From NCBI GenBank assembly GCA_025786725.1, contig JAHLTZ010000022.1:186001-250000 (forward strand): a stretch of 64,000 bases of DNA, read 5' to 3'. The notes below the pieces were generated by a model. That model saw only the letters and a program-made list of their open reading frames with translations. It was not told the DNA's origin and did no database searches. Positions 1-64,000 of this stretch are shown piece after piece. The position numbers and the translations under genes were made by a program. Numbering within the stretch: position 1 is the stretch's first letter; the number at the start of each line of letters is the position of its first letter. Source of the stretch: Syncephalis fuscata S228 (lineage: Eukaryota > Fungi > Zoopagomycota).

Positions 1-2802
1 GTCTGTTGACATTATGGTTTAAATTCGGCTATCAACCGGAAGTAAGTGCAGCTATTAACGAAGGATTCAGCACCGTCAGTATCGATACATGGCTTGAAGT
101 TATTCCACAGGTAAGTAATTCTATTGATTAATTCAATTGACTTAATATTATATATATTACATTATATTTCTAGTTAATTGCTCGAATTCACGCACCTAGT
201 CCAAGTGTTCGACGATTGATTCATCAATTGCTATCGGATGTTGGTCGACAACATCCACAAGCACTTGTCTATTCATTAACTGTTGCTTCAAAGTCTCAAA
301 GTGCTTCACGTAAACGGGCTGCCCTTAGTATTATGGATAAGATGCGTGTTCATCGACCAAGTCTTGTTGAACAGGTAAGTTGTTTATTCATTTCTATTAT
401 ACTATGTATTATATACTATATACTATATACTATATACTATATACTATACAACTACTTATTTATATTGATATGATTGTACATAATATTAGGCTTTATTGGT
501 CAGTCAAGAGCTAATCCGTGTTTCCATTCTTTGGCATGAGATGTGGCATGAAGGACTTGAAGAAGCATCACGTCTTTATTTCGGTGATCGTAATATTGAA
601 GGCATGTTTTCAGTACTTGCCCCATTACATGCCATGATGGAACGAGTAAGTAACAGGGCATGTATATAGTATGCAAATACTTACTAATCGCTATTAATAA
701 GGGACCGGAAACACTTCGTGAAATCTCATTTAACCAAGCATTTGGCCGTGACTTACAAGAAGCGCATGAACTGTGTCAACGCTATCAACATACCCTTGAT
801 GGAAATCATTTAAATCAAGCATGGGAACTCTACTACCAAGTGTTTAGACGTATTGCTAAACAATTGCCCCAATTAATTACCCTTGAATTACAATATGTAT
901 CACCAAAACTATTACAAGCGCACGATTTAGATATGGCTGTTCCCGGTAATAGATCGATATAATACGAATACCAAGAAAGTATTTACTAATCTCTATTATA
1001 TAGGTACATACAAATGTGGCGAGCCAGTCGTGACTATTCATAGCTTTGCACCAACACTCACGGTTATTACATCTAAACAACGACCACGTAAATTATCGCT
1101 TAAAGGCAGTGATGGTAAAGACTATCAGTATCTATTAAAAGGTATAGTATTATGGGCATTAGTAAAGTTAATGGTATTTAATGTATAGTCAATCATTAGG
1201 ACATGAGGATCTACGTCAAGATGAACGTGTTATGCAGCTATTTGGTCTTGTTAATACATTGTTACAAATCGATCCCGAGACCTTTAAGCGCCATTTAAGT
1301 ATTCGACGCTACGCAGTCATTCCATTATCACCAAATTCTGGTTTAATTGGATGGGTACCGCATACCGATACACTCCATGCGTTGATACGTGATTATCGAG
1401 AATCAAAGAAGATTCTACTGAATATTGAGCATTGTCTAATGCTTAAGATGGCACCTGATTACGATAATTTAACATTACTACAAAAGGTTGAAGTGTTTGA
1501 ATATGCACTCGAAAAGACAACTGGCCAAGATCTTTACCGGGTCTTATGGCTTAAGAGTCGTAATTCTGAGGTATGTAACTAAGTATTCGTCATACTAGTA
1601 ATTGACTCGATGATAATGTATAGTCATGGCTTGAAAGACGTACCAATTACACCCGATCATTGGCTGTTATGTCGATGGTGGGCTATATTCTTGGATTAGG
1701 CGATCGTCATCCGTCAAATCTTATGTTGGAACGGTATACGGGCAAGGTTGTACATATTGATTTTGGTGATTGTTTTGAAGTAAGTAGAGGCTATGACGAT
1801 TCCTTTATTTTTTCTTATATTTATATATTTATTAATAGGTGGCAATGCATCGTGAGAAATTCCCTGAACGTATTCCTTTCCGATTAACACGTATGCTTGT
1901 TAATGCCATGGAAGTAAGTAGATTTATACTAAGTGATGGGTAGCAGATAACAATAACAATAATAACCATCATCATCATCATCATCTATATTTAGGTCAGC
2001 GGTATTGAAGGCAATTTCCGTACAACGTGTGAAAATGTGATGCGTGTATTACGTGAAAACAAAGAAAGTCTTATGGCTGTACTTGAAGCATTTGTCTACG
2101 ATCCATTGATTAATTGGCGTCTTATGACAAATCATCCAAGTCCACGTCCAGGTAAGTAATTATTATTATTGTTGTTGTTGTTATTAATAGATTAATGAAT
2201 CGTATTTATTTCATTATGTTTTAATTAATATAGATGTTCGTCCAAATCGAAGCCATTCAGCTCATGGTAAGTAATAGAATGTTATACTGGGTATACTTGT
2301 AATATATAATACATAATATATCACCGCCTATTATATCTATTTAGGAGAAATACCCGATGATACAAGTCTTGCCACTAATAGTGCCGCACCTAGCCGTCGA
2401 GTATCAACACGCGATAATATGAATGGCACATCAGGTAAGTGGGGTATTGTTGTAATAACCATGTTACTAACATTTAATAGGCGAGGAAGCATTTAATAAA
2501 CCGGAAGCATTAAATGAACGGGCTGTCCACGTCATTACTCGTGTATCTAAGAAACTAACTGGTATGGCGTTGATGAAGATAATGAATCTATAAATACTAA
2601 TACAACCATATAACATTAATTAGGTCGTGATTTTAATCCAAATACAACGTTAGATGTACAAGATCAGGTCGAGAAACTTATTCAGCAGGCACGATCACCG
2701 GAGAATCTTTGTCAGTGCTATATCGGCTGGTATGTATTAAAGTATTTCAATCATCATTTGCTAACCATAACATGCTTTATTATTAGGTGTGCCTTTTGGT
2801 AA
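1..2802 (+). CDS. TOR: TOR serine/threonine kinase, 3' part (end of FAT, FRB, PI3K-like kinase, FATC); 5' truncated by window; about 14 introns
   Basis: Spliced translation gives [33 protein letters not shown] (FRB), [29 protein letters not shown]...HIDFGDCFE, and terminal [14 protein letters not shown] (stop 2800-2802). Confidence 0.98.
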
Positions 2803-2869
2803 AATCAAAAGATAAAGAATAGTAGTATGTCAACATGTGACAGTAACACGACATATATATATATATCTC

Positions 2870-5143
2870 TTAATCCCAATATTTAATTGTGCCATCCCAA
2901 CTGGCCGTGGCCACTTTTGACGTCTCATGTGGATGCCAAGCACAATCAATGAGTACTTTGTCGTGTGCTTTCATTTTTCTAATTAAATAGTTATTTACAC
3001 AGTTACTATTTGTTACATATTGTGATACTTACTTTAATATACGGCTTGTCTTCCAGTCCCATATCCATAAATGACCACTTGAGTCGCCTGATATTAAATA
3101 GCGGCCATCAGGTGAGAAGTTTGGCTGGCATGCATAACCAGCGACCATATGACCAACAAATCGCTTTCGTCTATTTTGTTTAAATCGATCCTGTGCGCCA
3201 AATACTAGGATCTGGTTATCAAGTGACTGTGCCACAAGCCATTTATCTGTTAGATAACAATAATAATATTTGTTAGTTAGTTGTATAGCTATCATGGGTT
3301 GCAGTATTAAATGGCTACTATTTACTTACTATTGGGATGCAGAGCAACAGCTGGCATACTATACATATCTGGTTCGGCAACATATTTGATAACTACTGGA
3401 ATGCCAAATTCCCATACGCGTAGTGTTTTATCATCAGACGTGGTAACAAATCGACGATTTTCATCAACAAAGGTAATTGTATTGACCGCACCTAAATGCT
3501 GATCATATTCCTGTTCTATATCACCAGTATTTACATTATACTATAGTGTACAATAATCGATTAGTATTAAGGCTGTTTCACAATGCTTATGAATGGATGT
3601 AACCTACTTGAGTGATCTTTTTATCAGAACATCCAACTAAAAATGAATCTGGATGATCCGGATTAAATCGAACACAATAAGGGATTTTACCATTACTGAA
3701 AGCGCTAATGCATTTGCCTAAACAACAAAATAGTTAATTAGTGTATAATAATACATAATTAAATAAAATAATGTTATAGAATTACTATATACCTGTCTCG
3801 GTGTCCCATAGCTTAATTGTTGTGTCGTAACTGGCACTTAAAAATTGTCGGCCATCAGGTGTAAAGCAAATGTCACGTACAGCCTTTTCATGACCTAAAA
3901 ATGTGCGTAGACATTGTCGTTGATGATAAACATCCCATAGCTAAATGTCATAATAAGCAATATGATTAATATAGTTAATAAATGTTGAACTACCTTAATC
4001 TTTGTATCCATTCCGGCTGATAACAAAAGATGACCAGATTGTGGAAAGAATCGAATAGCCGATACGCCCTTTGTATGACCAGTAAATGTATGGATTTGTT
4101 TTTTAGGTAAAAAGCACTGTTGAGCACCCGATTCACCAAGTAGATCAATGCCCAAATCTTTTGGTATATGCATGTAAGTACGTCCTTGATAGTCATATTC
4201 CTCTCGGCCTATATTTATACATTAGTAACTGTAGTATATATATGTATATATATATGTAAAAAGTAAACTAAACTTACCATGGAAAATGGTCTCCTCGTTG
4301 CCTGCAGCAATCTTATGCCGTTGTCTCTCCATTGGTGCCGGTTCTTCAGGCACCACTTCTTTCTCTTTCTCTTTCTATTATTATTATTTCACTGTAATTA
4401 GATTCAATACAAATCAATTTAATCTTAAATTACCTCTTCTGCTTCTTCTGTCTCTTCAGATGGCTGTGGTGGTGGTGGTGGTGGCATCATATCATCTGTA
4501 TTAAAACCTGCCCATGGTCCCTGATAAGCGTTATCGCCATCGACCACGGTAACATCACCACGAGCCTTACGCTTAGGTCCAGCATCTTTTCGTGACTTTT
4601 GCGTGGCCTTTGATAGATTCTGTTCGTATGTATTCACCTTATCTACATCGCCTACATAGCCGGTGCCATCCTTACCAGTGCCAATACTGCCAGCCACCGT
4701 ATAGTTAAGTAACGATGGATCACGCGCATAGCCTCGTGCTTGAAAGTTGTAATACTGTGAATCAAAATCGTAGTTGGCATAGGCTTGCTCCTCGACATGT
4801 CCAGCTGCCACGTTCTTTTCAACACCACAGCCGGCCAACATGCCACGAATACCGCCAAATGTTGGATTCTCTGGACCGAGCATAGGCCGATGGAGATCTT
4901 CGTAGTTTACATTAACGGCCATCTCGCGATCGGTTGGGTAAAGTGTAATCTGACGATTCGAGCCATAGTTCTAGGTACGTATGAACGTTTAAAAACTAAA
5001 CACTTAATATACTGTTAAGTAGAACTTACTTCTACACTGACATCGGGAGTGGCATCAACGCGGATTCGCTTTGTAGATTGTGCTGCGGTGGCCTCGGATT
5101 CTTGATCGGAATCCGACGCATAAACACTGCCCAACAGATCCAT
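2870..5143 (-). CDS. CDC40: Pre-mRNA splicing factor Prp17/Cdc40 (WD40 repeats), multi-exon
   Basis: [62 protein letters not shown], terminal DGTIKYWD*. Confidence 0.95.
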
Positions 5144-5811
5144 CGAATATATGTTTAAAGCGATATAATAGATGGGAGATGCAAAAGAGCAAGATGGAAT
5201 TAGATGAACACAGATTATAAAACTATTTTAAAATGGACTTGTTTTGTTATTTGGTTAGTTAATCTATTTGTCTATTGTTCAGTAAGCATATACCTCTATT
5301 CACCTACCATCTTTGTTGTATATTTATTCTATTATATACTATTATATGCTATACTGAATACACTATATATTTTAACATTACCCTTCCACTCACTGTGTAA
5401 TATGCACTATAGCTGCAACACTGCTAACATACTATTTTTATTGTATATTTATCCTATTGCATATTATTTTATGTTGTTTAGCTTCGCACTATTCAAATCA
5501 TTACGCGTTTAGTCCTAGTTTTATTATTAATAAAAGTCGGTTTAATTCGTTCATTTTATTTAGCAAACTACATTTACGTGGTCTGTAATGAATATATGCA
5601 TACTGGATAATGAATCTATGACGATGAGCATTTTAGACTTTGATGTCATTTACCGCCCATCATCATGTTCAATAGAACAGATGCGTAGTTCGATTACGCA
5701 AATGTTACTAGATTTAGGTATTTAACGCAAAATATAATAAATAGTTAATAAATCGAATAATAAATCACTTTATTAGTTATTCTCAACAAACCTTACAAAA
5801 TAAAATCTTGC

Positions 5812-7577
5812 TTAGGATTTAACGTCAAAAGTAACACCATGCTCATGTAAGCGATCAGCCAAATCAGTCTTCCAAAAAGCGGCTGCTGGAGTCAATACAC
5901 CAGAAGGTATACGTTTCTTTTCCTTACGATCCAATAGCACATAGGCCGATTGGATTAAACAAATGGCCGTACCAGGATAGCCTGGATTAGGTCCGGTAAC
6001 TGTTACTTCTACCTGCACAGTTGATGGCTTACTTTCATCGCTATCAGCTGAACCCGCCGTATCTACTTGTCGATAGCCATAGCCCATCATTTGTTGACGG
6101 AATCCGGTAGCTTCAATTGTTTCTAATGTAGGGCCATTTGATGACACTACACCAGCGGTAAATAGTCGAGGATAGCGAAGAAGTTGACGCTGCATAAATG
6201 GTATTTGTGCCAGTATAGTGATCCATGCTGCCCATCCCATGGCAATTAATGCAACGGGCAAAGCATAGAATGGTAGTAGCATACGTGGTACATAGTGTAC
6301 GGCTGGTGGCGGCGTTTTACGACGATAATGACTCTGTTTCGCCGCTTTGCCATCATCTTGTTGCTTCTTCTTATTCTTCTTTTTCTTATCCTTTCGTTTG
6401 CTGTTGGATGTCTCGTTGGCTGCATCGGAATCCGAATCACTCGAAAAACCGAAGTTAATGCGGCCCATGCTGCTGCTCCACCTGACAAATTTTGTTGTTT
6501 TGCCTCAATTGCTAGTTTTTGCTGTGCTATAAGCCGTCGTGACATCTCGGTAATACTGCCATCCGTTAATGGATAGGGTGCCGTCCAGTGAAACGGGAAT
6601 AAGCGGCCAAAAAAGCCACGATTCGTCTCTTGGGCGGCAATACGTGTTTCGATGCCTATTGGTAACCAAGAAGATGGCTTGGCTACTGCGTAGGTAACTG
6701 GATACTTTTTATCGACTGCTTGTTCCAATTGAATAATTTCGCCTAAATGGCTCATTTCGTGGACTACACAATAAAATAGTTACTATTAACAATATCCACG
6801 CTCATATCAATATAATAGTATACTTACTGGCTGTCTGATAGGTACCACTGTTGATTAAAGCACCGCTACCGCTACCGGGAAATGTATAAAACGACTCTAT
6901 TACTGTTGGTACTGCATGTTGCACTTCCAAAGCATGAATTGTTTTAAGAATACCCATTTCCGCTGGTATCTATAGAACAATGAGATGTGTTAGCTTTCTG
7001 ATCGCAGTGTAGAAAAACAATAGCCGGTGCGCTTACACTATCATAGCCACAGGCATGTACAATTGATACATTGTTTGCATGAGCTTGTTCGCCGTATTTC
7101 TCAATTGACTGTAGAATAAAGGCGGGTTCACCCGTAATATCAACGTAATGGGCACCCTGTTCAACACATGCTTTTACGACTGGTTCGCCGTAAAGTCTGT
7201 ATGGTCCGACGCAGCTGGCTACAACACGGGCCGTTTTGCCATGCTAACCAACGAAGGCACTGATGTAACATCGGCTACTAACAGTTGCGGCGATTTAACT
7301 GCGGTTGCTGTATGGCCGCACTGCTACTGTTAGTAGCCTCTTCAGTACTGGCATATTGTTGTTTTAGCCGAGCTAATACTTGGCGTAGTTTCTCCTCGGA
7401 ACGTCCGGCTATGGCCCAGCGTAAAGGTCGACCAAGGCTCGTCTCTATTTGAGATAGTGTTCGCCATACTTCTTTAACAACAAACTCGCCGGTAAAGCCA
7501 GTTGCTCCAAACACAACTATATCCAGGTCTTTATCCTCGTCTCGGCTATGTAAACGAGCCGCTATATCTTCAAACAT
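5812..7577 (-). CDS. Saccharopine dehydrogenase-like oxidoreductase (SCCPDH family); model needs three 1-nt frameshift corrections (about 7318, 7230, 6446)
   Basis: IVVFGATGFTG (Rossmann), WAIAGRS, SCVGPYRLYGEPVVKACVEQGAHYVDITGEP, HACGYDS, GPNPGYPGTA, GVLTPAAAF. Confidence 0.85.
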
Positions 7578-8500
7578 ATCGTTATTGCTAGCAAACGTAA
7601 AAAATAATTGCGAAAAAGATAACGGCAGTGCTTTTGCCGTTAGTTGAACATTTAAACCAAAGGACGTATCAAGTCTCCAGAGATAACACGTGTGATGCAT
7701 TCTAAAAATAGCCATATTTTGACGGATGACATGTTCTACAATAGTGACTTCTTTATAAACTTAATTTTACAGCAATTTTTGATGTTTGCATCTATAGCAG
7801 ATAACAATAATTATATGTATATAAAAGCTTGCAGTTACGTTTCTTTAGTTTAGAAAAGTAACTAAGCTATTAAATATGATGATAAGATTATTAATAAAAA
7901 GAATTAATACTCTAGTTTACTACTATAAAATTAGTGTTTTTTGTTAACTATTAAATGCATCTTAAGATAAAGTAAGTTAATTAAATGCTGTTTATTGCAA
8001 TTCAATATATCATCACTATCTTTGCCAGTATATATAGACTAAAATAACCATGATTAAAAACTTGTTAGTATTTAAAAGTCAGAGGTAATGATTTTTGAAA
8101 AAGGATTCTTATCTAATTGCTATATTGCTTTTAGAGACGGTCCAATGTAGATATTGAATACTTGATTTGACAATATCTTACCTTCACCATATATATTTTA
8201 TAAATAAGCCAGTATGGTATTAACTTATAATTCTATTAGTTTATAAGAATAATTTTATTGCTAGTATAATCTATTTCTATTTGTTTGTAGGTATCCTAAC
8301 ACTTTGCAATCAAAACACTAGTTGAATAGCATTTATAATATGGCTTATTTTATACTCATAACAATGTCTAAATAGTGCTGTTTATTTGTTAAAAGATATC
8401 TATTTTCACATTCTTATGGTAATAATAGCTAATCATGCTTAATTTGTTTAAAGTCACTTTATTGTTTGAAATTGACGTCGCTGGAGTAAAAACCGTTAGA

Positions 8501-9559
8501 TCAGCGGGAATTAATCAATAAGCCTTTAAGAACTGTTGGAAGCATGGGTTTGGTCTGAGCTTCACTGTAGCCAAAACGCATATAAAAACCAGTAACCAAT
8601 TCTGTCACTGTCTTGTCAAATTTTTGCGTCTGTGCCTTATATGCACTATTTCCGAAGAAACCAACAGATCTAACATTTAAAAAGCCACTTGACTTGACAA
8701 ATTTAATCTCGTGTTCACCGATAATAGTCACAGCTAATCATTAAATTAGCATTATTGCTATATGCTATTATATAACTTACTTGAGCTGTCCATATAATAA
8801 TACCATCCCAATTCTTTTAAAAGCTGGAATCCTATAGAATATTTGGTTAGTTTTGCTTAAGAATATGGTTTGGATACCTACCTTTCTTAAGCTTATTAAC
8901 AAAGTTTTGTATATAAGCTTGTGTTAGTTTGGGATCTCGAGATTTAAGAGAAAGGTCTCGATATCTATCAGCAACGATATAAGGATGCTCGTGGACTCCA
9001 TAGTCCGACACTAAATAACAATAAGTGTCTAAACTGAGCTGATACCGCCTAATAGGGCAGTTAATAATACTTTTGGCTTCATAGCCTTCTGGTGTATTGT
9101 ATTTTGCGTTCATGCATTTCTATTCACACAATTAGACAAATTATTTAAAATTTTAGCGATTATTTCTTACTATGTAAAAGCTATAAGGAAGCATATTGTG
9201 TTCTTTAATAGTTGCACAGTGGACTTCAACACGTGCATCTTTTAATGTCCCATAAGCGCCTAGCCCAATGCCAATTGGGCCTTTAAGTACAAGTCCATCT
9301 TCATTAAACGCATTTGGTTGTCCAACTGCATATCTAAAAAATGACTTGCGTCCTAAATCATAGTATAGTTGGTATTACTGTAGCACGACATATGTAACCA
9401 CCTACCACTATCCCATCCATATGAAGTTGGCACTATTTGTTTGTTGTTTACGTTATCAATAGGCCCTACTCTTACTCCAGCAACATCGTGTATTGTTGAA
9501 ACCAGCAACAAAATAGTAGTAACAGCGGAAAAAGTAAGTTGTTTTGTAAGCAGCATCAT
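8501..9559 (-). CDS. Secreted, highly degenerate kinase-derived protein (pseudokinase A), 285 aa; exons 9406-9559, 9171-9352, 8882-9119, 8781-8831, 8501-8733
   Basis: Clean GT-AG splicing into one open frame. Signal peptide MMLLTKQLTFSAVTTILLLVSTIHDVAG. Aligns by eye and by intron position and phase with the genes at 20.5 and 27.2 kb (VEVHC, YCYLV, KKG|FQLLKELGWYYYMDSS|). Confidence 0.75.
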
Positions 9560-10502
9560 GTAAAATGGTCGTTTCTAATCTAAAGTCTATGAAACTTTAA
9601 AAAAGTAAAAGAATGTTGATGATATAACTTGCAATGAAATTTTGTCGGCAAAATGGTGAAGGTGAAAGATAAACAGACTTATTTTCTTGAAAGTAACGTG
9701 TATTTATATCGACAACATCAAATATAATAGTGAGAATAAATAGTTTAACCAGACGAATATGAAATACACAGCTATGCAACTACGCTTGAATTTCAATCAA
9801 TCAAACGGTACTGATTTGAGATTGTAAACTTATGGAAGTTACAATACTGAATGCAGAATTCTGAGTTAGAACGTTTCAGGTTTTTGTTGTATTGGCAAAA
9901 TGGCAGGTAGGAGATATAAAACTGCATAGATATTAATATGGAAAAACAAACTATTAGCTTAAAACACTACTTTCTAATTATAGCATTTCAGAATTAACTA
10001 ATCAATGGCAAATGGAATCTTCAAATAACGATTGTCAAAAATACAATGCACATCTTGAATCAGTATATGCAAAAAGTGCAATGCTTCAATACAACGTTTA
10101 GAATGTAAAATAACTTTGTAGCTGCATTATTATTATATTATCTAGGGAATTATTAGCAAGCTCCTAGTAAACAAATAAAAAGTAATCATCGCATGTAACA
10201 CTATCTGGAGTGAAACTGCTATAAGCTAATACGATCATTGCCAAAGATTTGATCTGCTATAAATATTACGCGCACAACTCAATATTATTTTAAGCGTATT
10301 CTTTATTTGCACTAAACAATTAACTATAATTAGTAGAATAATATAAAACAAAACATAATAAAAGGCTGTTGAGTCCAGGTTTGAATAAGCTGTCTAACAA
10401 TATGATTACAACATTAATTACCATTACCATTAAATAAATATCATTACATTATCATAAATGAAGATATGTAATATATTTATCATTGTAGATAAAACCATTT
10501 AT

Positions 10503-11769
10503 TTATAACTCGTCATGTGCTTCGTCTTCTTTAGCCTCAGCTTCAGCTTCTTCCTTGTTCAACTTAGTTAGCGTTTCCTCAACCTGCTCCCAAGCTTTCT
10601 TTAAATTAGCTTCGCGTAGTACTTTCATTTCATCGGCTTCTTTTTCCATTTCTGCTGCTCTTCCCTTGTCACCATAACCATAGCTTTCCTTGACCTTCTT
10701 TTTCTTTTGCTTTTTAGCCTTCTTATTCTTCTTTTTATTCTCTTGGTCTGCATCTAGTTTTTTGTCATGCTCCATTTCTGCTTTAAAAACAGCATCAAAC
10801 TCTTCAGATATTCTTTTTTCTTTCTCTTTATCCTCTTCGGTTTTCTCGCTGTCGTCACTATTTATAAAATCGTTTATCGCATTGTCCATTGCTTTCTTTG
10901 CTTTCTTATCAACTGGACCACCTGGAAAACCGTTGACTTCCAGTAGCTCAACATCAAATAACAATGCAGCATTGGCTATGGTTCCAGCAAGTCTCCATAA
11001 GTAATTAAATTACTGTGTCGAATATTAGCTACTCACGTGGAATATCTGGCGGACTGCCCATCGCACCGTAGCCTAATTAATGATTACGCATTAAAGCTTG
11101 TATAAACAATAGATCGATCTCCATTACTTACCAAGATCGGCCGGGAAGACTAGTCGACGGTGTTCTCCAATACACATACTAATTAATAGATGGAATGAGT
11201 AAGTGATTATAGGTGATTTTATATTAATTACCCAGGAATGCCTTGATCCCAGCCTAAATAGAATTGAATTGATTGCTAATATATAAATATTCATATAAAA
11301 CCTACCTTGAATAACTTGTCCCATACCTAATGTTATAGTATATAATTGAAATTAGTTATGAATCTAAATAACCATGATTAACAAATATTACTAACCAAGA
11401 GTAAATTCGAATGGAACGCCACGATCAAGTGAAGAATCAAATTTAACATCATCAGCATGTCGTCTGCCCGTGTAATGCATCTTAAGCGTATCTCTATCCA
11501 TTAATTCATCTTCATTAATAATACTTTAGTTTTATTATCTATTTACTTACCCTTTCTTTGCTTTTACCAAGCAATCTTCTTCAGGTATTCTCTTTTTAAC
11601 GCCTATATCATTATTTGTTAGTACTCAATGATACAGCCTATTGTATAAAATGGTGTGCATAATTACCAATACGCAGCTCAGTAGGTGGCGTTTTCTTTTT
11701 CTCCGCCATCACCACAGTTGTAGTGAGGCCTAGGACCGTCAACAAGGTAAAAAGCCGCGTCAATTGCAT
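10503..11769 (-). CDS. FPR2: ER-resident FKBP-type peptidyl-prolyl isomerase (FKBP13/Fpr2-like) with charged C-terminal extension and HDEL
   Basis: Signal peptide [74 protein letters not shown], ends HDEL*. Confidence 0.9.
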
Positions 11770-11918
11770 ATTGCGGTTATTTGAACACTTGTCTGGACAA
11801 GTAAAGTAATAAAATAAAAGATATAGCAATAAGCTGAATAAAGCCAAGAGTAAAAGAAAAGGGTGAATGGATGGTTGGATTTACACATACACACAAATAT
11901 AAAAATAAATGCATGAAT

Positions 11919-11929
11919 GCCACGTCAGC
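11919..11929 (-). promoter_or_regulatory. Putative unfolded-protein-response element (GCTGACGTGGC, containing TGACGTGG)
   Basis: Matches the XBP1/ATF6-type UPRE core about 150 bp upstream of an ER foldase start codon. Confidence 0.35.
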
Positions 11930-13787
11930 ACTATTAACAACAGTAGTTTCCTTTCATAGAATTCTAAAAATTTATGATAACCCCTCTATTAATCTGTTCT
12001 ATGATGTACCGACATGCTGGGTAGATTGACTTTTATTATTTCACATTGTATTTATTAATAAATTAAACTCGCGTCTTTATAAATATTGGCTGGCAGGGGC
12101 CACATCTTACAATCTACATTATCACATTTCTCTTTCTCTTTCTTCACACTTGATAACATATATTCATTACATATACTTGTACACTCTATATATGTTACAT
12201 AGATGGTGTCAGTATTTGATTGACTATAGTCAAGTACAAACACTATTTATACTATGTACTTGTATTGCTCTTTTGTAATCTTGCATATTTTTACAAATCA
12301 CTTTTATTGCTCTGATCATTGACGTTGGCAGCTTTATTGACACGATAAGTGTATTTCTGGCTTGTTTTTATGTTATGTCGAGCATATACTGTAAAATCTC
12401 GTTGTACACTTTATTTATACTATGGATTGCCCTTGCAGATCGCACTGTATGCATTAAAGATCTATTTAATGGCCGTACTAGAAGTGCAATTTACTACTAC
12501 TTCCAAAACGATCTGCAATGGACATCTATAGCATATCAAAGCATACAACGGATTTGGCGGCATCTGGCCACCATATTCGTCATGTACAGCAGCCAGCACA
12601 ATGACTATGTTAACGATATAAGCAAACCAAAGTATATAGCAGCTTTGATAGCATAAAAATCATATGCTAGTTTATATGTTAATAAATGTTGATCCATATT
12701 ATTGTTGCTGTAAAGTATTCATGTTATAATTTGATATGTAATGTCACTCACCATTCAACTCTATGTTTAATATAACAGATATTATTAAATAAAGTCATTT
12801 TAACCACAAATTATACTAAATGGTGCATTGCATTAATATATACATGCAACAACAACTATAGACAGCGTATAGCCAATATATAATAAAATGATAAACATTA
12901 TAGTGAATATACAATATTGCGCATATATGCATGAGCAGATAACCGACATTAGTCGACATTTATAATAATAACGCTAGAACAAAAATACAAAACAGTTTTG
13001 GGTATAGAAAGACCAGACAAGTATATAATGATATATAAACAATGTTAAAATTATAGTACAATGAGGGAAATGAGGGGAATGAGTACAGTGTATTGGAACA
13101 TATAAACAATAAAGTGTGTCTAGTATATCATATAGCGATATATACAAGCCATAAATCGAGTGGCATTGTACATAAAAAGACTATGAATAAATTGAAATAC
13201 AGATAAGGAAATTGTTCAAGTAATAAAATAAAATAAACAATAAAGATTAATTGCATAAAAGCAAATATAGTTATAGAACAATGTTTTCAATAAAATAAAA
13301 AAAATGGATATTAATGCATAAACAAATGTTATTATTATAGAACATGATATTATAATTGACAGCTAATCTTTAATCATTAGATTCAGTATATAAGCAACAG
13401 TGTTTATTGAATGTTATATAAAATACTTGTAAACATACCTATTCTAAACTACGCCTTTGTGTGTATAATTAAATAGCGATCCATCAATAAAGAAAGAAAA
13501 AGAGTTAATAAGAAAGGTTAGTATAAATGGCTATACCCGGCATATCGCCTGAGTAAAAGAAATGTTTAAAATAGCAGCTACTAGTACAACTTTCTGTTAT
13601 ATTTAATTGTATTCTATGAAAGCGATAATGAGCAATAATATTACGTTAATGCTTATTGTGAATGATGATTTAAATACAAATCAATCTAATCAAATTATTA
13701 CAATCGATTACGTAAAAAGATTTAATATCCTGGGGGGAGTCAAAGTAAACTTCAACACATTTTATTTATGCTAATGGTAATACATAA

Positions 13788-15020
13788 TTACTCAAGTGAT
13801 AATTCAACTGCAAATGCTACGGCTATTTTGGTAAAACGAAGTGCATGGTCGAAATTTACCTTATCAATAGTATCTTCAGTAGTATGAAGAATACGGTTAT
13901 CGCTTACTTTGGCCGATTCAAAAGAAATAGCTGTCGGGTAGCCAAGCCTATTCCACGAATAATGGTCTGAACAGCCATAGCCACACCGGTCATCTTTAGT
14001 GGTGACATCTGGCAAATATTGTTTAATTATTTCTTTGATTGTAATCGTAAGATTTGGATCAGCGTTATCGGTAATAATACCTATTTCGTTCGGACGGCCT
14101 TTGACAGGCACGCCAGTCATGTCTAGTTGCAGCATACCCGCCACCTTACGCTTGGCCTGCTGATAACTGTGCGCAACATCTTGTGATCCCAAAAGACCAT
14201 CTTCTTCTCCAGCATACCAGTGAAATTCAATTGGGCGCTTTGGCTTGAATCCAGAATTAATTAAAGCACGGAATGCTTCAATACTGGATACAGTACCGGA
14301 TCCATCATCGTCAGCACCTGGAGCTCGACCTGCACGATCCTTACTATTGGTAGAATCCAGATGAGCACCAATAATAACCGCTTCTTCTTGGTTTTTCTGA
14401 CCTTCAATTCGAGCAATGATTGAAGATTGAATAAAAGCATGCTTAAATCCAGTTACTTTGACTTCAACTCCAGGTTTGGCAGTTTTAGCTACTTCTTGTA
14501 CTTTGGAAAGCAGCCATTTGGATGCATTGGCTCCATGTTCGCTATCGTAACGACGATTAAAGAAAGTTACCAATTTTTCTAACGTTGCCTTCATTAATAC
14601 GGTATTACAACTAGCGATAATAGGAGCCACTTGATTTTTATGAGACAAAACAACAGGCGAGTTTCTAACGAATCTTTGGACGTCTTTAGCGAAAGAATTT
14701 AGCTTCTGAACGCGATGAGGTGTATCTACGTTTTCAATCATATCTGGATGAAAAGTAACATCCATGAATTTACGGTCGGCTTTTTTAATATTCCAAACTT
14801 GCGATTCGGACATCCACGTAGGTGACTGGTCTACTCCTTGCTGAATCAAATGAAAGCTCTCGCCTTTCTCGTTCGTTGGAAAGCCATTGGCGTTTGTTTG
14901 AGTATGCTTGAATGGAAGAGAAGGGAAGCGATTGGCTGATGTTGGCTCGGCTGGTGCGGCATGTACATAAGCTGCAGCCGCTAAAGCCAATAAAATAAAA
15001 GTGTTGATCTGTGGCTGCAT
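13788..15020 (-). CDS. Secreted leucine aminopeptidase (M28 family, LAP1-like), intronless
   Basis: Signal peptide plus propeptide. Zn ligand motifs GAHLDS, APGADDDGSG, AGEEDGLLGS, QLDMTG, CGYGCSDH, HTTED. Confidence 0.95.
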   Translation of the reverse strand: MQPQINTFILLALAAAAYVHAAPAEPTSANRFPSLPFKHTQTNANGFPTNEKGESFHLIQQGVDQSPTWMSESQVWNIKKADRKFMDVTFHPDMIENVDTPHRVQKLNSFAKDVQRFVRNSPVVLSHKNQVAPIIASCNTVLMKATLEKLVTFFNRRYDSEHGANASKWLLSKVQEVAKTAKPGVEVKVTGFKHAFIQSSIIARIEGQKNQEEAVIIGAHLDSTNSKDRAGRAPGADDDGSGTVSSIEAFRALINSGFKPKRPIEFHWYAGEEDGLLGSQDVAHSYQQAKRKVAGMLQLDMTGVPVKGRPNEIGIITDNADPNLTITIKEIIKQYLPDVTTKDDRCGYGCSDHYSWNRLGYPTAISFESAKVSDNRILHTTEDTIDKVNFDHALRFTKIAVAFAVELSLE

Positions 15021-15816
15021 GTTGATTTGCTTGAAGTGATACTTTGTCTCGTTAAGCTTAGATATGCAGAGTGGTTAAAGCAGTTGGTAGTTGCGTAAAA
15101 TACGTTAACAAGTTTTGAAATGTGGTGTGTTGTAATTGATCGTGTCGGAGGAAAGCAAAGCAGGTGATGAATATTGTGCTATTGAAATACAAACATCTAT
15201 ACGAGTATTTATACTTGGTAGAGATAAATTAAGTGCTGCTATTTCTAAAAAACAAGTAATTATTTGGTTGAAGTTGAACAAAAGATTCCCAGAATCGATG
15301 ATGTGTTGCACCAAAATTTTTCTTTATCGCAGCCTTGTTCTTGGCGTGACTTCATTGTATGACCAGATTCTTTGGAGATTGTTGGTGGCAATTCCGATGT
15401 TTCAAGATGTATGAGAAAGTGTCTATACACATAAAGATCATTGTCTGTCATAATTGTATGGCTGAATTATAGATTTACTTGAGGCCTATTGCAAATAAAT
15501 AATGGGACTTTTATGTTTACTAGAAAATTACCATACGCTTTCAAATATTTCTTCTATTGCCGAATTATTTAATGAATAACAGCTTTACATACAAATAACA
15601 TAAATGCAACAGCATAAATAATTTTAAGCCTTACGGCTATACTTTATTGGTATTTAATAGGTCTAATCTATGGTTATCCGAGTACAACAATAAACACCAG
15701 TAAATAATATAAAAAGCAGGTTATTGCACCTCCTATCATTAACCGAAACACCTCGTGTAAAATTGTTGTTGCTGAAAGAGTCGGATATACGTAAAACTAA
15801 TTGTATACTAACCTCC

Positions 15817-15870
15817 TTAATAGACAACGTGGGTTTAATAGAAAACGTGGATTTGGCAGATAACGTGGAT
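15817..15870. repeat. 3 x 18-bp imperfect tandem repeat (TTAATAGAMAACGTGGRT-like)
   Basis: ttaatagacaacgtgggt / ttaatagaaaacgtggat / ttggcagataacgtggat. Confidence 0.75.
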
Positions 15871-16635
15871 TTGTTTGTAATGGAGGTACCTTAATATCCA
15901 CTGAATGCTCGCCTCATTTCTTTATGTTGTCGAATAAGTAAAATGATAGCAACATCCCTAAATACACAGTCTAAAGCTTTATTATTTGCGCCGAGCTTGC
16001 AATCAATTGAAATAAACATATTATTAAGCTTTCCAACTAATTGTGATGCAACCAATAGTTCACAAGAGATGTTGAAATTGACTAATCAATAACTGCACAC
16101 TAACCACATTAGTGTAACACGACGCATAACATTTATAATAGTATATACTACGTATTAATATACTAGCTTCAAGTTTTGAATAGCAAATAATCATGCTATT
16201 TATTGATAACAATTTTATTTCTAGTATTTAAAAAGACTATGGCTCATTTTGTTTATTTATGTCTAAATAGACCAAGCTAAATGTGCAAAAATACATCTAC
16301 AAGTAAACAAATAAGTTTATTAATAAAGCTTGACTAATAAAGAATAAAACTACATAGAGCAAAATAAACCACATAAACAATAATGAGAAAACTATATTGC
16401 ATACGCTTGAGTAAGTGAAATGAATCAACGTCTATGGAAAATATAATATACTTAATATACCATAAAATGATATGTGGTATTAGGAGTATACAAGGGGAAG
16501 AGGATATATGCATACAAAATAATAAATCAACAATAATTTTAAGAGTAATAGCTGTTTACTTTCATCTTTGTTTCAAACCAGTTGAACTGACATCTTATTT
16601 TTCTTGATCCTCGTACATTAACGCTCAATAGTAAA

Positions 16636-17386
16636 ATGGCCAGCAATATTGTGTCGCGTACAGCACAGAAACTGCAAAGCAAAGAGTTTCGCGACTATCT
16701 TTGCAGGTAAGAGCGATATTCATATAATAGTCATAACGGTCGAATTCCTACTAACAGCTACATCTATCAATTGATCTATTTATTCTTCTTTATAAACATA
16801 TACGCATTCATCGATCAGTACGGTGAGTTATATTATTTCTATAGTATACTGTTTAATAATATGTCTATTGGCATGTCTAGCACTTTTGGGGTCCAGGCAA
16901 GTAGTAGAATAATAACAACACGTCGGTATTACTAATACTTACATTTAAACCATCATACAGTTGCTAACTGGGGCTTACCTTTGGCAGCCATGTCGGATAT
17001 GAAGAAAGATCCAGAGATTATTAGTGGATCCATGACAACAGGTAATGCTGGCCTGTAACACTTGATCAATTGCATTTCTAATTTTATTATTCAATGATGT
17101 GCAGCACTATCGCTGTACTCATTGCTATTTATGCGATTTGCATGGGTGGTTATTCCGCGTAATCATCTGCTGCTGGCCTGTCATGCCACGAATGAAGTGT
17201 GTCAATTAACGCAAGGTTATCGATTTATTAAGTACAACTAGTAAGTTTTCTAAAGACATGTTTACAAGTATCTATTGAATGCAGCGGATTTACCAATACA
17301 ACATTACACTTTTCTTCGATTATAGTTTTGGTGGAAAAGAGGAGAGGATGAAAGCTGCCGCATCCAACTTGTCAAAGGACAATTAA
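16636..17386 (+). CDS. MPC1: Mitochondrial pyruvate carrier 1; 6 exons including a 4-nt micro-exon and a GC-AG intron
   Basis: Spliced: [69 protein letters not shown]. Absent from the ORF track. Confidence 0.95.
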
Positions 17387-17457
17387 AACTTGAAATAAAA
17401 GGAACGAGCAAAGGAATGAAGCGGTTTAGCGTTTGTCTTGATTCCATATGAGCATTA

Positions 17458-20054
17458 TTACGCTTTTTCTTCGCCAACTCGTTGAGTGTAATCAAGACGG
17501 GCTTGAGTATAAAAACACATATATCTGAACCATTTTTATAGTTATTATTATTAGTATTATCAAAGTAGTAACAATAAAGCGTGTTATGGGCATCAGGTGG
17601 CTATAGTTATTAAACTAAACTACTTACGCTTTACTGGCCAGTACTTGGACACGATCCGTTAGCGTAATCATTGTGTCATCAAAGTAAAACCACTAGAAAT
17701 AGTTGGTATGCCTAGTACATCAGTAGCTGTTTACACAACCTACCTGATCTCGACAACGGGCATATGCTGTATAATGTCCATTGTCTAATTTGCCTTGGTG
17801 ACACACAACGGCGTAGAGCCGATATTGACAGGCAGGAGATGATCTACAGTAGATTGAATAGGAAATAAGCATAAAGAGTTATTTATGCTAATAACGTACG
17901 TTGGAGTGGATTTGTGAGCATTTGCACCCCGAGCCCGTGAAGTAAACTGTGTCATATCCAACGTTTCAGGAAATCGAATATGTGATTCAATCTTGCTAGC
18001 ATTTTGGCTATGTTCAAATCGCTAATGATTTGCTAATTAGCAATGCAGCAATAATAACAATATATATATATCTCTATATATATCTAAACACACCTTAAAT
18101 TGAAAGCTTAATACGGGTGGTAGTCGACGAATAGACATTTGCTTTGTAGCTGACTGTAAATAAATAATTGTAAATATACGTCAATTACTACATTTAATTC
18201 CTTTGTTCAATGATTACCTGGGAGTTATTACCGCATTTGCTGCAGGTATATTCGGTGGCATCCAATTTCTCTGCTTGCGTAAATCTATTATCGATTAGGC
18301 GTTCAATTTGTTTGACAGCTATTTTAGACTATTATTAGCGATTAATTACCGTTCTAAACAGCCTAATAGCGAATTGGCATGATCATCCGACGATTTGTCA
18401 GCGCCATTTGTATGGTGTGAACTGGCCAGTGACGATGATTTCAATGGACGACCATGAGGACGGTGAGCAGATGTGTTCAAATCAAGCGATATATCCAACA
18501 TTGGATCAATGACAGTTGTCACATTATCACAAGCCAGACAAGTGACATCAGATTGTAGTTCACCGGCAAATGTGGCATGAACAACACATCGACATGCATC
18601 CATACTACTGCCTAGTAGCATCGATGTAATTGTAGCAATATGCGTTAATGAACCGACTGATGTATCAGGCATACCCACCTTCTAGACTAATGTGTAGCTG
18701 ATTAAGTGCTGATATGAAAAATTCATGAGCATCCTGTTGTGCATAGCCGGCCAATTCTGACGAGGAACGCCATATAACCTGCAAAAAATTGCCTGGATTA
18801 AATGGTTCTTTACGTCCTGAGTGGAACTAGTTGATATGCAATTATAACAAGTTTAAGTCGCCAGTTGGTATAATAATGCTTATAAATCTACCTCAGAAAA
18901 TAGCCGATCTAGTTCGCAGGATAAACAGTTTTCTCTTCGGCATTCGTGGCGTGGGTGTCGGTCACTTAGGAAATAAGTGCGTAAAAGTGGATTATGGATA
19001 AATGCCTGAAGAATGACGCTCATAAAACACGTATTACCCATATTACGTAGACCACGTAGGCCTAAGTAGTTTGTTAATTAAATCAATAAACTAAACTATA
19101 CACTACTGCGCTTTTAAGCAATTACCGCCGCATGCCTGAATACGTGTGCGTGCTCGTATTAATCCGGCCTCCTCTTCGCTGGGACGCCAATCAACGTAAC
19201 GTGCTCGCTTTAGGCCTGGTTCTATTTCCAAGTTGTCAGTTAGTTGCATGGCGTATAAGGCAAATAAGAGCAACAGCTAATAGGTGTGGTATTTAACGTG
19301 GTAGCTTACCATAGATCTGTGTCAGCATATCATGGATTCGGCGTGATTCTACCGCATAGGCTTTGTCAAGCTCATGGCTATAAATAAAATCGTTACAAAG
19401 TCGACAGTGTACAAGACATCGTTCGAAATCGACCGCTATCCGCATATATGGATCAGTTCTACCGGTGATGCTAATATTATTTCTAATGCTTATCAATCGG
19501 TCCTACCAAAAATATGATCGCGTTGTACAAGATGCGCTTGGATATGACCGCCACGCCAACAACCAATATAAACGCAGTGGATGCATGCGTACAATCGACC
19601 TAGTGGATTAAGACAGTTTAAACAAAAAGCCCGCGGCAATTTCTATATACACATAAAACATACAATTAGTTTCGACCGGCAAGCAAGTATAGTCACCGCC
19701 TCTTGTTATCAACCGGCCGCTTACTGACCTTGCCACGTTTACGTTTACCGATCTCAGGAGCAACAGGCGCGCCTAGCTCTAGAGAAAACTCTATGCGATG
19801 TCGATAAAGTAGAGCATAGCGGACAATCATACGAAAAGAGTCAAGTAGATCGCGTTTGCGAGAGCGCATGTGTTCGCAGCCTTCGCTGGGCGCTGAAGAT
19901 GCAGAACCGCCGCCAGCTGCGAAGAAGCGGCCGTTGAAGCGTTGCTACTATGACCGCCTGTCGCGGTCGACATGGCCATTGACATTGACGTGTGCGCATT
20001 CGTAGAATCGCCCGAACGGGATGACCGTTGCAAATTACCACTTTTTTCAGACAT
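17458..20054 (-). CDS. UBP8: Ubiquitin-specific protease Ubp8/USP22 (zf-UBP plus USP domain); one frameshift near 19921
   Basis: GCEH N-terminal zinc motif, [68 protein letters not shown]. Confidence 0.92.
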
Positions 20055-20539
20055 TGTGTCAGTAGAAGATGAAAGCCTTGCTTGTTAATGAACCTAATAA
20101 AAGAATGTAGCTGTCCAGTAAGAGAGCGGATATTTTTGAACAGTAAGGGATCGAGCTATTAATTGTTATGGTCAGATATGGTCATTGGATAAGGTTTGAT
20201 TCAATGTGAATTGCACACTCGACTCGATACTATTTTGGTGCTTTGCTATTGAAGATGTAGACCATAAGTCAGAATTTTAAATGTCCAAATTCTTACATAA
20301 TGCCCCATATCTTTGTTAATATGCAATGAAATAATTTGGTTGTGTTTATAGTACAATAAGGTAGAATATTAATGGAACAATATAACACCAAGTTAACATG
20401 AGATATGGCTGATTATGGAGACTATAAATAGGTATCAAGTTATGATAACACAGTGGTTTATTAAATTGTAACAAACAACGATGATTTATTGAATAAAACC
20501 TTATTAGATTATAACCCAATGTAAAATTGCAATAAACTA

Positions 20540-21837
20540 TTATACTCGCTTAGCGTTGGGTGGCATAACGGGTACTTGATTGAATATGGCTAGAGTGGCT
20601 CTGTATTTTTCAATAAGATTTTCCGTCAAAGTTCGTTCATTTACGTTAGGATTGAGCATGAGATTCATGACGGCAATTAGCGGCTTCAATGTTGTTCGAG
20701 CATTGGCAATCATATTCTTATCGTTCTTCATGGCAAGGTGCGGTGATTTGAAAAAGCTGTCAGGGAGCTCTGCTTTAGGATTGTAATTGGCGCTAGCATC
20801 TTGTCCAGATAGCATCTTGTATAGTACGGCGCCAGTGGCCCAAGTAAGCTTTTTAGAAATAATATCTTTTGTATCTTCTTTTTTAAGAAGGCCAGGTGCC
20901 GCCACATTTGCTGCATTTCCCAACGGTTGAAGAATGTTCATTGATGCCTCTAACTTTCCGTACTTGTCAGAATTTAAGCAAATATCTAAAGTACCAGTTA
21001 GTTTGATTAGATAAAGCGACGGTCGATAATAATAGACTACTTACAGTCTGGACCAAAGTTTGTATACAAAAGACCTGCTTTATTCATAAAAGTTATACCT
21101 ATACACGAAATAAAGTTAGTATTAAATGATAGTGATACTAATGATAATAATGGCTTAATTTAAAGTGTCACTTACCTTGGACAATTTGGCCAAATATTGG
21201 ACTTATTTTGGTAAACTTTTCTTCGATCGATAATCCCATGGTATAGTCGATAAGCTTTTTGGCACAAGCGTTTTTTGTAACGTAACATTGATGGGATTTG
21301 TTGGGAGTTTCGGTAGTAAAAAGTAGCCCGTTGATGAATTTCAAACCATTAATATTGATGGGTCTGACGGTGAGTGCTGGATCTCCTGGCTTGCCGTTTT
21401 GAACATCGTGATAATTGGATACAATCTAAATTTACAAGATTAGATGGTGCGACGAGCAATATTATAGATTTACCTTTAATGCCTTGTAGCGGGGTGGCAA
21501 TGGCTTTATCCCGGTAGGTACACATCGAATCTCTCCTTTAACACCATCGTATACTGCTTCTGCGCCATGTATGCCATAGTCATCGACAGGTAAGCGTCCA
21601 ACGATCTGTAGCTTTGGATTACTAAAAACACCAAGCTTGTTTAATGGGGTTGAGACAAATGGATCTATAAATAATACAACAATTATTAATTAGTTTATAT
21701 TGATGTGGTATCAGTCAGCTATGCTTACCACTATTGTTGGGAATAGCGTCGGCTGTGGCCACTTGCAAGTTAGCACCTAGGCCTGCAAGACATATAGCGG
21801 CAGCAATAGGAAAAAACGTAAGATTTTTGATCGACAT
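20540..21837 (-). CDS. Secreted pseudokinase B, 349 aa; exons 21729-21837, 21474-21664, 21176-21425, 21045-21098, 20540-20985
   Basis: Signal peptide MSIKNLTFFPIAAAICLAGLGA. Kinase subdomains VIa (QIVQGITFMNKAGLL), IX (TWATGAVLYKMLSG) and XI (LMLNPNVNER). The HRD position reads YTN and there is no DFG. Confidence 0.85.
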
Positions 21838-23370
21838 GATAATCTATTCTGATCTAAATGGAGAGTTGTAGTGATGAGTGCGAATGCTGAAGGAATAATG
21901 CCGTAAAATTGGCGAATATTTATACAGAACTTTCTAATGCTTTTACATCACGCGTATCAGCTGTTATTTGATGCATGCCAAATTAAAACATCCAACTGGT
22001 TGTTTGATAATAAAACTCCAAACGAATAAAAATAAACCGGAATTCACAGATAAGCAAGTTTTATTGTGCGTGTTTATTGCTGTATACCATAATGGCCACG
22101 TGATGTAAAATGGAAATGTTAATTCAATGATAAGCAACCGGTCTTCTAGTTATCTTACAGGCTTTGCCATAATGATTAGTGTTGTGTTTATTGAAATTTG
22201 CTGTTAAATAAACCAAGTTATGTCGCATCAACGTGGTTTTACTAAATAAATATCAAAATTATGCATGGCAACAATACAATGTTTTGGATCGATTTAATTA
22301 GTAAGATTGGCGTGTCATACATGCTGCATTCAATTCTCAAAACCTGTAAGACTTGGCTCGTTTTTCTCTCACATTCAATATATTGCCTATTAAGAAATAA
22401 TGTAATTAAATTTTTATTAATGTATATGGAATAAAATGCAATTTTTTACACATTGATAGATATGTTAAATGTAGAAAATACAACTTTTAAGTAGAATTAC
22501 AACAGTCGAGGCCGCAAAGTATATACTTGTTTACTCGCAGATTGGTGAGGACATGTTTGAAGTTTATACAGTCGTAAGTCTCAGATCCAGTTTTTCACGG
22601 GGATTGTTTGCATTAAGATTTTGATAATTTTGTATGTACACGTATAATAAATTGTCACGATTATAACGAAATGATTACTATTATGCTTTGATATAGCTAT
22701 TGTGAAGATTTGGCCCAATGTAAATATTGTCTGCTTGACTTATATTATTTCATTATATTTCATACTTGCACTGAAAACACAGTTGTAAGCTAAATATATA
22801 TTATATCATTACGTTAAATCATAAATGTAGTAAAAGCCACTAAATTTAAATATAAAGAAACACACATTTGTACAATTGACATAATGTTTTACATCATCTA
22901 TTGACATTGCTAAACTTTTCTGTCATATATATTATTTTTACATGTCAATAAATAATGCGACAATAATGATATCCAAGTAGAAACAATACATCGCGCCACA
23001 AACACTTCAAACACGACAATTGTATTGTGTATGTGTGACAATCATCATTACAATCGTTTATTCATAACAAATGGTATTATTTTACAATAAAATAGCTGCC
23101 TATCAGCTATGATTTGATTTGACTTTTTTATTTAATAGACTATAATCAACTGTTCCTATTGTATCATACATAAATAGAAATAAAATAGCACTTTGAATAA
23201 CGGAACCATTGAATAGATTAAATATGGCAGTGACGTGCAATATTAATGTATAAAACAGGAGAAAACAAAGGTGGCTATTGTCGCAGCTATTAATAGCACT
23301 TGTTTTGTTTTCCTACTTAGTTGCTAGCTTTCTAATCGCTTGTTCTACGCATTGCATTTTGGTGGCCACA

Positions 23371-24639
23371 ATGCCCGACTTCAATACAACAGTTCAGGGG
23401 TTTTTTGCACTATTCGCCGTCTTGGCGGGTTCAGGTGTTTTTCTGGCCTACTATTTCCAATGTAGTATAATATATTTGTCGAGATTCCCGGAAGGCTCGC
23501 GTCAAGTGGTGAGTAATCGTACTAGTTGGCAGGTCTGCTATGGTTATTAATTGGTGCTGCTACCCATTATAACAGGTCGACAAACCATCCGACTACGATA
23601 TGCCATACGAAGATGTTTGGCTTCGTTCACCAGATGGCGTTCGGTTGCATGCTTATTTAATTACACGGGCTACACCTAGTGAAACGGCCAATGCGCCAAC
23701 AGTGTTCTATTGCCAGGTAGGTGAATCAGACCTCCGCTACTATATATTTTGAGCCTCATAAAACAATTATAGGCAAATGCTGGCAACATGGGCCACCGAC
23801 TACCTATTGCAAAAGAACTATATCATCGCTGTAACTGTAATATATTTATGCTATCTTATCGCGGGTAAGTTAGAAATAGCTATCTAGTTTGTAATTGCAC
23901 TATATACAATATTATGCCACTAGATACGGTCTGAGCGAAGGTGATGCCAATGAGAAAGGCATTAGACTGGATATGCAAGTAAGTAGCTATGCCGGCTATT
24001 ATTGGCAAATAATAGACAAATGATTAATGTTTTGCTATCAGACAGCCTTGACATTTATTCGTGATCACGATGTGATCAAAGATACACGTATTGTTTTGTA
24101 TGGACAATCTATTGGAGGTGCAATAGCGATTGATCTTGCTGCCCGTAATGAAGAAAAAGTATGTTGTGTGAAACTGCGCTGTGTATGTCATTATTGACAT
24201 ATTGTTTATATTAGATTCATGCTTTGATGTTAGAAAATACTTTTCTCAGTGTGGTAAGAGAGTCGATATCGTTGTATTTACCAACACTAATCAATTATCA
24301 CTGTTTATACCAAATAGCCCAAACTAATCCCCCACGTTATGCCTTTTCTTTCCTCGGTGGCGTTCATGTGTCATCAGCACTGGGCATCGGAGGAAATGAT
24401 TAGACAACTAAGGCGTATTCCTATTTTGTTCCTGGCTTCTGGTCAAGATGAATTAGTACCACCTCTTCATATGCGTACACTTATGATCTTGCCAATACTA
24501 CGGGCGGGTCTACATGGCGAGAATTCCTCACGGAACTCATAACGATGCGTGTGTGCAGCCGGGCTATTTTGAAGCTGTTGAAGGCTTCTGGCGTGAACAC
24601 GTTGTTGGCCAGCCACACAATAATTTTAGTAAAAGTTAA
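23371..24639 (+). CDS. BEM46: BEM46/ABHD13 alpha/beta hydrolase; two 1-nt frameshifts near 24481 and 24526
   Basis: N-terminal TM, ANAGNMGHRLP, SYRGYGLSEG, YGQSIGGA, LENTFLS, DELVPPLHM, HGTHND after correction. Confidence 0.92.
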
Positions 24640-25565
24640 ATACTTGCATTGCTATAAATACATTGCACAATGTCTCAGACTTTTTTTATTAAACTGGTTA
24701 TCTTATTGGGCTACAGCCTCCTATGGACTTGTCTAATTAATAAACGTGTTTTCTTGCGCAACCATGCTGAAATATAGGGCTATCCGCACTATAGTAGGAA
24801 TAGAAACTGGTCTTTATTCTGCGACAAGCAGCCAATGAGTATTTGTCACTGTTTTCAATTGATGAATTATAAAACCGGAATGAACACAGTCCACCAGTAT
24901 CGCGTAAATGAAACAAGTCCATGGCTATTTCACGTTGTTATGTTTAAAGATGGCCATAGTTGATTGTTCTCCTTCATAAACAACCATGTATGTGCCGGTA
25001 TCTTTTGTATATTCGTTGTCCAAAAACAACGTCCATATAATGTTAATCAATGGCCCATTGTTCTTTCTTGAATGATGGGGGGGGGGAGGAGGAGGAAATC
25101 AGCATTGGAGAACGCCCTGCTTTCATCAATCGTTATTATCTGTTTCAGACTGCCTTGTCACTATTTTCTGGTAATGGACCATATGGTCAATCATTGGAAA
25201 CAATGTTACATCCGTATAGCAGCGTGTTTTCTACCTGGTCAAATAATTTTCATAGTGCTCACAAAATTTGAATAATACTTTTAAACACTGCTCGGGTCAT
25301 CTACGCAACACGACTTTGTTTTTACAGTATTCCAAATAGTATTTTATTCGTTGCATTTTCTCATTTATTCGTTTATTCATTTATTTTTGTCTCTCGAAGG
25401 TATACGTCAGTAGCGACCGCCTAATTTTTCTTTTATTTAGAAAATAGTACGTAGCTATATTATCACTACGGTTAGTGGTGCAGTGTGACGTTACGTTCAG
25501 CCCCTCCTCTATAATCAAAACTACCCTATCTTTTTTATCGTCTCCTCCTCCATCCTCTCAATGAA

Positions 25566-26862
25566 ATGGCGCCTTTGCATACAAGTAACGTCGAGGGAAT
25601 GATGGTGAATGCTGGCATTATCATCGGAATCATCACTTTTTCAGGACTAGGTGTGTTGCACTACCTGAGATTTAGTGAAAAATTGGCCAAGGGACATGCT
25701 GGTTTATTAATGGCTTCTATACGTAAGTTATAATAATGAAATTATATAAAAAGTCGGTTACCAACATTTTGTTATAAATACATAAATACAGTTCAATGTC
25801 TTCAATGGTTGGTACTTATCATTGGTGGTATGTCCCCGCACTACTGTAATGCCATCAATTTCGGCATTATGGCTGCTATACCTGCGTATTATTCATTCAA
25901 GTGGTAAGTTACACGACTTGCCAGTCTATTAGGATGACTAATAAAAGCAATAGGTTTAAAAAAATGAAACAACACCAAAGCAATTTTAGAATTCGGGTTG
26001 TTTGTATCTTCGTCTACATTTGGATAACGCTGTTTGCACTATCTTCATGTGCTCAAGTTGCTTCCATTGCAATAGATGAATTCAGCTTAGGATCCCACAT
26101 ATTCAAAGCTATTATGTTTATGTGCAATGCAGTTATTGGCACTGGTGTCATTTTGATTTTCTTGCTCAACATTTGGTTTCTTACACTGATTCCACGTGAA
26201 ATGAAAAGAATTAGAAGAACTAAACGTATGGTAAGTCAATAGATGTAATAATAATAATACAATGATCATTTATTAACATATATTTACAATCTTAGCAAAT
26301 TTATCGTCTTATGTGCTTTTCAATATTGACTTTACTGAGTATTATGTCAGTTCTATATATTCAATACTTTATACATCCACTTTTTATGATATTTTATCAT
26401 TTTATCGCATTGATACCCCATAGTTCACTTGATGAATTTGAAGAGGCACAGATCATTTATGCTTCAAAACAATACAACAAAGCACTAGCATATCCATTTG
26501 CCAAGCACGGTATCGTTCCTCCATCTACTTATTTACCAAGGCTTGGTCGTGTATCTACCTTGCGAGTACCCGCATTCAAGGCAAATAGACATATAGAGAG
26601 TCTATCAAGTGACACGGTAGTCGACTACGACGATGCCGATGACACTCAGAGCGAATTAAGTAGCGTCGAAACGGTTGATGATCGCGAAGTGCTAAAAGGG
26701 CGCGGTGGTGCGACACTTAACGCAATCGACCTAGCCTATAACGCGTTGGTTTCAAATAGTAGCAGTTTTTGTGATAACGATTGTCCCGTTAGTGACTGTG
26801 GAGATGTGAGAGCAATGGATATGGCAGTGAGCGACCTGTCTCAGTCGAATCCATTGAAGTAA
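25566..26862 (+). CDS. Orphan seven-transmembrane (GPCR-like) protein, 4 exons
   Basis: Spliced product shows 7 hydrophobic segments, a Cys before TM3, a basic loop REMKRIRRTKRM between TM5 and TM6, and a Ser/Asp-rich tail. Confidence 0.65.
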
Positions 26863-27164
26863 GTGTTATTCGGCCGAACATCGCTTACAATGTTGATAAC
26901 TTGAATGCCGCCGCCGCCAACCCGCTAAAGAGTAGGTGTTAGTCAGTGTTATGGCAATCATGCTGGCTAAATCAGTGCTGATTTACAATTATTAATAACC
27001 AATTTACGATTTTTTTATAAACGACATATTAACGACTAAATATGCCTTTGTAGCGCTTTATACAACATATCATTTACAATAAAGTGCATCTTTGACATTT
27101 TACATAAATATTCAAAATAGTAGTTTATTTAAATGAAATCAGTTATTTAAAATACTTTAATCTC

Positions 27165-28399
27165 TTAGAGTTTTTGTTGCATCGAATACATTCTGGGAAG
27201 TGTACGTTCTTCATATTTAGGCATCATAAACGCTTTCATAATCCCAATTATGTCTTTCCATGCTGAAAGCTCTTCGGGATTATTAGTTACAGGCGTAATA
27301 CTCTTTTCTCCACTACGAATAAGAAGCATGCGTAAACTCAAGGCAGTTGGTGTATGATGGAGTGCTTCTATAGCTTTATCAAATGGAGTCTTTCCAGATA
27401 GCAGATAATAGATGCACACACCGATGGCCCAGGCATCTTGAGAAAATGGCTCGCTTATTTGCTTGGTGAAGTTTTCCGGAGCGTAAAACTTAATGTTTCC
27501 ATGTAGAGGGAAAGATGGCGAGTTGACATTTTGAATTTTATTTACCGATTGTGCCGAAGAGAAATCTCCAAGTACAAGCCATGGTTTGGCGCGGTCGTGC
27601 GAATCACTAATGAAAATATCTAGTTTACATTAGCATTTTCATTTATATTAAGTAATCAAACGTACTATTGGCATTGATATTTCGAAGTGTAACACCACAA
27701 TAATGAATATATCCTACAGCTAGTGTAGAAGTGAATATACTGTTAGTTAACGTATATTATTCGACATACCATCAAAATCTTGTAGAACAGTTTAGGTAGG
27801 AATTGTCCCTTTTCTTTCACGGTCAACGAAGAGGCATATTGGAAAAGAGTCTTTTCACCAAAATAAGATTTGATAAAGCAAACAGCATCTTTATATCGGA
27901 ATATTCCATGAAATTCTACAAAGTAAAATAAGCCACTGTTTTTGGGTGTAATTGACTCGTCAATCTTGGACATAAGTTTCTGCACCATCTAGTGTTAACC
28001 GTTTTAATGCTTTAATAAATGTCTGTACTTACACTGTGCATCAAACTTTCACTTGCAATAATTGAATCTATTGTAGTGCACATGACAGTCTTATCGGCTC
28101 CTTTGTAACTTCCAGTTAAAACAATCAAGCCTTCCTTTTCGCCGATCGGTTCTTTTATTTCTAACTCGTGATAGTATTCATGCGCATTCATAGCAATGGT
28201 CTGAAACATTTTCGACTTAATCTCTCCATCTAATAATGCAATGGTATATGGTTAGATTAAATACAACACGTAGATTGGTTATACCTTTTATCGGCTCAAC
28301 TCCATAAGGTAGTATCTTTGCTTGAGTAGCTGTTGCCATAGCCATTGCCAGAAGGCAGCTAACAGCAGCGATTCGATAAACTTTATGATATGCGGTCAT
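27165..28399 (-). CDS. Secreted pseudokinase C, about 346 aa; exons 28285-28399, 28033-28229, 27770-27988, 27666-27719, 27165-27619 (needs +1 nt near 27770)
   Basis: Signal peptide MTAYHKVYRIAAVSCLLAMAMATATQA. GYIHYCGVTLRNINANNIFI (HRD reads LRN), LGDFSSA, FYAPE, DAWAIGVCIYYLLSGKTPF, MMPKYEER. Confidence 0.88.
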
Positions 28400-29228
28400 T
28401 TGTTCTTGTATAATTTCTAAAGTAGAGATGCGTCTAAAATTGGAATATCGTTGTCAATTGGTATCACAGGGTGGGTGGTAAGCGCGACAAGGTGTTCCAT
28501 TTAACACTCTGCTCGTACTTTTATATCCGATTTACTGCCATTTTAATAGCCAATTTTGCATTAACAAATGTGAACAGCCATGTTGGCAAAAAAGCAATGC
28601 AACGTGCTGTTTCCAGTGATGGGTCGATACAAAGATGGTCTGAGTATCAAATCATTTATTTAGGAAAAGACATTGAACATTGGAAAAGGAAATACCAATT
28701 AGCGGCAATTCAAAAAGTGTTTTTATTATTTGCAGCTCCAATTCGGAGAAATGATTATATTTACTAAAATGTAGATGGCTGGTCATTTGACGTACCCAAA
28801 ATGGAACGCATCATAATGGCTGTATGAGGGAAAGTTAAATTGGAAAATCAAGGCTGAACTGTAGCTCTAAAAGGATAGCCAGTCCAAGCTTACTTCTTTG
28901 TGTTGAGATTGCGTGCTTTGACAAACAGCAAGCATGTGTTGTATAGAATAAGAACAGCACTAATCGTGGCTATATATTCGTCGTCACGCTTATCTTGCAG
29001 CAATATCGGGTAAGCAGCAACACATATTTCAATTAACGATATGAAAAGTTTTTTACAAAATAAAACCAGTCCATATCCTTTGTTATCAAATTTGAAATTA
29101 CATGAACTGTTGGTGGTTAATTCAGATAAATTTGCACAATACAACAAAATGATAGCAATAAAAGTGTAGAGAATTAATATCAAACTTTATATCAAACAAA
29201 AGGTCTAAAGAATGAAATGCCAGCCTGT

Positions 29229-31196
29229 TTAGACGTCGTTTAGCAGTACTGCCTCTGCGTCAGCAGTTGCTCGTAGTACGCTGGCTGCATTACGCAACTG
29301 ATCCGCTGTATGTCCTGCTGTTACACACAAACGAAGGCTTGGTGCGGGCAAAGCACGTTCTTGAAACTCAACATAAAGAGCACGACGTACTAAAAATCCA
29401 CTATCGCTCATCTATAACATTGTAATCATTAGCCTATGCCTATTTTGTCATTTCTTGTCCTACCTTCTCCTCAATAACACGGAAAAGAGTATCTTGTCGC
29501 GCACGAGATATGGGGCTTTCACGTTTACGGAGTCGCAAGTGGGTAATGGGCGATTTGGCATCTCCCACAAGTTCGAAATACTCAGAATCACCGAATGTAT
29601 CGTGGAATGTTCCAATGTTCGATTTCAGCAATTCTAAACGTTCTGGCTCGTTCTGCGCACGTTGAATAGCTTGAATGGCCGCTTTCGTCATGATAGCAGG
29701 CAATGAGGCGGAAAAGCAGTAAGCAGTGGCACCCAATCGCTATATTTCCATCAATAGCTGCATAAAACACAAAAAACAAACTTACTTGATGATCGATAAT
29801 TTCAATGGAACCAGCACAGAATCCTCCAGCGGAACAAAAGCTATTGGCCATGCTTCCAGCCAGCATATCTATCTCAGTAGCCTATTGTCCATTTGTTAAG
29901 CGTCAGTGTACTATTTAGCCATTATTTATTAACCTACAGGAACGTTGAAATGTTCGGTAAGACCACGACCGTGCTTGCCGAGTACACCAACAGAAAGTGA
30001 CTCATCAAGAATCAAGCGGTACTTGTATTGTTTCTTAAGACGAACCTATTGATAACATTAAAGATTGCCTACTAAATTAGCGAATGTACGAACCAGTTCT
30101 GGCAAAGGAGCAATGTCACCATAGTTTTGAAAAATGCCCTCAGTTACCACGAACCGACGTGTAAGTGAGCGCTTTTGCTAATCAGAATTACATACAACCA
30201 TATGCTATAATTAGTACTATTTTCATAAACATGCTATTAGCTATTTACCTTCTTCTCCTCAGCGGCCACTTCTTTCATAACACGCTCCAAATCAGCCATG
30301 TCATTGTGGCGGAAATATTTAACACGGCTGCGTGAGAGTTGTATGCCTCGTTGGATGGTAAATGACGCACCATCATCACTAATAAATTTATCAATAATAG
30401 TTTATTTAATAGCCACATCTTCTTACCAAATAATAATATCACCTCGTTTTGAAAAAGCCGGGATCAAACTGACCACTGTACTAAATCCTTGTGCATAAAT
30501 AATGGCCGCTTCAGTACCAAAAAATGAAGCCAAATTATTTTCCAATTCTTGATGAAGATCTGTATTATGGTATAAAATGACACTATTAGCTATTACTCCG
30601 TATAGTATTAGCACATAGAATACTTGCCAATGGTGCCATAGAAACCGGCAGGACCGCATGTGCCAACACCGTAAGTACGTAGTATCCGCTGAGACTCTTC
30701 TTTAATGGCTTTATCGCCTAGTAGACCCATAAAGTCGAATAGCGCCAAATTAATCTGACTGCCCTTGCCTTGTACTTCGACAAGTGGGCCATTAGAACTG
30801 TTGCCGCTGATATTAGCATATGTGCGTCGTAGTCATTTTCTCATCGAACACTTACCCAACAATCACGCGTGAAGCTTCCAAGTTCTGTCGTTGACTGGCA
30901 GAAAGAGCTGGCACCAATGGTTCAGGTTCCCAGTCATCTACCAATTCATCAACTTCCTTGTCAGAAAGCTCAATCGTCTTATGGTTGATGGAGTAGCTAG
31001 TCTGTACCATGTAGCGAATGGCAAAGAACACTAAGAACAACTCCAGTATAATACGCACTGGATCATTTTGATAGGAATTACGGATATATCGAAAGACGAT
31101 GTTGGAGCCGGGTATTAAACTGACCCAACCAGCCAGTTCGGCCAGAATGGCATTCGCCTGCTGGGTAAAGCCAGTCAGTGGTGTGACAAGCGTCAT
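29229..31196 (-). CDS. LCB1: Serine palmitoyltransferase subunit 1, multi-exon, one GC-AG intron
   Basis: [75 protein letters not shown]. Confidence 0.96.
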
Positions 31197-31850
31197 CGCG
31201 TCTACAATAGTAAACAAAGTGTCAATAGAGACCAGTTATTCGGTCTAGAAAATAGATTAAAGTAGTAGAGTAGTATGATGGGAACAAGGCGCGCGTGCAA
31301 ATTGGCGCAACGTGTGGCGAGTAATTATTAATTAAAATTGGTTTAATTAATTTGGACTATTGATTGAAATAAACAGCATTCGCGGTGATTATAATGGACA
31401 TTATCCATTGATCATGTGAACTCTACCGCGCGACAACCAAACACCACACGGCAATATCGTGACATTCATGCTGCTCTATTAAAACGCGTGAAATGTTTTA
31501 TATATAAAAAAGAGACTTGTGAATTGCAAAAAAACAGGCTTGACCAATAAAATGGCTGTAGGTAGGGTATGACCTTAATTGTATTAATATTATCAGTAAA
31601 CACACACACACATATATATAAACACAGATACAAATATACACATAATAATAGTATTGGTATTGTTAATATTAACAATAATAATTATAATAATCAATTGGTG
31701 TTAATCAAGAAAAATCACTATAAAGCTTGATCATTGATAGAAATATATTTGTAATATTTATGCAATATTAACTAATATAAATAACACTTACACTTGTAAC
31801 TTGGGCAAATGCTTATCAAACTCGTTAATACTTACTAATTCGTAGTTACA

Positions 31851-33200
31851 ATGACGGTTCAATCGCCGATATGCATTCTACAGCCAAGAATGCCGCTGCC
31901 AAAACAATCCATCCAGCTTAATGATCTTGATCTATTTCAGCCGCCAGTCTATATTAAACCACTTTTCATTTATCGTAATTTCGATCCATCGGCCGTGTTT
32001 ATGCCCACTTATACGCTGGTGGACGGTTTACGCCGGGCACTTGACCAGTTTCCAATCCTCTATGGCCGTTTTGAGAAAACACCCGATCAGCGGGTGCAGA
32101 TTCAATCGTCCCTTGAGGGTATACCCGTATACGAGGCATTTCTTAATATGCCGCTAAGCCGATTGGAGCCTTATTGGCGCCACGCAGATATGCCTCTTGC
32201 ACTAGATCCGGGCCACTTTGTTGCCGAGCGTGGAGATCCGTTGCTTATTGTGCAAATTACTCGATTTGCCAATAATACCGGTGTAGCTATCACGATTGTA
32301 CAACATCATTTGTGTGTAGATATTTTCAGTATTGTACAGTTTGCACGTATTTGGGCCGAGAATGTACGTCGCGGCCCCTTAGCTATTAATAACACCGCCA
32401 CGAACCTTTCGGTAACGCATAATCGACAATTACTTCAGGGCAAGCCAACGCGTATACCTATCACACCACTTAAACCAACGCGACTTTTACCGAAGCAAGA
32501 TAGATCGATGCTTATTCTTCAAGTGTCGAGAAAGAATCTTGCCCAGCTTAAGATCGATGCACATGCAACACTACCAACGCATGGTAACTATGCAATACCG
32601 TGGGTGTCGAGTCTAGATGCACTAAGTGCGCTGATAGCACGAGCCCATTTGCGCCTACAAAAGAATAAACACGACAATCCACTAGTCAATAGTCAACCAC
32701 GTACTATTTCAATGCCAATTGATTTACGCTATCGCACACCAAAACAAGTACCCGCCAATTATTTCGGTAATGGTACATTGCCGGCATTGACTAGCGTCAC
32801 TGCTGAGGAAGTGCTTAATCGGCCTATTGGCTATTTAGCCGCTAAATTACGCACTACTATCAATCGATATACGGAAGAAACATTGCCATCAATGCTTAGC
32901 GAGTTGGCCAACGAGCCGTTTGGATGGCCCACATCAAAATCGGCTCTTTATCGATTCAGTACCGCGGATATTTGTCTAACCGATTGGTCAAAATCACCGC
33001 TTTATGATGTTAATTTTGGTCATGGACCACCTGTCCGTTTCCGTGTAGCCGGCAATCCAAAAGGGCCGCCCGGATGCTATTTACGCATGCCACCAACGGC
33101 CATTAATGGTTTGGAGTTTTACATTGCCGTTCAAGTAGATCAAATTGAACAGTTCAAATCTGATACTGAATTGGGAAAATATGTAGATATTATTGGATAA
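31851..33200 (+). CDS. BAHD-type (PF02458 transferase) CoA-dependent acyltransferase, intronless
   Basis: HxxxD motif (HLCVD), LDQFPILYGR, PLLIVQITRF, PANYFGN, TDWSKSPLYDVNFGHG (DFGWG-like). Confidence 0.9.
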   Translation: MTVQSPICILQPRMPLPKQSIQLNDLDLFQPPVYIKPLFIYRNFDPSAVFMPTYTLVDGLRRALDQFPILYGRFEKTPDQRVQIQSSLEGIPVYEAFLNMPLSRLEPYWRHADMPLALDPGHFVAERGDPLLIVQITRFANNTGVAITIVQHHLCVDIFSIVQFARIWAENVRRGPLAINNTATNLSVTHNRQLLQGKPTRIPITPLKPTRLLPKQDRSMLILQVSRKNLAQLKIDAHATLPTHGNYAIPWVSSLDALSALIARAHLRLQKNKHDNPLVNSQPRTISMPIDLRYRTPKQVPANYFGNGTLPALTSVTAEEVLNRPIGYLAAKLRTTINRYTEETLPSMLSELANEPFGWPTSKSALYRFSTADICLTDWSKSPLYDVNFGHGPPVRFRVAGNPKGPPGCYLRMPPTAINGLEFYIAVQVDQIEQFKSDTELGKYVDIIG

Positions 33201-33263
33201 GCCTCATTTAATAAATTGTTTGTATAATCATCTTTATTTAGTAATCGTTGACATAGTTATCAA

Positions 33264-33457
33264 TTAATAAATGGGAAATGTCGAATCCACTGTATGAGAC
33301 CAACGATATAATCCTCCTTGAATATCAAATGCTGCCAAGTTTGTCTTTTCACGAAGTTGCCGCACGGCTAATTGAGAGTCATTGCCTAATCGACAGACAA
33401 CATAAACTATTAATCAATGAGTTAGTATAATATCAAATTGTAGTTAGATTAAGAATA

Positions 33458-33494
<37 letters not shown>

Positions 33495-35191
33495 ATCTAC
33501 TTACCAGGTCGTTCAGCCGCTTCTTTTACAATCTGGTCCATTTGTCGATCTAATTGTTTGAGTGGAATATCTAAAGGTGCATTAGTATTATATAATAATA
33601 TTGATCAGTGTCAATAACTTACTGAGTGAATTGGGCAATGAACATATTTCAAATTGAATAGATTCGCGCACATCCAATAGTAAATGATTGTTTGATAAAC
33701 GCAAATTATTGTATTCTAAATTGTAGTTATTAATACAAATACAACATATATATATATATATAATTATACTATTTACCACACATGATATCTGCTCCGTTGC
33801 ATCCAACGCTTGAATCACTGTTGTCTATTATATTTAAATATTTATTTAGTTTATTACCATAATATTTACACTTACTGAATCAGTAGCCGGTGCACCACAG
33901 AATTGCACATAATCAATAGGTGCGTGAATAGTAGGTGTATCACCACATACTGCACAGTCTACACGTCGATCACGTAATTTAATTGAACGGAATGTAGCCT
34001 GAGGTGTTCCATGAAATAGTAACATGGATGGCTTATATACTAGCCCATTGATAATTAATTAAATAGTTAGCCATTAGTGTAATACTTTATAATTGAATAT
34101 ATTACCTTGAGATGGATTCAAATAATCTGCATTGCTTGTAATGCTTGTAAACACCCAATAATACCCGGCACTGTAATTCATTACTTAATAAATCTGTTAC
34201 TTATTAATAGTGCTACTTACCAACACCCAATACACCACCATCAGCACAATTAGTAACTGTTTCCGGTGGAGGTGGAACAGGATAGAGACATCGATAACAA
34301 GGACCATTTTGATAGTTATAAATAACCAACTGTAATAATCAACACTGTTAGATGTTACTGATTAGCATTGGTATCTACTCACTTGTCCATCCATTCTTAA
34401 TGCACTGCCTGACACTAATGGTTTATTGTTTAGTACACAAACATCATTAAGTAGATAGCGGGTGGCCACATTATCCGTACAATCTAGAATAACGTCATAT
34501 CTACAAATAACACATATTTAATAATTACTCATATAATGTTATTCCTATTTACTTTGCCACTATATTCATTGCATTATCAGAGGAGAGTGCTGTATCATAA
34601 ACATCCACTGAACAATAGCGATTTAATCTATAGAGTTGCTATGAATCGATATCCATTTTAGCTAGCTATTGATTAACTTACTGTCTAACTGTTTCTGCTG
34701 CTGATTCTGCCTTGGATCGACCAACTCGTCTTTCATTATGGATTACTTGTCGATGCAAATTACCAATATCCACTGTATCGTGATCAATAATGCCTAATTG
34801 ACCAATACCAGCTGCACTTAAGTACAGTAAAGCAGGTGCACCAAGACCGCCTGCCCCTACAACTAGTACACGGGCCTGCTTTAAACGTAATTGACCTTTA
34901 TATTATTATATTATTATATTATTATATTATTATTATGTTATATATGTATGTATGTATTAGATATTTACCTGATACCCCGATATTGGGCAGTATAAGCTGG
35001 CGACCATACCGACGAATTTCTCCATTAGTTAGTGGTCTATTCTCATCATGGGTCACAGTAGCTGTTGCTTCAGTTTCTATTGCTGTAGCTGTTGCTGCTT
35101 CTAACTGCGATTCCAATAATTGAATACGCGTTTTTAGAGCAGTATTCTCGTTACGTAAGAACTCTAACTCTGTTTTCAGTTTTTGGTCCAT
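33264..35191 (-). CDS. UBA4: Adenylyltransferase/sulfurtransferase Uba4/MOCS3 (ThiF plus rhodanese), multi-exon
   Basis: [68 protein letters not shown]. Confidence 0.95.
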
Positions 35192-35338
35192 AATGTGTTT
35201 ACAAAAGGTAGGAAATAAAACACTTGTATTTTGTGAAACTTTTTTATCTATAATAATTATTCCGTCATCCTTGCATTCTTTTACTGTTACTGCTACTGCT
35301 ACTATTATTATTGTTGTTATTATTACTCGTATTAGCGG
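35192..35338. promoter_or_regulatory. Probable compact bidirectional promoter between UBA4 and RCY1
   Basis: Only 147 bp separate the two divergent start codons. Confidence 0.5.
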
Positions 35339-38300
35339 ATGGCGGAAAGTCGGCCTATTTCTTTAAGTAGCTTGGGGTTTGGTAGTAATAGTGGTGGTGG
35401 TGGTGCCAATAGTATAACTGAAGCAGACTCGGAACGGCGTGGCTCTCAGTCGTCAATGTTCAGTATGATGAGCAGTCGTACTAGCATGACAACTATTTCT
35501 AACCGACCCACTAGTCTAACCAGCGGTCATCGGTCATCGATTGACCAACAAGCAACAACAACAACTGTAGCTTATGGTAAAGGAGCGACAACAACCATGA
35601 CGGCGAACTCTCCACCGTCATCAACGGCCAAGACTTTGAATAGCAATAACAGTAGCACTACTACTTCTACAACGAGTCGCAATACTAAAAAACATGCAAC
35701 ACTAACGCTTACTTCGTTGCCACCTGATGTTACCGTGCGTATTCTTCATCATTTACCAGTTCCAACACTAAGTATTATGGCGCAAGTATCTCGTCGATTC
35801 AAAGTTCTAGTCAACAATGAAGAAATCTACATTCGTAAATTAAAGCAGATGGCATTATGGCAGGATTTGGATAGAGCAGCTCAGTCTAAAGGCGGTCTAT
35901 TGGATGCACCGGTAGCACCAGTCTATGTTGGTAGTGATCTACGAACTTATCAGCAAAAGAACGAATCTACAGGTCATGAAATAACATCTGAAACGTACCC
36001 GGCTCGTGCTCAGTTTCAACGAGTCTATCGTGAACTTATTCCATATTATGTCGATTTGCGACATCGTAATCGCGAACCACGTATACAATCTGAATTTCCA
36101 GATCCTGTAGAACGAGCTCAAATGATTGCTCGTCTACGTAGATTTATGCCAGTTAAAGTTGTTAATGATTACAAAACGGTAAGTGCTTTATTATTAGATA
36201 TCAATTCAATAGGATTAATAAATGACTATAGCTTAATTTGGCTTTGGAAACGGTCACGCAATTACTAGAAAGTCGATCTTTACAGCAATTTGAACATGCT
36301 TATCATACAGATGATACAGAAGCAATGAAGGTAATTAAATACAGTTATTTGTATTATTTATTAATATATATATATGTATATGCATATGTATGTATGTGTG
36401 TATATTATATAGTATCATGCTTCAGTATTGTTTGAGCTTAATGGTGGTCAATCCTGCGTTCAAATGTATATTCAAATGAATCAACTATTTTTTGACAATG
36501 AACATGCTCCTTTGGATAATTTATCGTAAGTGATTCGAGTATAATTATAATTATATGAATGCTGGCTAACGAGCTTGTAGTTCATCGGCTATTAATGAAA
36601 ATGGCGATCATATACCATTGCTAAATTTTACGGAGCATCTCCAACGTGAACTTGAACGGCAAGCAAAAATGATATCTGAAATATTCTCAGAAGACGATGA
36701 TGTATTGTTTGCGTTTACAGAGCGTGTTTATGAAGACGTTGTAAGTGGCTAGCGATTAATATATGCCTATAGATTAATGTTGTTTAATTAGATCGTAGAT
36801 TATGTTAATGAATTAATGGCTGGTGCTTTACAACGATCGTTGCCAGATTATTTGAATTTGACAGTTGAAGCATATCGCCGGATATCTGCGTTGACTATTA
36901 GTTTGACACAAATGCGACCACGAGCATTAGATCCGGAACGGGCTCATCGTTGTCTTTACTCGGTATTTAGTCCGTTAATGGAGCCGTATATTGAACGAGA
37001 GGTACGGGCCCTTCGTGAAATGTACGATCGAGAGATTCGTCGATGGGATCGTCAAATGGCCGAAATGAAACATCGAGCTGAAGTAGAGCGGGCTCGTCGT
37101 TTAATGGGAGCGGCCGAACGTGAAGCTTATAAGAAAGGATTTCTTCGTCGATTAAAACGAGGTTTAACACGTAGTAAAGATGCAGAAATACCCACACCCA
37201 ATGCTACCGAGGCCGATGACTCTGCCGCCAATATTGTTCAAGAATTAAGCGGTCTATTATCACTTGAAATGTCGCTACAAATGATACATGTAAACAAGCA
37301 AGCGTTACATCGTGTATTGCGATTTGCTAGTCTCGGTGGGCGGGCTGGTGTTGACGTGTAAGTGTCTAATTAGCTTGTGGTGGTTATTAGTGTTAATTTA
37401 AGTAGTGGACGTGGTCTAGAGCGTATTTTTGTATCGTTACTGCACACACTTGGACCACGGCATGTTAAACCGGCATTTGAAGCGTAAGTTATTTGATTTA
37501 TACCAGGCTTTGTGTTTTATTGATATAGTGATGTGCAGTGCGGTAGAACGTCTAAGTGAATATAAAACAACACGATCAACGGCCAATGACGAACAAGTAC
37601 AGCCTATATTACGGTTTTTTGAACTTATTCATTTGGGTGATCTTGTACATCAAATGATTTTTGTTTATTATAAAGAAGAAATTGTAAGTAGTATTAATGA
37701 ATATGGCATAGCTATTAACCTGTAAACCTCTAATCACCCAGTGTCGATTTGTCGATGAACACGACTTTACCAATGGATGTAATGCGGAAAAGAAGGCATT
37801 TGAACGCAATCTAGACGATGTAGTTGCTTCAGGACTAGATCGAAGCATCGAGGTAGGCATTGGTGGTGGTAACACTTGTTAAAAGTAACATAACTAATGT
37901 ATAATATTAGGTGTTAATGGGCCATGTGGAATATATACTAGAGAATGAACAAAAACCAACAGATTATGATCCAGAAAATGAAATATTGGATCTTAAGCCT
38001 ACAAAGGTAAATAGACTATTTATTATTAAATATACAATAGTAATTGGTTGATAATTAGGCGTGCTATGATGTTGTTAAATGTTTATCCACTCATACACAA
38101 ATGGTTAGTGGTGCCACCGAAAAGTCAATGCTTGAAGTGTTTTACACCGAATTGGGATTACGATTTTTTAAGTAAGTATAAATGCAATTAGATAGAACTC
38201 TATTAACCATTGTGCACAGTATTCTATCAAAGCATTTGAAAAAAATCAAATTAGCGAGTCGGGCGGATTTCAAGTTATTAGGCAAGTATATAATAAGCAT

Positions 38301-38593
38301 AATACGTCTTATAGCACTGTATATTAACTGATTATAACAATTAGTGATCTTAATCATTATCATGAATGGGCCGAGTCGTTAAATGCTGCCGAAGCACTAC
38401 GCTATTTCCATGCGCTTAAAGAACTGGGCCATATCTACATTGTGTCGCCTCAAGATCTACGCGAATTAATGCACGATCGACGACGCTACCAAGGCGCGTT
38501 AAGAGAAGAAGAAATCTATGAATTTGTACAACTTCGCAAAGACTATCGCCGTATTCAAAAAGTAGTAGAATCAGAAAATGCTATGTCATGTAA
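35339..38593 (+). CDS. RCY1: F-box/Sec10-like recyclin (Rcy1/Pof6), multi-exon; CaaX end (CYVM*) after a 1-nt correction at about 38576
   Basis: F-box LTSLPPDVTVRILHHLP, FFELIHLGDLVHQMI.VYY, EKKAFERNLDDVVASGL, EVFYTELGLR, GGFQVISDLNHY, EEEIYEFVQLRKDY. Confidence 0.88.
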
Positions 38594-38813
38594 TTGTTAT
38601 AGTATGAGTTATAATAATAATAATAATAATATAGATTTGTGCAAGTTAAATAAATATAATTAATTTTGTATAGTGTTTATTATTCTGGTAGTTAATTATT
38701 ATCATTGAAATGTTGTGGAGACAAAAAAGTTACAATAAAATAAAATAAAAAATTCAAAATGATTCAATGGCTATTGTACATCAAAATACAAAAAAGACAA
38801 AACTAAATTATGA

Positions 38814-40049
38814 TTAGCCCATGGTAGAGCGGGCCAAAGTACGGAATACATTACGTATACCGCGCCATCCGTGTTTTGAAGAAGTGGAGGCAATGGCTTT
38901 CGTATCATCCCAGTCAGAAGGCAATGGTAATGAACGATTTGTATCCTTACTTAGCCGTGCCGCAGTGGTAGGTGAAAGTTTTGCTTGCTGATATAGGTTG
39001 GCGTAGTAATGACTGTTGGTATCAACGATACCAACGTTGTCCACCTCAAAGTTGTCGGATGTTGGTGTACGTGGAAATGAGCGAGTGCTGCTGTGTCGAG
39101 ATGTAGTCGATGTATGACGCGATACAAATGTGGAATTCTGTGCAGAGCGTGCGCCCGATAAATAGGCAAAGTCACCGTTGACACTGTTGAATCGTCGACG
39201 TACGGCGGAATTGACCGATGCCAGCTTGAGCTGTGCCAATTGCTGTGCAAATTGTTCACCACGATCTTCAATGACTTTTTCAATTGAATTGGGTGTATTA
39301 GCGGCAAATAGGCCAGAGTCAGATGAGGCACTATGGCGTTTTCGTTGGTGTACTGCATCAGCAGTCAGGCCAGTATCAGGTAAAGAGCGTGGACGTGTGC
39401 TAGATGACGTTGAAGATGCACGCGATACTGAAGTCGGTGCCAATGGGCCGCTGCCCAATGACTGGTGCTGTTTACTCCAGTAGGTAAGTAGTGTAAAGGC
39501 ACCATCTTCTCGTGAGCTCGATGACGGCATTGGTCTAGGTGTAGTATTTTTACCATCGCTACCATCAGACTCGGCATCAGAGGATACGTCACTTTCACTG
39601 TCGTTGGATTGATGGTTGTGCACAGGAGCTTGTGCATCAAGGAAATACGCGCCGGTCAATTGTGCATCTAGTGCATCTTCACTCCATAGTGCGCCTAATA
39701 GTTCAGAGAATGCACGTACTCGTCCCGCGACTGTATTATCGGCCGCATTAAGACCGAACAATACACCATCGGCTGAAGTAAGTAGTTGCTGTGTAGTCAC
39801 AGGTGGTGCTTGATTAGGTGCTGCTATGTTGCTGCCACCACTATTGTTGCTGCCACCGGTACTGTGACGGCTGTAACGAGTTACGGCACACCGTAAACGG
39901 GATGTACCACCTCCTGCAAGAATCCGCACATCAATGCCAGGAACGCGCCGTGCACCACGAGCAAGCGCTTTTGCCGTGCGGCGTGCTTGAGGGCAGCCAG
40001 TAGGCGATACAATGGCCAGTTTGGCGATGATATAGCTATCTGTAGCCAT
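38814..40049 (-). CDS. Degenerate flavodoxin-like (WrbA/Pst2-like) N-terminal domain with long Ser/Thr-rich disordered tail
   Basis: KLAIVS..TAKALARGARRVPGIDVRI...LLTSADGVLFG..VAGRVRAFSELLGALWSEDALDAQLTGAYF resembles the WrbA/Pst2 pattern, with the FMN loops altered. Confidence 0.6.
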   Translation of the reverse strand: MATDSYIIAKLAIVSPTGCPQARRTAKALARGARRVPGIDVRILAGGGTSRLRCAVTRYSRHSTGGSNNSGGSNIAAPNQAPPVTTQQLLTSADGVLFGLNAADNTVAGRVRAFSELLGALWSEDALDAQLTGAYFLDAQAPVHNHQSNDSESDVSSDAESDGSDGKNTTPRPMPSSSSREDGAFTLLTYWSKQHQSLGSGPLAPTSVSRASSTSSSTRPRSLPDTGLTADAVHQRKRHSASSDSGLFAANTPNSIEKVIEDRGEQFAQQLAQLKLASVNSAVRRRFNSVNGDFAYLSGARSAQNSTFVSRHTSTTSRHSSTRSFPRTPTSDNFEVDNVGIVDTNSHYYANLYQQAKLSPTTAARLSKDTNRSLPLPSDWDDTKAIASTSSKHGWRGIRNVFRTLARSTMG

Positions 40050-41159
40050 TGTATGTAAACAAAATCTGTTAAAATGGGCTGTTAAATAATTAGTCAAATT
40101 AATAGCGTGTCTATTAAGTTTGGAAAAACAAAAACATAGACACTGTAAAAAAAAAAGAATAAACCGACTAGTGATACTTTGAAATATGCTTACTAAAAAC
40201 AAAAACAAAAAACTAGAAAACAGCGCTTATCTGTCTGTTTTATATGTAAAACATAAAATAAAGCCCGCCGAGACGACAACGATGCAGGACACGTGTCGAA
40301 AAAGTGAATCAGGTGTAGAAAATCTTCTCGGCGTTTTGCCAAGACATGCAGTTTATTGGTGGAAAGATGTACAAACGGGATCGGATAAATTCACGAGATT
40401 TTTTATCTATAATAGGAAAGAACTGACTAATGTTAGCGTAAAACTCTCGGGCCGGTAGTGCCATTGTACAGCTTTTCCATACACCACACAGGTCGGGGAA
40501 TGACCTCACAGGAATAAATTCGCCGATTTGCCATTATTCTGCTTTGCTTTCTGACACGACGTGGCAATGCACTACACAAATATAATGGCAATAGTAGAAT
40601 TAACACCGAGATAGCACGAAATTGCTCAGGTCCACATTTTTGCCAAGAAAGTGCGTGTGTTACAATGCGATATCCATTTGTGTTTTTACTCTATTGGCGT
40701 TTGAAACGGCATGGAACATGCATGTTTCTTGCTTTTTCTATATAATTCGCACACTACGGAATTCCACGGATCTTATGGAACTGCTGTAATTAAAAAACAA
40801 ATAGTTCATCAAGCGGGTATTCAATGTAATGGCCGTATCCCGAAACTATTCGTCATTGTTTCCTCATTACTCAGCATGTGTACAATCCATGTCGGGTGTA
40901 AGCAACTATACCAGAAAAGGTATAAAACAATCCCTATATAACTATCACGCAATATCCATACGTATTTAGTATTAACCATGACGATAACTATGACTAATAT
41001 GTATTTGCAGGTCATTGTTTATTTGTTTTAATTTGCTCAAATGTTTTCCGAATTAATATATAGTTAAATAATAATAAAAATAATGTAGTGTTAGAAATTA
41101 AACGACTAGCTCCAAATATGCTGCGCTATCATATAGATACAAATTTATTTTATTAATAA

Positions 41160-43023
41160 TCACAACAACCCAATAGATTGAATTTTGCGTAATTCTTTTG
41201 ATTGTTTTTTGATTTTTAATTTAAATGAGCGTGTTGTCGAAATGGTAGGATAGCTAGGCATACCGTGTTGCGTACGCATATTAGTCTCATTGGCAAGTAT
41301 ATACCGTGGATAAATGTCACGTAACATTAGTTCCTCAATCTCGTCGCGAGCAATCCGTAACGGCCTAATATCAAAAGGCGCATCGGCACGCTTAATCTCT
41401 TCTAAAAGATTTTGTCGTACATTGCCCGATAGATTAACTTGTAATTCGGCATCTTCTCGAAGAAACATTTTTCGAAACCATTTTAAACGGCGCTGTAATT
41501 GAGGAGAGCGTACTCCTAGAGTTGTCTGCGTATATCTCGAATTGATAAAAGTTATTTCTGATCGTCTGGACGATGAACGTGGCCGCTGAAAGTGCTGCTG
41601 GGCCACACGTAACAGCAGGCAGCAGCCTTCGTAAAAAAGCACATTTTCAATACACAAACAACGAATTGTATATTTTTTAAACTATAAATTATTTTGTAAT
41701 TAAAAGTAATCTAAATAATTGTAGCCAGCTTACCTTGGCAAATTCTTGAGGATTTTGAAGCATTTCGTGAAAAACAGCAGGAGAAAGTATTGACTTTAGT
41801 CCCGCTTCACTATCAGATTGCTCTCTACCTATTGAATTGTCAACATTGCTAGAAATCAGATTAGCTTGAACTAGTTGGCCTTCCTCGCGTCTCGCTAGCC
41901 ATACAGGCCAGAAAATGGTTACAAATTGCAAAATCATCGCATTGATAACCAAGAGATTACTCGGTGGAAATATAATGGCTGAATGGTCAACCGTGCTATA
42001 ATCGATGCTACGTGCCCAGCCAAGAAAAGCAACCAGTGTTACAATGCAAGATGAAACTGATATAGTCACTTCGTAACGAATACTGTAGATATCATCCATG
42101 CCACGTAGAAGCCATGCCAACCCACTAATCATGGCTACCAGTGGAAGCAAAGTTAGCCCAAACGGTATCCATTGCAAGCCATTACGTAAACAACCGTTAG
42201 AAGAGTCGCCTAGCGTTCTTTCTGGTGTTACATTTGGGTCAAGTATTTGTACCACAATTAATCCAACAGACACAACACCCAAAACAATAACAACGCCAAT
42301 TAATAGGTGCGGCGGTTCGGTTAGATGACGATGTTTATAGAACCAGTTTAATGCAGATGCACAGTCGATGCAGACCCAGCTTCTAAAGGCATTTGTGTGC
42401 TATTGACTGTAGATGCTATAGATGGGGCTGGTGATGCACGATTAAAAGAACTGATTTCATCAAAGTCGACAATTGGCGCCGAGTTGGATTCAGTCTGCCA
42501 CGAATTTTTGGCAATAAGTGTAGCTGATGCAGAATGTTAGGCTTCAAGGTATTTGACGATTGTATCGTTATTATTTCCGGCATTACAGTTGTGGCAGTAA
42601 GCGGCGACTCTGTGTCTGGTTGATAAGCTTCATTGGTACGCTGCGTGTCCAATAACGGAGTAGGCCGAAGTCTTGAGTTGACTTCACGGGCGCTTGCCTG
42701 ACCCACACAGTAAGATGCAACGATTCGAAAAGCCCGTGCACATACAGCTGATAGCGCCAAAGGCGGCGTTAGATGTAATATCCACATTTCAATCCAACAA
42801 GGAATGCTGTATTGAATTGGAGCAGATATGAGGAAAAAAACACAAACTATTGTATTAGATATCACTACCACCGCTGTTAGTTGCCAGGATCGAATACGAA
42901 CAGCGGGCAAGTGATAAAATTTGCAGAATTTCCAGGTAGTTATGCCGATAAAAACAAGAAGTATGGCCAAAATTGTATAGTAAGTGCCATATAGGCGTTT
43001 ATCTGTTTATGTATGATACTCAT
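41160..43023 (-). CDS. 7TM receptor-RGS fusion protein (GprK/AtRGS1-like architecture); at least 3 frameshifts
   Basis: TM segments with AVRIRSWQL, IPCWIEMW, DIYSIRYE, TIFWPV. RGS box FHEMLQNPQEFAK|F..CLCIENVLFY...FLREDAELQVNLS...EIEELMLRDIYPRY. Confidence 0.85.
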
Positions 43024-43923
43024 GGCAAAAGTGAATGTACAATTAGTTGGAAAGAGTGATTAATGATAACAAATAGATTTTTACACCACCAACAATCCGT
43101 AAAAACTAGTCAAGACACTAAGATAACAATCAACAGAATTTGACAACAAAAGAAAGGAATTAGACAACGACAGCTCTTTGTTTACCGACGACAGCAGAAA
43201 AGCTGATGCCTATGGCGTTTTTGTGAATTCTAAAATATTCTAATTAACGGAGCCGAGTTATCAATTATTAATAGGCCAATCAGGTGTCACTGGCCTGTGT
43301 AATTACCTGAAACGGAGCTATTCTACTCTTATAAATATAGCGGAGTTATTACCTATTCATAACGAATGGTGAAGTGTGGAGGGAATTTTGTCTTATCTTA
43401 CCTTGTATTAAATCGTATTCAAATAAATACTCATTTTTTTACCTTTGTATTATTTCATATTGTGTGTCTTTTCTATTATAAATGTTGGTTTAGCTGGTAA
43501 TTAGATTAAAGTTTAATAAATAAATTCTATTACCAGTATTCATACACTTTCTTGATATCTTTTGAATTTGCTAAATAGATTGCTCTTTTAGTATCAGTTT
43601 AAATCTTGTGTACTGAATCGTTATAGATATCAATAGATTTAAACCGCTTGTTATGTTTTCTATTTTGTCTAGTCTTGGTATTTTTCATTGATTGTATAGT
43701 CATGTGCCATGTGCCCTGTAAAACTATCACATCCAAGCTAAACAATGTTTATACGACCTCATGAAGTACAATATATATATATATATATTAGTAACAGCGT
43801 AGATTTTACACATACACGCTCATAAACAACATGTTAGATTTTTATTACATTTATTTGTATATTATTACAATTGTGCTATTTTTGTTTCAATGATGTTATC
43901 TGTATGCTTATTGTTTATTATTT

Positions 43924-46089
43924 TTAATGATTAAATGCTTTGTTAATGGTCTTCAAGCTGCCGTTGAGTCCAAAATATGGTGCGTAGATAGCTTGAAGTG
44001 AGCGAGCACCATATGGACCAGGTGTTGGATCAGCAACAATATAGCCAGAGTATATCCAATGGTCTTTGTACGCAAGTCCAGCTGGAATGCTGAAGTCAAT
44101 GGTGACTTGTGCAGACAATTTTGGCCTATTTTACTTGTATAAAAGGCTTTTTTAAAATGCCCGAGTTATCTTGCTGTGATTGCGTAGTCGTTGAGAACAA
44201 AGCTTGCGCAGTAAGCTTATTTCTTGTTGGAGGATCAGAATATTTATTTGGTTTATCAAATCCATACACAGAAAGGGCAGGGAGATGAGTAACAAGAAAA
44301 ACTCTTTCGTTATTGGTTGGGTTGTTAATGGCTATTGTATGTCTCTTTGTATTTTGACCTTGAGGTTGTATCGATTGGTCGCCAAGCTCAATCACTAAAG
44401 GAGATATGCTAAATGGATTTAGCAAAGCTCTTTCAATATGAAGTAATCCAGCGCCCTGCTCAGGCACTGATCCGGCCAGACCTTGACTCGCTATTGTATA
44501 AGGTATTGCTGTGCGCTGAGTGGCATTCTTAAATATCATTGGATCAATTCGTGGTATTTGCTGTTTGGTGGATTTTGAGCCTGTAAATAAAGTGCAGCTG
44601 CACCGGTTACATAGGGTGCTGCATAAGATGTACCACTCATAACTGCATATCGACTGTCATTAATGGAGTACGTGCTACCTTTTTTCGCAGTAGTAGCCAG
44701 CATTGTACCGGGCGCCATAATGTCTGGATTCATTTGAAGTTTTGACGATGGGCCCCATGCTATATGATCGGCACCTTTCATTGCCTTAGACGCAGGAATA
44801 TGAATTCTATGATGGGAAAAACTAAGAGCAACTTTTGGGTTAAGTTTGCTAATATTTTGGATGGTATTTGCATCTTCAATTGTGATGGAAACAATGGGGA
44901 AGGAACAATCGCTAAAATTGATTACAGAGTTCGGCAGTATGGCACCAGTAGCACCATGAATTTTTATGGTTTCAATTGCTTGCTCAATATTGCAAGAGTT
45001 AGGTGGAATTAAAACCATTTTTCCTTTTATATCACGAGGATACAAACAATTTTTCGGATTTGCCGATGGAGAAGCAACAACAACATTAATTTCTTGAACA
45101 GGCTGCGGATAATTAGAACAGCGATCGAGATACATGAAAGGGGCAGATTTTTTCTCTTGGCTATGGATTTGAAATGAGTTTGTTGTAGCATAAGGTATAT
45201 CCATTGAACTAACTGACACTACAGATGGCAAACTGGCAGGCACAAAGGAGGACCATCTGTCCTGGCCTTGATTCCGGTTGCCTACGGCAGCAATTGCAAT
45301 CATTCCTTGCTTCGTGTACTTGTCTATAATTCCCCTCAGCTGCTCTTGGAAGTCTTCTGGAGCTCCAATACGATCCGGAAGTACGCCAATAGAAAGGTTG
45401 ACGACGTGCATTCCGTCTTTGTACGCTTTGTCAAACGCATTTCTAATAATGCTGACGGAGAGAGGAGCATCATTACATCCAAATATACGATAAGCACCGA
45501 GAGTGGCTCTATAAGCCACTCCAACAAATGTGGGCGTCTGTGCTCCAATAATACCCGCTATGAGTGTACCATGTCCTTCACAATCTTTAGGATCATCACT
45601 TTCAATTGGCGGGGAAGTAGCGCTATGGCGATCGCCAACAAAGTCGTGGCCATAAGCAACTTTGCAGGTAGGACAAAATTTGCCACCAAGTGCTAGATGT
45701 GTATAGTCAACACCACTATCTATAATGCCTATCTTTACGCCTTTTCCATTCAGCTTACGAGCGTGTAATTTACTCACTCCAGTGATAGAATGTGGTGACA
45801 TCTGTTCAGTTACATCATTGGTAACTAAATTTCGTAATTTTGGGCCAGATTCTGTTTCAATAATCTCGTAATTCTTTAAATTGTCTCTTCGTCGTAAATG
45901 TTGGATAGAGCGAGGATATAGCCTTCTATTGTCTTGATTTTCAAAATAAGTCAATACATCTGCCGATGAGGGATCTGTTTTGTTTTGTTGTATGGCATTT
46001 GTCGTTAAAAGTTGCTCTGTATTGTTTTGTGCTGCATCGGACTGAAGCACTAGAACCAGTAGTGCCAAAATGGCTGAAAAATGGTGCAT
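43924..46089 (-). CDS. Secreted subtilisin-like S8 protease with PA insert and Fn3-like C-terminal domain; frameshifts near 44559 and 44124-44130
   Basis: Signal peptide. Catalytic triad GIIDSGVDY, GHGTLIAG, MSGTSYAAPYVTG. PEQGAGLL follows in the next frame. Confidence 0.9.
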
Positions 46090-46922
46090 AGTCGTAAAAA
46101 ATGAGCAAAATGCTGTTCTAACTGTATTTATTCAAAGAGGATTTCGTAAAAAGTTTTCAAAAAGGAAAAAGACACTTTTTGGATGATATACAGCCATATA
46201 TATTTCTTGCTGCAGTCACATGTATAAATGGACAAATACAAACTCAACAAGGCAAGCAAAAATCCTGATTAGGCAAACAAACTCCGTGCAGTAAATGTAA
46301 TTTTTGAAGACATACCGTTTATTATAGGCACTCATTGAAACAGAGCATGAAAATGAATAATTCAATCAGTCTAGTACCTAGTTAAATAGTACTAATAACA
46401 GTAATTAATAGTTACATTAATAAACTTGCTCAGCTACTGCAGTACATAGTGCTTTTGTTAAATAAAATAAATGCAACACTAGTATTGTCGCATGTAAATA
46501 ATCGTACTAAGCAAAGCGACCCACAATCTTCCTTTTGTTACAAATAATCATTGTGATCGATACATAACATTGTATCAATTACATATGATCTATCGATATT
46601 TAAAACTGCTTTTACAAATACTGGTTTTTTATAATATTTTGCCACAATATTAATAGAATTAATCCTAATGTATTTATCGGAATTAAAAGTACTTAATGTA
46701 TTGTTGCTGCTTAGTATACTTGTATGTAGCAGACTACACTTGATTTACTTGTTGCTATATATCCGAGACCAGCTTAGATTATCAGCAGGTTCATGTTGTA
46801 ACAATGGTGTGCGACTTTCGGAATAATTCTCCCGCCATTATTTTCCTTTGTCGTATTTGCTAGCTCACTATTTTCTATTTCATTTATTTCTATTGCGTCC
46901 GTTCTTCTACGCTCATTCAACA

Positions 46923-48167
46923 ATGTCGAATATTGAAGATATTATTAGTTCGTCTGTACATTTCTGCGGACTAGAACTAGACGTTTATGGTATATCAAAC
47001 ACACTTTCAGCACTAGGACTATTGCCCAAAACTGCAATTCAGTCAAATGGCAATACGACAAACATAAAGGCAATTGATGTTTTGATATTTATTCATGGAC
47101 GAGAACGTAAGTATTTTTATGCAATTATGCAATGTGTTAATTTATTATTTTGTGTTGTAGAAAGTAAAAAAGTTATCATAAAAGCATGTAAAGCTTTAGC
47201 GGCAGCAGGAAACATATCAGAATCCACAGGAAGCCTGCTTGTTCTTGCTTTTGATTTGCCCAATCATGGGGAACGCCTAACGAGCTCTTTCCGTAACTAT
47301 TCATGGGCACAGGGTAATATTGACCATGGTTTGGATATGTGGGGCTGCATGTAAGCTATTCAGTTATATTGATGGCAATTAGCTAATTGAATTAACTGCG
47401 CAATAGTTCTCTTGCACTTGGCGAAATCAAAACTATTATTAGTCTGTTTCCAACAGCATTGGCTAAGCCAGTACGTCGTTGGGCTGTGGGTGGAATCTCT
47501 CTTGGTGGTCATATTACTTCACTAGCACTAGCAGAAGGTAAGAAACTAATAACTATTACATATTGAAGACTGGTTAAAACATTTATTTGTAGATCCACGT
47601 ATTAATATGGGCATTATAGCCATCGGCTGCGGCAACCTGCACAAACGACTCGAAGGCTTAGCTCAGCATCATCAAGTGCCTGAGCAGAAAATGCACGATG
47701 TTCTAAATCAACTGGCCCAAAAAGACGCCACGATCAATATCGATCGAGTGATTCACGCCAAACACATAAATGGACCATTATCCAATCGCTGGATCATGGT
47801 ATTACACGGCACAGCTGACGATGTTGTGACCTACGAGTCAAATAAGCCATTTATTCATGCTCTACAGGATCGCATGCACGAATATCTGGACAGGGTACAT
47901 GAGGCTGAATTTAACAAAAACTCGGTGGATCCACTACGGGCCGTTTGTAATGCAGCTGTGGTCGACACCGAACCAGACGCTAGCCTTCAAGGTCATGGTC
48001 ATCTTCGCGTTAATATTTATCCTGAAGTTGGCCACACTATTCCGCCGGTAATGTTAAAAGCCATGGGTCGATGGGTTAGCGAATGGATGTGCACTCCCAT
48101 AGCATCATCATCATCATCATCTCAATTACCAGTGTCTGAGAATGACCAACGTACATTCAAATTATAA
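46923..48167 (+). CDS. Alpha/beta hydrolase (esterase-like), 4 exons
   Basis: IFIHGR, FDLPNHGER, GGISLGGH nucleophile elbow, HGTADDVV, YPEVGH. Confidence 0.85.
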
Positions 48168-48744
48168 TTACGCTGTATCTTTAATAAATATACACGTTTA
48201 TAAATATACAAGTGTTGAAGTTGGTAATAGTAAAATAAATAAACGGATAATAAAAGTTAATTGACCCAACAAGTCGGTATATCATTGAACAAATTATAAA
48301 CAAAATAATAAATGTATTAAAGAATAAACAAAAAGAATAAAAGTCATTTAATACCAAAAGTCATTATTAAAACTTGCATTCATGTGCGTGTATGTATATA
48401 TAGATTTTTATTACTGAATAAATACATGCTTGCATATGGTTTTCAGGCCTAATTAATGCATTGAATTTAAATACCATCAAGACTCTGTGAGGCCGCACCT
48501 ATGCCATATTTAATCTACTCCCTTTCTTTTTCTTTATTCCTAGCTAATATCACCACAGTAGTCTGCTTGTCTTTGCCCAGTTCGTAATTAGTGCTCATTA
48601 TACGGCCACTATTTCTTTTAGACCGTTTATTATGGAAACAGTTATTAGTATAGTGCTAGCTTGTGTTATTCAGTAGTTATTTGTGCGTCGACTTGTTGTC
48701 TGGATTGTTTCTAAAGTGCTACAGTACTACCACCCAATTGTAAC

Positions 48745-50094
48745 ATGAATAGCCAACAAAGTCGGCGTTTGTGGCTTCTCTACCTTTGTAGAGTATTGCT
48801 TTGTCTACTTGCTACACTGCCTAAAGCCATGTCCAAAAAGGCATATTGATGCCAGATAATATGCCGGCATTAGTGGGAGGGACTTTGGCAAAGACGGGAG
48901 CTTTCCCGTTTGCTGTGAAACTGCGTAAAAATGGCAAAGTAATATGTGGTGGATCGATTATTTCGCAAGAATGGATCTTAACAGCTGCACATTGTAAGTA
49001 AATGGGCAATCAGTTATAATGCCAATAAATTAATAATGTATTTAGGCTTTATTGAAACAAAAAACGACAATGACAATAATCCAAAGTTTGTACGCTCTTT
49101 ACTGCCAGAAGAGCTGACAGTAACCATTGGATGGGCTATGGACGATCCGAGAGTTTATCCGGTTGATAGGATTGTAGCATCGCCTCAGTTTGGCATAGAT
49201 AAATCAGGCACTCAGGTAATTCATTGCTGTAACAACATGTATTTAGCTAATAATTAGGAATGGATAGAATGATATCGGTTTAGTGCATTTGGCCATTTCA
49301 ATTCCTATTAACTCAGACACCGAACCCACGGATGCTTCGTTTGAAAATGCCATATTCCAACCGATTCGACTATGGCCACCTGGTATACCTATTCCTACCG
49401 GGCCATACATGGCTGTAGGCTGGGGACGTTTGGAGCACAATGATCGAACTGAAGGTCTACGTTCCGTCCCGTTGTGGCCATCCGACACTGCCCAGTGTAC
49501 TCGGGCTATTCCTAATGCTCAAAGCCGTCTAAATGAATTACTATGTGCAGGCCAAGGCGATGGTCGTGACACGTGTCTTGGTGACTCGGGCGGACCATTA
49601 TTAGTGCGTGCTAATGCACCACGACTCATGTCATGAGCGCTACTCCAGTGCCACCGGCTGAAGACATGATGCCTAGAAACAGCAGCAGCCAACTGCCATT
49701 TAAACCACCCTCGCTGTACAAGAGTACGGCTCGTTGGACACTTGTAGGCATTACTAGCTACGGTGCCAACACGTTGGGTGGAGTTCCAGGCTGTGGCGTG
49801 GCTGGTATGGTTGGCGTATATACACGCTTAGAAGGTTATATAAAGTTTATTTTAGATATTACGGGCATTCCGTCGGATGCTCTACTTGCAGATATAACAG
49901 AAAACAGCCAGTCCATCGACAACGTTCCAGTGGATGTGGATATGAATGGAGAAAAATATAACAGCAAGACACAGATTAGATCATTTCAAGCGAATAACTC
50001 GTCGCAAATACAACAAATTAATAGTGTGATGGACTGGTTATGGTTGAAATTAACTGCCAGCTATATCATTATCATTTTATACTTTTATTACTAA
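48745..50094 (+). CDS. S1 trypsin-like serine protease with signal peptide and hydrophobic C-terminus; 2 introns; frameshifts near 48824 and 49620
   Basis: LVGG, CGGSIISQEWILTAAHC, NDIGL, GWG, DTCLGDSGGPL, LVGITSYG, GVYTRL. Confidence 0.88.
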
Positions 50095-50240
50095 CACTTT
50101 AATGGATATTCTTGTAAGCTTTAGACTCAATAATAAACAATATTATTTGAAGTTATTTGTTTATTGTTGTAAAATATCTTTGTTGATTAGCACATTTTCA
50201 AAAGTGTAAATCATACCATGTGCCTGCACATAGTATTTTA

Positions 50241-51417
50241 CTAGCTATATTCAAATAAAAACACTACCAACAACCAACACGAGATCAATAGAGACGTGCT
50301 ATAATGAGATTGTCGATAGACCGATGCTGCTGCTGTGCTTATAGCGATATTTTGTGACGAGGCCATTTGGCTTTGAGATAATAGACTGCTGCCATTAACA
50401 AGCTCATCTTCAGTCAGTCCAGTTGCGCTAGTGATAAATGCCATACGATCTGCAACACGAATAAAAAACTGTTGTACGCTATCAGTGGCACATTTGGCAT
50501 TAACCAAGTCGGTGCTACTGGCACCAAACGATAAAACACCAAGAACACGTAACTCGTTTGGATCGGTTACAATAAGATCGGCTACATCCAGGTTAATATT
50601 ATTCAAATCAGCGTGGAGATTATCGCGCTATTATTGGCTGAATTTTTTGCAAGAGGACGCCACATAAGTGGACCACCACTGTCACCTGCGCATACGCCTG
50701 TATTGCGCTGATGACCAATGGCACAAATAAACGGACCACGGAAAGGAGTAACGTATTCGGGCGAGGCAAGATGACAAGTATTTTCTTGGCCATAAACCAT
50801 ATTTACCCAGCGCAGCTCTGTCGACGATTGGTAGGATGCGTTTCGGCCCCATCCAAAAGACAATAGCTGAGTCGGCTGTTGGCTCGTCTCGTTCGATGCG
50901 GCTGATGTTAAGCGAGCGGGCCTTATGGCTACTGATAGTAAAATAGGCTGTGCCAGCGTCAAAATTGCAAGATCGTTTTCACTTGTGGTTGTGTTGTAGG
51001 TGTCAATTTGTATTTTTGATATGTTTCTTGCACTTTGAGTGTCGTTGCTTAGCCGACCGAGCACCACGCTAAAATAATTGATGGAAGCAATTGTAATTGA
51101 TTGGCTTCAGCCTCGGTGGCATTGGGCTTTGGTGAACGAAGTACGCAATGGGCAGCGGTCAAAATATGTCGATTGGAAATTAGTGTGCCACCACATGCAG
51201 TACGACTGCGTAGAAGAATGTGAGCAGCATAAGGAAACTCGCCTTGGGCAGCTTTTGCTCCGTTGACGACCTTTAACAGCATATGAGGCCGTACGCTATT
51301 TTGGCTCTCCGTCTCGGCGGCGTAGACGGTAGTAAACGGCGCTATCCATTCGAGATAATTAGCCAAAGTAATTAATAGTATAGATATATGTAAATAATCT
51401 ACGATAGACTGTCTCAT
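50241..51417 (-). CDS. S1 chymotrypsin/trypsin-fold serine protease with signal peptide and GPI-like tail; no introns seen; frameshifts near 51084 and 50626
   Basis: VVNG, CGGTLISNRHILTAAHC, NDLAIL, GWG, GVCAGDSGGPL, LGVLSFG. Confidence 0.88.
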
Positions 51418-53535
51418 GGCTAGTAAATCGGCAAAGGCAACGTTGTTAATGCAGCTGTCACGAGTGTAGCTGCAGGGATGTGTAATGTCAATTTAGACAC
51501 CTATTATTAAAATGTAACTATTAAAATTATAAATTGCAGACTACAGCAGCAACAAGATTATATATTTAATTGCACCAAAATAATAACAAAGTATGCGTTT
51601 GCATACAATTAGCTGCACAAACAATATAAAACAGATGCCAGTAGAGTGCTGGAAACAAGGAAACAAGAGAGAAGGACAAGATAAGCCGTGTTTAGCACTG
51701 CTTGGCAAATACAGAAATAAAAGGGTCGCTGACTGGTAAGTTAGGATGTTCGTCGCATGGGTTACTCTAAGCTATAATTGTCGCCGGAGATATAACCTAA
51801 TGTGGATCGTGTATTTGACTTTGTGCTTTTTTGTTCTATTGGCCCATTGATGCTAAATACATAAACGTAAACTAGAACTTCAAAAGCCTTTTTTCTTACT
51901 TTGTGTCCCATGTTTTTGTTGGTATAAATAGAATGTTTTAATTGTATGCCATGATTTCTATAGTAATGCACATTATCACAATGTTTTTATCTACTTGGCC
52001 AAAGTCAACATAACGATGCAACAACACCGATGTCTAGTGAAAACAACACAATGACAATATAGCTAATACACATATTTATACTTTTTATTTATCTACAACA
52101 ATAATATCTCTATATATTTATTTATAGCATTGATAGATTAATGGTAATATCACTTATAATTTACTAAAGGCTATTCGCCATAATGCCATTATATTTGATC
52201 GTAACTGTTTCTACAAAAGCACTATTCCATATAACAGTTTGTTGTATTTTATTTAATAATTGCTAGTATATTCAATCTTCCTTTATCTAGTATGCTTATC
52301 TTTTTTGACTTTCTCGTCCATCCGTCTTTCATCGTATATCCAGCATGCAATATTTTATTAATAAAAGCTGTTCATTTAGTGCTATTTGTGTTTGCTATGG
52401 AATTCAGTTAATTTAATTTATCACGCTCATTCATTGTATACACTATGATTCATTATTATTGTTTTACATTCTATTATATAGTATTTATATGTTTTACTAA
52501 TTATAGTTTATTACTAAAAATCATTTGTTCATTACCGGCTATATTCTTCTACACTTTGGCTTGCTCACTTATACGTACAATACTTATAGTAGTTTTATCA
52601 CCAATATTCCCGCAATTTCTTAGGCTATTAAACACCCATATACTAAAACTAGCTAGGTAGTATATATGGAGTTTAAAAGTATACATATTGGATAGCTACT
52701 TTTAATGTGAAGAAAGTGAAAGTGAAAAGTGTGACGTAGATTATCAGTCGTAAATTTGACTGATTGAATCTATAGTGAGTCAATGTGATGAAATAGAACA
52801 ATTGATAAGTATAACATAATAAAGCCAATCTATCCAAGGTGTAGCATCACAAAGCATATCATTAATAATGTAATAGAGCAATATTAATATGCTTTAAAAA
52901 TAAAGTATAGTTTATTAAACTTAATAAATATAGTATGCACGCAAGACAATAAAATAAACATGTATAAAGTATATTCATTACCATACGCAGCAATGATGTA
53001 TAGCTATATAGATATGCCATTAATGAACAAATGCAACTTTATATACAGCCATCAAACTTAATATAACACGTTATCTAGGAAGTCATAGTATTTTTACTAA
53101 TAAATGAGCAATTGTATTATTTAATCGACTAATGACGATAAAAGCTAATTACATTCAAAAGTAGACAAATTACTCACCCCTATGCGATTGATTATGACTC
53201 GTTCGCATCTCTTTTCCGATATTGACTATTCTATCTCTCGAGTTCACACAATTCCTTCTAGACTTCAATTGCAATAGCTGTAGCGTCTAGAAGAGTGTGG
53301 CCATTTCAAACTACGTAGCATTCTCAGTTTCTACCACTACTACTTTTATTACTATTACTATTGCCACACCATCAGTTTTGGCCTCCATTTAAGCATTATA
53401 TACGTGCTTGTAGCGCTACAGTTGTTGTTAATGCTAAAGCTTTATTGAGCATTGAGTGGCGAACATAACTCCTTGTGGAGCTCTACTTATAAGTTATTGT
53501 ATTTCTGGTAATTATCATTTATTATATTGGAATTC

Positions 53536-54982
53536 ATGGCTACTACCGCAACGCAGACTACCTTTGATGTATCGCAAACAGAGCTGTTAACGAGTGAACC
53601 GCCTTTTATCGCCCCTTCTACCAACAAGGCCACTACTACAATGAAAGCCCATGGAGCATCCACGCAATCCATATCAATGACTTCAAAAGAGAGCTGGCTA
53701 CAAAAACAAATCAAGTAAGTCATTAACATGGCGAAGTAACTACAATAAAGTTTACAACATCAACCATAGAACAAATGAACGGCTAAGACACTCAATAGCT
53801 GGTGCCGGCGCTGGCTGTTCAGCAGCTATTATTACATGTCCACTGGACGTAGTGAAAACACGGCTGCAGAATCAGGGGCCAGTAGGACCCGGTATGCGTC
53901 CTTATCGCGGTACCTTTGGTATGTAGATTGAATTGCTATACGATAGCAATAGCAATAATAACAACAACAACAATAACAATAACTTATTCCGTATACACTA
54001 GGGACATTGTATCGAATTTGGATGGAGGAGAGTGTACGAGGCTTGTATCGAGGGCTAGGTCCAACAATACTTGGCTATCTACCTACATGGGCCATTTATT
54101 TCTCCATGTACGATCAAGCAAAAGTTTATTTAGCCGAGAAAACCGGTAATTGCGCTGCTATCGATAGAGATGGTTAGAATTGGACATTAATAAATATTAA
54201 TTAGGACGTGGGAATATGCATTGGTCAGTACATATTGGTGCTGCCATTACAGCCGGTATTTCGTGTAATTTTGCCACCAATCCATTATGGGTCATTAAGA
54301 CACGTATGATGGTAAGCCAATTATAATGAACGGATTTAGAGATTGATACTAGTCATTTAGACACAAAGTGCCTATACCGACTATCGATACAATAGCACGC
54401 CACATGCATTCCATACTATATGGCGTCAAGAGGGCATTCGTGGCTTCTATAAGGGATTAGGCACTTCGTTATTTGGCATATCTCATGTAGCGGTACAATT
54501 TCCATTATACGAACGACTAAAACTATGGCTGCGTAAGTTATATTATTTTAGATGGTCCCATCAATCTTGGCTGCTATATCAATATAACGAACTAACGTAT
54601 ACATTATAGATACCATGATACAATTAAACATCGATCCATTCATATATTGCTTGCATCGGGTCTATCAAAAATGGCCGCCAGTGTTATTACCTATCCACAC
54701 GAGGTAAGTATTTATTTATTTAAAGCAATTTAAATTCTATTAGAATAAAGGATAACTAGTGCTAATTAGGTGGTACGTACACGGCTTCAAAATCAGTCAC
54801 GTCCACCATTCAAGTACAAAGGTATATTTAACGCTATTCGAACTATCTACATCGAAGAAGGCTGGACAGCATTCTATAAAGGCATGCCTACCAATTTACT
54901 GCGCACGGTGCCCACAAGTGCCATTACTTTTCTAACCTACGAGCTATTAATACGTCGACTTAATACATTCTCGGAAGAATAG
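53536..54982 (+). CDS. Mitochondrial carrier, NAD+/folate transporter subfamily (Ndt1/SLC25A32-like), multi-exon
   Basis: Three carrier repeats: CPLDVVKTRLQ, NPLWVIKTRM, YPHEVVRTRLQ. Also GYLPTWAIYF, SHVAVQFPLYE. Confidence 0.9.
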
Positions 54983-55270
54983 GTATTGCAGGTGTATATT
55001 GAATATTACTGTGCACTAGAACATTTTGTGAATTAAATTATCATTTAAGCTTTATGTTTTTATTTCAATTAAAATCACCCAGTTATTTTACTTTCTATTC
55101 ATTATTATCCATTTCTTTATTAAAGTGTTGTACAATAACAAAAAAAGTTAATATAAATAAAGAAAATATAAGATAATAAGGTTAAAAAGAATAAAATTTT
55201 ATTCATGTTATTATAATAAAAAACCTTTTTCATTTAACTTTGTTTTAGTCTAGTCGCTTTCCTTTTAACC

Positions 55271-55961
55271 ATGTCAACCGAGATTCAACAAAAGCTAGCT
55301 CGTTACGAGACATTTGTTAATGAACGACTAAAACCAGATCTCGAACAGACACTAGTACTAAGGGACCAGGTATTTACAAAGATATCAGAATAGTAAGTAG
55401 TAACAAAATAATGTATACATTAAAGCTTATACCAATGACCAACCAGTGAAAAGCTCCAACTACATTTAGGAACTATAAAGGAACAAGAGCTAGATTCATT
55501 GACGACCATGGTAGATCTCGGCTGTAGCTTCTACGCCCAAGCCAAAGTGTAAATAACTATACCATACTATATCCGTCATAATAAATAACACCATCCATTA
55601 TAGGCCTGATACTACGTATATCTATGTCAGTATAGGTTATGGCTTCCATTTACAATTAACGATCGACGAAGCAGTCGTGTTTATAGAACGAAAGATTAAA
55701 CATCTTCGCAAGTAAGTAGCTACAATCAACTTTTCAATAAAACAACTATCATTTACTCAATATTAATCAACACTCTATCTAATCATCTATTAGAATGGGT
55801 GATACGTATACAAATGAAGCCGCTAAAATACGCGCTCATATCAAAACTGTAGGTAGCTCATTATCCACTTAATATCTAATAATAGCCATAATATCTACTA
55901 GATGTTACATGCCATGGCAGAAATCCTTCAATTAAATGATAACAGCGCCCCATCTCATTAG
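55271..55961 (+). CDS. UXT: Prefoldin alpha-like protein UXT, multi-exon
   Basis: KLARYETFVNERLKPDL, MVDLGCSFYAQAKVPDT.IYVSIGYGF, KIRAHIK. Absent from the ORF track. Confidence 0.85.
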
Positions 55962-56543
55962 TCATTTCTATTGTATTATAATAAATAGCAGTCATCGCGT
56001 CATTTATCTAAAACATGAGCCTAGATATTTATAAATATTTAATAGTTCATAGAATAACACCTAGCCATAAAATCCTATTTCGTACTACTTATCATTTGTA
56101 AATAACTGAAAGGGCCTATAACAACAACGATATTGGAACGATGAAGTGAAAGCAAAGATGCCAAGAAATTAAACCACACACCACACGTATCTCTTTGTTA
56201 ATAACGAATAGAGTAATGCCAATTGTTCATAGGTGGACAGCTACTAGGCCCATAACAGACACCATACCAATCAATGATGATCTTAAGTCATTGTAGGTGT
56301 GCCATGCTGAATCCTTGCCATTCCATGTGTATTCCTTATATATAAATACACTTATAACCACGAGTTATCTATTAATAGTAATAGGTCTAATTGTTGCACG
56401 GATATTCAACTGACTACTACTGATAAAGAGCACTATTACAAAAAGTATAGAAATAAGCAAGTAACGAACCATAACCGGTCTCCTTTTTCTTTTTTACTTC
56501 GTGCTACTACTGATGGATAGCCATATTATACATATACTAACCG

Positions 56544-56565
56544 GTTAGTTAGTTAGTTAGTTAGT
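56544..56565. repeat. (TTAG)n microsatellite
   Basis: gttagttagttagttagttagt. Confidence 0.85.
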
Positions 56566-56624
56566 CTATGAATAATAGCCCGTTGAATACTCGCCTATTT
56601 ACTCACTTACTCATTCGCTCACTT

Positions 56625-56627
<3 letters not shown>

Positions 56628-56656
<29 letters not shown>
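56628..56656. repeat. (CA)n microsatellite
   Basis: About 14 CA units upstream of the F-box gene. Confidence 0.95.
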
Positions 56657-56658
<2 letters not shown>

Positions 56659-56951
56659 GCACACATATGTTGCAGACTGATAATTATACACTTTAATGAT
56701 ATCTACAACATTACTTATTGTTCTATCATTGTGTATTACTTGTTATCTGCAACTATTCATTTCTCTTTATTCTAACTGCATAACTGTCTACATTTTAACT
56801 TGTAGGCTTTCTCATTCCTATTTCTTGGTTGTAATAAGTATTTTTGACTGAGTTATTCTATTATTTCTAGTTTATTACAAATACTATCGTGATATTGACG
56901 GTAGAGGCGTATAGGTTATTACGAGAATAGTAACAATAGCAACAACTGGTC

Positions 56952-59900
56952 ATGGATACAACCCAACCAGATTGTTGCCAATTACAACTCAATAGTCCTA
57001 CTTGTAACAGTACTGGTAATAGTCATAGTCATTCCTCAACCATCTCTCCTTTTACAGGTGAGACGTGTAATCCACTTGAACAACAACAACAACAACAAAT
57101 AGTATCGCCATTAGTCATAACAAAGACTAGTTCACTATTAGAAGATATAACTATTCATAATAGTGATTTATTGTTGTCTATTTCTTCTTGTAGTAACTCT
57201 ATTGTAACTCCATTAAAAGCGGTTACTCAGACTGATACTCAATCTATGTTAACAACAACAACAAATATAACAACAACAGATACAGTCTCACAACAACAAC
57301 AACAACAACAACAAGTAACAAAGCGGCAACCATATGATATGCCACGCCCCAATTCAACCTTTATTGAACACACCGCACCTTTAACAACACTATTCTCCTC
57401 TTCTTTTTCCACTTCTACAGATTCTAATCCATCCCTCACTACCACTGATATCAACAATAGTAACAACCACGATATCATTATTAGTCGACCTAGATCGTTC
57501 TCTGTCGATAGTTGTGCTCCATTACCTGCATCCTATATTGATCGTGGTGATATTATTCCACGTGCACCTAGTCGTCCCTTGCCACCCTTGCCGCCTTTGC
57601 CGTTGGATGTAACACCAGGCAGTATAGGTACACTAACAAGGGCACAGAGTAGACCACTACCTCCTATGCCTGGTTATAAAGAGCATACCTATCATACCTA
57701 TCATTCACGTAATCGTAGTTACGATAGTAGACATTTTACTCTATCTAACACGGCAGCGACAGCTTCTATTCTTGATTTTGCCTTTTTATATGATCAAGTA
57801 GCGGGATCAGTTCATTCACTAGATTTAGATTTAGTGGATAATAGTAACAATAACACGATTAATAATAACAGCACTAGTAACAGTAACAGTAACAGTAACA
57901 GTAATACATTTACATTACCACCATTATTGTCATCTTCACCATTATCATTAACATCGCCATTATCATCTTCACCATCAACAACAACAACATTACCTCCATT
58001 ACCACCACGTCCCCGTGAACCTATATCATCATTATTTGTAGTAGATAGTAATACATCTAGTACATCTAATTCTACCTATATCTCTCCGCCTACTTCTTCT
58101 AACGCTCCTTCTCTTCCTCCATTACCACCACGTCCACTATCTACTACACCTAGTACACGTTCTAGTCTGGAACGTATCGCTGTAGATAATACACACCTAC
58201 TATCGCCCACTTCATCGAGACGACCTTCTGTCTCTGGCTGTTCAGTAGTTACACTTTCTGTATCGGAATCATCATTAATCCATCCAGAAGAGAACCGTCC
58301 ATTTACCCGTCAATCTTATTCAGAGACTAGATTACATCGTAGACCAAAATATACAAGTTCTAGTCCATTACCCCATCCTATTAATACACGTCAACCATAT
58401 TCGCAGAATTACATATCACTTAATCGACGTGTAGCACCAGCTATATCACAGATATCGCCTAGTAAAAACGTAAGAATTGGTGATTGTCGACAGCACGCCA
58501 TACTTGTTAGTCCAGTGATGGATGAGAATTTACAATTACACCAAGTACCTCAATCATTAATGATGTCACCATTATCGCCAATTATTACTCAAGTACAGTC
58601 ACCACCACCATCACAACAACAACAACAACAACAACAACAACGACAATATCGACAATTATCATCAATGCAGATAATGCAACGAGGTAATGGATCATTTATT
58701 AAACGGTTACCACCAGAGATACACGTTCATATTGCTCGGTTTCTAACCACCCGTGAATTACTGGCGATGTGTAGAGTAACGAGACAGTTCGCTCCTCGTC
58801 TTAATGGCACTGTCCGTTCACCGTATGATCCGGATAGACCAGCACGTATAGTCAAACATATAGCATTGTTATTACGGGAATTTGGTGAGACACCGTTACA
58901 TTATCAGGCCAATGCAGTCATAGCCCCGGTGATTCAACATAAGGACTTTTTATATGAAAATATGGCTATTTATGCTGGTAAATCTACAGTACCCGTTAGT
59001 CTTATCTATTGGTGGGCATGGCAATCAGGTAGTCCTGATTTAATAGCGGCATTATTAAGGGCGCGTTGGCAATTAACGGCTGAGTGTCTACGTCATATTG
59101 AATGGGATTATCAACCACGTGATCCTAATCTACAATCAAATGTAGCACCGCCCTTTCATGGTAATGATCAAGAAGGTATATTGTTACGTGAAGCAATGGC
59201 CAGTGTAGGTAGCGAACCGGATTTCTTTCACATCTCACCGGCCAAGATTGCTAGTATACAACAGCAGAGATGGCGTCGTAGTGCCTCTTATAGCCGACAG
59301 CATGTACATAGAGATACGGCGAATGCAACACCAAGACGCGCTACAACACTATTCATTCCATCATCCAATACAACCACCACAGCTCTTAATTATCAAAATA
59401 ATCCATTGCTTAATAGCGATAATAGTCAGTATAGTGCTGGTTGGTTACAGGAAGCATTCCGATTAAGACGACAATTCTGGAGCTCTTGTTTTACCCCTGA
59501 TGCACCTCAATTGATTAGTGCGGTATTACGTGATCCATGGGCGTGTCTTATACCTTTTCCACCTGTGGATGCGATTGAAATGTCTAGAAGTGAGCTGCGT
59601 TCTCTCATTTCTGAACCACAACTAAGTCAATTGCTTGCTTTATTGGAGGAACGTAGTCATTGGAGTCTATCGCATGCTATTTTTGACTGGCTATTAATGG
59701 TAGCGGTAGTTTGTCGATCTCATACAGCTATGGTGCGTATCCGTCGTATGAAACGATGTACTAGTCGAGGATGGAATCAAGCTTTGTTAAGGCTTACTTG
59801 TTATGCCGTACTCGCTATAACAAATACCGACTTTCTACCCCAGTCACAACATAGCCAACAGCACAGTATGATAGTGCGTAGAAATGAGTTACAGAAACTA

Positions 59901-60965
59901 ACGCAACTTTACCGCGAAGTTATCCTTAATGGATTATGTACACGACGGGGCATTGATAGAGCCCTTATTACACTGTATGTTGATCGTATTGACTATGACG
60001 CTACAACGAGTGCAATTACCGTACAGAATATCCCAGGTAGTGGTGATGCATTGACAGGTGGACGGGCCCGTGTTGATAGTGTTCATTTAATGGAGTTTGG
60101 TGAATTACTACTTTCTACTCGACTCTATTCAGATGACCCAGCCGGTCGATTACTTCGACATTGTTGTCAACGACCTGATCGTAGTGGTATGATGATTACA
60201 GGCACTAATAATAATGCCGATACAGCTGATGTGTATTATGATATGATGAATACCATTGGTGGTAGTGGTAGTGGTAGTAGTCATACGCATACGCATACGC
60301 ATATGAATGGTCAAGATTTAACTATTAATACATCGGGCACTAATATGACACATCCGGTACCACAATTATTACACTTTATTATTGACGGTGGTCGATATCC
60401 ACCTGAAGATGCTGACTGGTGTTTACAATGGTTGTTACGGGCCGGTGATTTAGCACTATTACGACGTGTATTACGCAATGGTATTTATTCATCTCAAGGA
60501 TTATCCTGGTGTTTCCAACATGCCCATCGATTTGACGATGTTACCATTTATACGGAGATACTGCAAAGTGCCCGTCCCGATAATGAGACACTGCAACGCT
60601 GGCGTGGACATACTGGTGGTCGACCAAAGCGAAAGGTAGCTCGATTATTACAAGAACCTGATGGTGGACTACGTAAACTGGCCCCTCATTTAGCCGAGAA
60701 TACAAAGCAAATTAAGCGAATTCAAGAAGAACGACAACAGCAATTATTGCTACAACGACAACAGCAACAGCAACAGCAACAACAACAGATATTAGTAGCA
60801 CTATCTAATTCATCGTTGCCATCATCACCACCTCAATCACCAAATGAAGCCTATTCACCTACTGATACAAGTAATCCAATTACCGGTAAAATTAGTGAAG
60901 TAACAGCCAATGTTGGTAAAGAAGCAAAACGGTTATCAGCTCGACTAGGACGTATGTTTTTCTAA
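56952..60965 (+). CDS. Large intronless F-box protein, 1337 aa, with low-complexity, polyQ and proline-rich N-terminus and helical C-terminal region
   Basis: 4-kb ORF. F-box FIKRLPPEIHVHIARFLTTRELLAMCRVTRQF, PPLPPRP motifs, polyQ tracts. Confidence 0.8.
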   Translation: MDTTQPDCCQLQLNSPTCNSTGNSHSHSSTISPFTGETCNPLEQQQQQQIVSPLVITKTSSLLEDITIHNSDLLLSISSCSNSIVTPLKAVTQTDTQSMLTTTTNITTTDTVSQQQQQQQQVTKRQPYDMPRPNSTFIEHTAPLTTLFSSSFSTSTDSNPSLTTTDINNSNNHDIIISRPRSFSVDSCAPLPASYIDRGDIIPRAPSRPLPPLPPLPLDVTPGSIGTLTRAQSRPLPPMPGYKEHTYHTYHSRNRSYDSRHFTLSNTAATASILDFAFLYDQVAGSVHSLDLDLVDNSNNNTINNNSTSNSNSNSNSNTFTLPPLLSSSPLSLTSPLSSSPSTTTTLPPLPPRPREPISSLFVVDSNTSSTSNSTYISPPTSSNAPSLPPLPPRPLSTTPSTRSSLERIAVDNTHLLSPTSSRRPSVSGCSVVTLSVSESSLIHPEENRPFTRQSYSETRLHRRPKYTSSSPLPHPINTRQPYSQNYISLNRRVAPAISQISPSKNVRIGDCRQHAILVSPVMDENLQLHQVPQSLMMSPLSPIITQVQSPPPSQQQQQQQQQRQYRQLSSMQIMQRGNGSFIKRLPPEIHVHIARFLTTRELLAMCRVTRQFAPRLNGTVRSPYDPDRPARIVKHIALLLREFGETPLHYQANAVIAPVIQHKDFLYENMAIYAGKSTVPVSLIYWWAWQSGSPDLIAALLRARWQLTAECLRHIEWDYQPRDPNLQSNVAPPFHGNDQEGILLREAMASVGSEPDFFHISPAKIASIQQQRWRRSASYSRQHVHRDTANATPRRATTLFIPSSNTTTTALNYQNNPLLNSDNSQYSAGWLQEAFRLRRQFWSSCFTPDAPQLISAVLRDPWACLIPFPPVDAIEMSRSELRSLISEPQLSQLLALLEERSHWSLSHAIFDWLLMVAVVCRSHTAMVRIRRMKRCTSRGWNQALLRLTCYAVLAITNTDFLPQSQHSQQHSMIVRRNELQKLTQLYREVILNGLCTRRGIDRALITLYVDRIDYDATTSAITVQNIPGSGDALTGGRARVDSVHLMEFGELLLSTRLYSDDPAGRLLRHCCQRPDRSGMMITGTNNNADTADVYYDMMNTIGGSGSGSSHTHTHTHMNGQDLTINTSGTNMTHPVPQLLHFIIDGGRYPPEDADWCLQWLLRAGDLALLRRVLRNGIYSSQGLSWCFQHAHRFDDVTIYTEILQSARPDNETLQRWRGHTGGRPKRKVARLLQEPDGGLRKLAPHLAENTKQIKRIQEERQQQLLLQRQQQQQQQQQQILVALSNSSLPSSPPQSPNEAYSPTDTSNPITGKISEVTANVGKEAKRLSARLGRMFF

Positions 60966-61107
60966 TTGATTCCGACATCCATTCGTATTAGTATTATTGG
61001 TAATAGTATTAGCAGCACACACTATTTTTATTGATTAGCGATTATCATTATTATTAACCAACATGTAATAAAAGATCATTGTAATTATTTTACTATAACT
61101 ACTAGAC

Positions 61108-61110
<3 letters not shown>

Positions 61111-61150
<40 letters not shown>
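61111..61150. repeat. (TTA)n microsatellite
   Basis: About 13 TTA units between convergent genes. A similar tract lies at 33459-33491 in a UBA4 intron. Confidence 0.9.
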
Positions 61151-61201
61151 GTTGCTACTATATTAATATAGTCTAGTTTAATAAAACATTAACCTATATC
61201 A

Positions 61202-61723
61202 TTATTGTTTATTCTTTTGGTCATCTTCTTCAAGCAATTGGGCCAATTCAGCGTCATCAAGGGCTGCACCTTCTTGTAGAATCAATTCATCTTCTGTTGC
61301 CTTATCAAGCGCGAGGAAAGTGTCGAGTCCATCGTATTCAACGGCATCGTCCAGTGCGGTAATGGTCTATATTAAATAAATAGCAATCATTATAGTATTA
61401 TATCGACATTGAAGTGTACTTACACCGCGAAACTCGCCATTAACAAATATTTGTGGCAAGTCAGTGGCACCGCCATTCTTGCGACGCATATATGATTTTG
61501 CCTCTTCATCGGCTGCAATGTCTACAAACTTGAACGGAATCTCGTTTGAAGTAAGTACCGACTCAATACGTCGCTGTGCATCCTTAATCTGTAACCAGGA
61601 GAGACTCAGTTAGTTAGGCGGTATCTACGTGTCGTTACAGCAAGTGCTATTTACCTTGCGATTGCCCGAGATGGATGAGCCGTAGATGTGAACACGTACA
61701 GAGGTATCGGTAGTAGCTGACAT
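61202..61723 (-). CDS. SH3BGR / glutaredoxin-like protein, 3 exons
   Basis: IYGSSISGNRK|IKDAQRRIESVL..FVDIAADEEAKSYMRRKN..LPQIFVNGEFRG, acidic tail. Absent from the ORF track. Confidence 0.88.
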
Positions 61724-62017
61724 GCTGCAGAAGTAACAGGTATATCCTTTGACAAAGGTTTAATAGATAGAAGGTAACGGTAGAGTAATAGAATGAGAAC
61801 AAGGATAGAAAGTGACGTGGAACAAGGAGTAACGAGTTGAAGAGTAGAAGACGTCTTACTATTATTGTAATAATAGTGTAAATGGATAAATCAACACTTT
61901 AGATTGATAAAGCGTACGATGATACACATGTCAGTTAGATAAATAACTACTATAACACACGGTATTCTTGACTATCAAGTACAAGATAGTATGGCACATG
62001 ATTTATTAACATGCTGT

Positions 62018-62920
62018 CTAACGTATACATGACTGTGAAAGACATTCAATAGAGGTGTAGGGAACAGTATTGGGATCCAGTGATGTATCTCTGTAGATTG
62101 AATAGTGAGTTGAGTCTATTAAAAAGTAACTATTATAACTTACTCGGATGGTGTATAAATACGAACTTCTCTAAAATGTGAATCTTTACCATTTTGATGA
62201 TTAGCTAATACGGCCAACTGAACAATATGAGCTCGTAACAATGTTTTCTCTCTATCATATTAATGTTATTTACACGGCTATTAAGGCTATTCACGCTATT
62301 TTAACTTACTCGTTATTTGTATTGCGTAATGGAATGTTGACCCATCCAACGGGTTTATCAAGACTAATAAGATACATTTCCTATTAAAAGTATAAATACG
62401 TTATAATACGATGTAAAATTACTTACTGATAGCTCATTGGGTCCACCACCAGCACGGATGGATATTTTGTGCGGTGTATAACTTTCATCCTCGGCAAATG
62501 ATACATAAAATGATAATTGCTAATTATAGTATAGTATAGTATATTAATCACTCATTACTTTAGTATATCTAATAGTGCCACTTACTGCTAGGGTAAGAAG
62601 ACGTGGAAATTGCATCGTAATTGTGTGTGGTGCTGGTTGTGGTGCATCCGATCTTATTATGACATGAGTAACCAATATATAATAAACTAACGACTACTAT
62701 TACTTACTGCCAAAATGTTTCCAAATCACCGTTACGTACATTTTCTACGCCAAAATTCCGTTTAAAACTAGATACTGACCATAATGCTAGATCACCAACT
62801 TCACGTAAACCATCTTCTTGTGGTAGATCTAGTGTTAAGGTTCTATTCAGTATAAATTGACTATGAATTACAGTGTTTTCGCATTAACTTACGCGTTATT
62901 GTCACGTTAATTCTCGCCAT
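62018..62920 (-). CDS. APC10: Anaphase-promoting complex subunit 10 (Doc1), multi-exon; probable 1-nt frameshift in exon 1
   Basis: LREVGDLALWSVSSFK..FGVE, TFWQSD, DESYTP, NHQNGKDSH, C-terminal IR* tail. Confidence 0.93.
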
Positions 62921-63222
62921 GACGTATATATTTATATATATCTTTATAGATATAGGTTATCGCTATAAAATAAACAAAAGCCAGGTTCCATGATACAATA
63001 ATTGCTCAACTGACATCTAAATAGTACAACGCTATTTTAATTTAAAGTGGACCGGAATAATCCGGACTGCAAACAAAAAGATAATACAGATTCAAATGTA
63101 CCCTCCCCTTTATACAACACACACCTACTTCCTCTCTTTCTTAAGGGCGTTTCTCTTTCCTCGTCTTTTTTCGTCATTTGCCATCATTCGATCGACTTTC
63201 AATACACGCGTCTACTGTAGTC

Positions 63223-63700
63223 ATGTTGTTGAGCAAAGTTTCATTGGCCGGTAATTCGATGTTGGCATCCTTGCTAAAACCATTTGCAGGTGCATTCGCG
63301 AACGCTGCCGGTTATCGTCGACTAGGTAAGCAGACAGCTGCATAGATGCATACGTGTATCGTATAGATTGCTCTACAGCGCTATTATTATCAATAATACT
63401 AGTAGACTATTTGCTAATCTATACTATATCTATTTGATAGGTCTACGATATGATGATTTATTGATTGAAGAGACGGATGCTGTCCAAGAAGCTATTCGCC
63501 GCTTGCCAGAGGAAGAGCAATTGGCGCGTGCCTATCGATTCCGTCGCGCTTTCCAACTCTCACTGCAGCACAGTGAGTTGCCAAAAGCTGAGTGGACCAA
63601 ACCCGAGGAGGATATTAGATATTTGTCGCCGGTCGTTGAACAAGTAGAGCGCGAATTCGCCGAACGTAAAGCATTCGACTCTATGGTTATCCGCAAATAA
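63223..63700 (+). CDS. QCR7: Cytochrome b-c1 complex subunit 7, one intron
   Basis: NAAGYRRLG|LRYDDLLIEE..VQEAIRRLP..RAYRFRRAFQLS..LPKAEWTKPEED..YL. Confidence 0.96.
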
Positions 63701-64000
63701 TAGATGATATTGTAAATTATACTAAATACAGTATCATTTCTACACTATTCTTGTTTGTGGCTAACATCGCCGTCATTATTGCACTTACTGTTATTGTTGT
63801 TGTTGCTCTTCTCCCTTTATACAAATATCATTTAAACACAATCATAAACATGAACAAGTATTTGATTGCACAATATATTTATATTTATATATATAAATGT
63901 TATCTGTATGCATACACTCATATGAATATTTTAATGCCATCGTGCCAATGTTTCGATCAACGATACAACTTCTTCTAGACTAGCATTTAGTGGGCGAATA

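Follow-up and report, generated by a model that had tools for sequence, protein, structure and literature searches.

The question raised by this locus is whether three dispersed genes, here called A, B and C, in a 64,000-nucleotide stretch of the Syncephalis fuscata genome (the window) encode members of one family of secreted proteins with the fold but not the activity of protein kinases, and whether such proteins might act on a host. Syncephalis fuscata is a haustorial mycoparasite belonging to the Zoopagales. Kinase-fold effectors are textbook knowledge for apicomplexans, oomycetes and bacteria, not for fungi, and to our knowledge hardly any effectors have been described from fungi living as parasites of other fungi.

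Each of the three genes contains five exons with intron phases 1/0/1/1, and the coordinates, minus-strand orientation, exon structure, intron number and phases and lengths of exon 4 given in a preliminary description were borne out, with the models of A and B being identical to public ones (Table 1). The protein lengths expected for A and B are also right, while gene C encodes 343 amino acids and not about 346, due to the intron 2 acceptor used in RNA. The intron positions needed partial revision, as intron 2 lies inside helix C and not after it, and intron 4 does not follow the catalytic loop but splits the codon of its Asn position; in gene C this Asn-171 equivalent is kept within the split codon. 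For intron 1 of gene A, an acceptor at 9326/9325 was dropped in favour of 9353/9352, based on the public model and a motif common with the relative P0015. Genes coding for Sec10, an F-box protein and similar housekeeping functions are located near A, B and C, with no obvious accessory island.

Table 1. Positions within the window of the three genes and their main features
Feature	Coordinates	Strand	Remarks
Gene A	8501..9559	-	285 aa; identical to public model P0096, BDF19DRAFT_414811
Gene A exons	9559-9406, 9352-9171, 9119-8882, 8831-8781, 8733-8501	-	
Signal-peptide-like N-terminus of A	9476..9559	-	about 28 aa
First family-invariant Cys in A	9216..9218	-	codon directly after the beta3 Lys position
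Exon 4 of A	8781..8831	-	51 nt; helix E end and degenerate catalytic loop (YYM for HRD)
Gene B	20540..21837	-	349 aa; identical to public model P0095, BDF19DRAFT_445966
Gene B exons	21837-21729, 21664-21474, 21425-21176, 21098-21045, 20985-20540	-	
Signal-peptide-like N-terminus of B	21751..21837	-	about 29 aa
Exon 4 of B	21045..21098	-	54 nt; helix E end and degenerate catalytic loop (YTN for HRD)
Gene C	27165..28399	-	343 aa by transcript; public model P0001, KAI9594107.1
Gene C exons	28399-28285, 28229-28033, 27979-27770, 27719-27666, 27619-27165	-	transcript-supported
Signal-peptide-like N-terminus of C	28319..28399	-	about 27 aa; missing from public model
Exon 4 of C	27666..27719	-	54 nt; helix E end and catalytic loop (LRN for HRD)
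Frame-break site in gene C	27771..27776	-	assembly one letter shorter than RNA contig

Transcript evidence, which covers gene C among the three genes and derives from one run (X1) of an organism normally grown on its host, so that stages are not separable, confirmed all four introns of gene C by spliced contigs. The intron 2 acceptor is used 9 nt downstream of the obvious site, and hence 27989/27988 was rejected and replaced by the RNA-supported 27980/27979. The one-nucleotide correction proposed at the third intron was indeed found as an extra letter at the end of exon 3: across the joint 27720/27776, six letters lie between the two sides in the RNA contig versus five in the genome, and the frame at this site, broken in the assembly, is open in the transcript with phase 1 restored. 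A weak alternative donor, with which the frame of C would need no correction, was rejected, since the RNA uses the canonical donor together with the extra letter. The spliced model of gene C was built with an X at the frame break; the public model splices around it and starts 18 amino acids later. Single-letter disagreements between run X1 and the assembly are numerous elsewhere too, with nine between 24423 and 25722 as an example.

Relatedness to protein kinases is evident at the profile level for gene C, whose product matches Pfam Pkinase PF00069 with an E-value of 1.6e-16 (60.9 bits, cut-off 31.7) and finds B-Raf, PLK1, CDC7 and TNNI3K among PDB sequences. The Pfam match of gene B lies below the cut-off (E 8.5e-4, 19.2 bits), and its hhalign comparison with ten ordinary kinases yielded a probability of 94.6 and E 6e-8. 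The AlphaFold2 (AF2) model of B has a pLDDT of 77.8 and a pTM of 0.76, to be read with the proviso that the alignments used for A and B included added ordinary kinases and may bias both models towards the kinase fold. Foldseek searches with this model retrieved at least 500 PDB kinases at E<=1e-3 (best E 3e-9) and kinases only, and comparison with a structure atlas gave TM scores of 0.57-0.63 over 240-270 residues, all in Pkinase clusters. Neither the full-length product of gene A nor that of its paralogue matches any Pfam family, and direct comparison of A with ordinary kinases yields nothing significant. However, A and its paralogue align with family members (hhalign E 1.2e-4), five A-like sequences align with 13 typical members at E 2.7e-15, and the typical members align with ordinary kinases at 4.6e-38. 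Thus, gene A is linked to kinases by transitivity only, and since neither A nor B was retrieved in the genome by an N-lobe profile from which both had been omitted, independent support for A rests on hhalign. In the AF2 model of A, confidence is high for the N-lobe (residues about 46-153), which matches kinase N-lobes in VIA searches with Z up to 5.8, while the C-lobe is poorly predicted (full-length pLDDT 53.9) and Foldseek found no match for the model at E<=0.001. Single-exon Pfam searches revealed nothing but a weak Pkinase match for exon 5 of B. The kinase fold proposed for these proteins is strongly expected for C from the Pfam profile and well predicted for B by hhalign, AF2 and Foldseek, whereas for A it can be claimed for the N-lobe only.

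One of the defining features of these three proteins is the loss of catalytic residues. At the positions of the beta3 Lys, the HRD Asp, the catalytic-loop Asn and the DFG Asp, gene A has H, M, V and G, and gene B has R, N and Y with DFG absent. Gene C contains M in place of the beta3 Lys and N in place of the HRD Asp, and retains the Asn, the DFG Asp (as DFS) and APE. The beta3 Lys and the catalytic Asp are hence gone in all three, in agreement with the preliminary description, which had also read the triplets replacing HRD correctly. Without the set of catalytic residues, A, B and C should share the kinase fold and not be active enzymes, and they are very probably pseudokinases of a kinase-fold family: A a putatively secreted short form with a truncated C-lobe, B a putatively secreted pseudokinase for which a full kinase fold is predicted, and C a putatively secreted pseudokinase keeping the catalytic-loop Asn, the DFG Asp and APE. 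The two cysteine landmarks described earlier were also recovered, one directly after the beta3 Lys position (Cys84 in B, Cys89 in C) and the second in a C-[YF]-hydrophobic motif on beta5, three residues before the gatekeeper. Both are invariant in all 36 family sequences aligned, A, B and C included, and the ten ordinary kinases in the alignment have another residue at each of the two sites. As the strands carrying them are adjacent, the pair could form an N-lobe disulfide in an oxidising secretory route.

The three genes had been regarded as a family of three, uniformly dead, and neither part of this view could be maintained. A first N-lobe profile identified 40 places in the genome at E<=0.01, and a broader profile 101 places, about 50 of them at E<=1e-5, giving a family size of about 50-100 places in the 29-Mb genome. 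About a third of sampled members keep the full catalytic set of Lys, HxD, Asn and DFG Asp. A, B and C fall in three deep clades of this one family. No mutual match is detectable among them at the exon level, pairwise tests show similarity for B and C (z = 10.9) and noise level for A-B and A-C, and word-based homologue searches with A and B returned one paralogue each. The shared four-intron architecture is general and not universal, with introns 3 and 4 needed and an exon 4 of 51 or 54 nt in 23 of 25 modelled loci. Public models agree with the pattern for five of the six mapped family genes besides C, two of the agreeing models having one extra intron each. The exception is a clade represented by the P0078 pair, which lacks introns 3 and 4; automatic five-exon models of this pair are wrong, as it has only two introns. 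Upstream of 24 family loci, a k-mer search gave no convincing promoter motif in common. All named relatives with the family architecture are from Syncephalis, and by the one exon-based search (E cut-off 0.001) that defines this range, narrower in scope than a survey of fungal proteomes, the family appears specific to this genus.

Expansion and fast divergence, as suggested initially, are indeed apparent from terminal branches of about 1 change/site and from dN/dS values against paralogues of 0.4-0.6. On another reading, A and perhaps also B are remnants of an expansion of once-active kinases, in decay and now functionless, to which the missing Pfam hit, the loss of all catalytic motifs, the shortened C-lobe and a dN/dS of about 1.0 for exon 2 of A versus its paralogue would all conform. 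This is nonetheless quite improbable, given that the frames are open across five exons with all splice sites kept, that overall dN/dS versus the paralogue amounts to 0.62 (A) and 0.41 (B), and that four Cys and several motifs are retained in at least five paralogues resembling A. Moreover, the clade of gene C includes P0011 of S. pseudoplumigaleata and P0014 of S. plumigaleata with support of 100/100, and since these members from two other Syncephalis species are equally degenerate, the dead state of C is conserved across three species.

Entry into the secretory pathway was assessed with Kyte-Doolittle hydropathy in a 9-residue window as a heuristic for signal peptides. The N-terminal peaks of A, B and C reach 2.5-2.7 as compared to -0.3 to 1.8 in ten ordinary kinases, and signal-like N-termini are found in all 25 modelled loci and in none of the ten control kinases. 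A hydrophobic N-terminus is likewise present in the public models of A, B, P0011, P0015, P0017, P0025 and P0078. The h-regions are short, about 9-14 residues, with small residues following at -3/-1, and in gene C the N-terminal extension aligns with the signal peptide of P0011, after which a common LP-x-G motif follows. Sequence scans of A, B and C detected no later segment above the transmembrane threshold, no H/KDEL and no hydrophobic C-terminal tail, so that the signal peptides, with neither transmembrane segments nor ER retention, earlier ascribed to the three proteins are in accordance with the heuristic. These features make secretory routing of the family likely. Alternatively, the N-terminal stretch could be an uncleaved signal anchor or a start-codon artefact, leaving membrane-tethered or intracellular signalling pseudokinases that are not released; in the public annotation, the start of C is placed at an internal Met and the hydrophobic stretch is left out, the RNA contig for this gene extends ~700 nt upstream of the proposed ATG and hence does not fix the start, and the signal peptides are called by a heuristic. 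However, the recurrence of the hydrophobic N-terminus in every modelled locus and in several public models, the short h-regions with their small residues, the alignment of the P0011 signal peptide with the extension of C, and two invariant Cys that are more easily explained in an oxidising compartment render this improbable.

Taken as a whole, the reading slightly favoured is that a large Syncephalis family of signal-peptide kinase-fold proteins includes A, B and C as distant relatives of one another, these three being pseudokinases that are exported and act by binding. In such a scheme, the signal peptide would mediate co-translational entry into the ER, oxidative folding would follow, and export would take place from the hypha or the haustorium. 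The three proteins would then function by binding and not by phosphotransfer, either as scaffolds or allosteric partners of catalytically intact secreted paralogues, or as decoys that engage host proteins where the parasite and the fungus it attacks meet. A possible model for the first role is provided by animal Fam20C and Fam20A, signal-peptide kinases with disulfides, in which a pseudokinase regulates an active paralogue. However, Fam20 is an atypical kinase family with few conserved genes, whereas the Syncephalis family is expanded and its typical members match Pkinase PF00069. The same parallel underlies the alternative of a secretory-pathway or cell-wall kinase system that modifies the fungus's own exported proteins, with A, B and C regulating the active members and no host target. 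Signal peptides, the Cys pair and the coexistence of active with dead members fit it equally well, and it accords with Sec10 and F-box genes nearby in the absence of an obvious accessory island. Housekeeping secretory kinases are, however, usually few and conserved, as against dozens of loci here with the branch lengths given above; every named match comes from one parasitic genus; and no Pfam match to the Fam20C or four-jointed families exists, with A, B, C and nine relatives lacking any Fam20C-type match down to E 0.1-10. A system confined to own proteins is thus unlikely.

Under the favoured reading of exported pseudokinases, a host-directed effector role of the family has somewhat less than an even chance, and the family constitutes a candidate host-manipulation toolkit, seen so far only in Syncephalis. 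Two known systems have likeness in the export of kinases by parasites, with export and secretion here being predicted. Plasmodium FIKK kinases are likewise parasite kinases with an export signal expanded in one lineage, but they are mostly active and use the PEXEL signal, whereas the Syncephalis family has a plain signal peptide, and a sequence scan of A, B and C did not detect the FIKK motif. The oomycete Crinkler effector CRN8 is similarly a kinase-domain protein of a haustorium-forming filamentous parasite, yet it is an active RD kinase while A, B and C are dead, and the scan found no LxLFLAK or Crinkler N-terminal module in them.

In Toxoplasma gondii, the rhoptry kinase family (ROPK) comprises the active ROP18 and ROP17 and the pseudokinase ROP5. 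The Syncephalis family resembles it as a lineage-specific, expanded and fast-evolving set of signal-peptide kinase-fold proteins in a parasite, with active members and pseudokinases mixed. It differs in that a fungus attacks a fungal host, in its own Cys pair and intron pattern, in lacking apical-organelle delivery, and in best PDB sequence and Foldseek matches that are generic (B-Raf, PLK1, CDPK, CAMK1D), no ROP kinase being found among the matches listed for gene B, the best 50 of at least 500. That the rhoptry kinases have a counterpart in a secreted "kinome" of Syncephalis, in which disulfide-locked active kinases and their pseudokinase partners, A, B and C included, are exported from haustoria into or onto hyphae of the fungal host and rewire its signalling or defence, is a rather doubtful extension. 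If true, it would be without precedent, as a kinase-fold effector family, both among fungi and in fungus-fungus parasitism, with an origin independent of the apicomplexan, oomycete and bacterial cases.

The genome of this early-diverging mycoparasite devotes dozens of loci to signal-peptide kinase-fold proteins, and export to the host, should it occur, would mean independent invention of an arsenal of secreted kinases and pseudokinases and offer a concrete, testable way into fungus-fungus parasitism. In the open-access literature, neither secreted kinases from Zoopagales nor any family of secreted pseudokinase effectors from a fungus were found described, and no mention of kinases was found in two secretome surveys (PMC9391592, PMC13188720). 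In the public annotation, A and B are "hypothetical proteins" without a domain and C is devoid of its signal peptide, hence secretome surveys using such models would miss the family.

Gene A finally has a likeness of its own, since the combination of a kinase N-lobe and a strongly shortened C-lobe is also characteristic of the bacterial minimal effector kinases OspG, NleH and SteC. These are, however, active and type III-injected, whereas gene A derives from a eukaryotic Syncephalis family, and Pfam searches did not return OspG_kinase for it. In a search with protein-language-model features, the clusters closest to A were those of SteC and OspG (score 0.92, 150/256 features), which serves as a weak lead.

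Genes A, B and C of the window, all on the minus strand, are best read as encoding exported pseudokinases of a large, genus-restricted family of secreted kinase-fold proteins in the haustorial mycoparasite Syncephalis fuscata (Zoopagales). In its assembly (29.4 Mb, about 37% G+C, with short GT..AG introns), splice sites of the three genes were placed by reading the minus strand, which revealed introns of 46-80 nt with GTA at every 5' end of the gene models. The intron phases 1/0/1/1 and a fourth exon of 51, 54 and 54 nt in A, B and C, noted in the preliminary description, were recovered in these spliced models. Public annotation designates A and B as 'hypothetical protein' without a precomputed Pfam domain, and gene C (KAI9594107.1) as 'kinase-like domain-containing protein'. 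The sole public run matching the window DNA, X1 (2017), was aligned to positions 22421-28420 and represents RNA, since its contigs are spliced. These contigs confirmed all four introns of gene C and placed the intron 2 acceptor 9 nt downstream of the obvious site, due to which the protein is 343 aa long. The one-nucleotide correction earlier proposed for the third intron was validated as well, as the X1 contig is one letter longer than the assembly within 27771-27776, where exon 3 ends, and the frame stays open; this site was read as X in the protein models. Gene C is not a broken gene. Because X1 contigs differ from the assembly by many more one-letter insertions or deletions (for example nine in a 1.3-kb transcript at 24423-25722, and others at 26807 and 26923), an assembly error or a strain difference is the likely cause at C, and the frame-shifted look of genes in this assembly can be false. 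The RNA contig over C also extends upstream of the proposed ATG, which may represent a long leader containing small uORFs or read-through from the upstream neighbour.

Coordinates of gene models and other features (window positions unless a contig is named)
Feature	Coordinates	Strand	Remark
Gene A, exons	9559-9406, 9352-9171, 9119-8882, 8831-8781, 8733-8501	minus	285 aa, identical to public protein P0096
Gene B, exons	21837-21729, 21664-21474, 21425-21176, 21098-21045, 20985-20540	minus	349 aa, identical to public protein P0095
Gene C, introns	28284-28230, 28032-27980, 27769-27720, 27665-27620	minus	RNA contigs of run X1
RNA upstream of gene C ATG	28400 to ~29100	minus	~700 nt
Gene A last exon, as compared with paralogue	8504-8731	minus
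Same exon of gene A paralogue	C164:9692-9919, C339:547025-547252
P0078 pair (loci L033, L032)	G000:C246:190493-193648, 217846-220995
Repeated segment with gene B and end of gene C	20540-27270; contig C125 (end ~15.7 kb) 8992-15703		100% protein identity
M28 peptidase	13791-15020	minus	Pfam E 3e-38
S8 subtilase with PA domain	44539-46089	minus	E 5e-43
BAHD-type acyltransferase	31851-33197	plus	intron-less, 449 aa, Pfam Transferase E 9e-43

All three proteins proved to be pseudokinases, as had been claimed, with both the beta3 Lys (replaced by H in A, R in B and M in C) and the HRD Asp gone, the latter motif reading YYM in A, YTN in B and LRN in C. In A and B neither the catalytic-loop Asn nor the DFG Asp is left. 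C retains both, the latter within DFS, along with APE, and on this account might remain able to bind a nucleotide or a metal. The public C protein matches Pfam Pkinase with an E value of 1.6e-16, better than the curated cut-off, and its last exon alone matches the solved structures of B-Raf, PLK1 and TNNI3K in a sequence search. B reaches only 19 bits against Pfam, and together with its paralogue P0119 (51%) it aligns by hhalign with ten ordinary kinases from helix E to helix I (probability 94.6, E 6e-8). AlphaFold2 models, whose alignments contained added ordinary kinases, were confident for B (pLDDT 77.8, pTM 0.76) and poor for full-length A (pLDDT 53.9), with the N-lobe strands of A near 90. 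The B model retrieved at least 500 solved kinases in Foldseek (best E 3e-9) and only Pkinase clusters in the ESM-atlas search (TM about 0.6). A gave no match to Pfam, nothing significant against ordinary kinases by hhalign and no significant pairwise similarity with B or C. Exhaustive structural comparison of the A model returned almost exclusively kinase and APH-type N-lobes (Z at most 5.8, residues 46-153), and A with its paralogue aligned with seven family members at E 1.2e-4 by hhalign. Moreover, E values were 2.7e-15 for five A-like sequences, three of them automatic gene models picked with a family HMM, against 13 typical members and 4.6e-38 for the same typical members against ordinary kinases. 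Since such intermediate sequences connect A to typical members, A belongs to the kinase-fold family, as a derivative that has diverged strongly and has a shortened C-lobe.

Export is suggested by the N-termini of A, B and C, each with a short charged stretch, a hydrophobic core of 9-14 residues and small residues at -3/-1. By the Kyte-Doolittle heuristic with a 9-residue window, their N-terminal hydrophobic peak is 2.5-2.7, while ten ordinary kinases range from -0.3 to 1.8, and beyond the N-terminus no segment over the transmembrane threshold, no H/KDEL and no hydrophobic C-terminal tail was found in the three proteins. By this measure the predicted signal peptide, without transmembrane segment or ER-retention signal, is supported. 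It is quite improbable that A, B and C are membrane-anchored or intracellular proteins. The public C model begins at an internal Met and hence lacks the signal; the signal peptide of S. pseudoplumigaleata P0011 aligns with the longer C N-terminus, and in both proteins an LP-x-G motif comes next. A hydrophobic N-terminus was observed in every modelled family protein. Two Cys residues, one directly after the beta3 Lys position and the other three residues before the gatekeeper, are invariant in 36 of 36 family sequences and occur at either place in none of ten ordinary kinases. As beta3 and beta5 are neighbouring antiparallel strands in standard kinase topology, with both positions on one side, a disulfide is plausible and would suit folding in the secretory pathway. 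The M28 peptidase and the S8 subtilase of the window also have signal-peptide-like N-termini, which brings the predicted exported proteins in the window to at least five.

While a shared family was upheld, its initially suggested size of three was not. None of the A, B and C exons used as genome queries retrieves the other two genes, and an N-lobe exon profile identified 40 genomic places at E<=0.01 and a broader profile built from the first matches 101 (about 50 at E<=1e-5). Some of these places lie on redundant contigs, and the weakest matches may include ordinary kinases. A segment containing gene B is repeated on a small contig and several more family loci are identical pairs or triples on such contigs, so that the assembly holds redundant or haplotype contigs and copy counts are inflated. 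Automatic modelling of 30 loci yielded a five-exon model for 25, in 23 of which the frame past intron 2 closes within 195-291 nt, necessitating introns 3 and 4, and exon 4 measures 51 or 54 nt. Public models of P0015, P0095, P0096, P0118 and P0119 contain the same introns, with one extra each in P0118 and P0119. The P0078 pair, with an intact catalytic set, has introns 1 and 2 only, with exons 3-5 fused into one uninterrupted reading frame of about 780 nt. Either this pair lost introns 3 and 4 or they were gained elsewhere, and the four-intron architecture is thus typical, not universal.

In a maximum-likelihood tree of 27 family members, A, B and C belong to three different clades, each fully supported, and branches are very long (median terminal about 1 change/site); the three genes are not recent tandem copies of one another. 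Lys, HxD, Asn and DFG Asp are all retained in about one third of sampled members (public proteins P0078 and P0025, modelled loci L035, L049, L050 and L045), the others being degenerate, each in different ways, and the branches with good support require the intact set to have changed state at least three times. Against the nearest paralogue, dN/dS comes to 0.41 for B and 0.62 for A, where the N-lobe exon alone reaches about 1.0. That A, and perhaps B, are decaying copies is very improbable. The C clade (support 100/100) includes equally degenerate proteins from both S. pseudoplumigaleata and S. plumigaleata, and a dead state kept across species argues against simple decay. Between A and its paralogue the last exon is 87% identical (dS 0.085), as against 38-69% (dS 0.34-0.74) for the other exons, a pattern that looks like a recent gene conversion confined to the 3' exon.

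As exported pseudokinases, A, B and C would act by binding, possibly as partners of active secreted paralogues, for which the pairings of ROP5 with ROP18 and of Fam20A with Fam20C serve as models, or alternatively as decoys where parasite and host fungus meet. A Fam20-like system acting on the fungus's own secreted proteins is also conceivable, albeit unlikely. When the C last exon was scanned against 1.8 billion representative proteins (E<=0.001), 94 matches were obtained, among which the named ones with signal peptide and Cys pair are from S. fuscata, S. plumigaleata and S. pseudoplumigaleata only; an unnamed metagenome fragment with a closely similar kinase core was matched as well. This single scan is suggestive of restriction to Syncephalis. 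Secreted kinases in Zoopagales, or a fungal secreted pseudokinase effector family, were not found described in full-text searches of open-access literature, and kinases are nowhere mentioned in a zygomycete secretome study of 132 genomes (PMC9391592). The strongest non-Syncephalis matches to the C C-lobe are giant diatom, oomycete and chrysophyte proteins (P0002, P0003 and P0004), each of which contains three to five kinase-like stretches. A BAHD-type acyltransferase gene lies about 3.5 kb from C.
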